The notes under the pieces: generated by a model
What the model was told of the DNA's origin: nothing
The model's input: the letters and a program-made list of their open reading frames with translations, nothing else
Database searches by the model: none
NCBI GenBank assembly: GCA_965230895.1
Contig: OZ246394.1
Coordinates: 569,316-633,315 of the forward strand
DNA from: an uncultured Gammaproteobacteria bacterium
Lineage (GTDB): Bacteria > Patescibacteriota > Microgenomatia > Levybacterales > UBA12049
DNA length: 64,000 nucleotides
Reading direction: 5' to 3'
Shown: positions 1 to 64,000 of the stretch, piece after piece
Layout of the letters: the number at the start of each line of letters is the position of its first letter
How positions within the stretch are numbered: position 1 is the stretch's first letter
Position numbers and translations under genes: made by a program

Positions 1-192
1 GGTGATATTAAAGGTTACGTTAATGGCGAACAGGTGAATAATATTTTGGATGTTCGTATTAAACCATATGATAGTACTGTGATATTTGTTGGAGAGCAGC
101 CTGCTGAATCAGATGGTCTTCTTAGTAAAGCTGTTAAAAAAGACGAAATAGTGAAAGCTGAAAAAATGAGCGAGAACTGTGGTTCAAATTAA
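1..192 (+). CDS. 3' end of an upstream gene of unknown function (partial, runs off the left edge)
   Basis: Open frame 1 from the window edge to TAA at 190-192; the next gene starts 6 nt later. Confidence 0.4.
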   Translation, partial: GDIKGYVNGEQVNNILDVRIKPYDSTVIFVGEQPAESDGLLSKAVKKDEIVKAEKMSENCGSN

Positions 193-197
193 GCAAT

Positions 198-863
198 ATG
201 TCAGGTGAAGCAAAAATATTAATAGGAGTAAGTATCGTAACAATTGTTATGGTTATTGGAGCAGCGTTGTTACTTGGCGGCGTGTCTTCTCGAAATACTA
301 CCACTGAAGAAAAGGTGATTCTTACAAGTGAACAACAAAAAAGTCTTGCAAAGGAAGATAGTCAAAAGATTACCGTACCAAATGCTAAAGTAACAATCGT
401 TGAATTTATTGATTACGAATGTGAAGCTTGTGGTGCTGCTCATCCAATTGTTAAGCAAATTTTAGAAGAATATAAGGGTAAAGTGAATTTTGTCGTTCGA
501 AATTTCCCAAATCATAATAATTCCGTACTTGCAGCTAACATAGTAGAAGCTGCTGGTGAGCAAGGCAAATACTGGGAAATGCATAATAAACTTCTTGAAT
601 CACAACAGGAATGGGGAGAGAAAAAAGAACCACAAACAGAACTTTTTCTTAAATATGCTCAAGAATTGAATCTTGATATTGATAAAGTGAGAGCGTCATT
701 AGAAAGTAATAAATTTACTACTAAAATAAACAAAGACAAGGAAGAAGGCATTGCAATCGGCGTAAATGCTACACCCACATTTTTCATAAATGGCGAGATG
801 CAAGTTGGAGGACTTCCTTATGATGAATTTAAACAAAAAATAGAAGAGAAATTGCGCAATTAA
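198..863 (+). CDS. Membrane-anchored DsbA-family thiol:disulfide oxidoreductase (thioredoxin fold, CxxC)
   Basis: N-terminal hydrophobic anchor, then the motif FIDYECEACG (CxxC) in a thioredoxin/DsbA-like context, e.g. ATPTFFINGE near the C-terminus. Confidence 0.75.
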   Translation: MSGEAKILIGVSIVTIVMVIGAALLLGGVSSRNTTTEEKVILTSEQQKSLAKEDSQKITVPNAKVTIVEFIDYECEACGAAHPIVKQILEEYKGKVNFVVRNFPNHNNSVLAANIVEAAGEQGKYWEMHNKLLESQQEWGEKKEPQTELFLKYAQELNLDIDKVRASLESNKFTTKINKDKEEGIAIGVNATPTFFINGEMQVGGLPYDEFKQKIEEKLRN

Positions 864-905
864 AATCCAATATACAAAACATCTCAAAATCGATACAATA
901 AAATA

Positions 906-1505
906 ATGAATCATACACTGCGTAGAAAGGCACTTTTCTTATCTTACTTTACTGTTGGATATAATATAGTAGAAGGACTAGTCTCCATTGGAATAGGTTT
1001 AATGACTGGAAGTACTGCTTTGATTGGATTTGGCTCTGATAGCTTTATTGAATCTCTATCTGGAAGTGTAATGATTTGGAGATTTAGCAAACATATAGAA
1101 AACAAAGAGCATGAGGAGAAAATTGAAAGAAATGCGCAGAAACTTGTAGCCTTTACATTTTTCATCTTAGGATCGTTTGTTTTATATGAATCAGTCAAAG
1201 ATTTATTTCTTCAAGAGGCACCTGAGCCGAGCCTAATTGGCATTGTAATTGCAGTACTGTCGCTTATTATTATGCCGACATTAACCTATTTTAAATATCA
1301 AACGGGCAAGCAACTGAAATCAAAAAGTTTAGTTGCTGATTCAAAACAGACGTTGGTATGTGTGCTTATGTCTGCAGCACTTCTCATAGGATTAAGTTTA
1401 AATTATTTGTTCGGCATTTGGTGGCTTGATCCTATTGTAGGACTTATTTTTGTAGTTATTCTTTATCATGAAGGCTATGAATCTTACAAAGGTGAGGAGG
1501 ATTGA
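906..1505 (+). CDS. Cation diffusion facilitator (CDF) family transmembrane domain protein; lacks the cytoplasmic C-terminal domain
   Basis: TGSTALIGFGSDSFIESLS matches the CDF TM2 signature (TGSxALxxDAxHxLxD-like); about 6 predicted TM helices; only 199 aa. Confidence 0.6.
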   Translation: MNHTLRRKALFLSYFTVGYNIVEGLVSIGIGLMTGSTALIGFGSDSFIESLSGSVMIWRFSKHIENKEHEEKIERNAQKLVAFTFFILGSFVLYESVKDLFLQEAPEPSLIGIVIAVLSLIIMPTLTYFKYQTGKQLKSKSLVADSKQTLVCVLMSAALLIGLSLNYLFGIWWLDPIVGLIFVVILYHEGYESYKGEED

Positions 1506-1513
1506 CATAGAAG

Positions 1514-2395
1514 ATGAGTGGTCGGCATGAAGCTCCAAGCAATCTAGATAACAAATTAAAGCTAGGTATGTTCTTAAATGCCAGTTTTACCCTGTTTGAA
1601 TTTATTATTGGAGTCCTGTCAGGCAGTTTGGCTTTAATATCTGATGCTGGACATAATTTAACAGATTCACTTAGTCTTATTATCACATTTATTGCACAAA
1701 AGATTGCAAAACGGAGTGCAAACATTGAGCATACCTATGGATATGGCAGATCAACAATATTAGCTGCGCTTCTTAATGGTCTAATCTTATTCTTGTTGGC
1801 GTTTTATATCTTTTATGAAGCATACGAGCGTCTACAGAATCCTCAACCCGTTGCAGGAGGTTTGGTAGTCATTGTTGCTGTCGTTGGTGTGGTTATTAAC
1901 TTTAGTGTAGCTTCTTTATTCAGACATGATCGAGATGATCTTAATATACGAAGTGCTTATACCAATATGCTCTTTGATGCATTAGCTTCTGTTGGTGCTG
2001 TTATTGCTGGTATTCTTATAATTATAACTAAGCAGCCATACTTTGATTCATTGATAAGTATACTTATTGGGATACTACTCCTTAGAAGCAGCTGGGGTGT
2101 TGTACGAGACGCAACACATGTACTGTTAGAAGGAGTTCCAGAAGGAGTCAATGTTTCAAAGGTAAAAGAAACTATACTGAATGCACGACATGTTAAAGGT
2201 GCAGATGATTTACATGTTTGGGCAATCTCCTCAAGACACGCTGCTTTAAGTTGTCATATTGTAATCGAGGATTGTGATGTAGAGAAAAGCAGCCGAATTG
2301 TGAAAGAAATTAAGGAAAAACTTAAGAATAAATTTTCTATAGAGCATGCCACTATTGAAACAGAACTTGTTGCATGCGACCCAAAAAATGAGTAA
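1514..2395 (+). CDS. CDF family divalent cation efflux transporter (CzcD-like), full length with C-terminal domain
   Basis: LSGSLALISDAGHNLTDSLSLII and HTYGYGR motifs; TM domain followed by a cytoplasmic domain. Confidence 0.8.
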   Translation: MSGRHEAPSNLDNKLKLGMFLNASFTLFEFIIGVLSGSLALISDAGHNLTDSLSLIITFIAQKIAKRSANIEHTYGYGRSTILAALLNGLILFLLAFYIFYEAYERLQNPQPVAGGLVVIVAVVGVVINFSVASLFRHDRDDLNIRSAYTNMLFDALASVGAVIAGILIIITKQPYFDSLISILIGILLLRSSWGVVRDATHVLLEGVPEGVNVSKVKETILNARHVKGADDLHVWAISSRHAALSCHIVIEDCDVEKSSRIVKEIKEKLKNKFSIEHATIETELVACDPKNE

Positions 2396-2963
2396 AAAAC
2401 CAAATATAATAAAATTAGTAGCTTCTATTATTCTCTTACTATTTTTTGTTATACCCCCGAACGCGTTTGCTCATGATGGACAGAGTCAATTAATTGGAAA
2501 ATACTGGGTTAGTATCGAACAATACCCCCTATCACCTTTTGTAGATGAGAATGAGCAAATCTCATTCGATTTAGAAACTGTAACCCGTAAACCAGCTGAA
2601 GGGGTAAAAGGTAAGCTAATTATTAAAGAAACAACATCTGATCAGTTTGTTGGTAAAGAATCAGTAGTTGGTAGTAAGATCATTCATGAAGAAGAGGGAG
2701 TTACAGATGCCAGCGGGAGCGTTGGGATTTCCTATACATTTCAGAAAGAGGGAGTTTATGATATTGAATATGTTTGGGGTGACAATGAGGATGCAGAAAG
2801 TGCGGGATTACAAATTTTTGTTAGAGAACCGACTTCTTATTTTCTACCGCAAGAGTTAGAAAAGCGGATATGGCTATTTATAGGAATTGCGATGGCTGGA
2901 ATGGCAGCAGGGACATTTTTTACATTTGTATTACTAACAACTACTTTACATCCAAAACGATAA
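2388..2963 (+). CDS. Exported hypothetical protein with signal peptide and C-terminal TM anchor
   Basis: Internal ATG at 2388 gives MSKKPNIIKLVASIILLLFFVIPPNAFA, a Sec signal. The ORF-track start at 2346 overlaps the CDF gene. C-terminal hydrophobic helix FIGIAMAGMAAGTFFTFVLL. Confidence 0.5.
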   Translation: MSKKPNIIKLVASIILLLFFVIPPNAFAHDGQSQLIGKYWVSIEQYPLSPFVDENEQISFDLETVTRKPAEGVKGKLIIKETTSDQFVGKESVVGSKIIHEEEGVTDASGSVGISYTFQKEGVYDIEYVWGDNEDAESAGLQIFVREPTSYFLPQELEKRIWLFIGIAMAGMAAGTFFTFVLLTTTLHPKR

Positions 2964-3042
2964 GTTAAAAAAATAACTCAGGCTACTGGTCATGATTTCA
3001 TTTGCACTTTGAGGCTAGACTTCTGGAAAGCTTTGCGGTACC

Positions 3043-3231
3043 TTGTACCTGATGAATAAAGAATTACCAGAAGAAAAGATCGAAGAAACAGTCAATATGC
3101 TTGAACTATGTGCGTTAGTATTGAAGTTCTATACATCCACAAGGGAATTGAAGTATATTATTGAATTGAATACAGCAGTAAATAGACTCCACTCCCTATT
3201 CCCACGAAAGGAAAAAAATGAGTCCTGTTGA
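3043..3231 (+). CDS. Small hypothetical protein immediately upstream of, and overlapping, the recombinase; possible accessory or directionality factor
   Basis: 62-aa ORF, 14-nt overlap with the recombinase start; no recognisable motif. Confidence 0.2.
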   Translation: MYLMNKELPEEKIEETVNMLELCALVLKFYTSTRELKYIIELNTAVNRLHSLFPRKEKNESC

Positions 3232-4519
3232 GTATTGCTTGTATGCACGAAAATCAACAGAGGATGACGAGCGTCAAGCCATGTCAATCGACTCTCAGAT
3301 TAAAGAAATGACTGATTTGGCTATCAGAGACAATCTTTTCATTAAAGAAGTACGAACTGAGAAACATTCTGCTAAAGCATCTGGAAACCGCCCTGTCTTT
3401 GCCAAGCTCCTCGAAGACATTCGAAGCGGTGAATTTAGCGGTATTCTGACTTGGGCACCTGATCGACTAAGTCGTAACGCAGGAGATTTGGGTATGCTTG
3501 TCGACATGATGGATCAAGAAAAACTCCATCAGATACGAACATTCTCACAGTCATTCTCAAATAACCCAAATGAGAAGTTTTTGTTGATGATCCTTTGTTC
3601 TCAAGCAAAGCTAGAGAACGATAATCGGGGCATCAATGTAAAAAGAGGCATGCGAGCAAGATGTAGTATGGGTTGGCGACCGACAGTACCTCCTCTAGGA
3701 TATCTAAGTCAACTTGATAAATCAAACCCTCAGCTTATTATTATTGATCCTGAGCGAGCGTTTATTGTCAAACAGATATTTGATAAAGTTGCAAATCAAG
3801 GACAAAGTGGAAGAACAGTTAAACGGTGGCTTGATAGAATTGGCTTTGAGACCAGAACAGGTAAAAAGCTTGCACTTGGCAATATCTATACCATCCTCAA
3901 AAACTCCTTCTATTACGGCAAATTTGAATACCTTGTAAATAGTGGCACATGGTATGAAGGGAAACATGAACCACTGATTACAAAAGAATTATTCGATAAA
4001 GTACAAATCCAACTGCAAGTACCACCAAAAACATGGAGAAAAAACATTTTTCCTTTCAAAAAGATCTTTATTTGCGGAGGATGCAATGGAGGCATCACAG
4101 CTGAAGTAAAGCAAAAGAAATTAAAATTGGGAGGATATACAAAACACGTTTATTATCATTGCGCCAGATCAGTTGATTATGAGTGTGATGAACCCTACCT
4201 AACTGAAGAAGAACTTATCAGACAACTTATCTTTAATATTGATCAGATTAGCTTTAATCTTTCAGGAATGACAAGAAAAATTCAGGAAGATATTGAAAGA
4301 TATCATAGGCTCAAATTAGAAGTTCTAAATATGGAATATTTAACTGGAAATTTACAAGAATTAAGACCAAGGGTAGATAATGAAGAAAGACAAATAATGA
4401 TGAAGAATTATCTTAAACATATTCTAACAATTGGAACTTCAGAAGAAAGACAAGAAATCCTCACATTTATTAAAACCAAGTTCATTCTTCAAGATAGGCA
4501 CATAGTCATATCGAAATAG
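3218..4519 (+). CDS. Large serine recombinase (resolvase/invertase catalytic domain, recombinase domain and zinc ribbon)
   Basis: N-terminal YARKSTEDD with catalytic Ser and the RLSRN motif of serine recombinases. C-terminal CGGCNGG...HC zinc-ribbon-like segment. 433 aa. Confidence 0.85.
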   Translation: MSPVEYCLYARKSTEDDERQAMSIDSQIKEMTDLAIRDNLFIKEVRTEKHSAKASGNRPVFAKLLEDIRSGEFSGILTWAPDRLSRNAGDLGMLVDMMDQEKLHQIRTFSQSFSNNPNEKFLLMILCSQAKLENDNRGINVKRGMRARCSMGWRPTVPPLGYLSQLDKSNPQLIIIDPERAFIVKQIFDKVANQGQSGRTVKRWLDRIGFETRTGKKLALGNIYTILKNSFYYGKFEYLVNSGTWYEGKHEPLITKELFDKVQIQLQVPPKTWRKNIFPFKKIFICGGCNGGITAEVKQKKLKLGGYTKHVYYHCARSVDYECDEPYLTEEELIRQLIFNIDQISFNLSGMTRKIQEDIERYHRLKLEVLNMEYLTGNLQELRPRVDNEERQIMMKNYLKHILTIGTSEERQEILTFIKTKFILQDRHIVISK

Positions 4520-4699
4520 CCTCAGAAACCGCAATTTAATCTAAAGGACTCCGCAATATTTACGAATAATTTACGTTCTACGGGGCTATTACTTACGGGA
4601 TGTAAAATAGAATATGTCAGAATCGAGAGAAATTTTAGCAAGTACCAGCAAGCTAATCAAGGATAGCAGCATAGTCAATACTGAACACTATAGGATTAG

Positions 4700-4771
4700 T
4701 GAGCCCCTGGGGATTCGAACCCCAAACCAATACCTTAAGAGGGTACTGCTCTACCGTTGAGCTAGAGGCCC
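4700..4771 (-). tRNA. tRNA-Lys (anticodon CTT)
   Basis: The reverse complement folds as a cloverleaf: acceptor GGGCCTC/GGGGCTC, D-arm GCTC-AACGGTA-GAGC, anticodon loop CTCTTAA, T-arm TGGGG-TTCGAAT-CCCCA, discriminator A. Confidence 0.85.
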
Positions 4772-4905
4772 AGTTGGAACAGAACTTATTTTACCAAATT
4801 CCGCCTCAAACATCCACTTTTTCTTATTTCCTCTCCAAACTCAGCCTAAACTCACAGTTATCTTGCTTCTCTTCTATAAAACATATACTATAAAATTACG
4901 GATTA

Positions 4906-6123
4906 ATGGAGAAAATTCACATGCATCATAAACGAATTGGAAAGAAACATATACTCATACTCTTTTTCTCTCTTTTTATTCTTATGGGCGGATTAATCCT
5001 GACGCTTAATCAAACACAAATTCGTCAAGATCAAAGAAGTCTCGCAGCTGGAGACTGTACAGTGGACGAAACACAATTACAAACAAAGCCACAAGAGCAA
5101 GCTCTTTTCGATCTCATCAATGCCTATCGAACACAAAATGGATTACCAGTATTGAGTTGGAGTCCAGCATTGAGACGACCAGCAGCTTGGCTTAGTGCAG
5201 ATATGTCTAGGACAAGAAACTTAAGCCACACTGATTCGTTAGGAAGGCTTCCTGAAACAAGACTCCCTGATTGTGGTTTTCCATTGTCAACAAGTTATGG
5301 GGAAAATATTGCGAACGGAGATGCAACAGCACAGTCAATATTGGATGCTTGGAAAACTTCTCCTCCACATAATCAAATAATGTTAAGCGCAAGCTATACA
5401 CAAGGAGCAATTGCCATGGAACTTGATACAACAGGTGTAGCATATTGGACACTCGATGTTGGAGGTACATTTAATACAAATCCTACGACAACAATCAATC
5501 CCACTTCAGGGACAAATCCGACAATAGCGGTGACATCGGCTCTGTCTCCAATGCCTTCAGACATGATTACTCCGACAAAGGGTTCATCAAATGGAAAACT
5601 TCCGACCCCAACACTTGGACCAGAAGGTGTTGATGTCCAATTATCCGTGCGAGTAAAGATCAGTGGTATTGGAAGAGATGGAAATGTCACTCCGAAGAAT
5701 TTGACGAGAAAGGTTTCAGCAGCAATATATGGATTGGGTGAGGCACCTGTTACTACAGGAAATGCATTCTTAACATACGACGGACAAGACTACTTTAGTG
5801 GCATTATACGACTGGGCAAACTTACACAAGGAGTATATTTGGTTAAATTATCGACAGATAATTCTCTTCAGACTTTAGCTCGACCAGAATTCCAGACTAT
5901 TATGATCGATCGAGTCAATGAAATCCCTGCTGTAATGCTCTATCCAGGAGATATGAATAGAGACAATGTACTTAACCTTGCAGATTACAATGAAGTGCTT
6001 CCATGCTTCCAGAATAAGAAATGTGATACTGCAACGGTTATTGATTTCAATGACGATTCAACAACAGATGTTAAAGACTACAACTTATTCCTTCGAAGCT
6101 TTAGTCAGCAACCTGGAAATTAA
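4906..6123 (+). CDS. Secreted or membrane-anchored CAP/SCP (PR-1-like) domain protein with a C-terminal dockerin-like double calcium-binding-loop module
   Basis: N-terminal TM/signal. CAP motifs include GENIANGD and HNQIMLSASYTQGA. The C-terminal segment DMNRDNVLNLAD...IDFNDDSTTDVKDYNLFLRSF fits the DxNxDxxxNxxD dockerin repeat pattern twice. Confidence 0.7.
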   Translation: MEKIHMHHKRIGKKHILILFFSLFILMGGLILTLNQTQIRQDQRSLAAGDCTVDETQLQTKPQEQALFDLINAYRTQNGLPVLSWSPALRRPAAWLSADMSRTRNLSHTDSLGRLPETRLPDCGFPLSTSYGENIANGDATAQSILDAWKTSPPHNQIMLSASYTQGAIAMELDTTGVAYWTLDVGGTFNTNPTTTINPTSGTNPTIAVTSALSPMPSDMITPTKGSSNGKLPTPTLGPEGVDVQLSVRVKISGIGRDGNVTPKNLTRKVSAAIYGLGEAPVTTGNAFLTYDGQDYFSGIIRLGKLTQGVYLVKLSTDNSLQTLARPEFQTIMIDRVNEIPAVMLYPGDMNRDNVLNLADYNEVLPCFQNKKCDTATVIDFNDDSTTDVKDYNLFLRSFSQQPGN

Positions 6124-6136
6124 TACATAAATCAGC

Positions 6137-7771
6137 ATGGTAAAGAAAGAGAGTAAAAAACAGATCATAAAAATAGTAACGCAATATGGTGTCCATATCT
6201 GGGCAATTCTTATCATTGCAAATGCTGCGCTTGCATACGCTTTTCATTTTTCAACCCAAGCAGCTAGTAAGCCTGCGACAACCCTTGAAGAAAGTCTTGG
6301 ACCAAGAACTACCGAAGATGAATTAGATGCAACTCCATCAGCAAAAATCTCGCCTACAAAAGCACCGAAGCCAAAAGGAGGAACTATTGATCTTACTTTC
6401 AGAATTCCAGGTATTGGGAGTGATAGTGCAGTAATGGCACCAAAGCGTTTGGAGAGAAATGTAACTGTATTCCTTTATTCACCGGATAGTAATTCTCTCA
6501 ATAATTCAGTGAAGCCACTCTATACACTGAAGACGACAGCACAATTTGATACCAATACTCTGAGTCCGACATATACAAGTTATCTAGTCAAAGGATTAGA
6601 TTTTGGAACAGATGTGAAAGATGGAAGATATCAAATTGTTTTCCGCACCGATGAATCCCTCCGCACTATTATTAAGGAAAGCCCGACAAATATCGGAGGA
6701 CAATTATTTGAAATCACAAAATCAGCGAAGATCCGTCGAGTACCAACACAGACAGTGTTTATGGGAGATACGCTACCGAAGGAAGGAGATAATGTCGTAG
6801 ATATCAGTGACTATAATGCGTTTGTTAATTGTTTTGGAGAACGCAACTCATCATCATTTTGTATAGGAAATAATTATGGTGATTTCGATGACAATGGTGT
6901 TATTGATGGTGTCGATTATAATTTACTTTTACGTTCATTCCAGGAACTTTTGAAACAAGGCCAATCAATTCCAAAGGTATCTGTAGCTCCAACTTCAGGT
7001 CCACAACGGGTATCAAGATTAACAAGTATTACACCAACTGCAGTTAAAGAGAAAGTCTCACCTACGAAAGCACCTCAACAAACTGTACAAACAAAATCGA
7101 GTGGTAATGTTCTCGGCGGAATCCTCTTCTTTATTTTTCTCTTAATCGTTGGAGCAATACTCTTTATTCTCTTTAAGAAAAATGAAAAATTCCGAAATAC
7201 TATTCTGGCATTGTTACACAAATCTCCTGTCGGACCAACACCACCAGCACAACCAGCAGATCCAAATGCTCCAGTCGATCCAAATACACCTCCAGCAGAT
7301 GGCGCAGCTCAAGCAGATCCGACAACTGTTGCAGGACCCCCTACGGCAGACGCAACAGCAGCAACAGAGGAAACCCAGTCTGATCCAAATGCGGTGGCAG
7401 CCTCTACAGAAATCCCTGTGGAGTCAGTCGCAACGCCAACAGAAACAACACCTCCGCCAGCAGAACCAGCTGCTGATCCTTCAGCTATCGCTGCTTCAAC
7501 TGAAATTCCAGTTGCTGCAACACCTCCTGTAGATCCTGCGCGACCAACCCCTGCGGATGGAGAAACTGTAGAACGAGATTGCTATGTGAAGAAGAAGTTA
7601 CCGGGTGATGCATCTGGTGTATGGCTCACATTAACGGACGACAATGGGGCATTGGAAGCACATTACGCAAAACCTGATGTCGAAGAAGGATTCGCGAAAG
7701 TCAAAGGTGTTATGAAGACGGAAAATGGCAAGACCTATCTTGAAGTTTCAGAAATTATTGGTGAAGGTTAA
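6137..7771 (+). CDS. Membrane protein with dockerin-like module, internal TM helix and Pro/Ala/Thr-rich linker
   Basis: VDISDYNAFVNCFGE...GDFDDNGVIDGVDYNLLLRSF is homologous to the module in the upstream gene. TM at GGILFFIFLLIVGAILFILF. Low-complexity PA-rich stretch 7200-7560. Confidence 0.6.
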   Translation: MVKKESKKQIIKIVTQYGVHIWAILIIANAALAYAFHFSTQAASKPATTLEESLGPRTTEDELDATPSAKISPTKAPKPKGGTIDLTFRIPGIGSDSAVMAPKRLERNVTVFLYSPDSNSLNNSVKPLYTLKTTAQFDTNTLSPTYTSYLVKGLDFGTDVKDGRYQIVFRTDESLRTIIKESPTNIGGQLFEITKSAKIRRVPTQTVFMGDTLPKEGDNVVDISDYNAFVNCFGERNSSSFCIGNNYGDFDDNGVIDGVDYNLLLRSFQELLKQGQSIPKVSVAPTSGPQRVSRLTSITPTAVKEKVSPTKAPQQTVQTKSSGNVLGGILFFIFLLIVGAILFILFKKNEKFRNTILALLHKSPVGPTPPAQPADPNAPVDPNTPPADGAAQADPTTVAGPPTADATAATEETQSDPNAVAASTEIPVESVATPTETTPPPAEPAADPSAIAASTEIPVAATPPVDPARPTPADGETVERDCYVKKKLPGDASGVWLTLTDDNGALEAHYAKPDVEEGFAKVKGVMKTENGKTYLEVSEIIGEG

Positions 7772-9819
7772 GCCGCAAGCTTATCATCAGTATCACCAGC
7801 AAGTACTCTATCAACTTCTCTTTTCGTAGCAGTTAATCCGTCCTCTTTGGCGACTACAGGCATCTTATTATATATTTCTATTACGCCAGTTAGATATGCT
7901 TGCGCTGCAGTAACTTCTGCCTCACTCGTTATCAGTGGAGTTCTCCAATCTTCCCCTGCACTTGTAGGACTATTTGATCCATCAACTTTTTTGCCTAATT
8001 GATAGATGAGACCACTATTTGTATCTTTGTCTGGACCAACCATCTTGGCTGCAACTTCTCGCAATGGAGCTTTAAATTCAATATCCCATACTGGGAATAT
8101 TTGTCGGATCGCATTTCCCCATTCATGCAAACGATTTTTTAATGCCCTTTGGTCTACCTTGATTTCAGGTTTTTTATTCTTTTTATCTTCTTTTGCGATG
8201 AGTTTTGCTTTCATTGCAGCCGCAGATTTTGCTTCAACTTTTGGTTTAACGTCAACTTGAGCATCAATTTTTGCACTTGTTTGCGTAGACGCAATTGCTT
8301 CAACATTGGTCTGTGAGACAGCTATCATTTCTGTATTTGTTTGAGTCACGATCTGCATACGAGGCGCAACTTGCGCTTCTGTTACAATACCTGGCTGAAC
8401 TTTTACTTCAGGCTTCGTCATCAATTCAGGCTCTGTTTTTATCGGCTGCATTTCCACTTTTCCAGTTGTTATTTGCTCTACAATTCGGCCAGTTGCGAGT
8501 TGGTCTGGAGATGTCTGTAAGAACCTATCAACTTTTAACTGAGCCTCTTTGATATTTGGGACAATTCCAGCTCTCAAATATGCTTGCGCTACTCGCTCTC
8601 GTTGCTCTGCTTCTACTTTTTCTTTTTTTTCTTTCGTTTTCTTATCATCTTCAGGAAGAATATCTAAGTATGAAAGGTTGGCAAGTTCTCGAGTATTTAC
8701 AGAAACGGTTTCGATGTGAGCAACTGGGTTTTGCTCTATTATTCGGTCCTCAGGAACAGCTGGCTTTGATACGATTACAGGTTTCAATTCTTCGGCTACA
8801 GAACGTGTCTGTACAACCTGCGCAATTACTTTTTGCACAGGAGCTGCTGGTGCTTCAACTGTCTTGGCAGGCTGCTCAATCACAGCTTGTGTCTCAACAA
8901 CCACTTCTGGTTTGGGTGCAACTGTTGGTTCTATTGACGGACGAATGATAACCGGAGGCTCTTGAATGACAGTTTCAAAAACTTTCATTTCAGGTTTCGC
9001 AGTTGGTTCAACGATTGCCTCAGTCGGAGTTGAGATTACTTCGGTTGGGACTATTTTTTCGACAGGTACGTTTACTTTTTCTTCTAAATCTACTTTTGAC
9101 TGTGTAACTTCTTTTGGTTGTGTTTGTACTTCTGGTTGATTCACTTTTTCTAAGGAAACAACGGGTGAAACGACTTTCTCTACAGCAATATCTGATTTTT
9201 GCTCTACGTTAGCATCTGGTTGAGGTGCTTTGGATTCTGGAAGCTTTACTTGAGCATCTTTAACATGGTTATTATTTATCTCATTATTGAAAGGAGCAGA
9301 TTGCGAAACATTTTCTTTTGAAACCAGACTTTTCGGAGTGGCTTCAGCATGAGGTTTAAACTCTGGTAGTTTATCTAGTCTCGTATTTGCACTTGATTGT
9401 GGGATAACTGCAGCTACTTCAATATTTCCTTTTTTAGCTCCATTGGATGAAGTTGCTTCGGGAGCTTTTGATTTAGGAGTGTTTTCTTTTACCAAAGAGA
9501 CCGCTGGAGAAGATTCTGTAAGTGAATCCATCCGAGGTGTTCTTGCCGAAGATTCCATAAATCCTCCAGTTTTGTTACCAACTGATCGGCTTGATTGGAA
9601 TTTGCTTCCTTCGAGAGAAAGTGAAGGTTTTGATACAGAACCGAGGGAAGGTCTGCTTTCAGAACTTTTACCAAATGATGCAAGTCCTCGTGAAGAAAAT
9701 GAAGAAGTCATTCCAGATCCGGATCCTCGTTCTATACCACCACCGAAGCCGCGTCCTCCACTTAATGTGGCTGTTCCGCCGCCTCGTGATCCTCCTGATA
9801 TTCCACCTGTTTTTGCCAT
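7768..9819 (-). CDS. Large (683 aa) predominantly disordered protein with Gly/Arg-rich (RGG-like) N-terminus and a small folded C-terminal domain
   Basis: Uninterrupted ORF with a typical K/E/P/V/T-rich low-complexity body. No signal peptide or TM. N-terminus GGSRGGGTATLSGGRGFGGG. Confidence 0.55.
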   Translation of the reverse strand: MAKTGGISGGSRGGGTATLSGGRGFGGGIERGSGSGMTSSFSSRGLASFGKSSESRPSLGSVSKPSLSLEGSKFQSSRSVGNKTGGFMESSARTPRMDSLTESSPAVSLVKENTPKSKAPEATSSNGAKKGNIEVAAVIPQSSANTRLDKLPEFKPHAEATPKSLVSKENVSQSAPFNNEINNNHVKDAQVKLPESKAPQPDANVEQKSDIAVEKVVSPVVSLEKVNQPEVQTQPKEVTQSKVDLEEKVNVPVEKIVPTEVISTPTEAIVEPTAKPEMKVFETVIQEPPVIIRPSIEPTVAPKPEVVVETQAVIEQPAKTVEAPAAPVQKVIAQVVQTRSVAEELKPVIVSKPAVPEDRIIEQNPVAHIETVSVNTRELANLSYLDILPEDDKKTKEKKEKVEAEQRERVAQAYLRAGIVPNIKEAQLKVDRFLQTSPDQLATGRIVEQITTGKVEMQPIKTEPELMTKPEVKVQPGIVTEAQVAPRMQIVTQTNTEMIAVSQTNVEAIASTQTSAKIDAQVDVKPKVEAKSAAAMKAKLIAKEDKKNKKPEIKVDQRALKNRLHEWGNAIRQIFPVWDIEFKAPLREVAAKMVGPDKDTNSGLIYQLGKKVDGSNSPTSAGEDWRTPLITSEAEVTAAQAYLTGVIEIYNKMPVVAKEDGLTATKREVDRVLAGDTDDKLAA

Positions 9820-10121
9820 ATATGTATATCTCCTTTAAAGTTACAGTTTGTAATCATTTCTTTATTTCTTGATAAGTTGCACATGCAAACTGTATCTTCA
9901 ATGAGGAGTATAACGCTGGAGGCTAAGTTACACTTGATACTAACCTTACAAAATCCTTACAACACACAAGTCTTTTCCTTTACGATGAAACGAAAATAAA
10001 CAAAAAAATGCTAGATTTAGCCTTTGAATTCATTCAGAAACTATTTTCATTCGTTTTATAAGGTATATATCAAGTGAGTTTCCTGATTCTGCATATACTG
10101 TAACCAGAAGGAGAAACAATT

Positions 10122-10376
10122 ATGACATTCAAAATGCTATTTGGAAAGCCAGAGACAAAAGCAGCAAACGCTTGGAAAAAGAAAATGGAAGAACGAGAAA
10201 TTGAAAAGAATATTTTCCATACTACGGGAAGACTCCAAGAATCTCGAGCATTTGCTGAGACAGCAATGGAAGAAATTACTTTACCTATGCAAACGCCTGA
10301 AGTAGCTATCAAACCAATTGTAGTCTTTTCAAGAGATTTACTAACGCCAATGGATTTTATCAAGATGGCAATGTAA
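10122..10376 (+). CDS. Small hypothetical protein (84 aa)
   Basis: Strong Shine-Dalgarno GAAGGAGA 7 nt upstream of the ATG; convergent 17-nt overlap with the rnhB stop. Confidence 0.4.
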   Translation: MTFKMLFGKPETKAANAWKKKMEEREIEKNIFHTTGRLQESRAFAETAMEEITLPMQTPEVAIKPIVVFSRDLLTPMDFIKMAM

Positions 10377-10980
10377 ATTTGGATAAGTTAAATGAAGTCC
10401 TGTGTAAATCACATAAACCAAATTGTTTGATTGCTTCGCGATGCTTCTTTGTCCCGTACCCTTTATTTGTGAAGAAATCATATTTTTCATATTGTGAATG
10501 CAGTTTTTCCATTAGCTCATCTCTATACACCTTTGCAATAATGGATGCAGCGGCAATTGAGATACTGATGCTATCTCCTTTGATTATTGGCGTTTGCATT
10601 TTTGGTGTTATTGATTGGATCAGAAAAGCATCCATAAGAATATGTTGAGGTTCGTGCTTTAAATTTTTAACTGCTTGTGTAAATGCCATTTGTGCAGCTT
10701 TTCCCACTCCAATCTTATTAATGACTGGAACTGAGATTTCAGCGATAGAATAACTAAGCGCATGCTCTTTAATAATGGCAGATAATTCTTTACGGACTTT
10801 TGCTGAAAGCTTTTTGGAATCATTAATCTTATCTGTAGCCTTAAAATTTGAAGGAAGTACTACTGCAGCTGCTACAACCGGACCAGCAAAACATCCTCTT
10901 CCCACTTCATCAACCCCAGCGACATGCTGTATTCCAGCATCCCAATATTTTCTTTCATGTTCAAATGTTGGTAATATCAT
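10360..10980 (-). CDS. rnhB: Ribonuclease HII
   Basis: Motif GVDEVGRGCFAGPVVAAAVVL typical of the RNase HII N-terminus (DEVGRG); length 206 aa. Confidence 0.9.
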   Translation of the reverse strand: MILPTFEHERKYWDAGIQHVAGVDEVGRGCFAGPVVAAAVVLPSNFKATDKINDSKKLSAKVRKELSAIIKEHALSYSIAEISVPVINKIGVGKAAQMAFTQAVKNLKHEPQHILMDAFLIQSITPKMQTPIIKGDSISISIAAASIIAKVYRDELMEKLHSQYEKYDFFTNKGYGTKKHREAIKQFGLCDLHRTSFNLSKFTLPS

Positions 10981-10989
10981 AAAACAAAT

Positions 10990-11065
10990 GTCATCCTAAG
11001 TCCCTGTAAGGGAGAACTTGTTTCAGGATCTTTAATGAAAGATTCCGAAATAAATTCGGAATGAC
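10990..11065 (+). repeat. Two-hairpin interspersed intergenic repeat, copy A (76 nt, with a 16-nt hairpin insertion)
   Basis: gtcatcct[aagtccctgtaaggga]gaacttgtttcaggatc tttaatgaaa gattccgaaataaattcggaatgac; related copies at 12368, 42611 and 52921. Confidence 0.7.
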
Positions 11066-11072
11066 AATAAAA

Positions 11073-12290
11073 TTATTCCAGTAAACTTTCCTGCTCTCCT
11101 CCTTCAGAAAGAAGTGTCGAAGCCTCCAAGCTTGGAAGCGATGGCAAAGAAGATCCTAGAATCCCTTGGAGCTCTCCATACATTGAGGCTGTATTCCCCA
11201 TTAACCTGTTTAATTGCATTTCCCGTTTCTTCCAGATCCGTACTGTCGAACGTTTTTCAGTTTCTAAATCCTGCGACAATGCGATCAAACTTTCAACTTG
11301 GGTTTCAAATTTATTTCGGAATCCATCTTTTGTTAGATAATTAAACAATGCTTCCAATCGCTCATCTTTATGTGCTGCCGTTGCCCGGGCGATAGCGACT
11401 TCCATCAAACCTGTACGAACGACACTCGCCAAAGGAATCGCATATTTATAACTTGTCACCCAAACACCTTCATAAAATTTGAATGTATCTATTCCTTCCG
11501 GCAAAACATCACTGACAATGATTGCGACACTTGCATCGACCCTCCTTTTATCATCACGCAATTTTGTTGTCCATGAACCACTCCATGCTTTGGTTCTTTT
11601 CGTTTCCCAAAGAATCATTCCAGCCATATTGCCAAATTTATTCTTCACTTTTTGCATCAGATCAGCACCATCAATTCCTTTTGGAACAGGGACAATTTCA
11701 TCAGTTGCAAAGACTTCACGCAATTGATTCTCTAGATCTAATTCCAGGACTTCTCCTTGCAATTGCTGAGAACCTTGTTGTGCTTTTCTTTGCGCATCTT
11801 CCAAAGCCTTTTGCGTATCTTCAAGTTTTTTCTGCAACTCAAGTTCCTTTAGCCGAGATTCTTCTTTAACTGCTTTTGAAACTTCAAGTTCAATTGATTC
11901 CCGCTCTTTCAAAAGTTTCTTTTGCATCTCAAGCTCACGCTCTTTATCTTTTTGTGTTAAGCTACGAATGTCTTTTGTTAATTCAAGAATTTGTTCTTGC
12001 AGTTCCTTATTTCGTTTGCTCGCTTCTTCCGCTTCGTTTTGAGAGTTTTTTAATTGTAACTCCAGCGTCTCTTTGGCACGCTTCATAGCACGTTCTTCGG
12101 CTTCAAGTTTTGCTTTTTCAAGCGCTTCTTTATGTTCTGCTGCTTGCTTCTCTGCTTCAAGTTGGATCTTTTCAAGTTCTGCTTTATGCGTTGCAGTCTG
12201 CTCTTCACGGATGGTCTCACGCATCTGATGAGTAAAGGCTTCGGAGAGTTCAACTGGCTTACCACAATGAGGACATTTAACGTTATTCAT
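11073..12290 (-). CDS. DUF2130-like protein: N-terminal zinc ribbon, long coiled coil, conserved C-terminal domain
   Basis: CPHCGKPV zinc-ribbon start and an E/K/Q-rich coiled coil. The C-terminal block MILWETKRTKAWSGSWTTKLRDD...IIVSDVLPEGI resembles the DUF2130 family. Confidence 0.55.
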   Translation of the reverse strand: MNNVKCPHCGKPVELSEAFTHQMRETIREEQTATHKAELEKIQLEAEKQAAEHKEALEKAKLEAEERAMKRAKETLELQLKNSQNEAEEASKRNKELQEQILELTKDIRSLTQKDKERELEMQKKLLKERESIELEVSKAVKEESRLKELELQKKLEDTQKALEDAQRKAQQGSQQLQGEVLELDLENQLREVFATDEIVPVPKGIDGADLMQKVKNKFGNMAGMILWETKRTKAWSGSWTTKLRDDKRRVDASVAIIVSDVLPEGIDTFKFYEGVWVTSYKYAIPLASVVRTGLMEVAIARATAAHKDERLEALFNYLTKDGFRNKFETQVESLIALSQDLETEKRSTVRIWKKREMQLNRLMGNTASMYGELQGILGSSLPSLPSLEASTLLSEGGEQESLLE

Positions 12291-12367
12291 AGGAATACCA
12301 TAATAAACCTAGAAAGAATATTGCGCAAGTATCGACACACCGTACAGAATAAAAAACTATATTTGGG

Positions 12368-12392
12368 GATCCTGAAACAAGTTCAGGATGAC
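12368..12392 (-). repeat. Interspersed hairpin repeat, copy B (first hairpin only, reverse orientation)
   Basis: gatcctgaaacaagttcaggatgac is the reverse complement of gtcatcctgaacttgtttcaggatc. Confidence 0.65.
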
Positions 12393-12418
12393 AGCGATAT
12401 TTATGCTAAAATAACTGT

Positions 12419-12820
12419 ATGAAAACGGTGCTTCGATCAATTGCAATTTACCTCTTTGCACTTTATTTCTTACCTCAAATGATTCCAGGATTTACCCTTG
12501 AAGGAGGATTTTGGACGCTTGTTATCGGTGCAACGACATTAGCTCTCATGTTCTTAATATTAAAACCAATATTGAACATTATCAGTTTTCCTGTGAACCT
12601 TATCACGCTCGGACTTTTTTCAATCGTCATCAATGCGTTTATCCTTTATTTGCTAACAATTGTTGTTCCTGAAATTACTGTCCAACCATTTAGTTATCCA
12701 AGAACAGAACTTTCTGGATTTATACTTCCAAAGACTGAGTTTAATACGTTCTTTGCATATGCTTATTCTGCTTTTGTTTTAGCAACAATTAATTCTGTCA
12801 TCCGTTGGCTTATAAAATAG
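12419..12820 (+). CDS. Small 4-TM membrane protein of the Phage_holin_4_2 / YvlD-like family
   Basis: GFWTLVIGATTLALMFLILKPILNIISFPVNLITLGLFSIVINAFILYLL matches the family pattern of repeated ILKP/LTLG helices. Confidence 0.5.
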   Translation: MKTVLRSIAIYLFALYFLPQMIPGFTLEGGFWTLVIGATTLALMFLILKPILNIISFPVNLITLGLFSIVINAFILYLLTIVVPEITVQPFSYPRTELSGFILPKTEFNTFFAYAYSAFVLATINSVIRWLIK

Positions 12821-12821
12821 T

Positions 12822-13778
12822 ATGTCAAAACACCTCAAAATAGTTTGCCTCGGTGGAGGCAAAGGAACCAGTAGCCTGATCCAAGGATTAAAAGACTTTG
12901 ATCCCGAACTTACGGTCATTACCTCAATGGCTGATGATGGTGGCTCTTCAGGAAGATTACGAAAAACATACAACATCATGCCACCTGGCGATATTGTCGC
13001 TTGTATCGCTGCTTTAATACCTGATAAGGAAATGTCAGCATTATTGACGCATAGGTTTCCTGGTAACAATAAAACTTCAAAGGAATTAGGCGGACACAAA
13101 CTTGGGAATCTCATGATGCTAGCAGAAATCCAACGGACAGGAGACTTTTATAAAGCCCTTGATGCTGTGAAACAGATCTTTGGTGTCACAGCCGATATCC
13201 TCCCTGCAACAGATGAGAGGACAAGACTAAGTGCTTTTACAATTGATGGTCGAAGACTCCATAGTGAGACAACAATGGATTTGGCATTGTATGCAGAGCC
13301 TTATGGCATCAAAAAGATATATCTTACACCCAAAACACCAAAGGTTAATCCACTCGTTGTCAAAAAACTTATGGATGCAGATGTTATTATCAGTGGACCT
13401 GGAGATCTTTATACTAATCAATTACCCGTGCTAATCGTTCCTCAAATTAAAGATGCATTATTTAAAAGTAAAGCTAAAAAGTTATTTGTACTCAATATTG
13501 CGAATAAACCTTTTGAGACAAAGGATTTTACGTTGGACAGTTTTGTCAAAGCTTTTGAAGAACATCTAGGGGATTTTCCATTTGATACTGTAATTGCAAA
13601 CCGAAACAGTTCAATACCTATTCCTAAAAAATATCGTTATGCGTATATACCTTTGGATTCAAAAGAAGAGAGGAAACGACAATATAAGCTTGAGACAGAT
13701 GATCTGGTGAATCGAGATTTTCCACTCTACCATGATTCCCACAAACTTGCTCAGCTGGTCATGAAGTCAATTGGATAA
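12822..13778 (+). CDS. YvcK/CofD-like (UPF0052) gluconeogenesis-factor family protein
   Basis: N-terminal KIVCLGGGKGTSSLIQGLK (glycine-rich loop) and SMADDGGSSGRLR motif characteristic of the YvcK/CofD family. Confidence 0.8.
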   Translation: MSKHLKIVCLGGGKGTSSLIQGLKDFDPELTVITSMADDGGSSGRLRKTYNIMPPGDIVACIAALIPDKEMSALLTHRFPGNNKTSKELGGHKLGNLMMLAEIQRTGDFYKALDAVKQIFGVTADILPATDERTRLSAFTIDGRRLHSETTMDLALYAEPYGIKKIYLTPKTPKVNPLVVKKLMDADVIISGPGDLYTNQLPVLIVPQIKDALFKSKAKKLFVLNIANKPFETKDFTLDSFVKAFEEHLGDFPFDTVIANRNSSIPIPKKYRYAYIPLDSKEERKRQYKLETDDLVNRDFPLYHDSHKLAQLVMKSIG

Positions 13779-13813
13779 ATTTAAGTTTGTAAATCAAACC
13801 TGTCTGGTATATA

Positions 13814-14047
13814 ATGCTAAGTATGGATATGGCTCTTTCAATCATCCAAATTTTGATCTCAGTTCTGCTTGTTGCAGCAATTTTGCTTCAGGCTCCGGGA
13901 ACAGGTCTTTCACCAGTATTTGGTGGAGGTGGAGAAGCGTACCGAAGTAAAAGAAGTGCGCAAAAATTCCTCGTTATCGCAACTATTGGTCTTTCAGCCG
14001 CTTTAGTCCTTCTATCAATTACACTTCTGGTACTACAAAACAGATAA
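13814..14047 (+). CDS. secG: Preprotein translocase subunit SecG
   Basis: 77 aa, two TM helices, the LLQAPGTGLSPVFGGGGEAYRSKRS signature (LLQ...FGGG...R.KRG-like). Confidence 0.65.
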   Translation: MLSMDMALSIIQILISVLLVAAILLQAPGTGLSPVFGGGGEAYRSKRSAQKFLVIATIGLSAALVLLSITLLVLQNR

Positions 14048-14063
14048 AAAAGAAAAGAGTACT

Positions 14064-15446
14064 ATGGCAGTTATTCGTAAACGACTCATATTCTGGCTAA
14101 TCAAAGCTTACATCAAAAAGTCTGGAAAGGTGCTTCTTCTTGCTTTTGTAGGAATTACACTTCTTTTCGGAGGATTATTTTTTGCTTCCCGATACTTTTC
14201 CTATTTCTCCCAGATTACGATTCCATTTGCAAAAAAGGAAACAATTGGTTTAGTTGGAGCGTACACCCAAGATACTCTCCCGAGAGAAGTCGTTTCAAAG
14301 CTTTCATCTGGACTTACAACACTTGGTGAGGATGGAAGTATTAAACCTGGATTGGCAGAGACTTGGGAGACACTTGATAATGGAAAAACATATAAATTCA
14401 ATTTAAAGAAAGATCTTAAATTTAATAATGGTAAAGAGATTACTTCGGAAACAATTAACTATAATTTCGCTGATGTTACTGTAGAAAAACCTGATAAGTA
14501 TACAATTATCTATAAATTAAAAGATGCCTATTCACCGTTTCTGGTAACTGCTTCTCGACCGGTATTTGATAAAGGGTATGCTGGAGTTGGAGATTATAGG
14601 ATTGAAAAAGTGGACCTAAATGGTAATTTCGTTCAATCGTTAACACTTGCTTCGGTCAAAAACAGACAGGATACAATTCACTATGAATTTTACCCAAGTG
14701 AGGAAGCGTTGAAAATGGCATTTCTTTTGGGAGAAGTTTCTGAGGTTCGAGGGCTTGTAACGAATCACTATCAGGAAGCATCATTCAAAGCTTTTCCAAA
14801 TGTGACGGTACAAGAAAGTGCAAATTATGATAGACTTGTCACCCTCTTTTTTAATACTACTGATGGAACTCTGTCTGATAAAAAGATCCGTATCGCTTTA
14901 AGTTATGCAATCCCTGATACTTTCCCTGAAGGACAACGCGCATACTTACCGTATTCACCAAGATCCACTTTTTATAATGCCGAAGTTGAAACAAGAAAGC
15001 ACGATATTAATCGGGCAAAGCTCCTTTTACTCCCGGCTGAAGGCGCGAGTGCAAGTGCTCAGACCACTGCACCAAAGGAATTAACAATTCAAACATTGCG
15101 AAAGTATAAGCCGACAGCTGATGCAATCTCAGCTTCCTGGAAGGAACTAGGTATTAATACTAAAGTTGAAGAAGTTGATGGAATACCAAATGGCTACCAA
15201 ATTTTCCTTGGTGATTTCAGTGTTCCACGCGATCCTGATCAGTACACGATCTGGCATAGTGATCAGAGAAACAATATTACTCGATACAAAAATTTGAGAA
15301 TTGATAAGCTTCTTGAAGATGGAAGAAAGACTGTCGATCCAGCACAACGAAAACAACTTTATGCTGATTTTCAAAAATACTTAATGGAAGATGCACCAGC
15401 CGCTTTTCTCTATTTCCCTACAGAATATAGTGTTGTAAGAAAGTAA
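14064..15446 (+). CDS. Membrane-anchored solute-binding protein, family 5 (peptide/nickel ABC SBP-like), orphan
   Basis: N-terminal TM anchor; overall SBP_bac_5-like architecture and length (460 aa); no adjacent permease or ATPase genes. Confidence 0.5.
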   Translation: MAVIRKRLIFWLIKAYIKKSGKVLLLAFVGITLLFGGLFFASRYFSYFSQITIPFAKKETIGLVGAYTQDTLPREVVSKLSSGLTTLGEDGSIKPGLAETWETLDNGKTYKFNLKKDLKFNNGKEITSETINYNFADVTVEKPDKYTIIYKLKDAYSPFLVTASRPVFDKGYAGVGDYRIEKVDLNGNFVQSLTLASVKNRQDTIHYEFYPSEEALKMAFLLGEVSEVRGLVTNHYQEASFKAFPNVTVQESANYDRLVTLFFNTTDGTLSDKKIRIALSYAIPDTFPEGQRAYLPYSPRSTFYNAEVETRKHDINRAKLLLLPAEGASASAQTTAPKELTIQTLRKYKPTADAISASWKELGINTKVEEVDGIPNGYQIFLGDFSVPRDPDQYTIWHSDQRNNITRYKNLRIDKLLEDGRKTVDPAQRKQLYADFQKYLMEDAPAAFLYFPTEYSVVRK

Positions 15447-15448
15447 GC

Positions 15449-16267
15449 TTATTTTTGAGCCTTAAGAAATGCTAACGTTCCAGCATCATAAAGCTCATTG
15501 GTGAATAATAATTCGAACGGTTCTTGCTTCTCCTGAACGTCATCGGCATGTCCGACAAATACAAAAGTTACTTTATGACTCAAAGTAAATAATTCTTCAC
15601 CCATTTCTAAATCTGATGGACTATCTCCGAAGATATAGAATTTCTCTGGAACAATATTCTTTTCACTCATCCAACGTATGTATTGCCTGATAGCATGACG
15701 TTTGTTTGCATCCTTGTGTTTGATATTTATACCAATGCGGTCGTATGATGCAGTCAAGTACGCATAATCTTTAATTTCATCACGAAATACAGCAACTATT
15801 TCATTTCCTCCATCTCTAAAGTAATCTTTGCCACTATTTGCTTCCATTGTAAATTGTGTATGCTTTTCGTGTTCAACAGATCCGATATTATGGAATTTCT
15901 CTGCAACCTTGTTTAATCTTTTCCGCAAGTCTTTTGGGATAGAAAATTCTGGGTTGTAACGAATTTCTCTTCGACCACCCTTATGAAACGCATATGCTCC
16001 ACTAAACTCACCAGAGACATATAAATTGTTAAGCATATTCTTATCCATTCGAGGATGTTCTTCCAAATATAGCTCAAGCACAGAGATAACTTGCTGGTGT
16101 AGCCAACCTATCCCTCTCCCACTAATAAGAGCAACAGGTGTACCATCAGCTAGCATTTGAGTTATTCTTTCGATAAGCTCTGGCTTTGTGATTTTCTTTT
16201 CGATTGGACTTGTGATGACTCCATCTACATCAAAGATATATGCATTCATGGGAACATTGTAGTACAA
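15449..16267 (-). CDS. HAD-superfamily hydrolase/phosphatase
   Basis: N-terminal FDVDGVIT (DxDG HAD motif I) and C-terminal GDSPSD (motif IV). Confidence 0.6.
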   Translation of the reverse strand: MYYNVPMNAYIFDVDGVITSPIEKKITKPELIERITQMLADGTPVALISGRGIGWLHQQVISVLELYLEEHPRMDKNMLNNLYVSGEFSGAYAFHKGGRREIRYNPEFSIPKDLRKRLNKVAEKFHNIGSVEHEKHTQFTMEANSGKDYFRDGGNEIVAVFRDEIKDYAYLTASYDRIGINIKHKDANKRHAIRQYIRWMSEKNIVPEKFYIFGDSPSDLEMGEELFTLSHKVTFVFVGHADDVQEKQEPFELLFTNELYDAGTLAFLKAQK

Positions 16268-16326
16268 AGCACCAATGAACTCTAGAGCATTTTGACAGCC
16301 CGGAGGATTTTTATTATAATTCCGGG

Positions 16327-17184
16327 ATGAGCAATGTTGAATCAGGACAAGGAGCCCGAAGAAAAAACAGAATGACAGAACTCCTAAAAAAGAGACCTGC
16401 TGTGGACAGAAAAATGCGTTCTGTTACTAGTGCAATAAGCGCGACAGATACGGCAATTAGAGAAAGAACCGCAAATACACAAGTGGATTTAGCAGATCAT
16501 CGAGCAAACGCTGCATACCATGAAAGAGCTGCTGCAGAACATAGAGCAGGAGCTGCTGCTGCTGAAAAAAGAATAGGAGAAGAAAGTATAGATCTCCAAT
16601 CAGAAAGAGATGCACAGACTGCAGCTTTGCGTCCGTTAGAAGACGAAAGGATAGTTATTGATGCCAATCTTGCTGAGTATCGCAAAGTAGCAGATAAGAT
16701 TGGAGTACTATCAAGAGAATCTACAACTGAAAGAGAACGAGCAGAAATAGTAGAATTTTTCGTATCTGATAAGGGACACGAAATGCTAACTGATCTGAGA
16801 GAAGTAGAAGGTGTTGATTTCGCGGGGCCAGAGACATTTCGCGCAAGACAAGATCCATCTGTTATTGCAGAACAAACTGCTGGACCCGATGCTACAGAAA
16901 AGGCACGATTACGTGCGCTTGCACGAGCCGGCGATCCAGATGCAATTATTTCTTATTTTGTTGGTACAGAATCTGAAGAGAAGATCCGAAGACGACTCGA
17001 TATCTATGGATTTGGCAACGAAGAGTATATGGATAAACTTGATAATGAAATCAACAAGCGACTGGAAAGAGATGCAGTTTCAGATAATCCTTCACAATTG
17101 CTTAGGGCAGTCTATCCAGAAAGATTTACACAGGTTGTAACAGATGGAGTTCCTCGCCAAATTTATAGTGCTGACACCAAGTAA
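16327..17184 (+). CDS. Hypothetical protein, charged and alanine-rich, encoded by a locally GC-richer segment
   Basis: 285-aa ORF without recognisable motifs; nucleotide composition visibly more GC-rich than its neighbours. Confidence 0.4.
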   Translation: MSNVESGQGARRKNRMTELLKKRPAVDRKMRSVTSAISATDTAIRERTANTQVDLADHRANAAYHERAAAEHRAGAAAAEKRIGEESIDLQSERDAQTAALRPLEDERIVIDANLAEYRKVADKIGVLSRESTTERERAEIVEFFVSDKGHEMLTDLREVEGVDFAGPETFRARQDPSVIAEQTAGPDATEKARLRALARAGDPDAIISYFVGTESEEKIRRRLDIYGFGNEEYMDKLDNEINKRLERDAVSDNPSQLLRAVYPERFTQVVTDGVPRQIYSADTK

Positions 17185-17185
17185 T

Positions 17186-18634
17186 TTATTTTGAGGGAAG
17201 AGCTGCTTTACTCCTCAATTTTCGATGATACGTAATTGCAAATCTATGAGCCTCATTTCGTAATCTTTGGATCAAGAACAGTGATGGAGAATTTTTTGGT
17301 AAAGAAATCTCAGTAAAATGCTCTTCATTGACAATGATTGTTTTGTTCTTTTCAGAATGTGTCCCTGCAAAACGAAGATTGAGAAGTTCTTGATATGTCC
17401 GGACCATTGGCGTGTCAGAATCCATCGATCCCTTCTCTCCTCCTTGCATTCCCCCAAGGGTTGGGACGACAATTGTTTCTTCTCTTTTTGCCAATCCAAC
17501 CAATGGAATAGACATCCCGCATTCAACGAGAGCAACTAGCGCACTTGAAACTTGCCCTTTCCCTCCATCAACAATAATCAAATCCGGCATATTCCAGTCA
17601 TCATGCTTGAGGCGTCTTTTCAACACTTCCTGCATCATTGCAAAATCGTTTGGCAAATCTTTTGTTGAGCGCTTATCCCATTCCCTTTTAATCTTAAACT
17701 TACGGTATTGTGAAGATTCTTTTTCACCGTTTACAAACACAACCATAGAACCAACAGCATTGGTTCCTTGAATATTGGACATATCATAGCATTCAATTCG
17801 TTCTAACTTTTCAAGCCCCATCCCTTGTTCATTAAGAACTTGCATCAATCCATCTAATTCCTGCTGCCTTTTATCTTCACGCAAGTTTGGATTGACATCG
17901 TATTCAAATGGCTTATGGAAAGGTGTGGTAATCAAACTCATGGCATTAATTCTTTTTTGAAAAATTAACGCTTTCTCAAAATCTTCAACTTTACTCGCTT
18001 TATCACGTTCTTTCTCAAGTTCAGTCATAATCTTTTTTGATTCGCCTTCAAGCATGCGGATAATGCCTTTAATATTCTTTTTGTATTCTTTACGCAGTTC
18101 TGGCGAATCGTTCACTGGAGGACATGGACAAAGACCTAAATGATTGTAGAGACAAATTCGTTTCGGATGATTTGGAGTTGAAACAAACGGAAAGATTCGA
18201 CGCATTGTTTTCAGAACAAGTTTTAGTGCTCCAGAACTTGGATACGGCCCAAAATATAATGAATGCTTATCATCTTCACGTCTAGATAATAATACCTCAG
18301 GATAATCTTTATTGACTGTAATTCGGATCTTTAAATACTGTTTATTATCAGTGAGTTTGATGTTGTACTTTGGATTATATTTCTTGATGTAAAACGCTTC
18401 GAGAAGTAATGCTTCAAGTTCCGATTCAACGATGGTGATGTTAATCTTGTCAATTTGAGAAACAAGAACTTGAGTCTTTGCACCCAGATTTGCGCTTTTA
18501 ACAAAGTATGAGGAAACTCTCGATTTGAGGTCTTTGGCTTTTCCAACATAAATAACCGTTCCGTTTTTATCTAAATAGACGTAAACCCCGGCTTCTGATG
18601 GCAATGATAAGTATTGTGAACGCGAGAATACCAA
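17186..18634 (-). CDS. uvrC: Excinuclease ABC subunit C (short form)
   Basis: N-terminal GIY-YIG (GVYVYLDKNGTVIYVGKAKDLKSRVSSYF), UvrBC-interacting region and RNase H-like endonuclease region. 482 aa. Confidence 0.85.
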   Translation of the reverse strand: MVFSRSQYLSLPSEAGVYVYLDKNGTVIYVGKAKDLKSRVSSYFVKSANLGAKTQVLVSQIDKINITIVESELEALLLEAFYIKKYNPKYNIKLTDNKQYLKIRITVNKDYPEVLLSRREDDKHSLYFGPYPSSGALKLVLKTMRRIFPFVSTPNHPKRICLYNHLGLCPCPPVNDSPELRKEYKKNIKGIIRMLEGESKKIMTELEKERDKASKVEDFEKALIFQKRINAMSLITTPFHKPFEYDVNPNLREDKRQQELDGLMQVLNEQGMGLEKLERIECYDMSNIQGTNAVGSMVVFVNGEKESSQYRKFKIKREWDKRSTKDLPNDFAMMQEVLKRRLKHDDWNMPDLIIVDGGKGQVSSALVALVECGMSIPLVGLAKREETIVVPTLGGMQGGEKGSMDSDTPMVRTYQELLNLRFAGTHSEKNKTIIVNEEHFTEISLPKNSPSLFLIQRLRNEAHRFAITYHRKLRSKAALPSK

Positions 18635-20381
18635 CTGCTATACCTCCTCCCAATGGTGTTAAGAAAAATGGAGCTGATTTAACTTGATAGACGTTTGAAG
18701 CTCCAGCTACACGTATTGTATATTCGCCTTCAGTGTTTGTCAAAAATGATGTTGGATTAAACTTCGCTTGGACTTCAGCAGTTCCAAATGGCGGAATTCC
18801 TGTCGTAGCAATGGTTTGTGTATTTGGTGAGAAGGTATTTGATGATAAGTAAAGAATTTGCGGAGATAAATACGTCGATCCTGTGTTCATCACTTTTATC
18901 GAACCTGTAATCGGTAATCCTGCAATTGCAAGCTCTGGGATAGTACTGTTTGTATCAATACTTTGTCTTGGCTGGAAAGGTTCAGTAGTAAATTCAACTT
19001 GCACATCTTTTGATGCAGCCTGATCTGTATATTTGTAACCTCCGGCAGGAATAGGATATTCACTGTTTACACCTTTAATGACCAGTGCCATGTGTGAAAA
19101 ATCCATAACACTGAAGTAATCCACTCCACCAGTTGTACTTCCCCATGTAGGATCTACCATTACCCATGTCTTTTTATCTTTATCATAATATTCTGGCCAA
19201 ACATGAAGAATATCTTTTTCTTTAGAAAGCGGTCGTTGTTTTGCATTCTCTGTATATGCATACCCATCAACTTCTCGAGCTGGGATGCCTGCTGCTCGTG
19301 CTAAAGCAATAAAGAGATCTGTGAACTCTCGACAAACGGCTGAGTTTTGATTCTGTAGTGAACCTAGCGCGCCCAACCGAGGTTTTTCTTCAGTTACTCG
19401 CGAGAAATCATAATCTAAAGCATCTACTACATAATCGTAAATTCGTTCAGGGGTTTTTAATTCATCCGCTAACTCACGGATCTGATCATTAGATGATTCC
19501 CAATACTTTTGTTGCAACGTGTAAGTCTGTAATTGCTCTGGTGTTAACTCCACAGGCTTTGGCGTTAAATGTACTTGTGTTTTCCCTGCGACAACGACAT
19601 CCATATTTTGTGCTGATTTCAACTTATATTGTGCGAGCCAATTGCCATCTTTGTCTTGGATAACATTTTCAGGCGCAGGGACAATAGCATCTATCGAAAC
19701 TTCCTGATAATTTGTATCTGGTGGCAAGGCAATTTCGGTAGTTATCGGATAAAGATTTGGATTTCGGAGATGGTAGGTCAAGTTATATTTGTAGACCTGT
19801 GTATTTCCAAATGCAATTGAAATCCCTGATCTACCTAGTGTATCTTTCGTAAACGTTAAGGCATTCGTTGGTTGCTTTGGCTTTGTATATGCTGGCTGAC
19901 CAAATGAGGGAGGAACTTTTAGTTCCACAACAAACGATTTAAAGTCATTGGGATTGGATATCCCAGGGATATCAATTTCCCAGATCTTACCATAATGCCG
20001 TGCAATAGTGGGCGTATCAAAGGTTATCTGGAACTGTTGCTTGCTATTCAAGCCAACCGCTTTATTGTTAAACTTCACATCAATGATATGCCCTGTCTCA
20101 TTTTTGATAACCCCAGCTTGAATTTCTCCCCCACTATCTCGAGCTCTGACGTTAGAAATCTCACTGAAACCAAGCTGCATTTTATATGAAGGTGCATAAT
20201 ATTGAGAAGTCGTATTAGTAAGCGTAATGTCAATGACAGAATGCGCCACACCCGTCTCATCGATTGTATAGGTAACTTTATAATCAGTATCGAAATTAGC
20301 CGCCGCTTGAGCAGGCTTGGTTGGGACGAAACTAAACAAGAGCACGAAGAGTAAAACTATTGAGAGCAGTTTTCGAATCAT
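18567..20381 (-). CDS. Exported transglutaminase-like cysteine protease domain protein with C-terminal TM anchor
   Basis: Signal peptide MIRKLLSIVLLFVLLFSFVPTKPAQA. Transglutaminase core NSAVCREFTDLFIALARAAGIPAREVDGY (Cys), later HVWPEYYD (His) and MVDPT (Asp). Confidence 0.7.
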   Translation of the reverse strand: MIRKLLSIVLLFVLLFSFVPTKPAQAAANFDTDYKVTYTIDETGVAHSVIDITLTNTTSQYYAPSYKMQLGFSEISNVRARDSGGEIQAGVIKNETGHIIDVKFNNKAVGLNSKQQFQITFDTPTIARHYGKIWEIDIPGISNPNDFKSFVVELKVPPSFGQPAYTKPKQPTNALTFTKDTLGRSGISIAFGNTQVYKYNLTYHLRNPNLYPITTEIALPPDTNYQEVSIDAIVPAPENVIQDKDGNWLAQYKLKSAQNMDVVVAGKTQVHLTPKPVELTPEQLQTYTLQQKYWESSNDQIRELADELKTPERIYDYVVDALDYDFSRVTEEKPRLGALGSLQNQNSAVCREFTDLFIALARAAGIPAREVDGYAYTENAKQRPLSKEKDILHVWPEYYDKDKKTWVMVDPTWGSTTGGVDYFSVMDFSHMALVIKGVNSEYPIPAGGYKYTDQAASKDVQVEFTTEPFQPRQSIDTNSTIPELAIAGLPITGSIKVMNTGSTYLSPQILYLSSNTFSPNTQTIATTGIPPFGTAEVQAKFNPTSFLTNTEGEYTIRVAGASNVYQVKSAPFFLTPLGGGIAVGILAFTILIIAIRSRGLRLFR

Positions 20382-20397
20382 ATATTAAACACTTATT

Positions 20398-23316
20398 CTA
20401 TTTTAATATATTCTTGAGGAATTTGCCTGTCCAGGAATTTGGATTATCTGCAATCTCTTGAGGAGTTCCTGTAGCCACAACTTGCCCACCCTTTTCTCCA
20501 CCTTCAGGACCAAGATCGATGATGTGATCCGCATTTTTAATCATATCGAGGTTGTGTTCGATAACAATGACTGAGTTTCCAACATCAACCAATCTTCGTA
20601 ATACATACAAAAGTTTTTCAAGATCAGCAAAATGCAGACCAGTTGTCGGTTCGTCCAAAACATAGAGAGCATTTCGTCCTTTTTTGGAAAGTTCTGTAGC
20701 AAGTTTAATTCTTTGAGCTTCACCACCTGAAAGTGTTGGAGCTGGTTGGCCTAGTTTAATATACGATAAGCCAACATCTTGAAGAGTCTTCAACCGATGA
20801 TGCAATCCAGGCACAAAAGCAAAGAAATCTGAAGCTTCAGCTACACTCATATCGAGAACATCGGCAATACTTTTGTCGTTAAACAAGATCTCTAATGCTT
20901 CGTTATTGTATTGCTTACCATCACAAACCTCACATGTTATGTAGACATCAGGCATAAATTGCATTTCAATTTTGATTTGTCCTTCTCCTTCACATGCTTC
21001 GCATCGTCCACCTTTGACATTAAATGAGAATCGTCCTGGACCGTAGCCTCGGATTTTCGCTTCCTTCGTACTAGCGAAAATCTGTCGGATGTAAGTAAAC
21101 GCACCAGTGTATGTTGCGGCATTACTTCGCGGTGTTCGTCCAATTGGCGATTGATCAATTGCGAAAACACTCTTTAATGCTTCGTGGCCTTGCATTTCAG
21201 TAAACTTTCCAGGTTTTTGTGGATGGTACGCATTTTTCTTTTGCATCAATGCATGGTACAAAATATCATTCACCAATGTCGATTTACCGCTTCCTGAAAC
21301 GCCTGTTACAACGACAAACTTGTGCAATGGAAATTCTACAGTAATATCTTTCAGATTATTTTCTGTCGCACCGATTACTTTGACACTTTTGTTACCCATG
21401 TCGGCAAGATCCACAACCTCAGGATCTTCATCTGATTTCATTGCTCGCTTTACTTTGATTTTCTTTCTTCCTGACAAATAATTTCCCGTCAAAGATTCTT
21501 TATTTGCTTTTACTTCTTCAATTGGTCCATGCGCGATAATGTGTCCACCATTTTCCCCAGCTCCTGGTCCAAAATCATACAGATAATCGGATGCTTCCAT
21601 TGTATCTTGATCATGCTCGACTACTAAAACAGTATTCCCAAGATCACGAAGCTTCTTCAATGTCTCGATCAATTTTGTATTATCTCTTTGATGCAAACCA
21701 ATTGAAGGCTCATCAAGAACATATAAAACACCAGTCAATCCAGATCCAATTTGTGACGCCAAACGAATACGTTGTGCTTCTCCACCAGAAAGTGTTGATG
21801 CGGTTCGTGCAAGTGTCAGATATTCAAGTCCAACATCATTAAGGAACTTTAACCGCTCACGAATTTCCCGAAGAATCATTTTCCCGATTTCCTGTTCGCG
21901 ACCGGAGATAACATTTGGTAATGTATCAACAAATTGAAGCGTTCGCTCGATAGACATAGTAGAGACATCAACAATAGATTTATCATTTAATGTAACTGAT
22001 AATGCTTCCTTTTTCAGTCTTCCACCTTTACATGCTGGACAGACATCATATCGCATGAACTTATCAATTTGCGTTTTGAGGAATTGTGATTCTGATTCGT
22101 TATACTTCTTGCGAAGTTCATAGGCAATGCCACGATATGGTTCACGAATTGCTGTTTCTCGACCAAATCGGTTTTCGCCTTCAACATAATATTCTTTCTC
22201 ACCAGTGCCAAAAAGCAAAAGATCCTTTTGTTCTTTCGACAGATCACTAATACGGACATCCATTGGAATATGATTTTCTTCACAAAAAGTTTTAAATGTT
22301 CGAGAGAACCAGGTGTCATTTGAAGTAATATTAAAGAACGGTACAATACCACCTTCATTAATAGTCAAATTGTTATTAAAAATTAAATCAGGGTCTGCAT
22401 TTAACACACGACCTAAACCGGCACATGCTGGACATGCTCCATGTGGTGTGTTAAAAGAAAAGATACGAGGTTCAATATCAGGAAGAGAAATATTGCAAAC
22501 TGGACATGCAAATTTCTCAGAGAATAATTGATCTTCCATATCTTGCGGTTTTTCAGGAATTGAGAAAGAAGCATCTTTAATAATTGAAACTATCATTTCT
22601 CCATCACCAAATTGCAATGCTTGCTCAACATCGGTTGCGAGACGTGTTCGTTCGGTTTCCGCATTGAGAAGCATGACGTCGATAATTAATTCAATGCTGT
22701 GCTTATTTGTTTTGATCAAAACAAAATCGTCAGTTAAGTTATACACAGAACCATCAATTCGAACTTTTGTATAACCACGCTTTTTCAAACTTGTAAACAA
22801 ATCGGTATATTCTCCTCTTCGATCTTTTACCAATGGCGCCATGATCATGACACGCATTTCTTTTTGTCCGAAATCCTTTTTGGTTTGCTCCAGTTTATAT
22901 ATTGCATCAACGATCTGTTCTTTGGATTGGCGTGCAATTTCGCGACCACAATTTGGACAATGAGGATGTCCTACACGCGCAAAAAGAAGACGCATGTAAT
23001 CATAGATTTCAGTAACTGTACCAACTGTTGATCGAGGATTGTGTGAAGTTGATTTCTGGTCAATAGAAATTGCTGGAGATAATCCTTCAATTAAATCAAC
23101 ATCGGGCTTTTTCATCGTGCCAAGAAATTGTCGCGCATAAGACGACAAACTTTCGACGTATCTTCTTTGACCTTCTGCATACACAGTATCGAATGCCAAC
23201 GAAGACTTACCGCTTCCGGATAATCCAGTCAAAACAACCAATTTGTTCTTTGGGATTTCCAAATCTAAATTCTTGAGGTTGTGCTCACGAGCACCTTTAA
23301 TCTTAATTTTATCCAT
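20398..23316 (-). CDS. uvrA: Excinuclease ABC subunit A
   Basis: 972 aa; two ABC ATPase modules (GLSGSGKSSLAFDT and GVSGSGKSTLVNDIL Walker A; LSGGEAQR signatures) and zinc-finger Cys clusters. Confidence 0.95.
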   Translation of the reverse strand: MDKIKIKGAREHNLKNLDLEIPKNKLVVLTGLSGSGKSSLAFDTVYAEGQRRYVESLSSYARQFLGTMKKPDVDLIEGLSPAISIDQKSTSHNPRSTVGTVTEIYDYMRLLFARVGHPHCPNCGREIARQSKEQIVDAIYKLEQTKKDFGQKEMRVMIMAPLVKDRRGEYTDLFTSLKKRGYTKVRIDGSVYNLTDDFVLIKTNKHSIELIIDVMLLNAETERTRLATDVEQALQFGDGEMIVSIIKDASFSIPEKPQDMEDQLFSEKFACPVCNISLPDIEPRIFSFNTPHGACPACAGLGRVLNADPDLIFNNNLTINEGGIVPFFNITSNDTWFSRTFKTFCEENHIPMDVRISDLSKEQKDLLLFGTGEKEYYVEGENRFGRETAIREPYRGIAYELRKKYNESESQFLKTQIDKFMRYDVCPACKGGRLKKEALSVTLNDKSIVDVSTMSIERTLQFVDTLPNVISGREQEIGKMILREIRERLKFLNDVGLEYLTLARTASTLSGGEAQRIRLASQIGSGLTGVLYVLDEPSIGLHQRDNTKLIETLKKLRDLGNTVLVVEHDQDTMEASDYLYDFGPGAGENGGHIIAHGPIEEVKANKESLTGNYLSGRKKIKVKRAMKSDEDPEVVDLADMGNKSVKVIGATENNLKDITVEFPLHKFVVVTGVSGSGKSTLVNDILYHALMQKKNAYHPQKPGKFTEMQGHEALKSVFAIDQSPIGRTPRSNAATYTGAFTYIRQIFASTKEAKIRGYGPGRFSFNVKGGRCEACEGEGQIKIEMQFMPDVYITCEVCDGKQYNNEALEILFNDKSIADVLDMSVAEASDFFAFVPGLHHRLKTLQDVGLSYIKLGQPAPTLSGGEAQRIKLATELSKKGRNALYVLDEPTTGLHFADLEKLLYVLRRLVDVGNSVIVIEHNLDMIKNADHIIDLGPEGGEKGGQVVATGTPQEIADNPNSWTGKFLKNILK

Positions 23317-23735
23317 TGAAATACTTTTTCCCTGCCTATGTTGCTGAAGCTATTCGAGCAGTTGGGGAACGAAATCCAATCCATTATAAACCAAAATGCA
23401 AGCATTAGCAAACCCCTAATATCTATTGCTCATCTTTTGGGTTTTTAAAGAAATATATTGCAAAACTCATCCATATTTATTACAATCCAATCAGTTTTTT
23501 ATCCTATATTATGGCTATACATGAGTACCATAGACCGAGTGGCTCTGAATCCGGTTCAGCTTCTTTTAGAAGATTGCCAGAATCAGGTCCTCCACCCAGA
23601 ACCCGCGTACAATCACCAACTCTTGCGGGAACAGAAGTAACTCGACCAAGAGTTGTTCCGCTGCCTTCAGGATTACCTCCAGAGAGAAGCTTTACTGTCA
23701 GATCACTCGATACAGATGCTCAGGAAATTTCTTCC

Positions 23736-24815
23736 ATGGCTCCGGTTCCACAGAGTGAAGTGGACCAAGCAGCCAAAGAATCCCGCTGGACAAAGCGCAT
23801 ATTTAGAGGACGAAGAGAAGAAGATACTATTGATCCTGGAAGAAGAGCGCTTCTTAAAGGAATTGTAGCAACTTCGGGAACCTTATTAGTAGCAAAGACA
23901 GGATTGGAGGGATTGAAGTTTGTCATGGATATTGATGAACAGCAAACAGAAAAGCATTTGGTTCCTCGTGAAGGAAATGTCCAATTTGTAAATAGAGATA
24001 CACGAGACAAATTTCCTCTTACAACTTCTCTTTTCTATCGAGGATTTAATGTTGACCAAATTGATAATGCAGCACAAGCAATGGCACCATATGTATCAAG
24101 GTATGGACAGGTTGCTGCGATAGATTACGGTAATCAAACATTTGATTTAGGAGAAATAACTGAGAGAACAATAGATTTTTGTAAAAAGAATAATATCTAT
24201 AGAGTAAATATTTGGGGTAAAAGTATGGGAGGAATGGTCGGACTTGAAATGGTTGAACCACTCCGTGAAGCACGAATAAAGGTTGAAAGTGTACTTTTTG
24301 ATAGTACACCTGCCTCCAGTAAAGAAGTCATTGGAGCACGAGACAGCGACGCTTATTTCATCGAACTTTATAATAATATGGTGAAATTAGGATATGCATC
24401 ATATGGTGGAGATAGAGTTAGAAACTTTGTTGAAAAACGTGTGAATGATGTAATGCGAGATAGAGATCCAAGAAAAGAAGCGATTGGGAGAAAGAGCGAA
24501 AATGAATTACCAAATAACATTGTTTTACAGCAGGCTGGATTCATCGGAACATTCGATGTAAATCCTACTATGGCAAAGCTTTTGGAGGGAGTGCCAGTAG
24601 GATACTTTGGAGCAGAAAAAGGGATTGGTGATACAACAGTAGATGTCTTACGATCATGTGATCATTTACGAGAACGATTACCAGGATGCAACGTCAAACT
24701 CTATGAGCTTCCAGGGATTTGGCATGCAAGTTCAGGAGATCATCCAGATATTTACGGACCAGCTGCAATAAAATTCAGAGAAGATTTCAAGCTTCCTCTT
24801 GAACCCGCTGCATAA
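23736..24815 (+). CDS. Putative Tat-exported alpha/beta hydrolase (lipase/esterase-like)
   Basis: Twin-arginine motif PGRRALLKGIVATSGTLLVA. GKSMGGMVG (GxSxG) nucleophile elbow. The start is taken at internal ATG 23736; the ORF-track start 23511 would put 110 aa before the Tat motif. Confidence 0.5.
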   Translation: MAPVPQSEVDQAAKESRWTKRIFRGRREEDTIDPGRRALLKGIVATSGTLLVAKTGLEGLKFVMDIDEQQTEKHLVPREGNVQFVNRDTRDKFPLTTSLFYRGFNVDQIDNAAQAMAPYVSRYGQVAAIDYGNQTFDLGEITERTIDFCKKNNIYRVNIWGKSMGGMVGLEMVEPLREARIKVESVLFDSTPASSKEVIGARDSDAYFIELYNNMVKLGYASYGGDRVRNFVEKRVNDVMRDRDPRKEAIGRKSENELPNNIVLQQAGFIGTFDVNPTMAKLLEGVPVGYFGAEKGIGDTTVDVLRSCDHLRERLPGCNVKLYELPGIWHASSGDHPDIYGPAAIKFREDFKLPLEPAA

Positions 24816-24849
24816 TTCCTTTTTACTATTTTTCTGTTTATAATAAAGT

Positions 24850-24981
24850 ATGCCAAAGGAATTACGTCCTGATCTTCGAACGCAAAATTGTATTATTTGT
24901 GAAACACCTATGGGAGATATGCCAGGGACACGCGATGCATATTGTCCAAACTGTGGATATAAAGACCCTTGTTGCGAATAG
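24850..24981 (+). CDS. Small zinc-ribbon protein (43 aa), not in the ORF track
   Basis: MPKELRPDLRTQNCIICETPMGDMPGTRDAYCPNCGYKDPCCE with a CxxC...CxxC pattern; fills the gap between two genes. Confidence 0.35.
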   Translation: MPKELRPDLRTQNCIICETPMGDMPGTRDAYCPNCGYKDPCCE

Positions 24982-25569
24982 TTAGATCTTTGGTTCGTTT
25001 TCTAGACTTCTCCACAAATACCAACAAGCAGTCGATCGATAAGGTTTCCATTTTTCAGACAAATCGAGCATCTCTTTTTGATCAGTAATGCCATACAATT
25101 TCGTAATAGCATTCCGTAATCCCAAATCACCAATTGAGAATACATCTGGACGTTGTAATGTAAAAATTAAAATCATTTCAGCTGTCCATCGACCTATTCC
25201 TTTTATTTGTGTTAATTCAGCAATTACTTCTTCGTCTGATTGCTTGCGTACTTTCTCAATATCAATTAAGTCACTGACAAATGCATTTGCGACAGACTTT
25301 ACATACTTTATTTTTGAATAAGACAAACCAGCACTGCGGATCATTTCATCATCCATTTCCAGAACTTCATTTGCTGAAGGAAAATCTTCATTTTGGAACA
25401 AAGCGATAAATCTTTTATAGATAGCGTCTGCTGCTTTTACCGATAACTGTTGAGAGATAATAGATTTCATTAATGACTGCATTAATGTGGCACTTCTATC
25501 CTCAAATTGTGGTACAGGATACTTCTTTTCTAAACTGTGCATTATTGGTTCTGTAAACATATTAATCAC
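24982..25569 (-). CDS. HhH-GPD superfamily DNA glycosylase (AlkA/3-methyladenine glycosylase II-like, no Fe-S cluster)
   Basis: Helix-hairpin-helix IKGIGRWTAEMILIFTL followed by the catalytic Asp region PDVFSIGDLGLRNA. No C-terminal Cys cluster. Confidence 0.7.
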   Translation of the reverse strand: MINMFTEPIMHSLEKKYPVPQFEDRSATLMQSLMKSIISQQLSVKAADAIYKRFIALFQNEDFPSANEVLEMDDEMIRSAGLSYSKIKYVKSVANAFVSDLIDIEKVRKQSDEEVIAELTQIKGIGRWTAEMILIFTLQRPDVFSIGDLGLRNAITKLYGITDQKEMLDLSEKWKPYRSTACWYLWRSLENEPKI

Positions 25570-25915
25570 ATTCTGCTGAAAATTCAGCGCCTCTAGTTCG
25601 CGGATCTACTCGAAAACTGTATGTGGCACCATCAGCGTGCACTGACAAAGACTTTTTTTCGGCTCCACCATTTCGAAACGATCCTTTGGCTGGTTTCCAT
25701 ACCACAACTTCATTTCCTGCTCTAAATGAGAAGTAACTTTTTTCCACAGATGCAGGCGAGACAAGACCTACATATTCTCCACCGCCACCGTTACAACTAA
25801 TTGTTATATCACGATCCACCGATCCATCATTCCCACAAGCAGTTAATCCAAGTACTCCGGCAACTGCTATGCGACGAGAATATTTCTTCAATCTAAAAGA
25901 TATGTTCTCTTTCAT
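25562..25915 (-). CDS. Small lipoprotein, hypothetical
   Basis: Lipobox LGLTACGN after a short signal peptide; 117 aa. Confidence 0.45.
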   Translation of the reverse strand: MKENISFRLKKYSRRIAVAGVLGLTACGNDGSVDRDITISCNGGGGEYVGLVSPASVEKSYFSFRAGNEVVVWKPAKGSFRNGGAEKKSLSVHADGATYSFRVDPRTRGAEFSAECD

Positions 25916-25956
25916 AAATTTCAGGCACTATATCATGTCAGAAAACGTTTCGCAAA

Positions 25957-27660
25957 TTATCTTTTAAACATTTTATTAATTGTAGAAAGATCCACTAATA
26001 TTTTGGTTGGTCGGCCGTGAGGACAAGTAGCATTATTCTCTGTCTTTTCTAACTGATTAATCAGATCTAAACTTTGTTTTTTTGTTAATATATCCCCTGC
26101 TTTGACTGCACCACGACAAGCCAAAAATGCAATAATTTTCTGGCTAACTGCATCAACGGAATCGTTCTGACCTTCTGTTCTCAAATTCTCCAGAATATCG
26201 GATATCAAGTCTTTTGGATCTCTATCTTTCATCAATTCTGGCACTGCTCGTAATAAAAAACTTCTGCCTTTAAAATGTTCAATTATAAATCCAAGTTGTG
26301 TAAAAGTTTCTAGATGTTCTTCCAAAAGCTCCTGTTCTTGTATACTTAATTCAAATAGTTTGGGTTTTGAAAAGGCGTAATGATTATCTTTCTTCTTTTG
26401 TTTTTTAAACTCATTTTGTAGCTGTTCATATCGTATCCTTTCATGTGCAGCATGCTGATCAATTAATACAAAACCTTGTTTTGTATCCGCTAAGATATAC
26501 AGATTATGGATTTGTATGGTGTTTTGAATATTTACTTTCAAAGGTTGAGATAAACTCCAAGGCAAACTTTGATCACGCAATACTTTACCAGTAAATGAAT
26601 TTGTACTCGATTTGAATTGCTCATCTTCAGAATAGATTGATTCTTGCCATAATGAATTACGATAAACGATATCGTGCTTTGCTAAAGTTTGCGTGACAGC
26701 ACGCTTAATAATTTCATGAATTTCTGATTGATTAACGAAACGCACCTCTTCTTTACGCGGATGAACATTTATATCGACAACTTCAGGAAGTATTTTAAGA
26801 AAAAGCAAACTGATAGGATATACTTGTTTCTCAATAAGATTCCCATACGCTGCTTTTATCGCAGAAGCAATCCCTTTATCGCCGATCGTGCGTTTATTTA
26901 CAAATAAATATTGTTTTTGAGAATTTCGTGTAGTCATTTGGGGACGTGCTACAAAGCCGCTTATTTGTATATAACTATCTTCATATTCGATTGGTAATAA
27001 ACTTGCATAGAGCTCTTTTCCCAAAAGAACATTAATTCGATCAAGCGATTCACTCGTTCTCGGCAAATCAAATATTGTCTTCTTATCATGCGTTAAAAGA
27101 AAATGAATATCAGGATGAACAAATGCAAATTGCATAATTGTTTCAATAATATGGCGGAATTCTGTCCTTGCGGACTTTAAAAACTTTTTTCTTCCTGGAG
27201 TAGCATGAAAAAGATTTTCGACAGTAACTTGCGTTCCAAATGGCATACCTACTGAAGAAGTACGTACTAATTTTCCATCTTTTATCTCGACAGAGAATCC
27301 TGCCTGCTCACCTTTTATTCTACTTTGCACTGTCAATTTACTTATTGCGGCGATACTTGCAAGTGCTTCTCCACGAAATCCCAAGGTTTCAATTATTGTA
27401 AGATCTTCTATTGATAACAATTTACTTGTTGCATGAGGTTTCCAACATTCCTGTAAGTCAATTTCATTCATCCCTTCACCGTTATCAATAACCGTGATTC
27501 TTTTTAAACCACTCTCTTCAATATTTATAATAATTGATTCTGCTTTAGCATCAATTGCATTCTCTACTAATTCTTTAACAGCGTAGACAGGTCTCTCTAT
27601 AACTTCACCGGCAGCAATTTTTGCAATAACGTCTTGAGATAAATGTTGGATCTTAGGCAT
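25957..27660 (-). CDS. mutL: DNA mismatch repair protein MutL
   Basis: GHKL ATPase N-terminus (AVKELVENAIDA, IDNGEGM); 567 aa; immediately downstream of mutS. Confidence 0.9.
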   Translation of the reverse strand: MPKIQHLSQDVIAKIAAGEVIERPVYAVKELVENAIDAKAESIIINIEESGLKRITVIDNGEGMNEIDLQECWKPHATSKLLSIEDLTIIETLGFRGEALASIAAISKLTVQSRIKGEQAGFSVEIKDGKLVRTSSVGMPFGTQVTVENLFHATPGRKKFLKSARTEFRHIIETIMQFAFVHPDIHFLLTHDKKTIFDLPRTSESLDRINVLLGKELYASLLPIEYEDSYIQISGFVARPQMTTRNSQKQYLFVNKRTIGDKGIASAIKAAYGNLIEKQVYPISLLFLKILPEVVDINVHPRKEEVRFVNQSEIHEIIKRAVTQTLAKHDIVYRNSLWQESIYSEDEQFKSSTNSFTGKVLRDQSLPWSLSQPLKVNIQNTIQIHNLYILADTKQGFVLIDQHAAHERIRYEQLQNEFKKQKKKDNHYAFSKPKLFELSIQEQELLEEHLETFTQLGFIIEHFKGRSFLLRAVPELMKDRDPKDLISDILENLRTEGQNDSVDAVSQKIIAFLACRGAVKAGDILTKKQSLDLINQLEKTENNATCPHGRPTKILVDLSTINKMFKR

Positions 27661-27709
27661 AGAAAAGCTGTCTCATCATAATATATGTGAGGAAATAAAA
27701 GCAAGCAGA

Positions 27710-30376
27710 CTAGTCAGCATCTAGAAATTTTTTGTTTTCGAGACGAAAGAGTTTTAATTTCTCTTTAAGATCTGCGAGTCTATTTAATGCTTCCAATGGA
27801 GTCATCTGTGATATATCAAGTTTTTCAAGTTCTTTGCTAATTAAATGATCTATTATATTTATCTGTGTAGAAACGGCTGTACTCTTTTGTTTTGTAACAT
27901 TCAACTGTTTTTCTTCAACACTTGATGATCTACTTTCGAGTTCTTCTAAAAGGTTTTTTGCTCGTGCAACAACCTCAGACGGTATTCCTGCAAGTTTTGC
28001 TACTGCAATACCAAAACTATGTGACGCACCTCCAGTAATAATCGTATGCAAAAATACTGGCTCCCCTTTTTCTTCTGTCACTGACATATGGAAATTACGT
28101 ATTTTCTTAGGAAATAATTCTTCTAAAACTTGAAGCTCATGATAATGAGTAGCAAATAATGTCTTTGGATTACTTTTTTGTGAGACCAAGTATTCTGCAA
28201 CTGCCCATGCAATACTAATCCCATCGTACGTACTTGTTCCTCGACCTATTTCATCCATAATAATCAAACTTTTTTCTGTCGCATTATGCAGAATATTCGC
28301 AGTCTCGACCATTTCAACCATAAATGTAGACAAACCAGAAGTAATAACGTCAGACGCTCCAGACCGAACAAATATCTGGTCTACTGGTGTTATCTTTGCA
28401 GAGTCTGCTGGAACGAAACATCCGATTTGAGCCATCAAGACAATCAACGCGGTTTGACGGATGTAGACAGATTTTCCTGCCATATTTGGTCCTGTTATAA
28501 GCATCAATTGTTGTGAGCTTTTGTCCAGACGGACATCATTGGGGACAAATTTTCCTGATCCAAGTAACATTTCGACAACAGGATGTCTTCCCGATTCTAT
28601 ATATAATGATCCATCCGAAACTAATTCAGGTCTGACATATCTATTTTTTTCGGCCAGAAATGCAAATGCCAATAAACAATCAAAAGCAGCAATACTTTGT
28701 GCAGCTTCTTGGATAGTCGATGCTTGTGACAAAACGTCAGTGAGAATGTCTTGAAATAATTTATACTCAATATCATTTATTTTCTCTTCCGCACTGAGAA
28801 TAATTTCTTCTTGTTCTTTTAATTCTGGAGTTATAAACCGTTCAGCATTTACCAGTGTTTGTTTTCTCATGTAATGATTTGGTACTGATGATAAATTTGA
28901 TTTGCTCACTTCAATATAAAATCCAAATACTTGATTAAAACGTACTTTTAGGGATGATATGCCAGTTTCTCTTCGCTCTTTTGCTTCCATTTCCACGATC
29001 CATTCACGGCCTCCACCAACAATTTCTCGCAAGCGATCAAGCTCTTCATCTATTTTTGAAGCAATCATTCCTCCTTCACGAATACTAATGGGTGGTTCGG
29101 CAACAATTACTTTATCTATTTGATGGATAATATTCTTAATTGTTTTTGTATCAATTCGTTTAGAAATTTTTTGTAAAGATTTACTCTCAAAATTATTAAG
29201 ATGCGTTTGAATTTCTATAATTGTAATAAGTGAACTTTTGAGATTTACTAAATCACGTGCATTTCCCAGTCCTACAGACAGGCGGGAGAATAATCGCTCA
29301 ATATCACTTACCTTCTCTATAGTTATTCGAAGTTCATTTCTTTTTCTTTGTTGCTTAAACAGTTCTTCGACAGCGTTATGTCGACCTGAAATTTCTGTTT
29401 CAGAGACTAAAGGTTTTTTAATCCACTCTTTCAGAAGTCTTCCGCCCATTGCCGTCACTGTTTGATCTAAAACAGAAAGCAATGTTCCTTTTGAATCATG
29501 TTCTCGAATAGTAGAAAAAAGTTCGAGGTTAATCATCGTTGAACGATCGAGAGCAACAACATCTTCGCTTGAATAAACTGAAATTTTTTTAATGTGATGA
29601 ACTGGTCTCTTTTGTGTTTGTTGTAAATATCCTAGAAGTGCTGCGGCTGTTCTTTTTGCATTGAATTGATCATTGATACCGAATCCAGCCAAAGTTGTTG
29701 TCCCAAAATGTTTCGTCAACGTTTGCTCTGCATCATTAGCATATAAATCCCATTCATTAAAAGGAAATATATTAATATCCTTCTCTATTCTCAAAATCTT
29801 GAGAATATTGGAGTTATTGTATAAATCTGGATGAAGGATACATTCTTTAGGAAGCAATCTTGCAAATTCATCTTGTACTATTTGTTCAAAATTGATTGAT
29901 TTAAATTCTGTTGTAGCGAAATAGCCTGTTGAAACATCAGCGACAGAGAGTGCAAAAATATTCTTATCAAGACTCAACGCAACTATATAGTTATTGTCTT
30001 TTTTCTCGAGTGCTTTTTCATCTAGCATTGTCCCTGGAGTAACTATACGAACGACGTCTCGTTCAACAAGTCCTTTTTTGTTTGGAGGAGATAACTGCTC
30101 ACAAATTGCCACTTTATAGCCTGCTTTTACTAATTTTGCTAAATAAGAATCTACAGCGTGATATGGGACGCCTGCCATTGGAATCCGTCCGCCTTTACCA
30201 TTTGCTTTTCCAGTTAGCGTAATATTTAAGACGCGCGCACCGATATGAGCATCATCAAGAAAAAGCTCGTAAAAATCTCCCATCCGGTAAAACAGTAAAC
30301 AATCCTGATACTGTTTTTTAACAGTTTCATATTGTTTCATCATTGGTGTACTGAAGTTTTCTTGCATAGACAGCAT
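27710..30376 (-). CDS. mutS: DNA mismatch repair protein MutS
   Basis: 888 aa; mismatch-binding N-terminus, Walker [14 protein letters not shown], motif ATHYHEL. Confidence 0.95.
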
Positions 30377-30448
30377 GTACTACTATACAAGTTTTAAATA
30401 GTTTTTTGAAGTATTACAAGATTTACCTTTTATCTATTTATTTGCATA

Positions 30449-30477
30449 TTGTCAGTCATTGTTGTTTGGATTATAAT
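30449..30477 (+). promoter_or_regulatory. Near-consensus sigma70-type promoter (TTGTCA-17-TATAAT) upstream of the tyrosinase gene
   Basis: ttgtca at 30449-30454, a 17-nt spacer, tataat at 30472-30477, 19 nt before the ATG at 30497. Confidence 0.45.
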
Positions 30478-30496
30478 CTCGCTGTTCTAGTATTTT

Positions 30497-31531
30497 ATGA
30501 AAAAGTTAATCTTCTTAATTAGTTTCCTTTTACTTGCCCTCTTCACAACTTTCAATACCACTCCAACATATGCTCAAGTAGTCCCAACCAATTGTGATCA
30601 ACAAATGAATATGGATGGGATGAATATGCCACAACCGTCTTGTCCTCCAGCACCAACTCCAACAGTTGCGATAAATCCTGATGCTGCAAATACACCAGTT
30701 GTCCGCAAAAATATCTATAGTATGACACCAGATGAGTTAAATAGATTTATCAATGCGTTAAATACAGTTCGAGCAAATGGTTCGTATAATCGATTTATGG
30801 ATGAGCATATGCAAGCGATGATGATGAGAACTCCCGCAGATGACACTTCTACATTAAGAAATGCCGCACATCGAGGACCAATATTTTTGCCTTGGCATAG
30901 AGCATTTGTATGGGAATTCGAACAACTATTAAGAACTGTTGATCCAACTGTATCCATCCCATACTGGGCTTTCGAAAATGAAACTCCAGGAACTATACCT
31001 ATGGTATTCTCTGCAAACTATTTTGGTGGCGATGGAAACATTGCGCAGGGTGATAGAGTTACTGATGGACCTTTCGCTTCATGGGGAATTACGAGGAGAA
31101 TAGGCCGAGACGCACAAGGTCAACCAACACTTCCAACCGCGGGAGATATTGCAACAGTATTACAGATCAATGATTATGATACCCCACCATACAATGAATC
31201 TTCACAAGGTTTTAGAAACGCACTAGAGGGATGGATTGGGACAAATGCTCCATGGGGAGTTCATAATAGAGTTCACGGATATATCGGTGGAGATATGCTC
31301 CCTGATGGCATGAGTGGTAATGCTGTTAACGATCCTATCTTTTGGGTTGTTCATACAAACATTGATCGAATCTGGTGGCAGTGGCAACAGACTCATGGAA
31401 TAACAAATTACCAACCTGTTGTCGGTGGACCTGAAGGACATAATCTTAATGATGTGATGTTTATCCTCCCAAGTCAGGGAACAGCGTCAAATACTTTAGA
31501 TATAAATCAGATGAACTACACGTATAACTAA
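30497..31531 (+). CDS. Secreted tyrosinase / type-3 copper polyphenol oxidase
   Basis: Sec signal MKKLIFLISFLLLALFTTFNTTPTYA. CuA motif HRGPIFLPWHRAF. CuB motifs HNRVHGYIGGDM and DPIFWVVHTNIDRIWWQWQ. Confidence 0.85.
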   Translation: MKKLIFLISFLLLALFTTFNTTPTYAQVVPTNCDQQMNMDGMNMPQPSCPPAPTPTVAINPDAANTPVVRKNIYSMTPDELNRFINALNTVRANGSYNRFMDEHMQAMMMRTPADDTSTLRNAAHRGPIFLPWHRAFVWEFEQLLRTVDPTVSIPYWAFENETPGTIPMVFSANYFGGDGNIAQGDRVTDGPFASWGITRRIGRDAQGQPTLPTAGDIATVLQINDYDTPPYNESSQGFRNALEGWIGTNAPWGVHNRVHGYIGGDMLPDGMSGNAVNDPIFWVVHTNIDRIWWQWQQTHGITNYQPVVGGPEGHNLNDVMFILPSQGTASNTLDINQMNYTYN

Positions 31532-31534
31532 TAG

Positions 31535-32413
31535 CTAAACGATTTTATCTGTTTCTTTTTCCTCGGCTTTTTCGATATCAAATCCTCTTTGCTCCAGTTT
31601 TGAACCAATTTCATCCATAAGGACTTTATATAAACGCACTGTTAAAACAAAGCTTCCAGGTCGGTATGGATGATCGAAATCCTCAATAATAATTAAGACG
31701 CCATAAGCAAGTAGCGCTAAAACAATTGTAAAATAATAGTTATAACCAAGATAATTGAATGGAACAAACAATGACCCAACAACAACCGAGTATGTAGCGA
31801 GATTTACATAAATCTTTATTCCTCTTGGCAGACGCTGATTTGTATATTGAATTTTCTTTTCTCGATATTCCATTGCTCGCGTTAAATAATTAAAAACCAT
31901 TTGTCCTACATCTGGATATTTTTTAGAAGCATTAAAGACACTATCTTCAATTTTAATAAGAGCATTATCAACTTCTTTGGATCGTGTCACAAGCATTCGA
32001 TCACTTTTGGTATCAGATGCATCTATATATGTCTTAAGGTAACTATAAATATGGAAACGAATTTCATTCATTTCTGCTTTTGGAAAATGATGCGCTAATA
32101 TAAATAACTGCCGAAGCATATTAATCTCACCACGATTAGCATCAATCAGTCTATCCCATTTAGTCCACTGCGCCTGGATAATAAAAGCAGAGATAATACT
32201 GAAGATGAGGTTCCCTGCACCGAAAAGAGCGGGAATAGCAAAACGGTCAGCCTCTAATTTATAGTCTGGAAGAAGATTTGATGTACGTACATAAAAGAAC
32301 ACCGCAGAAAAAATAATAGTGAAAAGTAATACTTTAATAACAATTGATCTTATGTATAAACGCTCGTAAAGTTTACCTGTAGTTGCTAATAATTCAGTTT
32401 TAACAAGTTCCAT
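31535..32413 (-). CDS. Hypothetical membrane protein (TM helices at both ends, central soluble region)
   Basis: 292-aa ORF; hydrophobic segments LLFTIIFSAVFFYV, LIFSIISAFIIQ, VVVGSLFVPF, IVLALLAYGVLIII. Confidence 0.4.
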   Translation of the reverse strand: MELVKTELLATTGKLYERLYIRSIVIKVLLFTIIFSAVFFYVRTSNLLPDYKLEADRFAIPALFGAGNLIFSIISAFIIQAQWTKWDRLIDANRGEINMLRQLFILAHHFPKAEMNEIRFHIYSYLKTYIDASDTKSDRMLVTRSKEVDNALIKIEDSVFNASKKYPDVGQMVFNYLTRAMEYREKKIQYTNQRLPRGIKIYVNLATYSVVVGSLFVPFNYLGYNYYFTIVLALLAYGVLIIIEDFDHPYRPGSFVLTVRLYKVLMDEIGSKLEQRGFDIEKAEEKETDKIV

Positions 32414-32471
32414 AATACTATCGTATCAAAAATAATCATACATTTAAAGGAATATTTGGTAAAATATATTA

Positions 32472-33074
32472 ATGAAAATTGCTATACTTGGCGGAAGTTT
32501 TGATCCACCTCATCTTGGACATTTCTTTATTGCGCAACAAGTCCAAGAGTTGCTGAAAATGGATCAAGTCTGGTTAATGCCTGCATATCATCATCCGTTC
32601 AATAGAAATCTCTCTGATATATCTCATCGTGTAGCAATGACAAGATTGTTGGAGACTGATCATATTAAGCTTTCAGCATATGAACAGAAACATAATCCAA
32701 CAAGCTTTACAATTGATACATTAAACGGTTTAAAAAGTGATTATCCTGAAAATGACTATTACTGGATTACAGGCAGTGATCAATTAGAACATTTTCAAAA
32801 GTATAAAGATTGGCAAGAGATTATCAAGAAGCATAATCTTATTATATTTCCAAGAGAATGGATGCTTCCTCACTTAAAAGAAACTGTGAAAGAAAAGCTC
32901 ATGTTGAAAACAATTCCTGAAAATGTTATTGTTCTACAGTCAGATGATCTTTTTCTAACGAACATATCATCGACAAAGATCCGTGAAAGAGTTAAAAATA
33001 ATGCATCAATAAAATTTTTTGTTCCCGTCGGAGTTGAAGATTACATTAGAGAAAATAAACTTTATGCCGAATGA
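32472..33074 (+). CDS. nadD: Nicotinate-nucleotide adenylyltransferase
   Basis: GGSFDPPHLGHF (HxGH nucleotidyltransferase motif) and SSTKIRE near the C-terminus. Confidence 0.85.
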   Translation: MKIAILGGSFDPPHLGHFFIAQQVQELLKMDQVWLMPAYHHPFNRNLSDISHRVAMTRLLETDHIKLSAYEQKHNPTSFTIDTLNGLKSDYPENDYYWITGSDQLEHFQKYKDWQEIIKKHNLIIFPREWMLPHLKETVKEKLMLKTIPENVIVLQSDDLFLTNISSTKIRERVKNNASIKFFVPVGVEDYIRENKLYAE

Positions 33075-33840
33075 TTTTTTAACGATAGATCCTGAGCAAG
33101 AGAAAAAGCGTATTCAATCGTTTTTGAGAAAAACATTTGAAGAGCAAAATATCAATCATGCAGTCATTGGACTTTCCGGAGGTATCGACTCAACAGTTTC
33201 TTTCTTTTTGCTCAAAGATATTCTCCCCGCTGAAAATATTCACGTCACCCATATGTATTACTTTCAACCAGTCTTTGCAGAAGTAGAAAAGTCTGTTCTT
33301 GATGCGCAAATCCCCCAAGAGAATATTCATGTTGTCTCAATCAAAGATGCTGTTGATGCCGCAGCAAAAATTAATAATGTAGGCTCCAGTGAAGAAGATA
33401 AAATCAGAATTGGAAATATTGCAGCACGAATGAGAATGATTGCTCTCTTTGATCTTGCAAAGAAACATAAGGCACTTGTTGTTGGTACAGAGAATCATAC
33501 AGAGTATTTATTAAGTTACTTTACTCGATTTGGGGATCAAGCATCGGATATCGAACCAATCGAGCATTTATATAAAACGCAGGTGTATCAATTAGCAAAG
33601 CATTTAGGTATACCTGAAACAATCATCGAACAAAACCCAACAGCAGGTTTATGGCAAGGACAAACTGATGAAGGAGAATTTGGATTTAGTTATGAAGAAG
33701 CAGATAAAGTACTTTTCTTAGCAACTGAGAAAGCTATGCCAACTGAAGAAATCGTGAAACAAGGATTTAAGAATGCGGAAAGGATACTCGAATGGAAACA
33801 AAGAAACTGGTTTAAGCACGAAACCCCTTATACAGTTTAA
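33064..33840 (+). CDS. nadE: NH3-dependent NAD+ synthetase
   Basis: PP-loop GLSGGIDSTV. The start is taken at ATG 33064, an 11-nt overlap with the nadD stop; the ORF-track start 33019 gives a 56-nt overlap. Confidence 0.85.
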   Translation: MPNDFLTIDPEQEKKRIQSFLRKTFEEQNINHAVIGLSGGIDSTVSFFLLKDILPAENIHVTHMYYFQPVFAEVEKSVLDAQIPQENIHVVSIKDAVDAAAKINNVGSSEEDKIRIGNIAARMRMIALFDLAKKHKALVVGTENHTEYLLSYFTRFGDQASDIEPIEHLYKTQVYQLAKHLGIPETIIEQNPTAGLWQGQTDEGEFGFSYEEADKVLFLATEKAMPTEEIVKQGFKNAERILEWKQRNWFKHETPYTV

Positions 33841-34583
33841 CTTATTTGGAGACGAAACATTATGCTTCTACTTTTCCCTGGATAAATCATACTCTCTTCT
33901 GAACCAAAAAAATCACTATTTGGATCTCGTTCAACTGGCTCAATACAAATATATGTTTTATCAATTTCTTTGGATTCTGGATTTTTACCAACCCACACCA
34001 TTGCCTTTTGTAACCCATTCTGTGTAAGATTTATTTCAGGTTTTCCAGGAATTTGGATTGTATTGTTTTCTTGCAAATCAATCGCTATACCGTCCCAATT
34101 ATTTTCGATAAGACTGGTTATATCCCTTCCGTTGATTGTAGTTCCTTCATACCCTTGAGGTGCATCAAAATAACAATGTTCACCGGAGTTTACGGCTGCC
34201 TTTTCGTCTCCCGCATTTGTATGGACAACTGCACATGAAAATGAGCCATCTTTAATATGCATTATTTGTTTGACTTTCATTCCCCTTGGATAACCTTCAT
34301 CCGAAATAGTATGAGTCACAATAACACTATCTTCAACTTCTAATACTTCACAATCCTCATTCCGCATATTTCCGTGTTGCTTTAATCCATATATGTTTTT
34401 TCCATCGGGACCGAATATAGGAGTACATGGGTGTGTCATTCCAATCTTTCCATCACCGCGATTAAAAGAGCCAAAGATAAGAGTACCTTTTAATGTAAGA
34501 TTTATTTTTGCACCAGATGGATCTACAAGAAGCTGATCTTTCGTGGGAGTACTCAGTGTAATAATATTCTTCCTTTCGCTCAT
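33837..34583 (-). CDS. Aldose 1-epimerase family protein (glucose-6-phosphate 1-epimerase / D-hexose-6-phosphate mutarotase-like)
   Basis: Size, conserved His and Asp positions and the MVWVGKNPE / CIEPV motifs resemble the YeaD-like mutarotase family. Confidence 0.5.
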   Translation of the reverse strand: MSERKNIITLSTPTKDQLLVDPSGAKINLTLKGTLIFGSFNRGDGKIGMTHPCTPIFGPDGKNIYGLKQHGNMRNEDCEVLEVEDSVIVTHTISDEGYPRGMKVKQIMHIKDGSFSCAVVHTNAGDEKAAVNSGEHCYFDAPQGYEGTTINGRDITSLIENNWDGIAIDLQENNTIQIPGKPEINLTQNGLQKAMVWVGKNPESKEIDKTYICIEPVERDPNSDFFGSEESMIYPGKSRSIMFRLQIS

Positions 34584-34620
34584 TGCGTAATAATAGCTTA
34601 TTTATTGGAACTTTGCCATC

Positions 34621-35604
34621 TCATTCTTCATTACGAATAGATTCAAGCAGAGCAAGAATTACTTCACTTGTCCTGTGTGCATGGTCTTTGTTAAAAAGCA
34701 AAGACATATGAGTACTTTCTGGTACTGTAATGCGGGTACTTTCAGAAGACAAGTTGAGTAAATCTCCCTGCAAAACATTCCAGTCCTCGTTCGCTTGATC
34801 AGATGAAATGACTCGGAGTGGAATCCCTCCAAGACTGCTTAATTCTTGCGATTGTTTAAGGATAGTTTCGGATTGATTATTTTCATTTGCAACGCTAGAG
34901 AAATATTCAGGTGATACCCAAAAATATTTATACTCGTTTAGCTCTCTTTCAGGTAGTGAACTGAATGCGACTGAACCACCCAAAGAAATAAAAGCTCTCA
35001 TGATGCCAATTCGTGCAAGATACGAATACAATGTAAAATTATTTGCTGTATTCTTTGCTTGGATCCCATATTCAGGATAATTCGTAATTTGATATGGATG
35101 AGAAGAATCAACTAAAACTAAACCTATAACCTCATCAGGATATAATTCTTGATATTTACGAATATATATACCTCCAAGGGAATGTCCAACCAGAATATAT
35201 TTATCGTTAAGTTGAGCACCTGTAAGAGCAGTATGCAAGTCTTTGGCAACTGCTTCAAGATTACCCTCAACATTTTGTCCGGTACTCCATCCTCTTCCTT
35301 GCCTATCATATGAACAGACACGTGTTTCTTTGGTCAGTTCAGGTTGGATCCAACCCCATGATGAAGATAATTCGCCAGCTGCAGCTTCTAAAATTATGGT
35401 AGGACTACCGCTTCCTGTACATTTGAGATGCAAACTATAATCATTTGCCTTAATAAGCTTTCCAGGCATTTCTACTTTGGAACGATCCTGTTCTGTTGAA
35501 ATCGTTTGATATAAATAGCCAACGATAATAACGGCAAGCAGAGAGTATCCTACAATCAGTACAATCTTTTTAACTCTTTCGATTATTGGGGGAAGATCAA
35601 TCAC
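34621..35604 (-). CDS. Membrane-anchored alpha/beta hydrolase
   Basis: N-terminal TM, nucleophile elbow GHSLGG, later Asp and His. Confidence 0.6.
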   Translation of the reverse strand: MIDLPPIIERVKKIVLIVGYSLLAVIIVGYLYQTISTEQDRSKVEMPGKLIKANDYSLHLKCTGSGSPTIILEAAAGELSSSWGWIQPELTKETRVCSYDRQGRGWSTGQNVEGNLEAVAKDLHTALTGAQLNDKYILVGHSLGGIYIRKYQELYPDEVIGLVLVDSSHPYQITNYPEYGIQAKNTANNFTLYSYLARIGIMRAFISLGGSVAFSSLPERELNEYKYFWVSPEYFSSVANENNQSETILKQSQELSSLGGIPLRVISSDQANEDWNVLQGDLLNLSSESTRITVPESTHMSLLFNKDHAHRTSEVILALLESIRNEE

Positions 35605-35643
35605 TTCTGTAGTATAGCGAATACAATAAAAGAATGCATATTT

Positions 35644-36072
35644 CTATTTCTTCCATTTACCAACTGCTCGGACAAGTTCTTTTCTCCGCTTTTCTGTGTC
35701 TTCACTCAATTGATCGGCGAAAGATTGTTCATCATCTGTTTCGGCACGCTCTGTAGCGATGGCAGTAGTTACCCAATTGTTATAAAACCTGATAAGTAAT
35801 TCAAAGACATTACTTTCAATACTTTCAAGATAATTGAGGAGCTGATGAATCTTTTTATCGTCTTCTGGTAATTTTGTATATTTTGAAGCTTGTGCTTCAG
35901 CACACAAGTCAAGAATTTTATTTGCTAATTTTCTCTTATCTGCATTTGCAAATCGCCATCGTTCGAACAAGGCGTCAATGGAATTGCCGAAGAATTTAAA
36001 TAATAAATTCGCGACAAAAGTCCCAATTGCTGATCCAGCCACAACAATCCAACTTATAAACTCAGGTGTCAT
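35644..36072 (-). CDS. Small hypothetical protein with N-terminal TM helix
   Basis: 142-aa ORF; WIVVAGSAIGTFVANLLF hydrophobic start; acidic C-terminus. Confidence 0.35.
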   Translation of the reverse strand: MTPEFISWIVVAGSAIGTFVANLLFKFFGNSIDALFERWRFANADKRKLANKILDLCAEAQASKYTKLPEDDKKIHQLLNYLESIESNVFELLIRFYNNWVTTAIATERAETDDEQSFADQLSEDTEKRRKELVRAVGKWKK

Positions 36073-36170
36073 ACCCTATTATACCATAATATGGTTATTT
36101 TCGTGGCTAAAATTGACTAATATGGGTCCTTCTACTTTTCGATCTTCTATCTATTAAAAGCTCTGTACAT

Positions 36171-36860
36171 TTACGCTTTTGGAGACTCTTGCGATTTTTT
36201 AAACTTCTGTAAAGTGTCTAGAAACCTTCTAGCATCTTTATCAGTAAAATATCCATTTACTGTTCTTGTATCTTCTTGCCCATTCCACTTAGGAAACCCT
36301 AATGAAGTCATCTCATCATTGAATTGCGTAAGATAATCTGCGCTCTTAGGAGGTAGATATGTAATTTCGTAGGCAATACTATTATCCTCAAGTATACCCA
36401 CAAGCAACATCGCACCACGAAGACGTGGGTCACCAAATTTTTCTTGTGATCCTATCTCTAAATGCATATGTGAAATTGCACGTTTTCCACTATCTCCACC
36501 GACGTTTCGAAAGGTATCAGCTTTTACTATGCTTTCTCCAATAGTACATATATTAAGAATTCCCGATAAATTATCATCTAAAGCAGCATATCCCTCAAAT
36601 TTTCTCCCAACTCGGTCTCCAGAAGATATCTCTCCTTGTAGCTCGGCAGTTAAAAATTCACTATCGTAAGCAGTAGCAATAGATGATCCATGACCATTTG
36701 TAATGTTTACACTTGTGTAAAGCATATCTGTCCAAGTTGAGACTCGCAAATTATCCTTTTTCTCACTTTCTATAGATACAATCTTTCGAAGTTTTGGAAC
36801 CTCGTGAGATTGATCAGAAAACGATTTCGCCTTGTGTTGATATTCATTGAATTCTTTCAT
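36171..36860 (-). CDS. Hypothetical protein (229 aa)
   Basis: Clean ORF with no recognisable motif. Confidence 0.35.
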   Translation of the reverse strand: MKEFNEYQHKAKSFSDQSHEVPKLRKIVSIESEKKDNLRVSTWTDMLYTSVNITNGHGSSIATAYDSEFLTAELQGEISSGDRVGRKFEGYAALDDNLSGILNICTIGESIVKADTFRNVGGDSGKRAISHMHLEIGSQEKFGDPRLRGAMLLVGILEDNSIAYEITYLPPKSADYLTQFNDEMTSLGFPKWNGQEDTRTVNGYFTDKDARRFLDTLQKFKKSQESPKA

Positions 36861-36910
36861 ATAACGTTGCTCTTGACTATACGTCTTATAGCATGGTAGA
36901 ATTCTAAACT

Positions 36911-37735
36911 ATGACGCAAAGTGAAAGTCAAGTTAAGGTTTTAAACATCAAAAAGTTCGCGGAGATCTGTCACACAACGCCAAGAACGTTACGGTTTTAT
37001 GAGCAAAAAGGATTGATTAGGCCGTATGCAATTGATCCTTTTACAAAATACCGGTCATATGATGCACGCCAAGCACGAGATTTCCTACGTATTAAATTGC
37101 TGCAAAATTTCGGAATTCCTCTCAATGAATTACAAGAACTTGTAAAGAATAAACAGTTACAACACAAGCTTGAACAACAATTAAAGCAAGTGAAAGAAGA
37201 TCTTGAGGAGAAGCAAAGGGAGTATACGTTTTTAAATGCAATGAATTCATTTCTCTTTGAAGAAGATATGAGCAATGTTTTTACGAAAGAGCTATTTCCT
37301 CAACGTAAACTTTTCTGCATGGAAGTTAAAGATGCGGATTATAAAGATATGGCTTTGTACCAAAAACAATTACTTGATGAAGCAAATCGACTCCATCTGT
37401 CCTTTGGAAAGGAACAATATACGTTCTATCACACAACTCGATATGAACCAAAAGGGACGAAGTTAGAACTTGCAGTAGCGTGTGATCAAAATCGTAAAAA
37501 TCTAACCTTCGCTTCAGGATTCTCTTTCAAACAATTCCCAAAAACTGAAGCACTTGTTTATACCTACGAAGGACCATATGAGTACTTTAGCGTTATTTAC
37601 CAAAAACTTTATAGTTATATTGAGCAGCACAAGATCAAATTAACAGGAAATGTATTTGATGTGTATGACCTTTCGTATAAACAAAAATCGAAATATGCAA
37701 TGAAGACAAAACTAGTATTCCCTGTGAAGCACTAA
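36911..37735 (+). CDS. MerR-family transcriptional regulator with GyrI-like effector-binding domain (BmrR-like architecture)
   Basis: N-terminal HTH FAEICHTTPRTLRFYEQKGLIRP, a coiled-coil linker, and a C-terminal roughly 150-aa GyrI-like domain. Confidence 0.7.
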   Translation: MTQSESQVKVLNIKKFAEICHTTPRTLRFYEQKGLIRPYAIDPFTKYRSYDARQARDFLRIKLLQNFGIPLNELQELVKNKQLQHKLEQQLKQVKEDLEEKQREYTFLNAMNSFLFEEDMSNVFTKELFPQRKLFCMEVKDADYKDMALYQKQLLDEANRLHLSFGKEQYTFYHTTRYEPKGTKLELAVACDQNRKNLTFASGFSFKQFPKTEALVYTYEGPYEYFSVIYQKLYSYIEQHKIKLTGNVFDVYDLSYKQKSKYAMKTKLVFPVKH

Positions 37736-37736
37736 A

Positions 37737-38147
37737 CTAAGAGGCGAGGTTTAATTGCCAAGAAACACCATATCGATCAGAAATCCATCCAAATTTTTTG
37801 CTAAATCCATAATTGTCCAGAGGCATCATAACTGTACCATCTTGTGAAAGCTTTTGGAACAGTAACTCAAGTTCTTTTTCGTCCTCACAATTGACATATA
37901 TAGACATCGATGGCGTGAAGCTAAAGCCATGCTCAAAGGTGTTTTCGCTTGCCATATATTCAAGGCCATCAATGGTAAAGGTAGCCTGCTTTACGAGACC
38001 TTCTTTTCCACCCGGTTCACCATTCTTCCAATACTCAATGTGTTTTATCTCTGAATTCTTGAAAAGCGAAGTATAAAATTTTATTGCTTCCTCAGCTTTT
38101 CCGCATTGTTCTCCTACAAACATTAAAAAGGTTGTCGTTTTTTGCAT
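37737..38147 (-). CDS. PhnB-like / 3-demethylubiquinone-9 3-methyltransferase-domain protein (VOC/glyoxalase fold)
   Basis: MQKTTTFLMFVGEQCGKAEEAIKFYTSLFKNSEI... and C-terminal WISDRYGVSWQLN match the PF06983-type family. Confidence 0.6.
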   Translation of the reverse strand: MQKTTTFLMFVGEQCGKAEEAIKFYTSLFKNSEIKHIEYWKNGEPGGKEGLVKQATFTIDGLEYMASENTFEHGFSFTPSMSIYVNCEDEKELELLFQKLSQDGTVMMPLDNYGFSKKFGWISDRYGVSWQLNLAS

Positions 38148-38181
38148 AATATTATGAAGAAAGTCTATGAAATCCGTATTG

Positions 38182-38253
38182 TGAGCCGACCGGGATTCGA
38201 ACCCGGGACCAAGAGCTTAAAAGGCTCCTGCTCTACCGCTGAGCTATCGGCCC
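38182..38253 (-). tRNA. tRNA-Lys (anticodon TTT)
   Basis: Reverse complement GGGCCGATAGCTCAGCGGTAGAGCAGGAGCCTTTTAAGCTCTTGGTCCCGGGTTCGAATCCCGGTCGGCTCA folds as a cloverleaf; anticodon loop CTTTTAA. Confidence 0.85.
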
Positions 38254-38323
38254 AATTGATAGCTGTAAAACAGACAAACTTAATTATACCAACCCGTGAG
38301 GCTATTGACAAGTAAAGCGTATC

Positions 38324-39010
38324 ATGGGATACTCTCATATAATAAACATGGTCCCCGAAGTTGCAGATACACTATTGGATTCATTGAACAGAGGGCTGCT
38401 AACAGCCGCTTCTTTTGTGCCTAATTTACTCTCTGGAACTGTCATCCTCCTCATTGGTATCGTCATTGGCGCAGTGGTCAAAAGACTTATTTTGGGTATC
38501 TTTGGCGCGATGAAAATCGAAGCGTATTTGAAACGATATGGTATTCCTGAGGCAAATAAGGAATTCAGTTGGAGTAATATCCTTTCAGAAATTGCTCGTT
38601 GGTTTGTCGTAGTGCTCTTTCTTATCCCAACAGCTGAGATCTGGGGATTGCCACAGGTTGCAACTATTTTAAATACATTCCTTTTGTACCTTCCAAATGT
38701 TTTCGTCGCAGCGATTATCGGATTGGTAGGGCTTGTATTTGCTAGACTCGCATCTGATGTCGTAGCTGCTTCAACAAGAGAATTAAATCCGGGAGTTTCG
38801 AAGACTGTTGCTTCAGTTGTCCGAATTGCCTTAACTATTTTCGTACTTCTCGCTGTTCTTAATCAACTTGGCGTTGCACAGGATCTTATCCGAATTCTCT
38901 TTACTGGATTTGTAGCGATGATCGCTCTTGCTGGAGGAATTGCATTTGGATTGGGTGGTAAAGATTTCGCTAAAACACTTCTCGATAGCCTCAAGAAAAA
39001 AGTTAAGTAG
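38324..39010 (+). CDS. Membrane protein with repeated MscS-type conserved TM-helix motifs (small mechanosensitive-channel-like)
   Basis: Several hydrophobic helices with repeated ...LL.G.V...IGxV.. patterns; 228 aa; Lys-rich C-terminus. Confidence 0.45.
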   Translation: MGYSHIINMVPEVADTLLDSLNRGLLTAASFVPNLLSGTVILLIGIVIGAVVKRLILGIFGAMKIEAYLKRYGIPEANKEFSWSNILSEIARWFVVVLFLIPTAEIWGLPQVATILNTFLLYLPNVFVAAIIGLVGLVFARLASDVVAASTRELNPGVSKTVASVVRIALTIFVLLAVLNQLGVAQDLIRILFTGFVAMIALAGGIAFGLGGKDFAKTLLDSLKKKVK

Positions 39011-39034
39011 TACTCACTGAATAGAGCTGAAGTC

Positions 39035-39991
39035 TTAATTAAGGAAATTCTTTATCAACTCACTTACTTCTTCTGTACTTTCAAATAACACTGCATGTCC
39101 TGAATTCGGTATGATATGTAATTGTGAATTCTTAATAAGGTTATGTACTTTCTTGGCATTTCGCACATCTGTGAATTCATCTCGTTCTCCTGTAATCAGC
39201 AACGTTGGAGCTGAAATATTCTTAAGATTATTATATCTTTTATTCTCTGCCGTTTGATCCGCGAAGGCTAATTGCTGCGCAATCTTGGCATTGAGACTTT
39301 CCCCCAATCCATGTGGGACTTCATTGCTTTGCTTTGCAAGCTTTAACTCATCAAGATATTCATCTTTTTGGTCTTGATCCTCAAACATCATTGGGACGTA
39401 GAATTCTTCCCAGTTTGCTGCGATATTCTGCTGCACACTATCTTGAATTCGCTTCGGCGCAGGGTAGATTTCTTTGCCTCCTGGCGTCGTTGAAACAAGG
39501 ATCAATTTATTGACCTTGTGAGGATAATCTTCTGCTATATTTTGTGCGACAAAGCTACCAAGCGACCAACCTAAGATATCCGCCTTTTCAATCTTTAAAG
39601 CATCCATAAGTTCTATGACATCTTCAGCCATTTGATGCTGAGTCATGCCTTGTACATCACCAGTTGATTGTCCAACGCCTCGATAATCATAGACAATAAT
39701 CTTGTGTCCTTTTGAGAGCTCCCGAAGAAGTTCTGGATCCCAATGTTGCATGGTCATACCAAAACCTGGTATTAAAATAATTGGATCCCCTTCTCCCCGA
39801 GTATAATACGCGATATCCGCCCGTTTGATATGTGCATGTTCTACATCCACAGTAAACTTGGGTGCAGAATAGACGGTATAAGCTAAAACACTAAAATAGG
39901 ATGCGAAGACTACTGTGTAGACGATAATAATCAGATGGAGTACTGGAAGTTTTAGTAATTTGCGACGCCAAACACGGATTTTCCTCTTCAT
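39035..39991 (-). CDS. Membrane-anchored alpha/beta hydrolase (proline iminopeptidase/esterase-like)
   Basis: N-terminal TM; GWSLGSF nucleophile elbow; HGXP-like oxyanion GFGMT; C-terminal SGHAV. Confidence 0.6.
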   Translation of the reverse strand: MKRKIRVWRRKLLKLPVLHLIIIVYTVVFASYFSVLAYTVYSAPKFTVDVEHAHIKRADIAYYTRGEGDPIILIPGFGMTMQHWDPELLRELSKGHKIIVYDYRGVGQSTGDVQGMTQHQMAEDVIELMDALKIEKADILGWSLGSFVAQNIAEDYPHKVNKLILVSTTPGGKEIYPAPKRIQDSVQQNIAANWEEFYVPMMFEDQDQKDEYLDELKLAKQSNEVPHGLGESLNAKIAQQLAFADQTAENKRYNNLKNISAPTLLITGERDEFTDVRNAKKVHNLIKNSQLHIIPNSGHAVLFESTEEVSELIKNFLN

Positions 39992-40069
39992 AAGAACGCA
40001 TTATAGCATTTCTACTTAAGATGACAAATGAGCTTGTTTTTGGTAAAATACAGTTTAGTCAGATATTCT

Positions 40070-40144
40070 GGCCCCTTCTTCTATCGGTTAGGAAATCGGG
40101 CTTTCATCCCGGGAAGACGAGTTCGACTCTCGTAGGGGTCACCA
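40070..40144 (+). tRNA. tRNA-Glu (anticodon TTC), CCA encoded
   Basis: GGCCCCT-TC-TTCT-ATCGGTTA-GGAA-A-TCGGG-CTTTCAT-CCCGG-GAAG-ACGAG-TTCGACT-CTCGT-AGGGGTC-A-CCA folds as a cloverleaf. Confidence 0.8.
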
Positions 40145-40152
40145 ACAAAGAC

Positions 40153-40175
40153 AGCTCCGCAAGGAGCTTTTTTTG
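40153..40175 (+). terminator. Rho-independent terminator after tRNA-Glu
   Basis: agctcc-gcaa-ggagct stem-loop followed by a T7 run. Confidence 0.6.
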
Positions 40176-40232
40176 TACTTTCTCAAAAGTAAGTAGTGTA
40201 CGTTATAATATAAAACATGCTACCATCGCTAT

Positions 40233-40811
40233 ATGTTAAAGCTTCACGTTATCATCGGTAGTACTCGTCCAGGCAGAGTTGGATTACCTATCGGAGAATG
40301 GATCTACGAACAAGCAAAGAAGAATACAGAGTTTGAGACAAAGCTCGTAGATCTCGCAGAAATTAACCTCCCGTTCTTGGATGAACCAAATCATCCTCGT
40401 TTTCAACAATATACAAAAGAACACACGAAGCAATGGAGTGCTCTGATAAATGAAGCTGATGCATATATTTTTGTAACTCCTGAGTACAATTTCTCAATGC
40501 CAGCACCTCTTAAAAATGCTATTGATTACCTCCATCATGAATGGAAATACAAACCAGCGGGTATTACATCCTATGGTGGTGTCTCAGCAGGGACACGTTC
40601 TGCACAGATGCTTAAACAAGTATTAACGGGCGTTGGAATAATGCCAATTCAAGAAGGGATTTATATGCCAATGATTCGAGATCATATAGGTGAAAAAGGT
40701 GAGTTTATCAATACCGAGCGATATGAGCATTCTGTACAAGTACAACTTGAACAGTTAGCAATCTGGGGAAAACATCTTAAAAGCCTTCGTGAAGAATTAC
40801 AGCAGAAATAA
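40233..40811 (+). CDS. NAD(P)H-dependent FMN reductase (flavodoxin-like)
   Basis: LHVIIGSTRPGRVG start, FVTPEYNFSMPAPLKNAIDY motif typical of the YieF/SsuE-like family. Confidence 0.75.
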   Translation: MLKLHVIIGSTRPGRVGLPIGEWIYEQAKKNTEFETKLVDLAEINLPFLDEPNHPRFQQYTKEHTKQWSALINEADAYIFVTPEYNFSMPAPLKNAIDYLHHEWKYKPAGITSYGGVSAGTRSAQMLKQVLTGVGIMPIQEGIYMPMIRDHIGEKGEFINTERYEHSVQVQLEQLAIWGKHLKSLREELQQK

Positions 40812-40814
40812 TGT

Positions 40815-42584
40815 TTAATAGATATCGAATTTCTCCAAAAGTTTCTTATTTCCTTCAACTTGGTAATGAAGAAGTTCTGAATAAATACCCTTCTTCTGTG
40901 ACAATGCTTTTGGAGTACCACTTTCGACAATCTTTCCTTCGCTAACTACCAAAACAGTATCAACATTTTGGATTGTACTGAAACGATGTGCGATGATAAT
41001 AACCAATTTATTCTTCATCAATTGCTCCAACGCATCCTGCACTTCTTTCTCAGATTTTGCATCAAGACTTGAGGTTGCTTCATCAAGGATAAGGATTGGA
41101 GCATTTTTGAGAATTGCTCGAGCAATTTGGATTCTTTGCTTCTGTCCGCCAGACAATCGGACACCACGTTCTCCAACTTCACTATCAATTTGCTTTGGTA
41201 GCTTCATCACGAAATCATAGGCATTTGCGAGCTTTAATGCTTTGACTACTTCAGCATCAGTTGCATCAGGTCGACCATATGCGACATTTTCTTTGATTGA
41301 TGTAGAGAACAATTCATTATTTTGGAAAACCAAAGAAATATTATTTCGGACAAATGCATGATCAAGCTCAGTATATTCTTTGTCTTTGAGGAGAATCTTT
41401 CCACTTGTTGGATCATAAAACTTCAAAATTAAATTGATGATTGTCGACTTACCAGCACCACTATGTCCAACGAGAGCTACAGATTCGTTCTTCTTAATGG
41501 TAAAGCTTACATTATGTAACACTTTTCCTTCATCGTTATAACTAAATCCAACATCTTGGAAAGTAATTGTCGGATCTTTCACCTTTGCTTCTTTTGATTT
41601 CTTTGTATAGTCCTCTTTTGATTCGAGATCCAGCACTTCAAGATATTCTTTGGAACCTGCTTCTGCCATTTGGAGTTGTGTCAGAATAAATGACATCGCA
41701 AACAATGGAATTCTCGCCTGGTTGACCAATTGCAAAATCAAAACCATTTCACCGATAGAAAGTCGGCCTACAAATGTTTCATAGAAGACGATTATGTTAA
41801 TGATAAAAAGAATGATATTGAGTGATAAACCACGGAAGAAATCAAAGATGTGGAATGTCTGACTTTGTCGAGCATAGATCTTATTAATATCAGTCAAGTC
41901 TTTTGAGGCTGTGTCATATTCAATCTTTTCGCTTGTGAAACTCTTTACCAAACTAATATTGGCAATCACTTCCTGCATTCTCCCACGATTACGATCTTCA
42001 ATCGCATTCTTAAGAACTTCTTCTTTACCCCATTTCACGGTCGAGTAATATGAAATTGTTAAATAAACTGGAAACAAAATGAAAGTGAAGAACGCGATTG
42101 GCAAATTATAGTAAGCAAGAACCACAATGGTAAAAATACTTTGGACAAAGGTCGGCAAAATGAAATTGGTTGCAGTATTAAGGAAACCTTGAGTGGATGT
42201 AATTCCTCGAGAAAGTTGATTAACAACCTTCCCTGAGATTTCGGAATCGAAGTAAGATTGTGGAAGTCGTAAAACTTTATCATAAAACTTTTCAGTTAAG
42301 AACTGCCGCATTCTTCCAGCGAAATGATCACCAATTCGCTCAGAAACTGAATTGGTTACCAATCCAAGTAAGTTCATTCCAAATGAAATGATAATTAACG
42401 TAATGAGCCACTGTACATTCCCGCGGCCCCCTGAGACTTGTGCCACAATTTCATCGACAATGAATTTTGAAAGGATAGGAGCTATCAAACCGAGAATCGC
42501 ACCAAACAAGATAAGCAGCGCTAAAATGATAACCAAATGGTGGAGCGGTCTTGATATCTTAATAATCTTTGCCAGATTTTTCAT
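40815..42584 (-). CDS. ABC transporter, fused permease and ATP-binding subunit (MsbA/multidrug exporter-like)
   Basis: Six TM helices N-terminally; Walker A GHSGAGKST, signature LSGGQKQR, Walker B ILILDEATS. Confidence 0.9.
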   Translation of the reverse strand: MKNLAKIIKISRPLHHLVIILALLILFGAILGLIAPILSKFIVDEIVAQVSGGRGNVQWLITLIIISFGMNLLGLVTNSVSERIGDHFAGRMRQFLTEKFYDKVLRLPQSYFDSEISGKVVNQLSRGITSTQGFLNTATNFILPTFVQSIFTIVVLAYYNLPIAFFTFILFPVYLTISYYSTVKWGKEEVLKNAIEDRNRGRMQEVIANISLVKSFTSEKIEYDTASKDLTDINKIYARQSQTFHIFDFFRGLSLNIILFIINIIVFYETFVGRLSIGEMVLILQLVNQARIPLFAMSFILTQLQMAEAGSKEYLEVLDLESKEDYTKKSKEAKVKDPTITFQDVGFSYNDEGKVLHNVSFTIKKNESVALVGHSGAGKSTIINLILKFYDPTSGKILLKDKEYTELDHAFVRNNISLVFQNNELFSTSIKENVAYGRPDATDAEVVKALKLANAYDFVMKLPKQIDSEVGERGVRLSGGQKQRIQIARAILKNAPILILDEATSSLDAKSEKEVQDALEQLMKNKLVIIIAHRFSTIQNVDTVLVVSEGKIVESGTPKALSQKKGIYSELLHYQVEGNKKLLEKFDIY

Positions 42585-42610
42585 ACCCTTATTTTACAAC
42601 AAACGCATCT

Positions 42611-42670
42611 GTCATGCTGAACTTGTTTCAGCATCTTTAATTAAAGATCCCGAAATAAATTCGGGATGAC
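42611..42670 (+). repeat. Two-hairpin interspersed intergenic repeat, copy C (canonical 60-nt form)
   Basis: gtcatgctgaacttgtttcagcatc tttaattaaa gatcccgaaataaattcgggatgac: two 8-bp-stem/5-nt-loop hairpins flanked by gtcat...atgac. Confidence 0.7.
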
Positions 42671-42720
42671 ATTTAAATCTATTACGCAATCTATACTATA
42701 TACTGCTATACTAGCAGTAT

Positions 42721-43206
42721 ATGACTGAAGAGAAATACATCCGAGACGAATTAGTTTTCCACCTGACGCAAGGTCATGCACACATGCCTTTTGTGGAAGC
42801 AGTCGCTAATTTCCCAGAAGAACATTATAATACCGTTTTTACAAATGGTGACTACACCTTTTGGCATTTGCTTGAACATATCCGACGGACACAAAAAGAT
42901 ATTTTGGATTTCATGACTGATCCAGACTATAAAGAACCTTCATGGCCACGGGATTACTGGCCAGCAAAAGATGCAAAAGCGACAAAGGCTGATTGGGAGA
43001 AAACAGTTCATAGTTTTAAAGCCGATCAAGAGAAATTAAAAGCATACATTGAAGATCCAAAGACAGATTTATACGAAAAGATTGCAAGAGGCACCGGTCA
43101 AACAGTATTCCGGGAAATTAGGGTAATCGTTGATCACAATGCTTACCACATTGGAGAGTTTGCAATTATGCGACAAGTCCATGATACATGGGGGAAGAAT
43201 CACTAG
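42721..43206 (+). CDS. DinB/YfiT-like (DinB_2) putative metal-dependent enzyme
   Basis: Four-helix-bundle-family His motifs (WHLLEHIRRTQ, HNAYHIGE); 161 aa. Confidence 0.6.
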   Translation: MTEEKYIRDELVFHLTQGHAHMPFVEAVANFPEEHYNTVFTNGDYTFWHLLEHIRRTQKDILDFMTDPDYKEPSWPRDYWPAKDAKATKADWEKTVHSFKADQEKLKAYIEDPKTDLYEKIARGTGQTVFREIRVIVDHNAYHIGEFAIMRQVHDTWGKNH

Positions 43207-43463
43207 AGAGCCATCCAGAGAGATTTATCTAAGAATGCTTTTAATGCTTGTTTTGTCTCCTGAGGGCTTCGATATTTTCCTTCATTTTCAACAGTAATAG
43301 TTTTTCTTTTGGAAATCCGCTCAGTACCATAGACGACATGGACCTTAAAACTTCCATCATCAGTTCCCAACCTTTTTGAAACTTCCAAGGCTTTGTCAGG
43401 ATTTATTCCTTTATATTGTTTTCTATTAATAGTGAGATAGACTTTGGGTTCGATCTTTTTCAT
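43203..43463 (-). CDS. Small basic hypothetical protein (86 aa)
   Basis: ORF only; weak resemblance to a SUI1/YciH-like fold is not supportable. Confidence 0.3.
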   Translation of the reverse strand: MKKIEPKVYLTINRKQYKGINPDKALEVSKRLGTDDGSFKVHVVYGTERISKRKTITVENEGKYRSPQETKQALKAFLDKSLWMAL

Positions 43464-43521
43464 AACAAAACCCTATTGTAAGGATTTGTGGCTAAAATGC
43501 AAGTACTAAATCAAATTTCGT

Positions 43522-43932
43522 TTATACGTGACTTTCTCGTCGGGCATTAAAGAAGGTTTGGAAGAATGATGGTTTTGCTTCCTTTGGTTCAACCTCATGA
43601 GCATTTTCTACATGCTGCTCTCTTTGAGCAAGGAGTTGGGCGTTTTCTGTTTCAAGACTTTGTACTTTATCTTGGAGAGCGTGAATCTCTTCTTGATCAT
43701 GTGCAATAACTTTTTCTTTGCCGCGGAGCTTTTGATATGCTTCAAGCGAATTCATACCACTGATAATAGAAGATAATAATACTCCAAGAACAATTGATGA
43801 AATGATAACAAAGTAAAGTGGAACGTTTGCAATAACATTATTTGCAACGACCAGTGTGACACCGATGGTGTTTTGGATTGCAAAATATGCAACTGCTAAA
43901 GCGAAAAGCATTACAACTATTAAACTTAACAT
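43522..43932 (-). CDS. Membrane protein with two N-terminal TM helices and C-terminal coiled coil (LapA/DUF1049-like)
   Basis: Two TM helices then EEIHALQDKVQSLETENAQLLAQREQ coiled coil. Confidence 0.4.
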   Translation of the reverse strand: MLSLIVVMLFALAVAYFAIQNTIGVTLVVANNVIANVPLYFVIISSIVLGVLLSSIISGMNSLEAYQKLRGKEKVIAHDQEEIHALQDKVQSLETENAQLLAQREQHVENAHEVEPKEAKPSFFQTFFNARRESHV

Positions 43933-43997
43933 AACTCTATGTTAAAGGATGGGATTGAGAAAGAAGTTAAAAAAGAGTAAGGTCTCTGCAAGAAGAA

Positions 43998-44960
43998 TTA
44001 GAGATTTGCTTTATAATCTGTAAGAACAGATTTGAGGTCTTCAATCTTCTTCGTTTCCATCAACTTAACTCGTAATTCAGAAGCCTCAGGGAAATTACTA
44101 ATGTATGTTTTCGCAAACTTTTTCAAATTCGCGAAATTCCGCTCTCCACCCCAGGTTTTGATAAAGATATTAATATGATAAAGGAAAAGATCAACACGTT
44201 GTAACACTGTTATGTCTTCCATACGAACATTTGGATTAAACATCCAAGGGTTAGCAAAAATTCCTCGACCAACCATATATCCATCAGCATTATATTGAGT
44301 AAACTTATCTTGAATATCTGTTAATGAAGTAATATCACCATTGCCTATCAATGTTGTCTCAGGCGCAATCTCATCACGCATCTTTTTAACTGCAGGCATG
44401 TATTCCCAATGTGCTGGGACTTTGGACATTTCCCGGACAGTTCTAAGATGGACTGTTAATGCAGCAATTTTTTGTTCGAGCAAAAAAGTAATCCATTCTT
44501 CCTTTTGGTCATGATCAAAACCCACGCGTGTCTTCACACTTACAGGCAAATCACCTGCTCCTTTCTTCGTCGCTTCAATGATTTCTCCCGCCAAACTCGG
44601 ATTCTTAATTAATGCAGAACAAGCTCCACCTTTAATAACCGTCCTGTCAGGACAGCCCATATTGATATCGATTCCATCAAATCCGAGCTCAACCAATTCC
44701 TGTGCCGTACGATAAAAGAAATCTGGTTTTGTACCCCAAATCTGCGCAATGATTGGACGCTGCGCCGGCAAATATTGAAAGTTCTCTAAAACTTTTTGAC
44801 GCCCATGCGAAAATAAACCTTCAGTCATCGTAAATTCTGTAAACAAGACATCGGGCTTGCCTATCTCAGATATAACCTGTCTGAAAACAACATCTGTCAC
44901 CCCGTCAAGTGGCGCAAGAACTGTAAAAGGTCTCGGTAAATCTTTCCAAGCAAATTTCAT
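43998..44960 (-). CDS. dus: tRNA-dihydrouridine synthase
   Basis: VLAPLDGVTDVVFR N-terminus, catalytic Cys in NMGCP, FMN-binding TIM-barrel motifs. Confidence 0.85.
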   Translation of the reverse strand: MKFAWKDLPRPFTVLAPLDGVTDVVFRQVISEIGKPDVLFTEFTMTEGLFSHGRQKVLENFQYLPAQRPIIAQIWGTKPDFFYRTAQELVELGFDGIDINMGCPDRTVIKGGACSALIKNPSLAGEIIEATKKGAGDLPVSVKTRVGFDHDQKEEWITFLLEQKIAALTVHLRTVREMSKVPAHWEYMPAVKKMRDEIAPETTLIGNGDITSLTDIQDKFTQYNADGYMVGRGIFANPWMFNPNVRMEDITVLQRVDLFLYHINIFIKTWGGERNFANLKKFAKTYISNFPEASELRVKLMETKKIEDLKSVLTDYKANL

Positions 44961-45062
44961 AGACCTATATTTTACTACAAATTGAGGAACTAGTATATCT
45001 TCACTGAACGAAACACAGTTGCGTTGAAGTGTCTAGTCTTCGACTGCGCTCAGGCAATAAAA

Positions 45063-46175
45063 CTATTTTGCAGTATCACTTCCGATGGTCACAACAACAT
45101 CGGTTGCTTGAGAAGCTGGAGCTGGAGCAGATGAAACTTTAACAACGAAATCTTTTTCAAGTTCTGCTTTGAGCTTATCGATATATGCTTGCTCAACATC
45201 TTTCTTTGCTGAGATTTCGGTCTCAGTGAAGTTACTGTTTGCCGCATTTCCTGTAGTACCAACTTTAAATCCAGCAGTGGTCAAAGAAGTTTTTACTTCA
45301 GCAGCTTTACCTTTAATACCACTTCCATTCAAAACAGAAACAGTATATGCTGCCAAATCAACTGGCTTTTCTGTAGGAGCAACTGTTGGTTGGACGGCTG
45401 TTGTAGGAACAGCTGTTGGCTGTGCCACTGGCGGCTGGACAGCTTTCCCTATTTCAGAAACAAATGGAAGTTCTTTTGGAATTGAGACACCTGGAAGAAT
45501 TCCAGAACTGAGTACAGCCATCGCACCAAGTCCGAGAATAAATGAGAATAATGCGATAACAAGGAAGTAAACGAGGAAATGACGCTTTTTACCACCGGCT
45601 TCTCCGGTATCGTCATTTTCATCTTGAATACTAAAAGCACTTGGCGGTGGTGTTGAAGAAAGCTCTTCACCATTTGAACTACTTAATTCTGAAGTTTCGG
45701 ATTTGGATTCTGTTCCTGTTTCTGGTTCAACGACTGGAGACAAAACATCTGTGGTACTTGCTTCTGGCTCTTTATCTTCTTCGCTTGCTTTTTCATCAAC
45801 TGCTTTTGAAGCATCAGTATCAATTACAAAATTATCTGAAGAGATAACCTTTTCTTCTTCTTTTTCTTCAGATTTATCAGTGGATGTAGGCTCTTCACTT
45901 GAGAGAGTTGAGGAGAGATCCGAAGAAAGTTCTTTTTCACTTTCTTCAATTGCCATTATTTTCTTTGCGGCTTCTGTTGGTTCTGCTGGCTCAACAGGTT
46001 CGCTTAATTCTGGAGTTTCTTTCACTTCTTCAGTCTTTTTCGGTTCTTCTGATACTTTTGGTTTTTCTTCAGTAGGAGCTACTACCTTCTCTTCTTCGGC
46101 AGCTTTTGGTTTTACTTCTTCTTCTTTCTTTGGTTTACCAAATGTTATAGATTTGGCACGTTTTCGTGTCTGCAT
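45063..46175 (-). CDS. Membrane protein with acidic disordered N-terminal region and C-terminal LytR_C (cell-envelope-related) domain
   Basis: TM helix HFLVYFLVIALFSFILGLGAMAVL. C-terminal TVSVLNGSGIKGKAAEVKTSLTTAGFKVGTTGNA matches the LytR_C pattern. Confidence 0.5.
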   Translation of the reverse strand: MQTRKRAKSITFGKPKKEEEVKPKAAEEEKVVAPTEEKPKVSEEPKKTEEVKETPELSEPVEPAEPTEAAKKIMAIEESEKELSSDLSSTLSSEEPTSTDKSEEKEEEKVISSDNFVIDTDASKAVDEKASEEDKEPEASTTDVLSPVVEPETGTESKSETSELSSSNGEELSSTPPPSAFSIQDENDDTGEAGGKKRHFLVYFLVIALFSFILGLGAMAVLSSGILPGVSIPKELPFVSEIGKAVQPPVAQPTAVPTTAVQPTVAPTEKPVDLAAYTVSVLNGSGIKGKAAEVKTSLTTAGFKVGTTGNAANSNFTETEISAKKDVEQAYIDKLKAELEKDFVVKVSSAPAPASQATDVVVTIGSDTAK

Positions 46176-46237
46176 AATTATTAACCTACTTTAATTAAAA
46201 AGCATAGAAAAGCGTTTGTCAATCGAAAATATTGAGG

Positions 46238-46825
46238 CTAATTAGCCAAACTCTTTTTGATCTTAACTGTCGAGTAATAAATTGGATCACGGAATAAAAA
46301 GTAAAAGAAATTACAGAACAATCCGAAAAGGATTGTTAAACCAATCAGTTCTGCTGACGTCAGTAACGATATTACGGCATCTACTATTTTATATGGTGCT
46401 GCAAAGACATCCCAAGAATTTACTCGTTCAACTCTTCCCAAAACGATTCCGAAAGCAATAATAAAATTAAACAGAATAATTGCCCACACTTTTTCTACTT
46501 TTTTATAACGCATCCAACTTAAAATATGCTCAAATGGGCGGAAACCAAGAATATAGGCAACAAAGCCAATGAGTTGTAAAATGACAAACTGCATGACGAC
46601 CACAAGCCGTTCAATTCCACCCACTCTTCCCCATTGATGGATAAGATGTATCATGTCTGTGAGTAAGTAAATAGAATTGGGCAAAAAAAGTAGCCACAGG
46701 ATACCTGTCACAACTTGTACAACTTTATTGTGGGATCGAATAAAAAAGTAAGCAAATAAAACTGGGAGTATCGCGAGGAAGATATTAAATGCCATCCACG
46801 AGATATTAAAAAGGATAATGGGCAT
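46238..46825 (-). CDS. Polytopic membrane protein, DUF1361-like
   Basis: 195 aa, about 6 TM helices, conserved LPNSIYLLTD-type motif. Confidence 0.45.
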   Translation of the reverse strand: MPIILFNISWMAFNIFLAILPVLFAYFFIRSHNKVVQVVTGILWLLFLPNSIYLLTDMIHLIHQWGRVGGIERLVVVMQFVILQLIGFVAYILGFRPFEHILSWMRYKKVEKVWAIILFNFIIAFGIVLGRVERVNSWDVFAAPYKIVDAVISLLTSAELIGLTILFGLFCNFFYFLFRDPIYYSTVKIKKSLAN

Positions 46826-46899
46826 TACCCTATTCTACCGATTCCAAAGGTTTGGGTCAAACCTTGCTTCCGTTCTACGTTTTCATTATAATCCTGAGT

Positions 46900-49103
<2,204 letters not shown>

Positions 49104-49148
49104 ACCTTTCAATTTGAACCTCGCAATTCTATTCGTTATAATAAGATA

Positions 49149-50300
49149 ATGTCCAAATGGTTCTTGGGGTGCATTACCGCGGTTTTGTTATTCCTCTTCC
49201 TTCCAAACCAGACAGCACTTGCAGCAGAAAACCCTGTCGCTGTCGCCAACAATAAAGTCGGAATTCATATTCTTTCCGGACTTGAATTGCCGCAGGCCGC
49301 AGAACTCGTCAATAGTAAAGGCGGTGACTGGGGGTATGTTATTGTACCAATCCAATCTGGAGATAAAGACCTCATCAAATGGCAAAAATTCATGGATGAT
49401 TGCAAGAAATATCGCGTTATACCTGTTATTCGATTAGCAACAGAAGGAGATTATTTCAATACTTCAGTATGGAGAGAGCCTACCCCATCCGATATTATCG
49501 ATTTTGCAAATTTTTTGAACTCCCTTGATTGGCCGACAAAGAACCGATACGTCATTGTATTTAATGAAGTGAATCGTGGTGACGAATGGGGTGGGGCAGC
49601 GAATCCAAAAGAATATGCAGAGATTCTGAGTTTTGCAGTCAGTGTTTTTAAGTCAAAGACACCTGATTTCTTTATGATCAGCGCCGGCTTAGATAATGCT
49701 GCACCTGAAGAAGGAACAAAATACATGAATCAATACAGTTATCTGAAACGGATGAATGAGGCTGTGCCAGGCATATTTAATCAACTCGATGGTCTGAGTA
49801 GTCATTCATATCCAAATCCAGGCTTTTCGCAACCACCGGATGACAAGGGCCAAATGGGTATATCGAGTTTTGTTTATGAACGGACACTTGTCAAAAGTAT
49901 GAGCAATAAATTACTTCCTGTATTTATTACAGAAACAGGTTGGGTTTCAGATAAGGTCAGTGATGATCAGCGCGCAGAGTATTATAAAAAAGCTTTTGCA
50001 ACAGTATGGAACGATCCTGGAGTTGTAGCAGTCATGCCATTTTTACTGCAGGCAGGTGCTGGTCCATTTGAAAAATTCACGTTTATTAAAGGTAATGGAG
50101 AAAAGACAAAGCAATATCAAGTCATCCAGGAGATGCCAAAAGTAAAAGGTGTCCCGAGCTACCCTACTCGCCGAGTTCTTGCGGCCAAGACAAGCCGCGA
50201 AGCCGAGATGAAAGATTTTTCATACTATCAGAGAGACCAGCGATCATTTTCTTTGAGCGCAGTGATGCAGGATGTCTTTAATTACTTAATAAACAAGTAA
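49149..50300 (+). CDS. Secreted TIM-barrel glycoside hydrolase, clan GH-A-like
   Basis: Signal peptide. VIVFNEVN (candidate acid/base NE) and VFITETGW (candidate nucleophile ITE) spaced as in GH-A families. Confidence 0.4.
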   Translation: MSKWFLGCITAVLLFLFLPNQTALAAENPVAVANNKVGIHILSGLELPQAAELVNSKGGDWGYVIVPIQSGDKDLIKWQKFMDDCKKYRVIPVIRLATEGDYFNTSVWREPTPSDIIDFANFLNSLDWPTKNRYVIVFNEVNRGDEWGGAANPKEYAEILSFAVSVFKSKTPDFFMISAGLDNAAPEEGTKYMNQYSYLKRMNEAVPGIFNQLDGLSSHSYPNPGFSQPPDDKGQMGISSFVYERTLVKSMSNKLLPVFITETGWVSDKVSDDQRAEYYKKAFATVWNDPGVVAVMPFLLQAGAGPFEKFTFIKGNGEKTKQYQVIQEMPKVKGVPSYPTRRVLAAKTSREAEMKDFSYYQRDQRSFSLSAVMQDVFNYLINK

Positions 50301-50339
50301 TTCTTGCAATTATATTGTTTAGGCTTTATAAACTACTGT

Positions 50340-51032
50340 ATGCTTACAATTATCCACGGTGCTGATACCGCTGCTTCGCGAAAATATTTCCTTGACCAAA
50401 AACAACCATATGCTGATGCTATCCTTTTGGATGCCGACAAAGTAAATCTTACAGATTTAGCGCAAATATTTGAAGGCGGAGGATTATTTGGCGAAAGCAA
50501 AATTGTTTTTATTGAGCAGCTTATTACCAAAAAGAAAAAAGCTTCTGAATTTAAGGATCTTGTAGCGTATTTAGAAAAGCATGCTGACGAACACACTATC
50601 TTTCTTTGGGAAAGCAAAGAGTTGGAGATAGGTACATTAAAAGCATTCAAGAAGGCGGCGCAGCGTCCCTTCAAATTGCCACAGACCCTTTTTCTCCTCC
50701 TTGATAGTCTGAAACCAGGAAATGGAAAAGCACTTGTCATACTCTTCCATCAAACCCTTGAATCTGCAGAGCTAGAAATGGTCTTTTTTATGCTCATCCG
50801 TCAGATCAGATTACTCCTTGCCCTTCATGAATCATCAGAGAACGAAATAGAAGAAGTGAAACGTATGGCTCCATGGCAAAGAACAAAGCTCGAGAAACAA
50901 GCCAGATTATTTACACGTGAGCAACTACTGTTGATGTATCACAAACTCTTTATCCTCGAACGTGGACAAAAAACAGGTGGACTCACCACATCTTTAAGTG
51001 CTGCAATTGACTTTTTACTTATCGGCATTTAA
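50340..51032 (+). CDS. holA: DNA polymerase III delta subunit
   Basis: Start at ATG 50340. YADAILLDADKVNLTDLAQIFEGGGLFGESKIVFIE resembles the delta N-terminal domain. Confidence 0.65.
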   Translation: MLTIIHGADTAASRKYFLDQKQPYADAILLDADKVNLTDLAQIFEGGGLFGESKIVFIEQLITKKKKASEFKDLVAYLEKHADEHTIFLWESKELEIGTLKAFKKAAQRPFKLPQTLFLLLDSLKPGNGKALVILFHQTLESAELEMVFFMLIRQIRLLLALHESSENEIEEVKRMAPWQRTKLEKQARLFTREQLLLMYHKLFILERGQKTGGLTTSLSAAIDFLLIGI

Positions 51033-51043
51033 AATGGGAGTTA

Positions 51044-52459
51044 TTGTTCAGACATTACTCTGAACCAATGCATATGGCTGATATTGATTCAAAAATCTTC
51101 AAAGCATACGACATCCGCGGTATTTATCCTGAACAACTTAATGAGACAAATATTGTTGATATCGTCCGTGCTATTTATAAATTCTTCCATGATAGTATAG
51201 GCAAAGAGCAGCCTACAATTGTACTTGCATATGATATGCGATTGTCTGGTCCACAACTCTATGCAACTGCGAAAAAGACACTTGTTGATATGGGAGCAAA
51301 GGTTATCGATGCTGGACAGCTCTCTACCCCATCATTTTACTTTACCGTATTCCATTATGCTTACGATTGCGGAATTCAGATTACTGCATCACACAATCCA
51401 AAGGAATATAATGGCTTAAAATTCGTTCGCTACACTCCTGAAGGGCTTATCAAGATTGGTAAGTCTACTGGCATGGAAGATATCAAAACTATGGCAATTC
51501 AAGGAGTTGAATTCACTCCGACAACCACTGGATCGATTGAAGAAAAGACAGGCATCCTTGAAGATGAAGTTGCAAATGCGCTTAAGGTCTTTGGAAATCC
51601 TGAATTAAAGAAGTTCAAGATCGTTGCCGATCCAGCAAATGCTATGGGCGCACAATATATCGGTGCTATCTTTGATAAGGTTCCAGCAGATCTTATCAAG
51701 ATGAACTTTGAACTTGATGGAAGTTTCCCTGCACATCAACCAGATCCACTCGATTTTAATAATTTGAAAGATCTGCAAGCACGAGTTCTTGCAGAAGGAG
51801 CAGATCTTGGATTGGCGCCTGATGGGGATGGAGATCGTTTGTACTTCGTAGATGAAAAAGGTCAGATTACCCCAGCAACACTTATTACAGCACTTGTTGC
51901 TCGAGAAGTTTTGAAAAATAATCCTGGAGCAAGAATCTATGTAGATATTCGATATATTCTCGGAACAAAGAAAATTGTCGAAGAGTTTGGTGGAGTGACT
52001 GAGATTACCAAGGTTGGCCATGCATTCATCACTGAAGCAATGAATAAGACTGGTGGACCGTTCGCTGGAGAGTCATCAGGCCATTTCTACTTCAAGTCTG
52101 CAGGCAACGGTGAGTCACAACTTGCAACGTTAGTCAGTGTCCTTAAAGTGCTTTCTGAATCGGGCAAGCCACTCTCTGAAGTTGTAGAAGAACTTCGAAG
52201 AAGTTTTGAATCTGGTGAATTGAATTTCAAGGTAAGCAATTCAGCAGAAATCCTTGAAGCAATCAAGCAAAAGTATAGCGATGGCGAACTTGAAACCATG
52301 GATGGCGTATCGATCACCTATCCTGATTGGAGAGTAAATGTACGAACTTCCAATACAGAACCATTACTTCGATTGAATCTCGAGAGCTATGACAAAGAAA
52401 CGATGCAACAGAAGTTCGAAGAAGTCAAAGGTCTCATCCAGTCTCTTGCTAAGGAATGA
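51044..52459 (+). CDS. Phosphoglucomutase/phosphomannomutase (archaeal-type)
   Basis: Active-site TASHNPKEYNGLKF; Mg loop DGDGDR. The true start may be at ATG 51068 or 51074. Confidence 0.85.
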   Translation: MFRHYSEPMHMADIDSKIFKAYDIRGIYPEQLNETNIVDIVRAIYKFFHDSIGKEQPTIVLAYDMRLSGPQLYATAKKTLVDMGAKVIDAGQLSTPSFYFTVFHYAYDCGIQITASHNPKEYNGLKFVRYTPEGLIKIGKSTGMEDIKTMAIQGVEFTPTTTGSIEEKTGILEDEVANALKVFGNPELKKFKIVADPANAMGAQYIGAIFDKVPADLIKMNFELDGSFPAHQPDPLDFNNLKDLQARVLAEGADLGLAPDGDGDRLYFVDEKGQITPATLITALVAREVLKNNPGARIYVDIRYILGTKKIVEEFGGVTEITKVGHAFITEAMNKTGGPFAGESSGHFYFKSAGNGESQLATLVSVLKVLSESGKPLSEVVEELRRSFESGELNFKVSNSAEILEAIKQKYSDGELETMDGVSITYPDWRVNVRTSNTEPLLRLNLESYDKETMQQKFEEVKGLIQSLAKE

Positions 52460-52470
52460 TATAATATCTT

Positions 52471-52914
52471 ATGCCTGATTTAAGTAAGTTCGATAAATCC
52501 AAATTCACTACAAAGCCCTACGTAAAACGTGTTGAAAAACCATGGGGTTACGAAATCCATTGGGTTCCTGCCGGCCTCCCATACATGGGGAAAATCCTTC
52601 ATATTGATGCTGGACGACGTCTTTCAATGCAAGTTCATGATCAAAAACAAGAAACATATTGGCTCTTAAATGGAGAATGCAATTTAATTCTTGAGAATGA
52701 GAAAGGTGAACTCGAAACCGTTAAGTTGAAGAAAGGCGAAGGTTATACAACGCAGATTGGGCAGAGACACAGACATCAAGCTGTAACTGATTGTGATATT
52801 GTCGAAGCTTCAACAGCTGAACTTGGAACTACATGGCGATTGGAAGACGACTACAGTAGACCAAACGAAACCGAAGAGTTACGCAAAAAGCCTAATCGAG
52901 GCTGGGATAAATAA
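52471..52914 (+). CDS. Cupin-domain protein (type II mannose-6-phosphate isomerase C-terminal-like)
   Basis: Cupin motifs SMQVHDQKQETYWLLNG and GQRHRHQA; 147 aa. Confidence 0.55.
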   Translation: MPDLSKFDKSKFTTKPYVKRVEKPWGYEIHWVPAGLPYMGKILHIDAGRRLSMQVHDQKQETYWLLNGECNLILENEKGELETVKLKKGEGYTTQIGQRHRHQAVTDCDIVEASTAELGTTWRLEDDYSRPNETEELRKKPNRGWDK

Positions 52915-52920
52915 TGTAAT

Positions 52921-52945
52921 GTCATCCTGAACTTGTTTCAGGATC
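52921..52945 (+). repeat. Interspersed hairpin repeat, copy D (first hairpin only)
   Basis: gtcatcctgaacttgtttcaggatc, 10 nt upstream of the next start codon. Confidence 0.65.
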
Positions 52946-52954
52946 TTTTAATAA

Positions 52955-53995
52955 ATGCTTGATCTCAACAACAAAGAGCACATCCAGGAAATCGATAAGT
53001 TAGATGCCCTCGGCACCACTGAAAATCTTCTTAAGCAATGCGAAGCCGCATGGAATGAATCAACTGCTCTCTCTGTGCCTAAGATAGAAAATGTAACAAA
53101 TATTGTCTTTTGCGGCATGGGCGCTTCCATGTATGGTGGACTTGTCTTAAAATCATTACTCGGTCGAAATGTACCATATCCAGTTGAAATCGTTAGTGAC
53201 TACTATTTGCCTGATTATGTTGGAAAGAATACACTTGTCGTATTAACAAGTTACTCAGGAACAACTGAAGAAGTGCTTTCTTGTGCTGAGGACGCAAAGT
53301 CGAAAGAAGCACAAATGATTGTGGTAACAAAAGGAGGAACGCTTGCTGAATTTGCTCGAGATAACAATGTTCCTGCGTATATATTTGATCCCAAGCTTAA
53401 CCCAAATAATGTTCCTCGGTTGGGCACTGGCTATACAATTCTTGGGATGATTGGTCTGTTAAATAAAACCGGCGTTATAGATATTGAGGAGAAAGAGATC
53501 TCAGATGCACTTGTCCGTATGTATGATAAATTTGATGAGATCAAGCAGCAAGCTTTTGAGGACCACAAGATATTTATCAATAAAATCCCCATTATAGTTG
53601 CTGCAGAACAGCTTACGGGAAATGCTTTAATATTGCGAAATCAACTCAATGAAACCAGCAAGGCATTCTCTGCTTTTTATCTCCTCCCTGATCTAAATCA
53701 CCATCTTATGGAAGGATTGCAATTCCCTGCTGAAGCTCCCCTCCATTTCCTTGCTCTTAGTTCTCCAAATTATTCGGACAAGATTAAAAAGCGCCTAACA
53801 CTAACCGAAGAAGTTATTATACAAAATAAATATCCCGCTCATGAGTTTACGACTAGTGGTCAAACAAGTTATGATGATGTATTAGAGGTGCTATTTTATG
53901 GAAGCTTCCTAACTGTATATCTCGGCTTGGCTTATGAACAGAATCCTGGGACTAATCCTTGGGTAGATTGGTTTAAGAAGGAATTAAATGCTTAA
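52955..53995 (+). CDS. Bifunctional phosphoglucose/phosphomannose isomerase (SIS domain, archaeal type)
   Basis: SIS loop FCGMGASMYGGLVLKS and a second SIS region; 346 aa. Confidence 0.8.
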   Translation: MLDLNNKEHIQEIDKLDALGTTENLLKQCEAAWNESTALSVPKIENVTNIVFCGMGASMYGGLVLKSLLGRNVPYPVEIVSDYYLPDYVGKNTLVVLTSYSGTTEEVLSCAEDAKSKEAQMIVVTKGGTLAEFARDNNVPAYIFDPKLNPNNVPRLGTGYTILGMIGLLNKTGVIDIEEKEISDALVRMYDKFDEIKQQAFEDHKIFINKIPIIVAAEQLTGNALILRNQLNETSKAFSAFYLLPDLNHHLMEGLQFPAEAPLHFLALSSPNYSDKIKKRLTLTEEVIIQNKYPAHEFTTSGQTSYDDVLEVLFYGSFLTVYLGLAYEQNPGTNPWVDWFKKELNA

Positions 53996-54366
53996 GCAAC
54001 AATTGACTTCACTTTATCGACAAGCTGTGCAGGCGTAAAAGAACTCTTCAACATATAGCCATCAGTAAATCCCAAAACATGATCAATGTCTTTTGTCTCA
54101 TCACTATTCGTTAGAAAAAGAATATGCTTAGCAGGCTTCTTCAAGAATGTTTTAACCTGATCCATAATCTGGACACCGGTCATAATGGGTAGAAGTACGT
54201 CTAAAAGAATTAAATCCCATCCTCCAATTTTGATTTTATCCAATGCTTCTTTCCCATCAGCTGCTGTAGTTACATCATATCCAGCACTTGAAAGCGTTTC
54301 GTTATAAATATCACGAAGAAACATATCATCTTCTACTAGGAGTATTTTTATTTTGTTTTCCATCAC
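53992..54366 (-). CDS. Stand-alone response-regulator receiver domain (CheY-like)
   Basis: KILLVEDD (acidic pocket), phospho-acceptor D in LILLDVLLP, conserved T and K later; 124 aa; no output domain. Confidence 0.8.
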   Translation of the reverse strand: MMENKIKILLVEDDMFLRDIYNETLSSAGYDVTTAADGKEALDKIKIGGWDLILLDVLLPIMTGVQIMDQVKTFLKKPAKHILFLTNSDETKDIDHVLGFTDGYMLKSSFTPAQLVDKVKSIVA

Positions 54367-54391
54367 TCTATTCTATCAATAAATCCTTTAA

Positions 54392-54423
54392 AACAAAAGA
54401 AAACCACCAGTTGGTGGTTTTTA
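54392..54423 (-). terminator. Rho-independent terminator downstream of pilin gene 1
   Basis: On the minus strand, aaaaaccaccaactggtggtttt is followed by a T-rich run. Confidence 0.55.
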
Positions 54424-54442
54424 AAACATATGCATTCCCCTA

Positions 54443-54925
54443 TTATCGAGTAACTTGGATTGGTGGAGTATATGCACTTGGTGCTGAAACTGTTATTCTA
54501 TTATTTGTATCTCTTGTAATTGTGTAACCTGTGTTCCATGTTCCTGCGCATTCACCAGCTTCAACTCCTGCCTGATCATTAAGTGTTGGATCCATTGGAA
54601 GTGCTGGCATATAATTTGGTACTAACTGAGCACAAAGAGCACCTAAATCGGCCCCACTTTGCAATGGGGTTGGGTCATTTACATCCAAAGCCTGAACAAG
54701 CGGCGGTAATTGCCCAGTATTTGATGCTGTATATTGTCCGATTGCATTAAGAATCTGAGTAACATCACTTCGACGCTTTGTATCATTTGCTTGGCCAAAT
54801 TGTCGTGCAGGGTTAATAGCGATAAGTGTGATTGCTAAAAGGATAGCGAGGATACCGATTACAACGAGTAATTCGATGAGTGTGAAACCTTTTTGGTCTT
54901 TGTTAAATATTTGTCGGACAGTCAT
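54443..54925 (-). CDS. Type IV major pilin, paralog 1
   Basis: Class III leader and cleavage site NKDQKG|FTLIELLVVIGILAIL with Glu5; about 160 aa; C-terminal Cys pair. Confidence 0.85.
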   Translation of the reverse strand: MTVRQIFNKDQKGFTLIELLVVIGILAILLAITLIAINPARQFGQANDTKRRSDVTQILNAIGQYTASNTGQLPPLVQALDVNDPTPLQSGADLGALCAQLVPNYMPALPMDPTLNDQAGVEAGECAGTWNTGYTITRDTNNRITVSAPSAYTPPIQVTR

Positions 54926-54970
54926 GTTTTGTTTTGATCAAGTTATCTTGATCTGTATCTATTATTGTCA
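54926..54970 (-). promoter_or_regulatory. Conserved pilin 5' leader with perfect 18-nt palindrome gatcaagttatcttgatc (54936..54953)
   Basis: A nearly identical 45-nt stretch precedes both pilin start codons; the second copy is at 56561..56605. Confidence 0.5.
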
Positions 54971-55076
54971 GAGTCGGTATATCCTGTCAATATGTCTAAA
55001 TAGTCAAAAATATATTTAAATAGATCAGTTTACTTTTCAAGAAATTATTTGAATCTAAAAAAGATAATGATGTATT

Positions 55077-55406
55077 TTGATCATCTTGACACAGACTCAA
55101 CCTTTACTTCATTATAGATATATAATGTTGAAACCAACGAAACATCATGAACCACTAAGTAGCGCAAAAGCAATTATTGCAATACTGGTTTTAGGTATCG
55201 CTTTTGTACTCTTTTATAAGTTCATAACAAATCAGGAATTCTTCTTGGATGATCCAGAAGCTCTTCGAAACTACGTCATCTTTACTATTACAGTAAGTGG
55301 GTTCTTAATTGGGCTTCTTTACCTCACAAGCCAGACAAAGCACAAAGCGAAAACAAAATCCAAGTCAATTTCAAAAGCTAAGCCTACTAAAAAGAAGAAG
55401 AAATAA
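55077..55406 (+). CDS. Small membrane protein with Lys-rich C-terminus
   Basis: Two hydrophobic helices and a KKKKK tail; the start is uncertain (ATG 55077 or 55125). Confidence 0.3.
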   Translation: MIILTQTQPLLHYRYIMLKPTKHHEPLSSAKAIIAILVLGIAFVLFYKFITNQEFFLDDPEALRNYVIFTITVSGFLIGLLYLTSQTKHKAKTKSKSISKAKPTKKKKK

Positions 55407-55421
55407 CTTTTAATTTTCTTT

Positions 55422-56042
55422 CTACAATTCCCTTGCAATTACTCTTGTTGGTGCACCATCTGCTTTTAGTTTTATCGGTAGCGCAATAACTTCAAACGCA
55501 TCCACTTCTAATAGTTGTCCCACGTTTGTTAAATTCTCAAGAATAAATATCTCGTTTGTTAAAAGTATCTTATGAACAATCCAAGGTTGATCAGCGTCAG
55601 GACCGGACATATCCATTCCCACTCCACTTATGTTATGTTCCACCATCATTCTTGCAAAGTCTTCAGCAATCACAGGAGCATTACTGAAGTAATCTTCCTG
55701 CCCATACTTTTCACCAAAACCCGTATACAAGAGAACTATCGAACCTTCTTTTAATGCAATTCCATCAAGAACAGATCCATCAATAATATCCTTTCCCTGT
55801 ACATCGAGTACTATTCCATTTCCAATAAACTTCTCTACAGGCAATGCGTCAATTGTTTTGCCTCCAGCAATCATATGCAATGGAGCATCCATGTGTGTCC
55901 CGACATGCATAACAGTCGTAAGCTTATGATCGTTAAAACTATTTTCTTTAATGCTTGCGACCTGTTCTATTTGGGGCTTCGGATCACCAGGAAAGACTGG
56001 TATATCATCAGAGAAAGTATGAGATAAATCAAATAATTTCAT
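55422..56042 (-). CDS. Cyclase-family protein (kynurenine formamidase-like metal-dependent hydrolase)
   Basis: Motif HVGTHMDAPLHM (HxGTHxDxPxH) typical of the cyclase/arylformamidase family. Confidence 0.75.
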   Translation of the reverse strand: MKLFDLSHTFSDDIPVFPGDPKPQIEQVASIKENSFNDHKLTTVMHVGTHMDAPLHMIAGGKTIDALPVEKFIGNGIVLDVQGKDIIDGSVLDGIALKEGSIVLLYTGFGEKYGQEDYFSNAPVIAEDFARMMVEHNISGVGMDMSGPDADQPWIVHKILLTNEIFILENLTNVGQLLEVDAFEVIALPIKLKADGAPTRVIAREL

Positions 56043-56083
56043 AAAGAAGAGTATACAAAAGAATTGTAAAGATTATTGAAGAA

Positions 56084-56560
56084 TTAGCGAGTTACTTGGA
56101 TTGGAGGAGTGTATGCACTTGGCGCTGATACTGTTATTCTATTATTTGCATCTTTTGCAACTGTATATCCAGTGTCCCATGTGCCCGCGCAGTCACCAGC
56201 TTCAACTCCAGCTTGATCGTTAAGAGTTGGATCCATTGGAAGTGCTGGCATATAATTTGGAACTAATTGTCCACAGAGGGATGGGAAATTTGTACTATTG
56301 AGTGCGGCTGAACCACTTGCAAGAGCTTGAACATTTGGAGGCAATTGGCCTGTATTAGATGCTGTGTATTGTCCGATTGCGTTAAGAATCTGTGTTACAT
56401 CACTTCGACGCTTTGTATCGTTTGCTTGTCCGAATTGTCGTGCTGGATTAATTGCGATAAGAGTGATAGCTAAAAGAATAGCGAGGATACCAATTACAAC
56501 GAGTAATTCTATGAGTGTGAAACCTTTTTGATTTTTATTAAATACTTCTCGGACAGTCAT
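56084..56560 (-). CDS. Type IV major pilin, paralog 2
   Basis: MTVREVFNKNQKG|FTLIELLVVIGIL. N- and C-terminal thirds are near-identical to paralog 1. The ORF-track start at 56614 reads through the conserved untranslated leader. Confidence 0.85.
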   Translation of the reverse strand: MTVREVFNKNQKGFTLIELLVVIGILAILLAITLIAINPARQFGQANDTKRRSDVTQILNAIGQYTASNTGQLPPNVQALASGSAALNSTNFPSLCGQLVPNYMPALPMDPTLNDQAGVEAGDCAGTWDTGYTVAKDANNRITVSAPSAYTPPIQVTR

Positions 56561-56660
56561 ATTGTTTTTGATCAAGTTATCTTGATCTGTATCCATTATT
56601 GTCATAATGCTCAACTGTTGTCAATAGAGCAAAAATTGAAAAAAAATCGAAAATTCAAGG

Positions 56661-57800
56661 CTATTTACCTAGGATAATCGTAATATCATTATCGCCTTCT
56701 TGTCTTTCTTCTACAGTGATATTTGGTCTTATTTTTTCAACTTCCTCAAGAATTGCGGTGCGGGTAGATTGAGTTACAGTCCCAGCAAAAAAAATAACTG
56801 ATTCTGAATTTCTAGTACTACTCCTTGTTTGCGTAGTTATGTCTTTGAATTTATATGTTTCAAGAGCGGTCCGTAAAGGCGCAGAACTAGAAGCAGAAGA
56901 ACTGACAATTTGAACGGTAAGATTTTCAAACTGAACTGGTTCAACCGGTGGAACTGTCGGCGGTACAGTTGCTACAGGGGCAGTCTGAGGCATAACAGTT
57001 GGTTGAACCGTAGCTTGGGGCGCTGGTGGTTGCATGCTTTGCATGTAAACGATAACCAGAACAACCAGTAAAATTACTAATATTCCAATCATTCCTATTA
57101 ATCGTTTCTTATTTGTCTTTGGTGGTTCTTTCCCTTGCGCTAATTCTTCCTGAACTTCGTCAACAGATTCTTCCTCTTCTTTTTTTGCCGGAGTAAATGC
57201 AGCTTGGGTCTTAATATCATATTGCTTCAAACTTGGAGTTTTCTGAATTGTCGTATTGATGAGATTCATGTCCATCGGTTTTGCACTCAATTCCCCACCC
57301 AATACCATTCCCGGAAAAACAGAGGCAATAGTAAAGCCAAGCTTTTCAAATGCTCGTTCAATGGTTGCATAGAGATCCTGATTGACTGCACAAACACGTA
57401 TACCATTTTTTAGTGGGAATGTTTTGCTCACCACATTTTCATAAGGAACATGTTCGATAAACATATCAATCTGAGGTTTTAAATCAGCAATTGTTGTTTT
57501 AGGTGTGGCAGTTGGTACAGGCTGTCCAGATTTTACTGGCTGCTGAGCTGATTGCGGAGGAATGATAAAGTCTTTCACGAAATAAGCATTATCTGCGAGT
57601 ACGATAATGAAGTTACTTGGAGGGATTTTGTTATTTGTTACTAAAATCTTTATTTGCTCTTCAAGCTTGTCATCATTTAATACATCCAAGTCCCGCACAA
57701 TATCTGGAGGAAATCGATATTCCACAAGTGATTTTAAATAAGGTGAATATAATTGAAATTTATCTTTTTGGAGATAGATTACTCCTGTTCTTACTGCCAT
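56661..57800 (-). CDS. Bitopic pilus-assembly-like protein (cytoplasmic N-domain, TM, Pro/Thr/Val-rich periplasmic region); PilM/PilN/PilO-like role is inferred
   Basis: TM helix LIGMIGILVILLVVLVIVYM near residue 230; position inside the pilin operon. Confidence 0.3.
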   Translation of the reverse strand: MAVRTGVIYLQKDKFQLYSPYLKSLVEYRFPPDIVRDLDVLNDDKLEEQIKILVTNNKIPPSNFIIVLADNAYFVKDFIIPPQSAQQPVKSGQPVPTATPKTTIADLKPQIDMFIEHVPYENVVSKTFPLKNGIRVCAVNQDLYATIERAFEKLGFTIASVFPGMVLGGELSAKPMDMNLINTTIQKTPSLKQYDIKTQAAFTPAKKEEEESVDEVQEELAQGKEPPKTNKKRLIGMIGILVILLVVLVIVYMQSMQPPAPQATVQPTVMPQTAPVATVPPTVPPVEPVQFENLTVQIVSSSASSSAPLRTALETYKFKDITTQTRSSTRNSESVIFFAGTVTQSTRTAILEEVEKIRPNITVEERQEGDNDITIILGK

Positions 57801-57801
57801 A

Positions 57802-58224
57802 TTAGAAAGCCTCTTTCTCTGACGTAACCGTCAGTTGATTATTTATATACGTTGCTCGGACCTCAACAGTTCTTTTGAAATTACCGACTGTTCCAGTTGA
57901 TGTAATAATATACGGACTCCCCGATGTGCCACTCCCTCCTACGGTTATAACTGCCTGACCTTGACCGATTGTCAAAGTTTCACCCGTATACGTTGTGGGT
58001 GTACGAAGTAGTCGCAATAATCCGTTCTCTGCCCCACTCTGCGCAACTTGATACGCAACTTCTCCCTGTTGTTGTCTTGTTCCACTATTTGAATTTATCA
58101 AGATCATAACAATTGCCGCAGACGTAATCGTTAGTCCAATAATCATAAAGAACAATAGCGTTATAAGCGCTTGCCCTCGTTGATATGAGAGCGATAATTT
58201 CTTAATTACTTTACCACTTCTCAT
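57802..58224 (-). CDS. Minor pilin / pseudopilin-like protein (non-canonical +1/+5 residues)
   Basis: QRG|QALITLLFFMIIGLTI prepilin-like N-terminus lacking Glu5; 140 aa. Confidence 0.5.
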   Translation of the reverse strand: MRSGKVIKKLSLSYQRGQALITLLFFMIIGLTITSAAIVMILINSNSGTRQQQGEVAYQVAQSGAENGLLRLLRTPTTYTGETLTIGQGQAVITVGGSGTSGSPYIITSTGTVGNFKRTVEVRATYINNQLTVTSEKEAF

Positions 58225-58775
58225 TGTCTTGCTAAAGTTGTCTGGAACGACCTTGATTCTGCACCCGACGGCTGCTGAATCCTACTCACCACAGTGAAAT
58301 TCACCCGAATTGTATCATTACTATCTCCTGCTCCAATCCGTTGGAAAGATAAACCTGTAAGGTATGAGTTAGCTCCGTTTAATTTATTTACTTCTCCGGT
58401 TGATCCATTTGTGAGGAGAAGATTTCCCCCACTATCAAGGCTATAGGTATAGTTTATAGAATTTACCCGTATTTGCAAAGTAGACGAAGTCACTCCTGGA
58501 GATGCTGGAGTAGTTATACGATCACCTGATGGAGAAGCACTTATGGATTTCATATCATAAAACAACTTGCCCATGATATATCTTCCATCCTGATCAACAA
58601 CGGATGTTGATTCTGATTCCAACTGAACTTCAACAATCTGTCCAAACATCGTACTCATAATACCAACGAGTATTGAAAGAATTCCTACATACAAAACTAA
58701 TTCGATAAGTGTAAATCCTTTTTGCCTTTTTTGAGAGGATACCTTGGCAGCAAAAAACTTCTGAAAAAATTTCAT
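58221..58775 (-). CDS. Minor pilin / pseudopilin
   Basis: KRQKG|FTLIELVLYVGILSILVG with Glu5; 184 aa. Confidence 0.7.
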   Translation of the reverse strand: MKFFQKFFAAKVSSQKRQKGFTLIELVLYVGILSILVGIMSTMFGQIVEVQLESESTSVVDQDGRYIMGKLFYDMKSISASPSGDRITTPASPGVTSSTLQIRVNSINYTYSLDSGGNLLLTNGSTGEVNKLNGANSYLTGLSFQRIGAGDSNDTIRVNFTVVSRIQQPSGAESRSFQTTLARQ

Positions 58776-58829
58776 ACCTACATTGAGCGTACTGGTTTAT
58801 GTGAGGATATTCAAGAGGAAGATAATTAT

Positions 58830-61073
58830 TTACGAACCACCATTGGATCCACCTGAACCGGACCCGCCGTTTTGATCTCCTTGAAGTTGATTAATCAAGC
58901 TTGTAATATCAGTGTACAATAAATTATATCCTTCAACTGTTATACTCTTCCCTTTTTGTTTATTGAGTTCCACAAGCATAGCTTTCAAAGTTATAATTGC
59001 GAGCTTATTTCCCAATGGTTGTCTGTTGATTAATGTAGCTCTTTCTGCAACTTCAGCTTGCACTTTGAGTGCTGTATAAAATATAACGTTTTTAATTTGC
59101 TTCTGCTGGTAGAGTTTCTTGATGTCATCTTTTAGAATATTAAAGGTAATTTCACGGATAGGTTCTGTTTTAATATTATTTATATTTTCTTTATCATATG
59201 AAAGTTTATATACAGCCTCTGTTTCAGGAGTTAGATTACCCGTATAGGAAGCGGTTTTCATTTCCCCTTCCTCAGTAAATATATACTCATCCAATTGATA
59301 ATCTGGATCGGTTGCGGAGTAAAGTTCTACTCTATAATTGCTTGATTCTGGCTTTGCAAAATAGAATACCTTTACAGCTGATGTATTTGTATTAAATGGT
59401 TCTTCTACAAGTTGTGCAGGACTGTACTCCAAATAACTTTCCCCATACGTAGCTCCATTCTCATCACGAACAGTTATATAAACATCTTTATCAGCGACAT
59501 AAACCATGTAAGATAGATCAGTATGTGAAGGAATATATCTTCTAACCGATACTGCTTGGTTATTATATGAGGCAAGGGTTGTTCTATTAAATAGCGGATC
59601 ATTTATTTCAAAAGTATTGCCAGTTTTACCTTTCGCCACAACGAAATGCATACCAGGAGCATTTACTTGTAAAATATTAGGAATACCTTGATTTAAATCA
59701 TTTGTTAAAGTCGTTGTATTGAAGTACATATCAGGATTATACTCGAGAGCATCATATTGAAAGTTTGGGTTCTGCGACTTTGCTTTTTTAGCTAGATTCC
59801 CCACAGCGGACCATATAACTCCTAAATTACGATTATAGCCCTTATTTTCTTTCAACCATTTGTTTACGGTTCCTGGATTAACATCACTTCCGTCTGGCAT
59901 TTTGTTAATCCCATGATATCTTAAAATCATTGCAATTGAACTTGTAGCGCATCCACACTGCGTCATAGTCCTTCCACAGACAAACTGCCCAGCATTAGCG
60001 TGATCAAATTCTTCTGCCTCCCATGCAGGATTATTGTCATTATATGGAGCAACTCCTTGCTTAAATAAAGGTACATTTAAACTTGCTCCACCTATTGGAG
60101 GGGTTGGGATCATAGAAGGGAGAGGATTTGTAATTGTTTTTGGGTCAAAAGTACTAATTTTATCAAATTGTGCAAACCAAATATTACCGTCTGGGCCAGA
60201 AGTTATGTCATACACTGCACCTGAAGTATCGTATTCAATTACGTCTCCATTTTGTTGAAATTTTCCAATTATTTTTGTATTAGATCGTGTATACCATAGA
60301 GCATCATCTGATCCTAAAGTGAGTTGATCGACGTTTGGTTTAAATATTGGGTATTCAGTTATATCTCCGTGGTAAGTTATATTAGCGATTTTATTTCCAC
60401 CGTATTCTGTAAACCAAATATTATTGTTTGGGCCAAGAGCTATTCCTGTTGGGGAGCTTGAAAGAGTAGGTATTGTAAATTCAGTAATAACCCCTGTTGG
60501 AGTTATTCTTCCTATCTGATTGTCATTTGACTCAGTGAACCAAATATTGCCATCAGAACCACTAACAAGACGGACCAGTCCGATAAATGATGACGCTGGC
60601 AACTCAAAGTACATAACTGAACCACTACTGGATATTCTACCAATCTTATTTGTATTCCCAGAAGAAAACCACATATTATTATCTGGACCTAAAATAATAT
60701 CATCAGGAGCAAAATTATTATCAAGTTGATATTCAGTTATTGAACCATTTATTGTAGACCTTGCTACTTTATGAGAATTAAACTCAGTAAACCAGACATT
60801 ACCATTATTATCGCTAACAATCGAATTCGGCCTACTATATGGAGATGGTATTGTGTACTCTGTCACTATACCGGATATAGTAACTTTTCCTATCTTATTT
60901 GTTTCTATTGCAGTATACCAAATATTTCCGTCAGGACCTGATGTAATACTGGACACATTACTTCCATAAGGTAGTTGATAATCCTTGATACTAGAAGCCT
61001 CTGCAGTAGAACTAGCAAATAAAAAAAGTATAAACAAAGAAGTCACTAGACTAAAACGAAAAAAATTAATCAT
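58830..61073 (-). CDS. Secreted multidomain protein: 7-bladed Vgb-lyase-like beta-propeller, papain-like peptidase_C39-like domain and C-terminal beta/helical region
   Basis: Sec signal. Seven repeats of the form GPDGNIWFTE...NKIGRIT. Then QFVCGRTMTQCGCATSSIAM (Cys), GMHFVVAKG (His) and INDP (Asp/Asn). Gly/Ser tail. Confidence 0.6.
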   Translation of the reverse strand: MINFFRFSLVTSLFILFLFASSTAEASSIKDYQLPYGSNVSSITSGPDGNIWYTAIETNKIGKVTISGIVTEYTIPSPYSRPNSIVSDNNGNVWFTEFNSHKVARSTINGSITEYQLDNNFAPDDIILGPDNNMWFSSGNTNKIGRISSSGSVMYFELPASSFIGLVRLVSGSDGNIWFTESNDNQIGRITPTGVITEFTIPTLSSSPTGIALGPNNNIWFTEYGGNKIANITYHGDITEYPIFKPNVDQLTLGSDDALWYTRSNTKIIGKFQQNGDVIEYDTSGAVYDITSGPDGNIWFAQFDKISTFDPKTITNPLPSMIPTPPIGGASLNVPLFKQGVAPYNDNNPAWEAEEFDHANAGQFVCGRTMTQCGCATSSIAMILRYHGINKMPDGSDVNPGTVNKWLKENKGYNRNLGVIWSAVGNLAKKAKSQNPNFQYDALEYNPDMYFNTTTLTNDLNQGIPNILQVNAPGMHFVVAKGKTGNTFEINDPLFNRTTLASYNNQAVSVRRYIPSHTDLSYMVYVADKDVYITVRDENGATYGESYLEYSPAQLVEEPFNTNTSAVKVFYFAKPESSNYRVELYSATDPDYQLDEYIFTEEGEMKTASYTGNLTPETEAVYKLSYDKENINNIKTEPIREITFNILKDDIKKLYQQKQIKNVIFYTALKVQAEVAERATLINRQPLGNKLAIITLKAMLVELNKQKGKSITVEGYNLLYTDITSLINQLQGDQNGGSGSGGSNGGS

Positions 61074-61119
61074 AGGCCTATGTATATTTATATAATACTT
61101 TTGTATTATATTTCAATAC

Positions 61120-63624
61120 CTATTGTGAGTAATTCCATTTAATATCATTTAGAACCGGAGTAACTCTTTGATCAGTTAAGGATTCCAATGTAACCTTATA
61201 TCTAAAGCATCTTTCTGGATTAATATACTCATTATTTACATAACTTCCAAAAGGTATTTTATCTTCGATAACTGAGGATTCTGAAGTATAATAGGTGCTT
61301 TCACTCCCATCAGGGCCTACATATTTATAACCGGATGTTGGACAGTTTCCATTTATCTGAGCATGTACCGCTACTTGAATTTTTACGGAAGTATTAGAGG
61401 GTTGAGTAACATTCGCCAAAAGCCTGTTGAGCGTTCTAGCAATTGTACTTCCATCAGCGGTGGCTGTATCAAACACTTGTGATTCGAAAGTTCCACTTGG
61501 CATAAAAATCGCATTATCAGGACCCCCCTGAATAATTTTTAATTCATTCAATTGGTTATTTGCGACCATATAGACATAGTTGTCATAATCCGCTTCTGAT
61601 ACAGATGTTAGGTCATTAAAACCGTCAGAGAAATCCACTCCAGAACAATACGTTGGGGTTGCTTCTGTCTCAGTATTGAGGACCTGGTATTCCTGAGCAT
61701 TTCCCCCACCAGATACACCATCCTTTCCCACAAGTACTGCGCGTTGGCCATTGAGTACGGTCAGAGATCGTCGTGGGTATAATTCTGAAGCTCCAGCTGG
61801 TGCTGGAGACGCTCCATTATAAAATCCAGAAGATGGGGTACTTGATCCTGTCAAAAATGTCGGAGAGGTTTTAGATGTAGTATTAAGGATATAGAATTGC
61901 TTACTATCGCTTCCTCCATTTGAGGAGATATATGCTCTCGTGCCATCTGCATTTGCAAATACTGAATTTGATGCCTCCTCTGTCCCTGATCCAGTATTAA
62001 AATCTTTACTTCCGCTGACCCTCCATGTAGACGCTCCTCCAGAAATTCTTCCACAACTATTTCCTGTTAACGAAGTTCCACTCGTTGGAGCCGTTGTGAC
62101 ATTCACAATTTCAAATTCCGGATTTGTCACTCCACCGACAGCAACATAAACATAGGTATTGTTTCCCACTTTCACTGGATAAATGTCATTTGTAGCACGC
62201 AATTCGATATTTCCTCCATCCGAACAATCATTATGAATTGGAGAAGTTGTGTCGCTCCAGCTTGTCCCTGATTGGCCAGAATCATACTTCGCAGCAGTTC
62301 CCGTTGTTCCGGGCTTACACTCATAGCCATCCAATTCAATCCTACAGCCATACATATCCAAACCACTCGAGGTCGATTTACTATCAATATTTGCCAGATT
62401 GAAAACATACAGATATCCGCCTGATGCGACATATCCCCGATCGCCTAATACAGCTACGGACGAAGCACCATAGCCATATGGTGATTGATCATTACTGGAA
62501 CTTGCGATACCATTATATCTTCGTGTATTAAAAAAAGTTTTATATTTATACAGCTTATTAACCGGATCTTGGTATTCTCCACTTGTTGTATTATCGTTGG
62601 CATCATTACCGTCATTTACCCACACTGCAATCACTTCTTTATCAGGAAGATCCGTCCCAATAATTGCATAAGTATTGCCCCCTGAGGATTTATAATACTT
62701 TACGTCCGTGGTTGAAAAGCTATTTGTAAGCCCTGTACCAGATTGAGGCGAATACCCTGAGGCATATTCTGAAGAATTCATTGAAAACCGTCCACGCAAA
62801 GTTGTCGTAGGCGTTTCTGAATTTGCAGTAACATTTATATAAGCTAACTTTGAAGAACTGGTTGCGTATGGAGCAGTTGCAACAAACACATCATTTGGCT
62901 GTGCAGTAGTAGCACTAGCCGTGGCTGCAACAGCAACAGGTGGTCCATCAGGTAAATCAATCGTTGCTTCCCCTCCAAGGCTATTTAAAGCAAATGCTGG
63001 AGAACACCATTTGGCTTTATTATTATTAGCAAGTTTTATTTCTCCACCCGTATCACTCGTGTACTGAACATTAACACCTGTTCCTGCTTCAAATTGAGCT
63101 TTTGTCGTGTGTTCGGCACTTAGATTGGACGTTCTGGTCAGGAAAATGGTTGAGGTGATTGAAGATGCAATTGGCCTGGTCCAGGAAACTGTAATATTAG
63201 CTTTCCGTGTCGAAGGATCAAGTGTATTTCCTGCAGAGGTTGATGCAATTGCTCCTGAGGAATCTCTGTATACACTTGATAATACAACTTGTTGCGTAAA
63301 ACCGGCAGCATTTGATGCAGTTCCTGAAGCCATCGTCCATCGGTTATTTGAAATAACTGGATGATAAGAAGCTCCAATGGTTAAATTAGAAAGCGCTGTC
63401 CAATCACTATCCCGCACGTTTTTAACTGCAGTTTCGGTTTCTTTCATCAAAGCAATCCCTTGCAATCGTTGTTCTTGTTGCGGCTTGCCATCACGCGATG
63501 CGAGCAAACTTAACACCAAACCAGGCAAGATCAACGCTGCCAATCCTATGGTTAAAACTAATTCTACTAATAATTGTCCTCGCTGTAGCTTCTTCATCTT
63601 ATTGCATACTTGAAATAACTCCAT
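61120..63624 (-). CDS. Giant pilin-like protein (834 aa) with prepilin-type N-terminus and a large Ser/Thr/Gly/Asn-rich extracellular domain; candidate tip adhesin
   Basis: KKLQRG|QLLVELVLTIGLAALILPGLVL has Glu5; the rest is a beta-rich domain dominated by S/T/G/N/Y. Confidence 0.55.
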   Translation of the reverse strand: MELFQVCNKMKKLQRGQLLVELVLTIGLAALILPGLVLSLLASRDGKPQQEQRLQGIALMKETETAVKNVRDSDWTALSNLTIGASYHPVISNNRWTMASGTASNAAGFTQQVVLSSVYRDSSGAIASTSAGNTLDPSTRKANITVSWTRPIASSITSTIFLTRTSNLSAEHTTKAQFEAGTGVNVQYTSDTGGEIKLANNNKAKWCSPAFALNSLGGEATIDLPDGPPVAVAATASATTAQPNDVFVATAPYATSSSKLAYINVTANSETPTTTLRGRFSMNSSEYASGYSPQSGTGLTNSFSTTDVKYYKSSGGNTYAIIGTDLPDKEVIAVWVNDGNDANDNTTSGEYQDPVNKLYKYKTFFNTRRYNGIASSSNDQSPYGYGASSVAVLGDRGYVASGGYLYVFNLANIDSKSTSSGLDMYGCRIELDGYECKPGTTGTAAKYDSGQSGTSWSDTTSPIHNDCSDGGNIELRATNDIYPVKVGNNTYVYVAVGGVTNPEFEIVNVTTAPTSGTSLTGNSCGRISGGASTWRVSGSKDFNTGSGTEEASNSVFANADGTRAYISSNGGSDSKQFYILNTTSKTSPTFLTGSSTPSSGFYNGASPAPAGASELYPRRSLTVLNGQRAVLVGKDGVSGGGNAQEYQVLNTETEATPTYCSGVDFSDGFNDLTSVSEADYDNYVYMVANNQLNELKIIQGGPDNAIFMPSGTFESQVFDTATADGSTIARTLNRLLANVTQPSNTSVKIQVAVHAQINGNCPTSGYKYVGPDGSESTYYTSESSVIEDKIPFGSYVNNEYINPERCFRYKVTLESLTDQRVTPVLNDIKWNYSQ

Positions 63625-64000
63625 ACCTATTTAATCGTAGAACTTTCTGATCATTATTCATACTGTCATGAATCGTAATAACAGCTGACGTACTTGCATA
63701 ATTTGTAACTTCTCCACTCCCTTTTGTAAATGTTATCGATGAACTTGCGGAAGCTGTTGTTATAGTTAATGTGTTCGGATATGATACTGCGAAATTAGCT
63801 GAAGCAGTGGCTACATATGTACCTTTATATAGTATATATCGATGATTTGCCGAATCAAATTGGATACCATAATTATCAGCAGTTGTTGTACCACTTGTGT
63901 CACCAGACATAGCTTTTGCTTGTTGATCTTTCAGATCTGCCATAAATGTATTTAAGGTAGAATTAAGCTGTGATTCATTTTGGAACCTGAACAAGCTAAC
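63599..64000 (-). CDS. Pilin-like or pilus-associated protein, 3' part (the N-terminus lies beyond the window edge)
   Basis: The ORF is open to the window end and Ser/Thr-rich like its neighbour; the first Met in the track is probably not the true start. Confidence 0.35.
   Translation of the reverse strand, partial: VSLFRFQNESQLNSTLNTFMADLKDQQAKAMSGDTSGTTTADNYGIQFDSANHRYILYKGTYVATASANFAVSYPNTLTITTASASSSITFTKGSGEVTNYASTSAVITIHDSMNNDQKVLRLNRYGVISSMQ

Follow-up and report, generated by a model that had tools for sequence, protein, structure and literature searches.

The locus considered here raises two questions. It lies within a window of 64,000 nt (the whole stretch of contig OZ246394.1 that was analysed) and contains two closely related pilin genes, each preceded by the same short inverted repeat just upstream of its start codon, so that one may ask what this repeat does, and also how the two proteins come to be so alike at their ends and so unlike in the middle. 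To our knowledge, almost nothing is known about the expression of pilus genes in Patescibacteria, and the locus offers a testable picture of it, comprising a promoter close to consensus, a hairpin predicted to be 5'-terminal and a linker that is rich in A and lacks a Shine-Dalgarno (SD) motif, all set in a leaderless-looking genome. Should the hairpin control stability or translation, it would provide a simple handle on expression where genetic tools are only beginning to appear. Type IV pili are considered central to host attachment by ultrasmall Patescibacteria (PMC11623550).

The answer that we favour, albeit with only slightly more confidence than doubt, is that these are two separately promoted pilin copies, that the repeat acts as a stem-loop at the 5' end of the mRNA rather than as an operator or as a mask over the start codon, and that the copies have been shaped by purifying selection together with gene conversion. 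We infer from the sequence the position of the transcription start, the functional form of the repeat (RNA and not DNA), and a stabilising or translational role for it; protection or tuning of the mRNA is the most likely role.

The two pilin genes and their surroundings

Paralog 1 (54443..54925, minus strand) encodes 160 residues and paralog 2 (56084..56560, minus strand) 158 residues from the ATG at 56560. Both match the Pfam N_methyl family (PF07963; E=2.6e-10 and E=8.8e-11 respectively), above cutoff in each case, and the TIGR02532 score is 33.8 bits (cutoff 16.3). Both proteins carry the prepilin leader MTVRQIFNKDQKG followed by FTLIELLVV, and both show the features of a class III signal peptide, i.e. 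a leader ending in Gly, then F/M, a hydrophobic helix, and Glu at +5. More than 5,600 homologues of paralog 1 were found, and its AlphaFold model (pLDDT 82.4) contains a helix (residues 16-68) and three strands (131-138, 144-148 and 156-159). The top match to this model in a Foldseek search of the PDB was the pseudopilin PulG, and this was weak (E 0.21, prob 0.90, TM 0.41/0.58), while a PDB search using the pilin sequence matched solved pilins in the N-terminal helix only. Judging from promoter strength, size and family abundance, these are likely to be major pilins.

An initial sequence-only reading had described the genes as tandem pilin paralogs that vary in a central segment, near-identical over the first ~75 and last ~60 residues and differing by about five codons in length. 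Much of this was borne out: the proteins are 84% identical, with three mismatches in residues 1-75, six in the last 59 and a divergent block at approximately residues 76-101. The difference in length is, however, two codons, and the genes are not in tandem, being separated by a gene of the cyclase/arylformamidase family (55422..56042, minus strand; Pfam Cyclase E=1.8e-31) and by a small membrane-protein ORF taken from the ORF list (55125..55406, plus strand), which is divergent from paralog 1. The position of the cyclase-family gene is the same in the related loci L081 and L082, and a small opposite-strand ORF occupies the equivalent place in L081, L082 and L084. The same reading was right to treat the listed ORF start of paralog 2 at 56614 as an artefact: the TTG at 56614, from which an ORF of 176 aa would run, falls within the spacer separating the -35 and -10 boxes, and it is the MTVR start that is conserved in the family.

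On its 3' side, paralog 1 is followed by an intrinsic terminator (54390..54421, minus strand; 9-bp stem and T tract). Upstream of the pilin pair there are minor-pilin-like genes (58221..58775, N_methyl), and the window ORFs that were scanned yielded neither an assembly ATPase nor a platform protein nor a peptidase. In the Saccharibacteria strain TM7x, two pilus types have been described (PMC11623550).

Promoters and leader hairpins

Upstream of paralog 1 lie the boxes TTGACA (54990..54985) and AATAAT (54966..54961), and upstream of paralog 2 the same two boxes (56624..56619 and 56600..56595), on the minus strand and 18 nt apart in both cases, so that each gene has an 11/12 match to consensus and each copy would be transcribed from its own near-consensus promoter of sigma-70 type. 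A gap of 34-35 nt separates the -10 box and the ATG, and the stem of the hairpin starts at the 8th nucleotide after the -10 box (i.e. with 7 nt between) in both leaders.

A likely transcription start can be assigned by reference to other genes of the window. In 30 of the 58 window ORFs a TAnnnT box ends 5-9 nt short of the start codon, the gaps peaking sharply at 6 nt, while an SD-like motif is present in 9/58; the relatives have the same SD-poor, leaderless-looking upstream pattern. The host genome would therefore appear to be mostly SD-free and largely leaderless, and it probably belongs to a Patescibacteria-type bacterium. Since the gap in these leaderless-looking genes peaks at 6 nt, +1 is likely to be the 7th nucleotide after the -10 box, and this calibration gives predicted starts at ~54954 for paralog 1 and ~56588 for paralog 2, each of which is an A one base before the stem. 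Leaderless, SD-independent initiation is known from Actinobacteria and Deinococcus, and GeneMarkS-2 recognises a leaderless class (PMC6028130; PMC3160421). The window genome resembles this class in that about half of its genes have a -10 box at a distance of 5-9 nt from the start codon, whereas the pilins are exceptional in that their gap of 34-35 nt holds a hairpin and an A-rich linker.

The hairpin of paralog 1 (54936..54953, minus strand) has arms GAUCAAG and CUUGAUC forming 7 bp around the 4-nt loop AUAA, with a folding energy of -8.0 kcal/mol (z -7.7) that was equalled by none of 200 shuffles. That of paralog 2 (56570..56587, minus strand) is identical, again with a dG of -8.0 kcal/mol (z -6.5). 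On the gene strand the repeat reads GATCAAGATAACTTGATC, and it occurs exactly at these two places with no third copy in the window; the number of matches expected by chance, allowing up to three mismatches, is 0.11. It had been called a perfect palindrome, and the 7-bp inverted repeat is indeed present at both positions, but the centre of four nucleotides is not symmetric. The two leaders show 4 mismatches in the 41 columns that run from the -10 box up to the ATG, in keeping with the description of a conserved leader before both genes.

Between stem and ATG lies an A-rich linker of 9-10 nt, AAAACAAAAC in paralog 1 (54926..54935, minus strand), where it is unpaired and has no SD motif, and AAAAACAAU in paralog 2 (56561..56569, minus strand). 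In the fold of paralog 1 the AUG is unpaired. The suggestion that the hairpin occludes the start can thus be set aside, because the AUG lies 9-10 nt past the stem within an unpaired A-rich stretch. No SD motif was found upstream of either pilin ATG, as had been noted earlier. As a separate observation, the scarcity of SD-like motifs across the window ORFs implies that this absence is a trait of the genome and is not peculiar to the pilins.

Several other readings of the repeat were considered and rejected. A plus-strand terminator-like match at 54936..54953 is the leader hairpin itself in mirror image, and a terminator reading fails also in that nothing converges on this site and the gene strand continues with A's and not U's. 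Regulation by Dam at GATC, or avoidance of restriction, does not fit the relatives, which carry GATT...AATC instead of GATC...GATC; within the window GATC is neither depleted nor enriched (277 observed; base composition predicts 222 and a Markov model 300). A stem of 7 bp is too short for an RNase III site. Scanning the window with the Rfam 15 covariance models gave three tRNAs alone at the gathering score, and a search of 54380..56720 at E up to 1 gave two matches at chance level, both elsewhere than the leader hairpins.

The hairpin in the wider pilin family and its possible role

The family survey comprised four syntenic loci and 80 metagenome loci, all picked by protein and not by leader, and the query for the metagenome scan was the pilin alignment rebuilt without the N-terminal helix. 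A further scan of a genome collection used the full pilin alignment, with its generic prepilin N-terminus patterns; among the matches listed, most were distant pilins (at most 53% identity) from many phyla, and the better full-length ones were mostly from Patescibacteria MAGs.

There are 55 non-redundant promoters in the family, of which 33 have long leaders, and a hairpin folds in 29 of these 33, which agrees with the expectation that the leader should be conserved at orthologous loci. The first paired base falls 6-8 nt after the -10 box in 27 of the 29, and 26 of the 33 long leaders exceed 95% of shuffles in stability, although many of the relatives' stems are short and AT-rich (dG -2 to -7 kcal/mol). 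The remaining family members have no hairpin, ten of them having leaders of 15-27 nt and twelve being near-leaderless. Distant pilins of the family share the leaderless geometry, with a gap from -10 to start of 8-12 nt. Because the short-leader and near-leaderless members do without one, the hairpin is not essential for pilin expression in the family. The leader motif is nearly confined to pilins, with 19 pilin-adjacent sites vs three others in 385 kb.

In 19 leaders the arms can be written GATYA...TRATC, and at one pair within them C-G is found in eight, U-A in ten and C-A in one. The 5' arm is fixed in position and the 3' arm lies 7-11 nt from the ATG, with the sequence of the linker drifting, while the gap between the pentamer arms takes the values 6, 7, 7, 8, 8, 8, 8, 9, 9, 10, 10, 10, 10, 12, 12, 14, 15, 18 and 20 nt. 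Some leaders pair in a shifted register, e.g. those of paralog 1 of L082 and of L106, where the arms are CAGATC/GATCTG, and the loops also vary (AUAA, AUUACA, ACAAG, UAAU and others). In a MAFFT alignment of the leaders 90.6% of cells are paired, as against 15-53% in slid controls, and the covariation score was reached by none of 500 shuffles, although this covariation rests mainly on one pair in sequences that are related, so that few independent events are represented. Pairing is conserved, then, while sequence and loop vary, as one would look for in a 5'-terminal stem-loop. Given the fixed 5' arm, the variable gap, the limited range of distances to the ATG and the exchange of C-G for U-A, an mRNA stem-loop is favoured over a dimeric operator.

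On this basis, the transcript would begin one nucleotide before the 7-bp stem-loop and continue through an unpaired A-rich linker to the AUG, and the stem-loop would protect against 5'-end-dependent decay by shielding the 5' end; together, hairpin and fixed-length linker would make up a compact module through which an abundant structural protein is expressed independently of an SD. Precedents exist: 5' stem-loops are described as stabilising the ompA, papA and aprE mRNAs, and base-paired 5' ends as slowing RNase E, in work cited by the review PMC3997798. The leaders of ompA and papA in E. coli and of aprE in B. subtilis have in common with the pilin leaders a short hairpin at or near the 5' end (here a predicted one) of an mRNA for an abundant envelope or secreted protein, a structure that is conserved rather than its loop sequence, and a start codon left uncovered; papA, like the genes of the window, encodes a pilus subunit. 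The pilin leaders differ in being much shorter (~28 nt), SD-less, found in a largely leaderless host and known by a predicted 5' end, and they share no sequence homology with the other three.

A related possibility, rather less likely, is that the hairpin tunes translation and not stability, either as a docking or standby structure in the position of the SD helix or as a site for an RNA-binding protein or small RNA. It would account for the base of the stem staying 7-11 nt away from the AUG as the linker changes in sequence and the loop in length, for the linker being unpaired and A-rich, and for the need of leadered mRNAs in an SD-less genome to recruit ribosomes by some other means. However, the unconserved loops speak against sequence-specific loop recognition, no known motif such as GGA is present, and the fixed distance to the AUG could stem in part from shared ancestry. 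It should also be remembered that tuning of translation and stabilisation of the mRNA are mutually compatible. A bolder proposal, which we regard as decidedly speculative, would combine the two, making the pilin mini-leader, evolved in a lineage that relies otherwise mainly on leaderless messages and has no SD sites, a distinct module for SD-independent ribosome recruitment and 5' protection, with the hairpin in place of the SD helix, spread among paralogs by gene conversion.

The sequence-only reading had offered both an operator and an mRNA hairpin, and of these the hairpin proves to be the better idea. As an operator the repeat would be a DNA site at +1 to +19 for a dimeric repressor or activator of both pilins, which now seems improbable. 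It does overlap the predicted start site, a classic position for a repressor; the coupled change from C-G to T-A in the arms is equally expected of a symmetric protein site; neither G-U pairs nor folding energies discriminate the strands, the sense being better in energy by more than 1 kcal/mol in nine leaders and the antisense in five, with no consistent asymmetry; and loop and 3' arm are specific to a genome yet common to both its paralogs, a pattern that co-evolution with a factor might produce. Against this, half-sites would have to keep a fixed spacing, and the arm gap in the 19 leaders ranges over 6-20 nt; shifts of register such as those noted above would not be tolerable for a rigid dimer; and the 3' arm keeps its distance to the ATG and not to the 5' arm. 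Nor is there an obvious candidate factor. The neighbouring orphan receiver, to which an operator had tentatively been linked, is a response regulator downstream of paralog 1 (53992..54363, minus strand) whose Response_reg domain spans residues 7-118 of 123, the Pfam scan giving no output or DNA-binding domain for this protein, and no HTH or other DNA-binding protein is found in the conserved neighbourhood. The pairing of pilin and response regulator is itself seen again in relatives.

That the hairpin has no function at all, being a small palindrome inserted into the leader and kept alike through gene conversion with the 5' coding region, is doubtful to a similar degree. Leaders are indeed most similar between paralogs within one genome, and many family members manage with short hairpin-less leaders or near-leaderless promoters, but the structure persists despite divergence of loop, linker and even arm sequence, with compensatory changes in the arms and positions fixed relative to both -10 and ATG. 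In the window the hairpins are identical and the leaders nearly so, as against a dS of ~0.6 at the adjacent N-terminal synonymous sites.

Conserved ends and a variable middle

Returning to the proteins, the central variable block comprises codons 76-101 of paralog 1 (54623..54700, minus strand) and codons 76-99 of paralog 2 (56264..56335, minus strand; '...LNSTNFPSLC' type). It follows the helix in the AlphaFold model, within a predicted surface alpha-beta loop, and is the segment of highest entropy in the family (1.8 bits vs 0.2 in the helix). The block follows orthology: that of paralog 1 differs from paralog 2 at 43/78 nt and from its L081 ortholog, its nearest relative, at 25/78, and that of paralog 2 likewise lies nearest to L081 paralog 2, from which it differs at 19/72 nt. 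These two block types have been retained by orthology over three genomes with dS ~1. A family-wide scheme of two classes, tying the type of central block to the type of promoter, was also considered; it is true in the window, L081 and L082 and fails in distant loci.

The leader and N-terminal DNA behave differently, their nearest match being the paralog in the same genome. Within a genome, leaders differ at 4/41 positions in the window and 4/43 in L082, as compared with 6-11 across genomes, and in L081 the N-terminal DNA of the two paralogs shows 10/225 differences vs at least 28 otherwise (bootstrap 0.999). For the N segment of the window genome the gene-conversion bootstrap is weak (0.64). 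Homogenisation of leader and flanks between paralogs is thus clear in L081 and only suggestive in the window genome. The likeness of the ends would be due both to strong purifying selection, acting on the N-terminal helix and C-terminal sheet, and to occasional gene conversion between paralogs, which would take the leader along; the alpha-beta loop is the variable surface region of the family, retained as two old types.

The sequence-only reading had attributed the central block to diversifying selection or antigenic variation of an exposed loop, and had asked whether dN/dS is elevated there. It is, at 0.17-0.67 compared with 0.01-0.26 in the flanks, but it lies below 1 in all nine computable pairs (11 were compared, with dS saturated in two). 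Ongoing diversifying selection or antigenic variation therefore appears rather unlikely, even though no other part of the family varies as much as this block, which maps to the predicted surface loop and in paralog 1 has evolved faster than in paralog 2 (dN 0.58 vs 0.20, both against L082); the age and orthologous retention of the two block types count against it, and full promoters on both copies argue against a silent-cassette system. Purifying selection with gene conversion in the flanks offers a better explanation of the like ends and unlike middle. That the region is no target of a diversity-generating retroelement (DGR), as was stated at the outset, is confirmed by its 37 mismatches, which span all four bases with no adenine bias (A is the paralog 1 base at ten and the paralog 2 base at 15), the copies moreover being whole genes and not a template/variable repeat pair.

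A comparison with pilE/pilS of Neisseria and other multi-copy pilins is instructive, these having likewise a conserved N-terminal helix, a variable surface loop and signs of recombination through the flanks. In the window, unlike in Neisseria, both copies are complete, each with its 11/12 promoter, leader and start, there are no promoterless silent cassettes, and the central blocks are stable orthologous types rather than fast-shuffled cassettes, followed by a C-terminal part that is conserved.

The pilin genes and their leaders

The two type IV pilin genes lie on the minus strand, paralog 1 at 54443..54925 (160 aa) and paralog 2 at 56084..56560 (158 aa, counted from the ATG at 56560), and the overall observation that they are paired and share a leader repeat is real, subject to minor corrections. 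They are indeed paralogs, but they are not strictly in tandem as had been proposed, since they are separated by a cyclase/arylformamidase-family gene (55422..56042, minus strand) and by a divergent ORF for a small membrane protein (55125..55406, plus strand). Both proteins open with MTVR..KG/FTLIELLVVIGILAILL, the prepilin cleavage/methylation motif, both match Pfam PF07963 (E=2.6e-10 for paralog 1 and 8.8e-11 for paralog 2), and in the pilin profile search the TIGR02532 score exceeds its cutoff. The AlphaFold model of paralog 1 (pLDDT 82.4) has a long helix (residues 16-68) followed by a small sheet; its top PDB fold match, a weak one, is the pseudopilin PulG, while in a PDB sequence search the match to solved pilins is limited to the N-terminal helix. 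The family is very large (5,698 proteins at E <= 1e-3) and, among the matches listed, the better full-length ones in genome collections are mostly from Patescibacteria MAGs. In an alignment of family proteins the last residues, I-x-V-T-R (54446..54475 and 56087..56116, minus strand), never vary, and neither do two cysteines, which in paralog 1 are C98 and C126.

Each gene has a promoter of the form TTGACA-N18-AATAAT (matching the consensus at 11 of 12 positions), the -10 box ending at 54961 for paralog 1 and 56595 for paralog 2, and this is followed by 7 nt (rGATACA), GATCAAG-ATAA-CTTGATC, 10 or 9 A-rich nt and the ATG. The 18-mer is shared by both genes, as the sequence-only reading had it, but rather than a perfect palindrome it is a 7-bp inverted repeat with an asymmetric 4-nt centre; within the 64 kb it is found only at the two pilin leaders, 0.11 chance matches being expected at up to 3 mismatches. 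The ORF start at 56614 was rightly suspected to be an artefact: this TTG falls between the -35 and -10 boxes and is therefore off the predicted transcript, the conserved start being MTVR. Within the -35/-10 spacer, paralog 2 carries a conserved element (TTGACA-ACnGTTGAGyaAGTT..., 56601..56618, minus strand) that is absent from paralog 1 of the window and present in many relatives' promoters (e.g. those of L098, L103, L113, L115 and L124), while a conserved T-rich stretch, TTCGTnTTTTTT...TTTGCTCT, lies upstream of promoters of this type; either may serve as an UP element or as the binding site of a factor.

Both pilins do lack a Shine-Dalgarno sequence, but this is no peculiarity of theirs, as an SD-like motif is present in only 9 of the 58 ORFs in the window. 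In 30 of the 58 a TAnnnT box ends 5-9 nt ahead of the start codon, with a sharp peak at a gap of 6 nt (14 genes, 10 of them matching TATAAT at five or more of six positions). Such box spacing is a signature of leaderless transcription, and this genome looks leaderless-dominant; relatives, including the four syntenic loci L081-L084, show the same low-SD, leaderless-like pattern. Because the genome is otherwise leaderless-like, the two pilin genes, with -10-to-ATG distances of 34-35 nt, are exceptions. If leaderless mRNAs are taken to begin at the A of the ATG, +1 is the seventh nucleotide after the -10 box, and the pilin transcripts are predicted to begin at A 54954 and A 56588, one base ahead of the stem.

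Hairpin in RNA or operator in DNA

Folded as RNA, the repeat gives a hairpin of -8.0 kcal/mol (z = -7.7 and -6.5, no shuffle being equally stable), which no family matched in an Rfam search. Of the syntenic relatives, L081 and L082 share the gene order of the window (pilin 2, cyclase, small ORF, pilin 1, regulator), and L083 and L084 have a single pilin each; 80 metagenome loci were picked by pilin globular-domain sequence, and therefore with no leader bias. The survey rests on 55 non-redundant genes whose promoter could be recognised, and in these the -10-to-ATG distance is 8-12 nt (near-leaderless) in 12, 15-27 nt without a hairpin in 10, and at least 28 nt in 33. The leader does prove to be conserved in other genomes: 29 of the 33 long leaders give a hairpin, its pairing beginning 6-8 nt past the -10 box in 27 of the 29, and 26 of the 33 beat 95% of shuffles in stability, the 5' arm being fixed in the shuffles. 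That arm (A-Y-A-GAT-Y-AA) is kept even in short leaders with no hairpin and therefore looks like an ancestral start-site context, onto which the complementary 3' arm would have been added; the near-leaderless and intermediate groups suggest stepwise leader growth in the window's clade. The distant pilins at 8-12 nt are those of L134, L149, L151, L152, L154, L156, L159-L161 and L163.

A rival reading is that the inverted repeat is a DNA operator for a symmetric protein, perhaps one tied to the neighbouring receiver. Across 19 leaders of the form GATYA...TRATC, a motif nearly confined to pilin leaders (in 385 kb, 19 occurrences adjoin a pilin and 3 do not), the pair that varies reads C-G in 8 leaders and T-A in 10, and is a mismatch in the remaining one. 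When 20 leaders are aligned with MAFFT, pairing in the named helix stands at 90.6%, the covariation score of the helix is matched by none of 500 shuffles, and sliding the helix partner by 1-3 columns reduces pairing to 15-53%; pilin 1 of L082 and the pilin of L106 show a register shift (CAGATC/GATCTG), in which the conserved 5' segment is reused with another 3' arm. A symmetric protein site would likewise account for linked changes in the two arms. However, the gap between the arms runs from 6 to 20 nt in the 19 leaders, a 14-nt range of half-site spacing that a rigid dimer would not tolerate, and the sole regulator in the conserved neighbourhood, the 123-aa response regulator downstream of paralog 1, is receiver-only with no DNA-binding domain, so that the operator is not supported. 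Sense and antisense folding energies of the leaders give no clear strand signal, and the RNA form is favoured but not proven. That the hairpin occludes the start codon was a further proposal, which finds no backing in the predicted fold, where the AUG is unpaired in paralog 1 and, in paralog 2, takes part in no more than a weak secondary helix.

The comparative evidence thus supports a predicted 5'-terminal mRNA hairpin, which would place a stem-loop at the very 5' end of the message for an abundant structural protein. Base-paired 5' ends slow RNase E, and 5' stem-loops stabilise the ompA, papA and Bacillus subtilis aprE mRNAs; the likeness is that of a 5' hairpin on an mRNA and, in the case of papA, of a pilus subunit as well. 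Work on 5' stem-loop mRNA stabilisers is referenced in a review (PMC3997798). We give the reading of the leader as an RNA 5'-hairpin expression module slightly better than an even chance. More speculatively, the hairpin and the A-rich linker, held tightly at 7-11 nt from 3' arm to ATG in the 19 leaders, might act jointly in SD-independent initiation. The 5' hairpin would be a new example, in an under-studied lineage, of a known kind of element, its less ordinary aspect being a hairpin leader within an otherwise leaderless-looking genome.

Divergence and proposed conversion of the coding sequences

Identity between the two proteins is 84%, and their alignment has a single 2-residue gap overall, in place of the roughly 5-codon length difference first described. 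The family's most variable segment is the central block (codons ~76-101, a predicted alpha-beta loop), with an entropy of 1.8 bits compared with 0.2 for the helix. Segment-by-segment Nei-Gojobori estimates for 11 pairs bear out the expectation of elevated dN/dS in the block: between the two window genes dN/dS is 0.03 for codons 1-75 (dS 0.61), about 0.18 for the block (dN 0.66, dS saturated) and 0.09 for codons 102-160 (dS 0.51), and in the 9 computable pairs the block value, 0.17-0.67, is above the flanks and never exceeds 1. The block differs at 25/78 nt between paralog 1 of the window and that of L081, at 19/72 between the respective paralogs 2, and at 43/78 between the two window genes; it follows orthology, and the two block types therefore predate the split of the genomes (dS ~1). 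Antigenic variation or diversifying selection, as first suggested, finds no support in these values.

For the N-terminal DNA and the leader, on the other hand, the nearest sequence tends to be that of the other paralog in the genome. The N segments of the L081 pair differ at 10/225 nt, while every other pair differs at 28 or more (bootstrap 0.999); the two leaders of the window differ at 4/41 columns and those of L082 at 4/43, compared with 6-11 when leaders of different genomes are set side by side; for the N segment of the window the figures are 26/225 against 29-43, with a weak bootstrap of 0.64. We read this as purifying selection with occasional gene conversion of flanks and leader, the loop region being kept distinct. 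At the more distant locus L112 (pilins at 2745 and 4745; cf. L127 and L155), where one contig carries both copies, the hairpin leader is confined to the copy that lacks the paralog-2-type upstream element, a pattern that fits the idea of gene conversion having brought the hairpin to paralog 2 in the window's clade. A DGR, already discounted from the sequence, is rejected because the mismatches have no adenine bias and both copies have full promoters, as is, on the latter ground, a pilE/pilS-type cassette system.

Neighbouring genes

A strong intrinsic terminator lies downstream of paralog 1. Paralog 2 has none, and the cyclase-family gene begins 41 nt downstream of it (56043..56083, minus strand), with a TATACT box 7 nt ahead of its ATG; it may share a transcript with paralog 2, be expressed from a leaderless promoter of its own, or both. 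The divergent membrane ORF has its own promoter, TTGACA-18-CATTAT (55086..55127, plus strand), with the ATG 9 nt past the -10 box and a start-site context, AGATATA, resembling the AGATACA of the pilin promoters; a similar ORF adjoins pilin 1 in L081, L082 and L084. Directly upstream of minor-pilin-like genes is a gene (58830..61073, minus strand) for a 747-aa protein whose Vgb-lyase-like beta-propeller is joined to a C39-like peptidase domain and a tail rich in Gly and Ser; in L081 and L082 the same position is taken by a shorter gene (~590 aa) with a weak Peptidase_C39_2 match.

Follow-up and report, generated by a model that had tools for sequence, protein, structure and literature searches.

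What does a predicted secreted peptidase with a propeller do inside a type IV pilus operon of Patescibacteria? The question is raised by an ORF in the window, the 64,000-nt stretch of DNA analysed here, in which all genes and protein features described below lie on the minus strand. The ORF has exact bounds of 58830-61073 and encodes a 747 aa product, hereafter the propeller-peptidase, made of six parts: a Sec signal peptide, a Vgb-type propeller, a Peptidase_C39_2 domain, a beta-sandwich, a FIMAH-type four-helix bundle and a Gly/Ser tail. An initial annotation had placed the gene between pseudopilins and a giant pilin-like gene, and this is correct. The downstream neighbour is a 184-aa minor pilin (58221..58775) with a KGFTLIE prepilin motif, a Pfam N_methyl match of 30.6 bits and a match to NCBIfam TIGR02532, while the upstream neighbour is an 834-aa pilin-like protein (61120..63624) displaying a prepilin-type helix, a pilin head and a beta-propeller-like region. 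The intervals to these flanking genes measure 46 and 54 nt, and neither of them contains a minus-strand terminator. Upstream of the giant gene lies a small pilin gene (63599..63994), present as a partial ORF with its 5' end beyond the window end; in the related locus L001 this pilin has 161 aa (gene 6990-7475) and an N_methyl match. Further downstream are a 140-aa pilin-like protein without Glu5 (57802..58224), with a faint GspK-like match (NCBIfam T2SS_GspK, E 0.031), a 379-aa conserved membrane protein (56661..57800) with a single TM, a Pro/Gln/Thr-rich linker and no significant Pfam match, and a pilin that is probably the major one (56084..56614, N_methyl 41.3 bits). The latter has a strong promoter-like site of its own, an 11/12 sigma-70-like site at 56624-56595. 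Both the 140-aa and the 379-aa proteins keep their positions in loci L004, L007, L009 and L091. PADLOC and PHROGs gave no matches, and neither a defence system nor an origin in phages is thus indicated.

The 834-aa protein has no Pfam match and at least 339 homologues with 52-87% identity, and its gene is syntenic in L004, L007-L009 and L091. Its AF2 model (pLDDT 67), for which Foldseek returned matches to propeller assemblies, begins with a long helix and is all-beta thereafter. This protein is a conserved core component of the pilus locus and likely its tip protein.

Export of the propeller-peptidase is predicted from its N-terminus. Residues 1-26 (60996..61073), which read MINFFRFSLVTSLFILFLFASSTAEA and are followed by SS, contain a hydrophobic core (12-aa Kyte-Doolittle mean up to 2.5) and an AxA site, and from hydropathy and this motif we assign a Sec-type signal peptide with predicted cleavage between AEA and SS. 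The hydrophobic leader aligns across the other full-length homologues; no lipobox Cys was found in this N-terminus and, by hydropathy, no TM-like stretch after the signal peptide. As a prediction, the clear Sec signal of the initial annotation holds. What follows is a seven-bladed Vgb-type beta-propeller (aa 27-312, 60138..60995), matched by Pfam Vgb_lyase PF24684 with an E value of 9.5e-76 and by the solved Vgb structure 2z2n with an E value of 2.5e-57 over about 230 residues. Seven G-x-D/N-x-N-I/V/M/L-W-F/Y motifs are found at aa 46, 88, 129, 172, 214, 254 and 293, with a spacing of 39-43 aa; together, motifs, Pfam and 2z2n bear out the seven GPDGNIWFTE-type blades read earlier from the sequence.

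Such strong similarity to Vgb is the one argument for taking the protein as a streptogramin B lyase, that is, an antibiotic resistance enzyme, as its Pfam and JGI names have it. However, the residues that we take to be the catalytic and Mg-binding set of Vgb (His228, Glu268, His270 and Glu284) are all replaced, since they align with T209, D249, L251 and S264 in the propeller. The family shows no conservation at these positions, and all 25 homologues have Ile or Leu in the column of His270. The deposited sequences of 2z2p and 2z2n differ by H270A, among other differences. The NCBIfam models for Vgb(A) and Vgb(B) reach 207.1 and 188.7 bits, well short of their cut-off of 600, and the protein is predicted to be secreted and is fused to further domains. 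With the catalytic residues missing, a streptogramin lyase function is effectively refuted, and the earlier wording "streptogramin-lyase (Vgb)-like" is valid for the fold only. We therefore regard the propeller as non-catalytic and propose it as a target-binding module. Vgb-type propellers occur in thousands of multidomain proteins, including fusions to S8 and M23 peptidases, and "streptogramin lyase" annotations are misleading on such propeller proteins. The propeller is followed by a Pro/Thr-rich linker (aa 313-329, 60087..60137), which forms variable, gap-rich P/T-rich columns in alignment A1; the AF2 model of the propeller-peptidase starts at aa 322, and its first 10 residues (aa 322-331) have a mean pLDDT of 54.

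The central part of the protein (aa 330-515, 59529..60086) is a papain-fold cysteine peptidase domain of the Peptidase_C39_2 type, in support of the C39-like peptidase proposed initially. PF13529 (Peptidase_C39_2) scores 30.6 bits with the full protein and 32.1 bits with its C-terminal half (cut-off 24), PF03412 (Peptidase_C39) scores 23.1-25.2 bits (cut-off 22), and both are matched by 19/19 aligned family members; both cut-offs are curated, the one for PF13529 being Pfam's gathering threshold. The AF2 model has a pLDDT of 84.6 overall and about 90 across the C39 domain, and its best Foldseek match is the C39-like peptidase 3ERV (probability 1.0), the peptidase domains of ComA and PCAT1 being matched too. 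In the alignment, Gln339 (codon 60057-60059), Cys375 (59949-59951), His476 (59646-59648) and Asn491/Asp492 (59598-59603) are invariant across 25 homologues, the most distant of which has 32% identity. An ordered Gln/Cys/His/Asn set had been proposed before, and its Cys (Cys375, in CGCATSS) and His (His476, in MHFVVAKG) are thus fully conserved across homologues. The Gln residues then chosen (Q363, Q372) are not conserved, the invariant one being Q339 in VPLFKQG. The Asn of INDP, N491, is indeed invariant, and so is D492; it is Asp492 that we assign as the triad acid by alignment to LahT (6mpz), where the family profile (E 4e-4) places Cys375 and His476/Asp492 onto the CGAASLAM and HFVV...INDP motifs. 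On these alignments and the structural model, the gene is predicted to encode a Sec-exported, modular and catalytically competent cysteine peptidase.

The same matches raise the possibility of the canonical C39 role, namely extracellular processing of a double-glycine leader peptide of a bacteriocin or signalling peptide. The PF03412 match and the alignment to the LahT double-glycine protease speak for it, as do Gly-Gly motifs in the protein's own tail. Yet no ABC transporter is fused or adjacent, neither a transporter of this kind nor a small precursor gene was found among the listed genes of this and the related loci, and the canonical oxyanion-Gln position, six residues before Cys375, holds Thr369. 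Canonical C39 domains moreover act on the cytoplasmic side, whereas the propeller-peptidase is predicted to be Sec-exported, and we consider such a role barely plausible.

The region after INDP, previously described as about 300 aa, has about 255 aa and comprises a beta-sandwich, a four-helix bundle and a 12-aa tail. AF2 and Foldseek delineate an all-beta sandwich (aa 516-640, 59154..59528), a CBM/Ig-like accessory domain whose strands span 188-318 in model numbering, with pLDDT mostly >85 bar one loop, and which matches the C-terminal part of the GH92 enzyme 7NSN (probability 0.99). This part of 7NSN has been described as a CBM32 plus a four-helix bundle (PMC10167667). The FIMAH-type four-helix bundle of the propeller-peptidase (aa 641-735, 58869..59153) is assigned from AF2 helices (323-335, 342-359, 366-384 and 392-414, model numbering), Foldseek matches to 2rld and 7nsn, and Pfam in relatives: FIMAH PF22888 is matched by 14/19 family members (best E 5.5e-9), the window protein itself giving no match at E <= 0.1. 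The Gly/Ser tail seen at the outset is real and covers aa 736-747 (58833..58868, ending ...NGGS-COOH); it is disordered in the model (pLDDT <50).

In order to place the protein among its relatives, we compared architectures and neighbourhoods across the family. The C39 core represents a Patescibacteria-wide family of secreted enzymes, several of which NCBI already names "C39 family peptidase". The initial annotation did not recognise the domain combination as described; at least 19 database homologues share it. Thus the architecture is in databases and the family is named, while the searched literature gave no description of a pilus-linked C39 protein in Patescibacteria. On the same C39 core, profile searches identified Vgb, Kelch, Sortilin, DUF5122 and LVIVD propellers, LamG/DUF1080 domains and GH130-like domains. 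In homologues P0003-P0007 the C39 domain is 68-75% identical to that of the window protein and the N-terminal module is unrelated, being either a Kelch propeller or a domain of roughly 170 aa, while the propeller of P0002 is only 38% identical to the window's. Since its place is taken in close relatives by a Kelch propeller, by a domain of lectin type or by a short domain without relation to it, the propeller can be regarded as an exchangeable module.

The family as a whole is not tied to pili, only about 4-6 of 75 representative loci being pilus-linked. Most family loci are envelope-glycan loci, in which the non-pilus members adjoin GT2, GT4, Wzx, Wzy and FtsW/RodA genes. A single recruitment into the pilus locus was rejected, as a rough NJ tree (no support values) shows about three groups and lacks one clean pilus-linked clade. 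In surveys, Peptidase_C39_2 is counted among the endolysin catalytic domains of phages of Gram-positive bacteria, a listing at annotation level. A Foldseek search against viral models gave one weak relevant match, a cyanophage "lysozyme" with a probability of 0.99 but a TM of 0.25.

For the Vgb-C39 combination the picture is different, and the synteny check proposed in the initial annotation shows a conserved pilus context: in each of the 10 Vgb-C39 loci whose flanks are long enough, counting the one in the window, the gene lies just downstream of pilB-pilC-pilin. A giant or other propeller-bearing pilin-like gene adjoins it in nine of them (L001, L007, L008, L020, L028, L032, L086, L087 and L088), the tenth, L010, having no such gene between. 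A C-terminal tail ending in G-S is found in 6/11 pilus-linked genes and in none of about 62 family members outside pilus loci. Locus L086 has this signal peptide and propeller (51% identity) fused to a Peptidase_M23-like domain instead, with a match just under the Pfam cut-off (27.8 vs 28.7 bits), and an IS element and a GIY-YIG gene occupy the same slot; in L008 and L088, M23 peptidase genes close the pilus loci. Conversely, the propeller-peptidase gene is absent from the otherwise syntenic pilus loci L091, L089 and L090; a giant protein with 62% identity is retained in syntenic loci without it. Its absence from fully syntenic loci indicates that the gene is accessory and not a core part of the pilus.

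This optional status bears on the two readings that would make the protein part of the pilus itself. As a maturation protease, one option of the initial annotation, it would act while the pilus is being assembled, with a pilin, the giant pilin-like protein or some other component of the pilus as its substrate. The tight operon linkage with the giant protein fits this, as do the non-canonical signal peptides of the giant pilin-like proteins of Saccharibacteria (PMC11623550). Nevertheless, the gene is absent from syntenic loci that retain the giant protein, which argues against a pilus-processing protease, and most family members are not encoded near a pilus gene. Removal of prepilin leaders takes place at the cytoplasmic face of the membrane, but the propeller-peptidase is predicted to be exported; leader processing was thus rejected on both membrane side and optional status, and we hold the maturation reading as a whole to be very improbable.

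The second of these readings takes the protein as a PilY1-like non-pilin adhesin sitting on a minor-pilin tip complex, with the propeller binding surfaces and the C39 domain being structural or regulatory. Like PilY1, the protein combines a Sec (not prepilin) signal with a propeller, and its gene has minor pilin genes around it. Cultured Saccharibacteria bind their hosts by means of type IV pili, and in Nanosynbacter lyticus TM7x the propeller-bearing PilX2 is needed for this binding (PMC11623550). However, we found no Pfam or NCBIfam PilY1/PilC match, and the propeller is N-terminal, of the Vgb type and the variable rather than the conserved part of the protein. It is the catalytic Gln, Cys, His and Asp that are invariant, which argues for a retained enzymatic activity. 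A pilin-anchored propeller is already provided by the conserved 834-aa neighbour, and an essential priming factor of the PilY1 kind was rejected, as the gene is missing from L091, L089 and L090. We find an adhesin role quite improbable.

We favour a pilus-coupled, target-directed cell-envelope peptidase that most probably acts on a partner (host) cell, to which we give a probability of roughly 0.4; among the options listed in the initial annotation, a pilus-associated effector or host-targeted enzyme is the inference that fits best. In such a scheme, this lineage would have recruited the enzyme into its type IV pilus operon, where the gene is an optional accessory beside that of the conserved propeller-bearing giant pilin-like protein. 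The enzyme would be made together with the pilus and be active where the pilus acts, either attached to the tip complex of the pilus or expelled by it. The propeller would serve as an exchangeable target-recognition module that binds a glycan or another envelope ligand, and the peptidase would cleave peptide bonds in a cell envelope. Its substrate would be either peptidoglycan, at the stem or cross-bridge, or a surface protein, and would most probably belong to the partner (host) cell contacted by the pilus. The enzymatic side is consistent with the invariant Gln339, Cys375, His476 and Asn491/Asp492 and with the Pfam, PDB and Foldseek assignments, and the pilus side with the 10/10 linkage and a G-S tail confined to pilus-linked members. 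Envelope hydrolysis is suggested by the M23-like domain on the same propeller in L086, the M23 genes ending L008 and L088, the endolysin listings of C39_2, and the glycan and FtsW/RodA neighbours of non-pilus members. Against this, characterised C39 peptidases cut Gly-Gly leader peptides, not cell walls, the endolysin listings are at annotation level only, the M23 match in L086 is below cut-off, and the NJ tree has no one clean pilus-linked clade.

The choice of a host target has its own difficulty, as the glycan neighbourhoods of non-pilus members fit the cell's own envelope at least as well. The peptidase may instead open the cell's own peptidoglycan or surface layer for pilus passage, or process its own surface glycoproteins, with the propeller binding the cell's own wall glycans; specialised lytic enzymes are encoded in other secretion and pilus loci, and this reading resembles them. 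It agrees with the envelope-glycan and FtsW/RodA setting of most family members and with the M23 peptidase genes within the same pilus loci, and the diversity of N-terminal lectins could follow that of own glycans. But fully syntenic pilus loci keep every other component without the gene, and pilus passage thus cannot depend on the propeller-peptidase. Targeting modules are also swapped fast among close relatives, and the IS element and GIY-YIG gene in the L086 slot are more accessory- or cargo-like than housekeeping. Own-wall remodelling therefore appears somewhat unlikely to us. A bolder form of the host-directed reading, unlikely in our view, is that in some Patescibacteria the type IV pilus acts as a contact-dependent delivery device for swappable C39_2/M23 hydrolases on propeller or lectin heads, which would breach or remodel the envelope of the grabbed cell, the G-S tail acting as a loading signal onto the giant propeller-pilin tip complex.

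The ultrasmall, host-dependent Patescibacteria have few surface machines that are close to universal among them, and type IV pili belong to these. An optional pilus-operon enzyme with an exchangeable targeting head is a testable candidate for the step that leads from attachment to exploitation of the host envelope; if the enzyme instead acts on the cell's own wall, it is a candidate for how the pilus crosses a thick wall. Beyond this locus, the analysis delimits a large family of secreted C39_2 peptidases, as yet uncharacterised, whose modules are combined by clear rules, and the pilus-linked C-terminal G-S tail is a candidate sorting or docking signal.

Several known systems come close to the protein or to parts of it. 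With Vgb (PDB 2z2n/2z2p/2qc5) it shares the seven-bladed propeller and the matching blade repeat, but here the catalytic and metal-binding residues are lacking and the propeller serves as a module of a protein predicted to be secreted. Peptidase_C39_2 proteins such as Bacillus anthracis 3ERV likewise have a secreted papain-fold domain in which a Gln (VPxxxQ) stands far towards the N-terminus, ahead of a GC-x-x-TS nucleophile motif and an H...DP motif, whereas in our protein there is a roughly 30-residue insert between Gln and Cys, the domain has a propeller on one side and the beta-sandwich and helical bundle on the other, and it is encoded within a pilus operon; in the searched literature we found no defined substrate for any PF13529 member. 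The fold and the Cys/His/Asp arrangement are also those of the C39 domains of PCAT/AMS ABC transporters (ComA, LahT, PCAT1), yet these domains cut Gly-Gly leaders in the cytoplasm and form part of ABC transporters, while the propeller-peptidase is predicted to be Sec-exported, has no transporter and carries Thr at the canonical oxyanion-Gln position. The C-terminal beta-sandwich and helix-bundle appendage resembles that of the Neobacillus GH92 enzyme. With PilY1/PilC and TM7x PilX2 the protein has in common a propeller and a gene among minor pilins, and with PilY1 also the Sec signal; it differs in the type and position of the propeller, the conserved peptidase and its optional status, and the 834-aa neighbour is the closer counterpart of PilX2. 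Finally, modular cell-wall hydrolases and endolysins likewise combine a conserved catalytic core with swapped targeting modules, but propellers are unusual as wall-binding modules and the propeller-peptidase gene is chromosomal and pilus-linked rather than phage-borne.

The minus-strand ORF at 58830-61073 encodes a 747 aa protein (Vgb-C39) and lies within the pilin operon, as the initial annotation had placed it: the gene begins 46 nt past the giant 834 aa pilin-like gene and ends 54 nt ahead of a prepilin-type gene, and a search for minus-strand terminators between it and these flanking genes returned none. Residues 1-26 form a typical predicted Sec leader with a hydrophobic core, an AEA/SS site and no lipobox, again as first read, and no membrane-like segment follows it in the hydropathy of the sequence. 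The seven propeller blades were recovered as GPDGNIWFTE-type motifs spaced 39-43 aa apart (aa 46-293). Against Pfam Vgb_lyase this stretch scores E 9.5e-76, and against the solved Vgb structure 2z2n E 2.5e-57; the proposed likeness to Vgb therefore holds for fold and repeat but not for the lyase catalytic residues, which are replaced. The residues that we take to be catalytic or metal-binding in Vgb (His228, Glu268, His270, Glu284) align with T209, D249, L251 and S264, and all 25 homologues have Ile or Leu in place of His270. Streptogramin lyase was ruled out on these positions and on NCBIfam Vgb scores of 207 and 189 bits, well short of the 600-bit cut-off. The same propeller type occurs in thousands of multidomain secreted proteins, S8 and M23 peptidase fusions among them, and here its most plausible role is that of a scaffold or a module for binding.

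The block after the propeller exceeds the curated cut-offs of both Peptidase_C39_2 and Peptidase_C39. An AF2 model of aa 322-747 (19 homologues as input, mean pLDDT 84.6) displays a peptidase domain of alpha/beta type, then a beta-sandwich, a four-helix bundle and a disordered tail; the C-terminal region is thus structured and ~255 aa long, instead of the ~300 aa first estimated. Foldseek supported the C39 fold, with the Bacillus anthracis C39-like peptidase 3ERV as top match (probability 1.0), followed by the peptidase domains of ComA and PCAT1. Concomitantly, in a comparison of the family profile with the LahT double-glycine protease, Cys375 and His476/Asp492 fall on its two catalytic motifs; canonical Gly-Gly leader processing is nevertheless disfavoured as a role. 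Across 25 aligned sequences, down to 32% identity, Q339, C375, H476, N491, D492 and P493 are invariant, and the first Cys of the 'CGC' motif varies. Hence the suspected Cys and His are conserved and the INDP motif keeps its Asn, Asp and Pro, while D492 most likely supplies the acidic residue of the triad and the invariant Gln is Q339, not those singled out initially. As the canonical oxyanion-Gln position is occupied by Thr369, Q339, within the family-typical VPxFxQ motif, likely substitutes. Altogether, sequence comparison revealed a modular, apparently exported protein in which a cysteine-peptidase triad is conserved.

A search with the C-terminal half alone retrieved family members from Saccharimonadales, Levybacteria, Roizmanbacteria, Woesebacteria and other Patescibacteria, the named ones labelled 'C39 family peptidase' by NCBI. 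The domain combination, initially considered undescribed, is therefore in databases, domains and architecture alike, under a generic name; its pilus linkage is undescribed in the searched literature, where no functional study was found either. The constant core carries propeller heads (Vgb, Kelch, Sortilin-type, DUF5122, LVIVD) or non-propeller ones (LamG/DUF1080 lectin folds, GH130-like domains). Among the closest relatives, C39 domains are 68-75% identical, yet heads are unrelated, or only 38% identical if also Vgb-type. As judged from alignments, the Vgb-C39 head is non-catalytic and swappable. Genes for pilB, pilC or pilins lie near the C39 gene at only ~4-6 of 75 representative loci; pilins were detected by regular expression, from which divergent ones may escape. 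Pilus-linked members form about three groups in a family tree that carries no support values. GT2, GT4, methyltransferase, Wzx, Wzy, FtsW/RodA and signal peptidase I neighbours recur at the remaining loci. Many related MAGs (L011, L014, L016, L018-L020, others) are titled 'uncultured Gammaproteobacteria' or 'Pseudomonadales'; their gene content is typical of Patescibacteria, their closest relatives are Saccharimonadales- or Levybacteria-labelled contigs, and the titles look like placeholders or wrong taxonomy. The source of the window is itself probably a Patescibacterium, judging by its named relatives alone.

The Vgb-headed version showed a pilus context at all 10 loci with enough flank (L001, L007, L008, L010/L020, L028, L032, L086, L087, L088, the window's included), each with the order (Hpt)-response regulator-pilB-pilC-small pilin, and with minor pilins and a conserved ~378 aa protein downstream. 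In all of them but L010, the gene adjoins that of a giant pilin-like protein or of another one with a propeller, and from contigs of matching length we infer three further neighbour pairs among database homologues (P0002/P0233, P0004/P0230, P0121/P0235). Head-less (L004) and Kelch-headed (L009) orthologues hold the same slot. A PilY1-like adhesin role is disfavoured. After the helix bundle, a flexible or disordered tail ending in Gly-Ser is present in 6/11 pilus-linked C39 genes (window 58833-58868, minus strand; C-termini of L007, L008, L009, L011, L020) and in 0 of ~62 non-pilus relatives, close ones included. To our knowledge it resembles no known sorting signal; candidate roles are a tag for docking or loading, a tether and a pseudo-substrate. 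Most related loci carry an Hpt protein and a single-domain response regulator ahead of pilB (L001 3397-4163), and a stand-alone response regulator ends the window pilus locus (53992-54366, minus strand); these genes suggest phosphorelay control of the pilus system.

The giant protein (61120-63624, minus strand) has no Pfam match. Its family counts at least 339 matches across Patescibacteria (52-87% identity), whose labels go no further than 'PulG' or 'type II secretion system protein'. In the AF2 model of the giant protein (pLDDT 67), a pilin helix and a pilin head are accompanied by an all-beta region that looks like a propeller. A 379 aa protein (56661-57800, minus strand), with a single TM segment, a Pro/Gln/Thr-rich linker and no Pfam match, holds the same place in all the related pilus loci examined and may therefore be a component for assembly or alignment that has gone unrecognised. 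Two pilin genes (56084-56614 and 54443-54925, minus strand) with near-identical N-terminal halves, separated by a cyclase gene and a small ORF, are each preceded by an identical 11/12 sigma-70-like site, TTGACA-18-AATAAT (56624-56595, 54990-54961); behind the second lies a hairpin resembling a terminator (54421-54400). Because the promoter-like site of the first gene overlaps its annotated TTG start, the downstream Met is probably the true start. Elsewhere, a 604 aa protein with a Transglutaminase-like core, another papain-fold cysteine enzyme (18567-20381, minus strand), adjoins uvrC and uvrA, mutS and mutL lying farther along, and appears unrelated to the pilus locus. A 383 aa protein with a signal peptide and no Pfam match (49149-50300, plus strand) sits beside the DNA polymerase III delta gene, a position kept in a related genome (L004).

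Vgb-C39 is conserved yet optional in the pilus operon. In L091 the giant protein is 62% identical and the flanking genes are the same on both sides, but the C39 gene is absent, as it is in L089 and L090. The L086 slot holds five genes: propeller-M23-like (6920-8548, plus strand; neighbours reach 13194), GIY-YIG, a 164 aa ORF with no Pfam match, Vgb-C39 and an IS200-type transposase. Over signal peptide and Vgb-type propeller, the M23-like paralogue shares 51% identity with the C39 protein; fused to these is a Peptidase_M23-like domain at 27.8 bits, slightly below cut-off. These absences and the mixed slot indicate an accessory of the locus, and pilus assembly would not need the enzyme; a pilus maturation protease is disfavoured. 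Within one genome pair, the giant protein is 87% conserved against 73% for the C39 protein.

We propose that the head would target the enzyme to an envelope ligand, that the peptidase would cleave envelope peptides and that deployment would be coupled to the pilus. Remodelling of the cell's own wall agrees with the envelope-glycan context of non-pilus relatives, but seems less likely given an optional gene, rapidly exchanged heads and mobile-element neighbours; for these same reasons we favour a partner cell's envelope as target, tentatively, with a probability of about 0.4. That the pilus delivers swappable-head hydrolases in host-dependent ultrasmall bacteria is more speculative still. In the models, the beta-sandwich and helix bundle resemble the C-terminal CBM32 and four-helix bundle of Neobacillus GH92 (PMC10167667), with Pfam FIMAH matches at the bundle in 14/19 relatives, and the giant protein resembles the propeller-bearing PilX2 of TM7x, which mediates host binding (PMC11623550). 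We place Vgb-C39 among two known kinds of protein, secreted hydrolases of modular build and accessories of pilus operons.

Follow-up and report, generated by a model that had tools for sequence, protein, structure and literature searches.

Attachment to other microbes is the presumed way of life of the CPR/Patescibacteria, for which no attachment organelle has better support than the type IV pilus. To our knowledge, experimental data on CPR pili concern the Saccharibacteria only. In the 64-kb stretch of DNA that we have studied (hereafter the window), from an ultrasmall bacterium of the Microgenomatia, a long open reading frame that follows pilC and precedes the gene of the major pilin, amid three small minor pilins, raises the question of which pilus subunit these bacteria might use to contact their partners. 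The original prediction saw in its product a large minor pilin, probably exposed at the pilus tip as an adhesin. We consider it likely that the gene codes for a modular type IV minor pilin of the Microgenomatia pilus, with a propeller displayed at the tip and able to bind a ligand.

The reading frame is uninterrupted over 834 amino acids (61120..63624, minus strand; N-terminus MELFQVCNKMKKLQRG|QLLVELVLTIGLAALILPGL, the bar marking the predicted cleavage site), and an identical protein (P0001) is found in public assemblies. The frame is therefore intact as originally predicted, but the true coding sequence probably starts at Met10 (63597), since this codon sits 1 base past the stop of the upstream pilin gene and an 87 %-identical orthologue starts MKKLQRGQ. 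The protein would accordingly count 825 aa, not 834, and carry a 7-residue basic leader, MKKLQRG. A single hydrophobic segment (residues ~15-45) occurs in the whole protein. The S/T/G/N/Y-rich, beta-type body without further transmembrane segments that had been announced agrees with this, with the composition (S 11.9 %, T 10.4 %, G 9.2 %, A 8.4 %, N 7.6 %, Y 5.0 %) and with the all-beta AlphaFold model. Eight cysteines are invariant among the 39 aligned homologues, six of them inside the propeller; together with a GAST content of 39.9 %, they are consistent with an extracellular protein.

The gene order Hpt-RR-PilB(MshEN+T2SSE)-PilC(T2SSF)-pilin-target-(accessory)-pilin-Glu5-less pilin-379 aa-major pilin is repeated in some 50 species of Microgenomatia, distant relatives included (see Table 1 for the coordinates in the window). 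Every homologue that we examined sits in this same pilus locus, so that the objection foreseen by the original prediction, an absence of homologues from pilus loci, does not hold. Pilin A is kept upstream of the target in 45 of 52 loci and pilin B downstream in 47 of 50, and a Glu5-less pilin occupies the position of pilin C in 43 of 50. Pilin C, which has the same G|Q context as the target, appears from its sequence to be a cap-type (GspK/PilX-like) pilin. A second large gene similar to the target had been expected past the window end; reading the contig further shows that this gene (7937-8422 on L001) is actually pilin A: its product is a minor pilin of 161 aa with the N_methyl motif, and PilC and PilB come before it. 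The accessory gene is lineage-specific: it lies within the minor-pilin block, is missing from most related loci, and its slot holds other cargo in loci L007, L016 and L066. For the 379-aa protein we found no significant Pfam/NCBIfam family; related loci keep an ORF of 220-400 aa at this position.

Table 1. Parts of the target protein and neighbouring genes of the pilus operon, with their positions in the window.
Feature	Position	Strand	Evidence or remarks
Leader MKKLQRG, ending in Gly(-1); predicted prepilin-peptidase site G|QLLVE	63577..63597	-	Conserved Gly16/Glu21
Alpha1 helix, residues 17-73	63406..63576	-	Helix in both AlphaFold models; hydrophobic N-terminal half holds Glu+5
Small antiparallel beta-sheet head, residues ~74-175	63100..63405	-	AlphaFold strands
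Linker and seven-bladed propeller, residues ~176-704	61513..63099	-	AlphaFold, ~34 strands; Foldseek; hhalign
C-terminal beta domain, ~130 residues, ending ...NYSQ (family consensus NYSP)	61123..61512	-	
Pilin A, 161-aa minor pilin, GspH/ComGD-like (3' part in window)	63599..64000	-	PF07963; weak ComGD match
Accessory gene, 747-aa Sec-signal protein	58830..61073	-	Vgb_lyase-like propeller and C39-like peptidase domain
Minor pilin B, 184 aa, KG|FTLIELVLYV	58221..58775	-	PF07963, 2.3e-07
Minor pilin C, 140 aa, RG|QALITLL, Thr for Glu at +5	57802..58224	-	Weak GspK match
379-aa bitopic protein	56661..57800	-	Candidate PilM/N/O-type alignment component, by position
Major pilin, GFTLIELLVVI	56084..56614	-	PF07963, 8.9e-11; GspG-like, 1.6e-09
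Second major-pilin paralogue	54443..54925	-	Differs from the first chiefly in one central loop

The AlphaFold model of the target (pLDDT 82.7, pTM 0.64) consists of three parts: alpha1, a helix of 57 residues, together with a small beta-sheet; a seven-bladed propeller of ~520 residues; and a 130-residue C-terminal beta domain. Alpha1 and the strands of the head (86-92, 95-100, 109-120, 134-148 and 154-163; pLDDT ~90) would form a pilin-like "lollipop", an assignment based on topology, and the hydrophobic half of alpha1 that bears Glu+5 would form part of the filament core. A separate model of residues 1-204 retrieved nothing from the PDB with Foldseek at E<=1e-3 and no pilin among the top 50 matches; the family profile matched PDB pilins below threshold (E 0.09-0.44). 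With the full model, Foldseek found seven-bladed propellers (e.g., Sec12, TM 0.67, and DDB1-BPB, TM 0.62), and seven repeat units can be discerned by eye in this region. Podovirus nozzle/gp10 proteins were also matched at low TM (0.1-0.4), which we ascribe to a common propeller geometry and not to homology. A beta-propeller was among the folds originally suggested for the C-terminal region, and both AlphaFold and Foldseek recover one, seven-bladed and accompanied by a beta domain. The latter is conserved throughout the wider superfamily; it has no Pfam match and its profile retrieved nothing from the PDB even at E<=10, and a direct PDB sequence search with the target yielded noise only. The von Willebrand or calcium-binding motifs that had also been suggested did not appear: the Pfam scan of the target detected neither a vWA nor a lectin domain, and a simple pattern search found no canonical calcium site and no D-x-D-x-[DN]-G, RGD, GGxGxD or CxxC motif, with a single DxDN present.

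The type of propeller can be deduced from more distant relatives. In an hhalign comparison, residues 18-832 of the target align (probability 100, E 4e-92, 38 % identity) with P0135, a 654-aa relative that occupies the same operon slot and matches PF08309 (LVIVD) at 1.5e-09. Relatives in this slot match PF08309 at E-values from 1.5e-09 to 1.2e-75; no such match was found in the target or in 38 close homologues. Judging from this end-to-end homology to LVIVD-repeat relatives, the propeller is probably of a divergent LVIVD type. We take IPR013211 to be the same LVIVD repeat, that is, the propeller type of these relatives. The family is large, as 4724 clusters (50 % identity) match its profile at E<=1e-3, yet it carries no family-level annotation.

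In the alignment of close homologues, the propeller is the most conserved region (0.7-0.87 per column); the mean column identity is 53 % and ~130 positions are invariant across candidate phyla. Such conservation seems unusually high for a host-range adhesin, and a conserved ligand or an assembly role fits it better than a host-range determinant. The same molecule might thus serve chiefly in pilus assembly, as a fused equivalent of PilW/PilX and PilY1 that is obligatory in a four-pilin priming complex and for which ligand binding would be secondary, a possibility that we entertain tentatively. It agrees with this very strong conservation, with the place of the target as one of exactly four non-major pilins in the conserved block, and with the pattern seen across the whole superfamily, in which conserved N- and C-terminal modules surround a variable middle. 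In such a role, the propeller and the C-terminal domain would nucleate or stabilise the tip complex and oppose retraction. However, a ~55-kDa propeller is a big outlay for a purely structural part in reduced genomes, and TM7x cells without PilX2 are still piliated (PMC11623550). The assembly and adhesin readings are, in any case, not mutually exclusive.

Whether the protein enters the pilus at all depends on its N-terminus, where a short basic leader, Gly(-1) and a hydrophobic stretch with Glu+5 are all present (MKKLQRG|QLLVELVLTIGLAALILPGL). Among 39 aligned homologues (55-87 % identity), Glu21 (Glu+5) is invariant in all 39, Gly16 (Gly-1) is nearly invariant and the leader ahead of Gly16 is unconserved (0.32), which argues against a chance match to the motif. 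Glu is likewise found at +5 in 50 of the 51 readable N-termini from 54 species-representative loci. Within the window, the only ORFs with the Gly-x4-Glu-hydrophobic pattern, besides the target, are three pilin genes of its own operon, and the family N-terminal profile matches there, beyond the target, only four other pilins. The N-methylation motif of type IV pilins (PF07963; also TIGR02532, IPR012902) is matched, as PF07963, by six of the 39 close homologues (best 8.1e-06) and by several further relatives, and 17 of 26 family N-termini give a weak match to a minor pilin, ComGE (best E 2.1e-05). The class III cleavage context with Glu5 claimed by the original prediction is thus borne out by the alignment and the related loci. 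The Phe expected at +1 is not: this residue is Gln in the target and in 40 of 51 orthologues (H, S, A, N, K or E in the rest), outside the canonical Phe/Met. We detected no prepilin peptidase gene within the 64-kb window. These data support a conserved class-III-type N-terminus, at which PilD would cleave between G and Q. Combined with the pilus locus and the all-beta extracellular bulk, this N-terminus upholds the prediction of a large minor pilin, probably exposed at the tip.

The unusual residue at +1 enters into two further readings. In the first, more speculative and in our opinion rather unlikely, the family would be a universal CPR "carrier" made of a pilin module and the "NYSP" domain, loaded with swappable propellers or beta-sandwich inserts, and Gln+1 would denote a distinct processing of tip subunits, e.g. 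to pyroglutamate. Gln+1 would then be common to the two tip-most subunits, the target and the Glu5-less cap pilin, an uncharged pyroglutamate N-terminus would replace N-methyl-Phe, and in this family a core minor pilin and a PilY1-like propeller would be naturally fused. If true, this would be a previously undescribed CPR-wide design of the tip complex and would offer a way into studying how uncultured Microgenomatia recognise their hosts. In the second, the protein would keep an uncleaved signal anchor and remain a bitopic surface protein beside the pilus machinery, never entering the fibre. The non-canonical Gln at +1 points in this direction, as do the Pfam and NCBIfam searches with the target, which gave no match at E<=0.1 and left all pilin HMMs below threshold, and the fact that SignalP, applied to PilX1 and PilX2, the large pilins of TM7x, calls no PilD sites (PMC11623550). 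We nonetheless regard it as improbable, given that the invariant Glu+5 and near-invariant Gly-1 stand in exact register with the GFTLIE pilins, that a conserved charged Glu would be unexpected within a simple membrane anchor, and that the neighbouring cap pilin has the same G|Q context.

The ligand could, in principle, be DNA. CPR pili are often tied to DNA uptake (PMC6744442), one related locus has dprA ~6 kb downstream, and a universal ligand of this kind would account for the high conservation; the protein would then capture DNA for a competence-type pilus, as a receptor comparable to ComZ or ComP, and feed nucleotide-scavenging CPR cells. We set this very unlikely reading aside because the exposed part is acidic (propeller pI 4.5, C-terminal domain pI 5.0, net charge -19); moreover, PDB sequence and Foldseek searches revealed no resemblance to ComZ, to ComP or to a DNA-binding fold of any kind. 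Least credible of all is an enzymatic propeller (lyase, hydrolase or lactonase type) carried on the pilus against the host envelope, for, despite conserved acidic/polar loop motifs (CSDGGNIE, GTEEAANSV, SSNGGxDS), an adjoining accessory gene that joins a lyase-like propeller to a peptidase domain, and the existence of modular pilins with peptidase modules (PMC8179133), no enzyme family is matched in Pfam, NCBIfam or the PDB, and the folds retrieved are scaffold-type WD40-like propellers and low-TM phage nozzle proteins.

For the modular minor pilin that we favour, the following mode of action can be proposed. After Sec insertion, the prepilin peptidase would remove the leader at G|Q, leaving the hydrophobic alpha1 with Glu5 in the membrane. 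The target, pilins A and B and the Glu5-less cap pilin C would then form a priming complex on the PilC/PilB platform and, as the major pilin would polymerise beneath it, this complex would end at the distal tip of the growing filament. The extracellular part (~70 kDa), predicted to comprise an acidic, disulfide-stabilised, seven-bladed LVIVD-related propeller and the C-terminal beta domain, would be too bulky for the filament body and hence be displayed at the tip. We infer this location, the binding of a ligand and the identity of that ligand, most likely a conserved one on a partner cell or surface to which the propeller/C-terminal module would bind. The target, a constant member of the pilus operon in Microgenomatia and the only pilus subunit with a large exposed module, is therefore the obvious candidate for the site at which these cells touch their partners. 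The unusual degree of its conservation points to a ligand, or a role in assembly, that many lineages have in common. The protein should be useful for binding studies, for antibodies aimed at enrichment or imaging, and for comparative genomics.

Architectures that join a pilin to LVIVD repeats have already been published, as have CPR minor pilins with a propeller (TM7x PilX2), and the target can be placed among them. Modular pilins are defined by an N-terminal pilin module followed by at least one non-pilin module in one polypeptide (Raynaud et al. 2021, PMC8179133), which is what the AlphaFold architecture and the N-terminal motif of the target show; the bulky ones are modelled as occurring only at the tip, and the catalogue includes a pilin of Ca. 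Falkowbacteria that carries 12 IPR013211 motifs (PMC8179133). With the modular pilins of the S. sanguinis PilB/PilC type, the target shares the pilin module with a bulky graft, a monoderm-type pilus and a predicted tip position. It differs from them in its module, a divergent propeller with an extra conserved C-terminal domain instead of a vWA or lectin domain, in having Gln at +1 and two modules unrecognised by Pfam, and in the location of its gene inside a core block of four minor pilins. From ordinary LVIVD surface proteins (PF08309, bacteria and archaea), to whose same-slot representatives it aligns end to end, the target is distinguished by its pilin N-terminus and by repeats too divergent for PF08309, with long loop insertions that bear invariant cysteines.

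Within the CPR, the closest counterparts are PilX1 and PilX2 of the saccharibacterium TM7x, which, like the target, belong to a type IV pilus, are the largest minor pilins of their locus and have non-canonical signals. [quoted passage not shown] The target, compared with PilX2 by description only, shows no RCC1 signal in Pfam, and its family joins propeller and beta domain on one chain, unlike PilX1/PilX2.

Several other systems also place an enlarged minor pilin at the tip. GspK (type II secretion system), ComZ (Thermus) and CofB/TcpB (T4bP) are all extended by an extra domain: an alpha domain in GspK, itself devoid of Glu5, a beta-solenoid in ComZ, and beta-repeat plus beta-sandwich domains in the trimeric CofB/TcpB. 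None of them has a propeller, and our searches gave no match between them and the target in sequence or fold. The small minor pilins of the ComGD/GspH type (~140-170 aa; NF040982, TIGR01708) did not match the target either, the weak ComGD match belonging to the upstream gene. The PilY1/ComGD-like character attributed to the protein by the original prediction has consequently to be abandoned: it matches neither ComGD nor PF05567 (IPR008707), PilY1 is not among its top 50 Foldseek matches in the PDB, and its N-terminus is of the class III type with Glu+5, not a Sec signal. Even so, the principle is likely the same as in PilY1/PilC with FimU-PilV-PilW-PilX, where a propeller is borne by a four-minor-pilin tip/priming complex that includes a Glu5-less cap. 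PilY1 is a non-pilin with a Sec signal and a PF05567 propeller, whereas the propeller of the target is covalently fused to a pilin; one polypeptide would in this way merge roles that Proteobacteria assign to separate proteins, a core minor pilin (PilW/PilX) on the one hand and the propeller-bearing PilY1 on the other.

The large ORF, whose position and length are exactly those of the original prediction and which lies on the minus strand (see table), starts with MELFQVCNKMKKLQRG, followed beyond the predicted cleavage point by QLLVELVLTIGLAALILPGL. The protein is rich in S/T/G/A/N/Y (GAST 39.9 %) and contains a single hydrophobic segment, at residues ~15–45 in a Kyte-Doolittle scan. The class III cleavage context is borne out by an alignment of 39 homologues (55–87 % identity), in which Glu21 (position +5) is invariant, Gly16 (position -1) is nearly invariant and the preceding residues are unconserved; Glu also occupies +5 in 50 of the 51 readable N-termini from 54 species-representative loci. 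Besides this ORF, just three genes of the window have the motif pattern, all of them pilin genes from the same operon; as judged by sequence comparison, the motif is not a chance resemblance. The stop codon of the upstream gene (63599–63601) lies one base from an ATG at 63597 (Met10) and an 87 %-identical orthologue lacks any in-frame start 5' of MKKLQRGQ; therefore, the real product probably starts at Met10 and comprises 825 aa, the first seven of which form a basic leader.

The succession of leader, Gly, Glu5 and hydrophobic helix in this family is in register with that of GFTLIE pilins. PF07963 matches occur in 6 of 39 close homologues, as well as in many that are more distant, weak ComGE-type matches in 17 of 26 family N-termini, and the family N-terminal profile, compared with all window ORFs, found only the other four pilins. 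The 57-residue alpha1 helix and beta-sheet predicted by AlphaFold2 correspond to the lollipop topology, and the neighbouring genes likewise speak for a pilin. The target itself falls below every pilin HMM threshold (Pfam, NCBIfam), Foldseek retrieved no solved pilin with the model of residues 1–204 (pLDDT 79.7), and a prepilin peptidase was not found within the window.

Reading the same contig beyond the window (locus L001) revealed the order Hpt, response regulator, PilB, PilC, 161-aa pilin, target, 747-aa protein, 184-aa pilin, 140-aa pilin, 379-aa protein and major pilin. The gene running past the window end, predicted to be a second one of similar type, is thus the 161-aa pilin. Scanning one genome per species yielded 59 loci, 54 of them with a full-length orthologue, under record titles including Levyi-, Woese-, Roizman- and Shapirobacteria, Microgenomates and Patescibacteria group. 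A GFTxxE pilin immediately precedes the orthologue in 45 of 52 testable loci and a second pilin lies downstream in 47 of 50, followed by a Glu5-less pilin in 43 of 50; PilB-sized and PilC-sized ORFs occur upstream in 36 of 51 loci each. Since this order is kept across loci, and three further homologues have the same arrangement by database gene calls, homologues clearly do occur in conserved pilus operons, the reverse of what would have spoken against the prediction. Many TPA MAGs that carry this operon, typical of CPR pili, bear the titles 'uncultured Gammaproteobacteria' or 'Pseudomonadales' (related loci L007, L012–L014, L016, L017, L021–L025 and others), labels that are evidently wrong.

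Features of the pilus operon and other genes of the window
Feature	Position	Strand	Description
Target ORF	window 61120..63624	minus	834 aa
C-terminal domain of target	window 61123-61512	minus	~130 residues
747-aa secreted protein	window 58830-61073	minus	within minor-pilin block
PilB	L001, upstream of PilC		MshEN+T2SSE, 561 aa
PilC	L001, between PilB and 161-aa pilin		T2SSF, 350 aa
161-aa pilin	directly upstream of target, running past window end		N_methyl pilin
184-aa pilin	downstream of 747-aa gene		GFTLIE motif
140-aa pilin (pilin C)	window 57802-58224	minus	RG/QALITLL, Thr for Glu at +5
379-aa bitopic protein	between 140-aa pilin and major pilin		
Major pilin	window 56084-56614	minus	downstream of 379-aa gene
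Second major-pilin paralogue	window 54443-54925	minus	1.2 kb past first
Stand-alone response regulator	window 53992-54366	minus	adjoins second major-pilin gene
Hpt protein and response regulator	L001 4344-5110, just outside window		directly upstream of pilB
Tyrosinase-domain ORF	window 30497-31531	plus	PF00264, 2e-37
683-aa ORF	window 7768-9819	minus	
544-aa ORF	window 6137-7771	plus	

The 747-aa protein has a Sec-type signal, and its domains are a C39-like peptidase and a Vgb_lyase-like beta-propeller (PF24684, 9.5e-76). Its gene, absent from most loci, is a lineage-specific insertion and may code for a pilus-associated secreted effector; in L007 and L016 the slot codes for proteins of 595 and 1007 aa, respectively, and in L066 for another large pilin, of LVIVD type and 678 aa. 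The two major-pilin paralogues, with a 206-aa ORF and the gene of a small membrane protein between them, are near-identical over ~75 aa at the N-terminus and ~70 aa at the C-terminus and differ essentially in one central loop. As response regulators and an Hpt protein adjoin pilus genes, phosphorelay control of the operon is suggested. Elsewhere, the window codes for UvrA, UvrC, MutS, MutL, AdoHcy hydrolase and a CofD-like protein, as well as for a tyrosinase central domain, the enzyme being unexpected for a reduced CPR genome; for the 683-aa and 544-aa ORFs, Pfam gave nothing at E<=1e-5. The source contig, of 1.61 Mb, is large for its group.

An AlphaFold2 model built with the 39-sequence alignment (mean pLDDT 82.7, pTM 0.64) contains a continuous helix (residues 17–73), a five-stranded sheet (86–163), ~34 strands between residues 182 and 702, and a separate beta domain (705–834). 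A propeller or a lectin fold had been envisaged; the central part aligns in the PDB with seven-bladed propellers (Foldseek; Sec12 TM 0.67, DDB1-BPB 0.62, DCAF2 0.57). Podovirus nozzle proteins top the list by E-value with TM of only 0.1–0.4, the viral structure library gives the same picture, and PilY1 is not within the top 50 PDB matches. Seven repeat units are readable from the alignment. Because the family aligns end to end with a 654-aa relative (residues 18–832, probability 100, E 4e-92, 38 % identity; hhalign), and this LVIVD type is found in the same operon slot, the propeller is, by homology, probably of a divergent, loop-expanded LVIVD type. Eight Cys are invariant among the 39 homologues (207, 427, 436, 467, 524, 660, 761 and 806), which fits the reported enrichment of disulfide machinery in CPR (PMC6744442).

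An exhaustive profile search retrieved 4724 representative clusters at E<=1e-3, including 329 at E<=1e-30. Many of these relatives have 620–700 aa and match the profile best over its first ~260 and last ~280 positions. The six that we read have in common an N-terminal module (G-x-x-L-V-E ... W..[FIV]...GTYHP ... DPSTK ... SWT.P) and a C-terminal domain ending in TPVL.DVTVNYSP, with canonical LVIVD repeats (PF08309, 1.5e-09 to 1.2e-75), at times two propellers, in the middle. The C-terminal domain, with its NYSP end, is kept superfamily-wide though propellers differ (homologues P0135, P0228, P0249, P0469, P0475); sequence searches of Pfam and the PDB gave no match for it, and it may pack with the pilin module. 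Saccharimonadales-labelled proteins have both terminal modules and, if those labels are right, the superfamily therefore extends beyond Microgenomatia. In 17 of 39 close homologues (~44 %, ~990 aa), a conserved domain of ~173 aa (172–221 aa individually; ...GIEVRLDA...CVQLSWDGGTTWT...DTWGRTW...NFRVRV...DFSLDW...; P0024, P0029, P0035, P0038, P0041, P0070 and others) is inserted in a propeller loop, after target residue 374; it lacks Pfam matches and is absent from the window protein.

The best-supported interpretation is that the target is a minor pilin of modular type which, with three other non-major pilins, forms a priming/tip complex. The Glu5-less GspK and PilX form the cap in T2SS and T4aP and, by analogy, the 140-aa pilin C is a putative cap-type (GspK/PilX-like) minor pilin. 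Pilin C would cap the tip complex and the target would sit beside or below it, its propeller and beta domain, of ~70 kDa, being accommodated only at the distal end of the pilus, an argument from bulk that has also been applied to S. sanguinis PilB (PMC8179133). One protein would thus fuse the roles of PilY1 and a core minor pilin. By analogy with PilX2 of the saccharibacterium TM7x, a propeller-bearing minor pilin required for efficient host binding (PMC11623550), the function of the target is most likely adhesion to a partner cell. As conservation is highest in the propeller (0.7–0.87 per column), the sequences point to a conserved ligand or assembly role rather than to a host-range determinant. 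What varies is the 173-aa insertion, which only some homologues carry, the downstream accessory slot, and the loop in the middle of the duplicated major pilins.

The same conservation would suit a role in assembly only, the analogy with PilX2 speaking for adhesion. Another rival, an uncleaved anchor, draws on residue +1, which is Gln in the target and in 40 of 51 orthologues and speaks against a pilin. Gly-1 is the critical determinant of PilD cleavage and residue +1 is tolerant, so Gln+1 is not a strong argument against processing. Pilin C also has Gln+1 (32 of 39 N-termini with a readable motif), so that the two atypical subunits, and only these, have Gln in this position. A DNA receptor would have to bind through an exposed part that is acidic (propeller pI 4.5, C-terminal domain pI 5.0). 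For an enzyme, Pfam, NCBIfam and PDB sequence searches gave no match to the target.

The predicted feature is real. The size of the protein had invited comparison with PilY1 and ComGD; it belongs to neither family, nor to that of GspK, because the features that define them, which we tested, are lacking. Our literature search found no description of the family, its C-terminal domain or its fixed operon position in Microgenomatia. The target can be classed as a modular type IV pilin; IPR013211 is the LVIVD repeat. Raynaud et al. (PMC8179133) already catalogued a pilin from Ca. Falkowbacteria that contains 12 IPR013211 motifs, and propeller-bearing minor pilins of CPR bacteria have already been studied in TM7x (PMC11623550).
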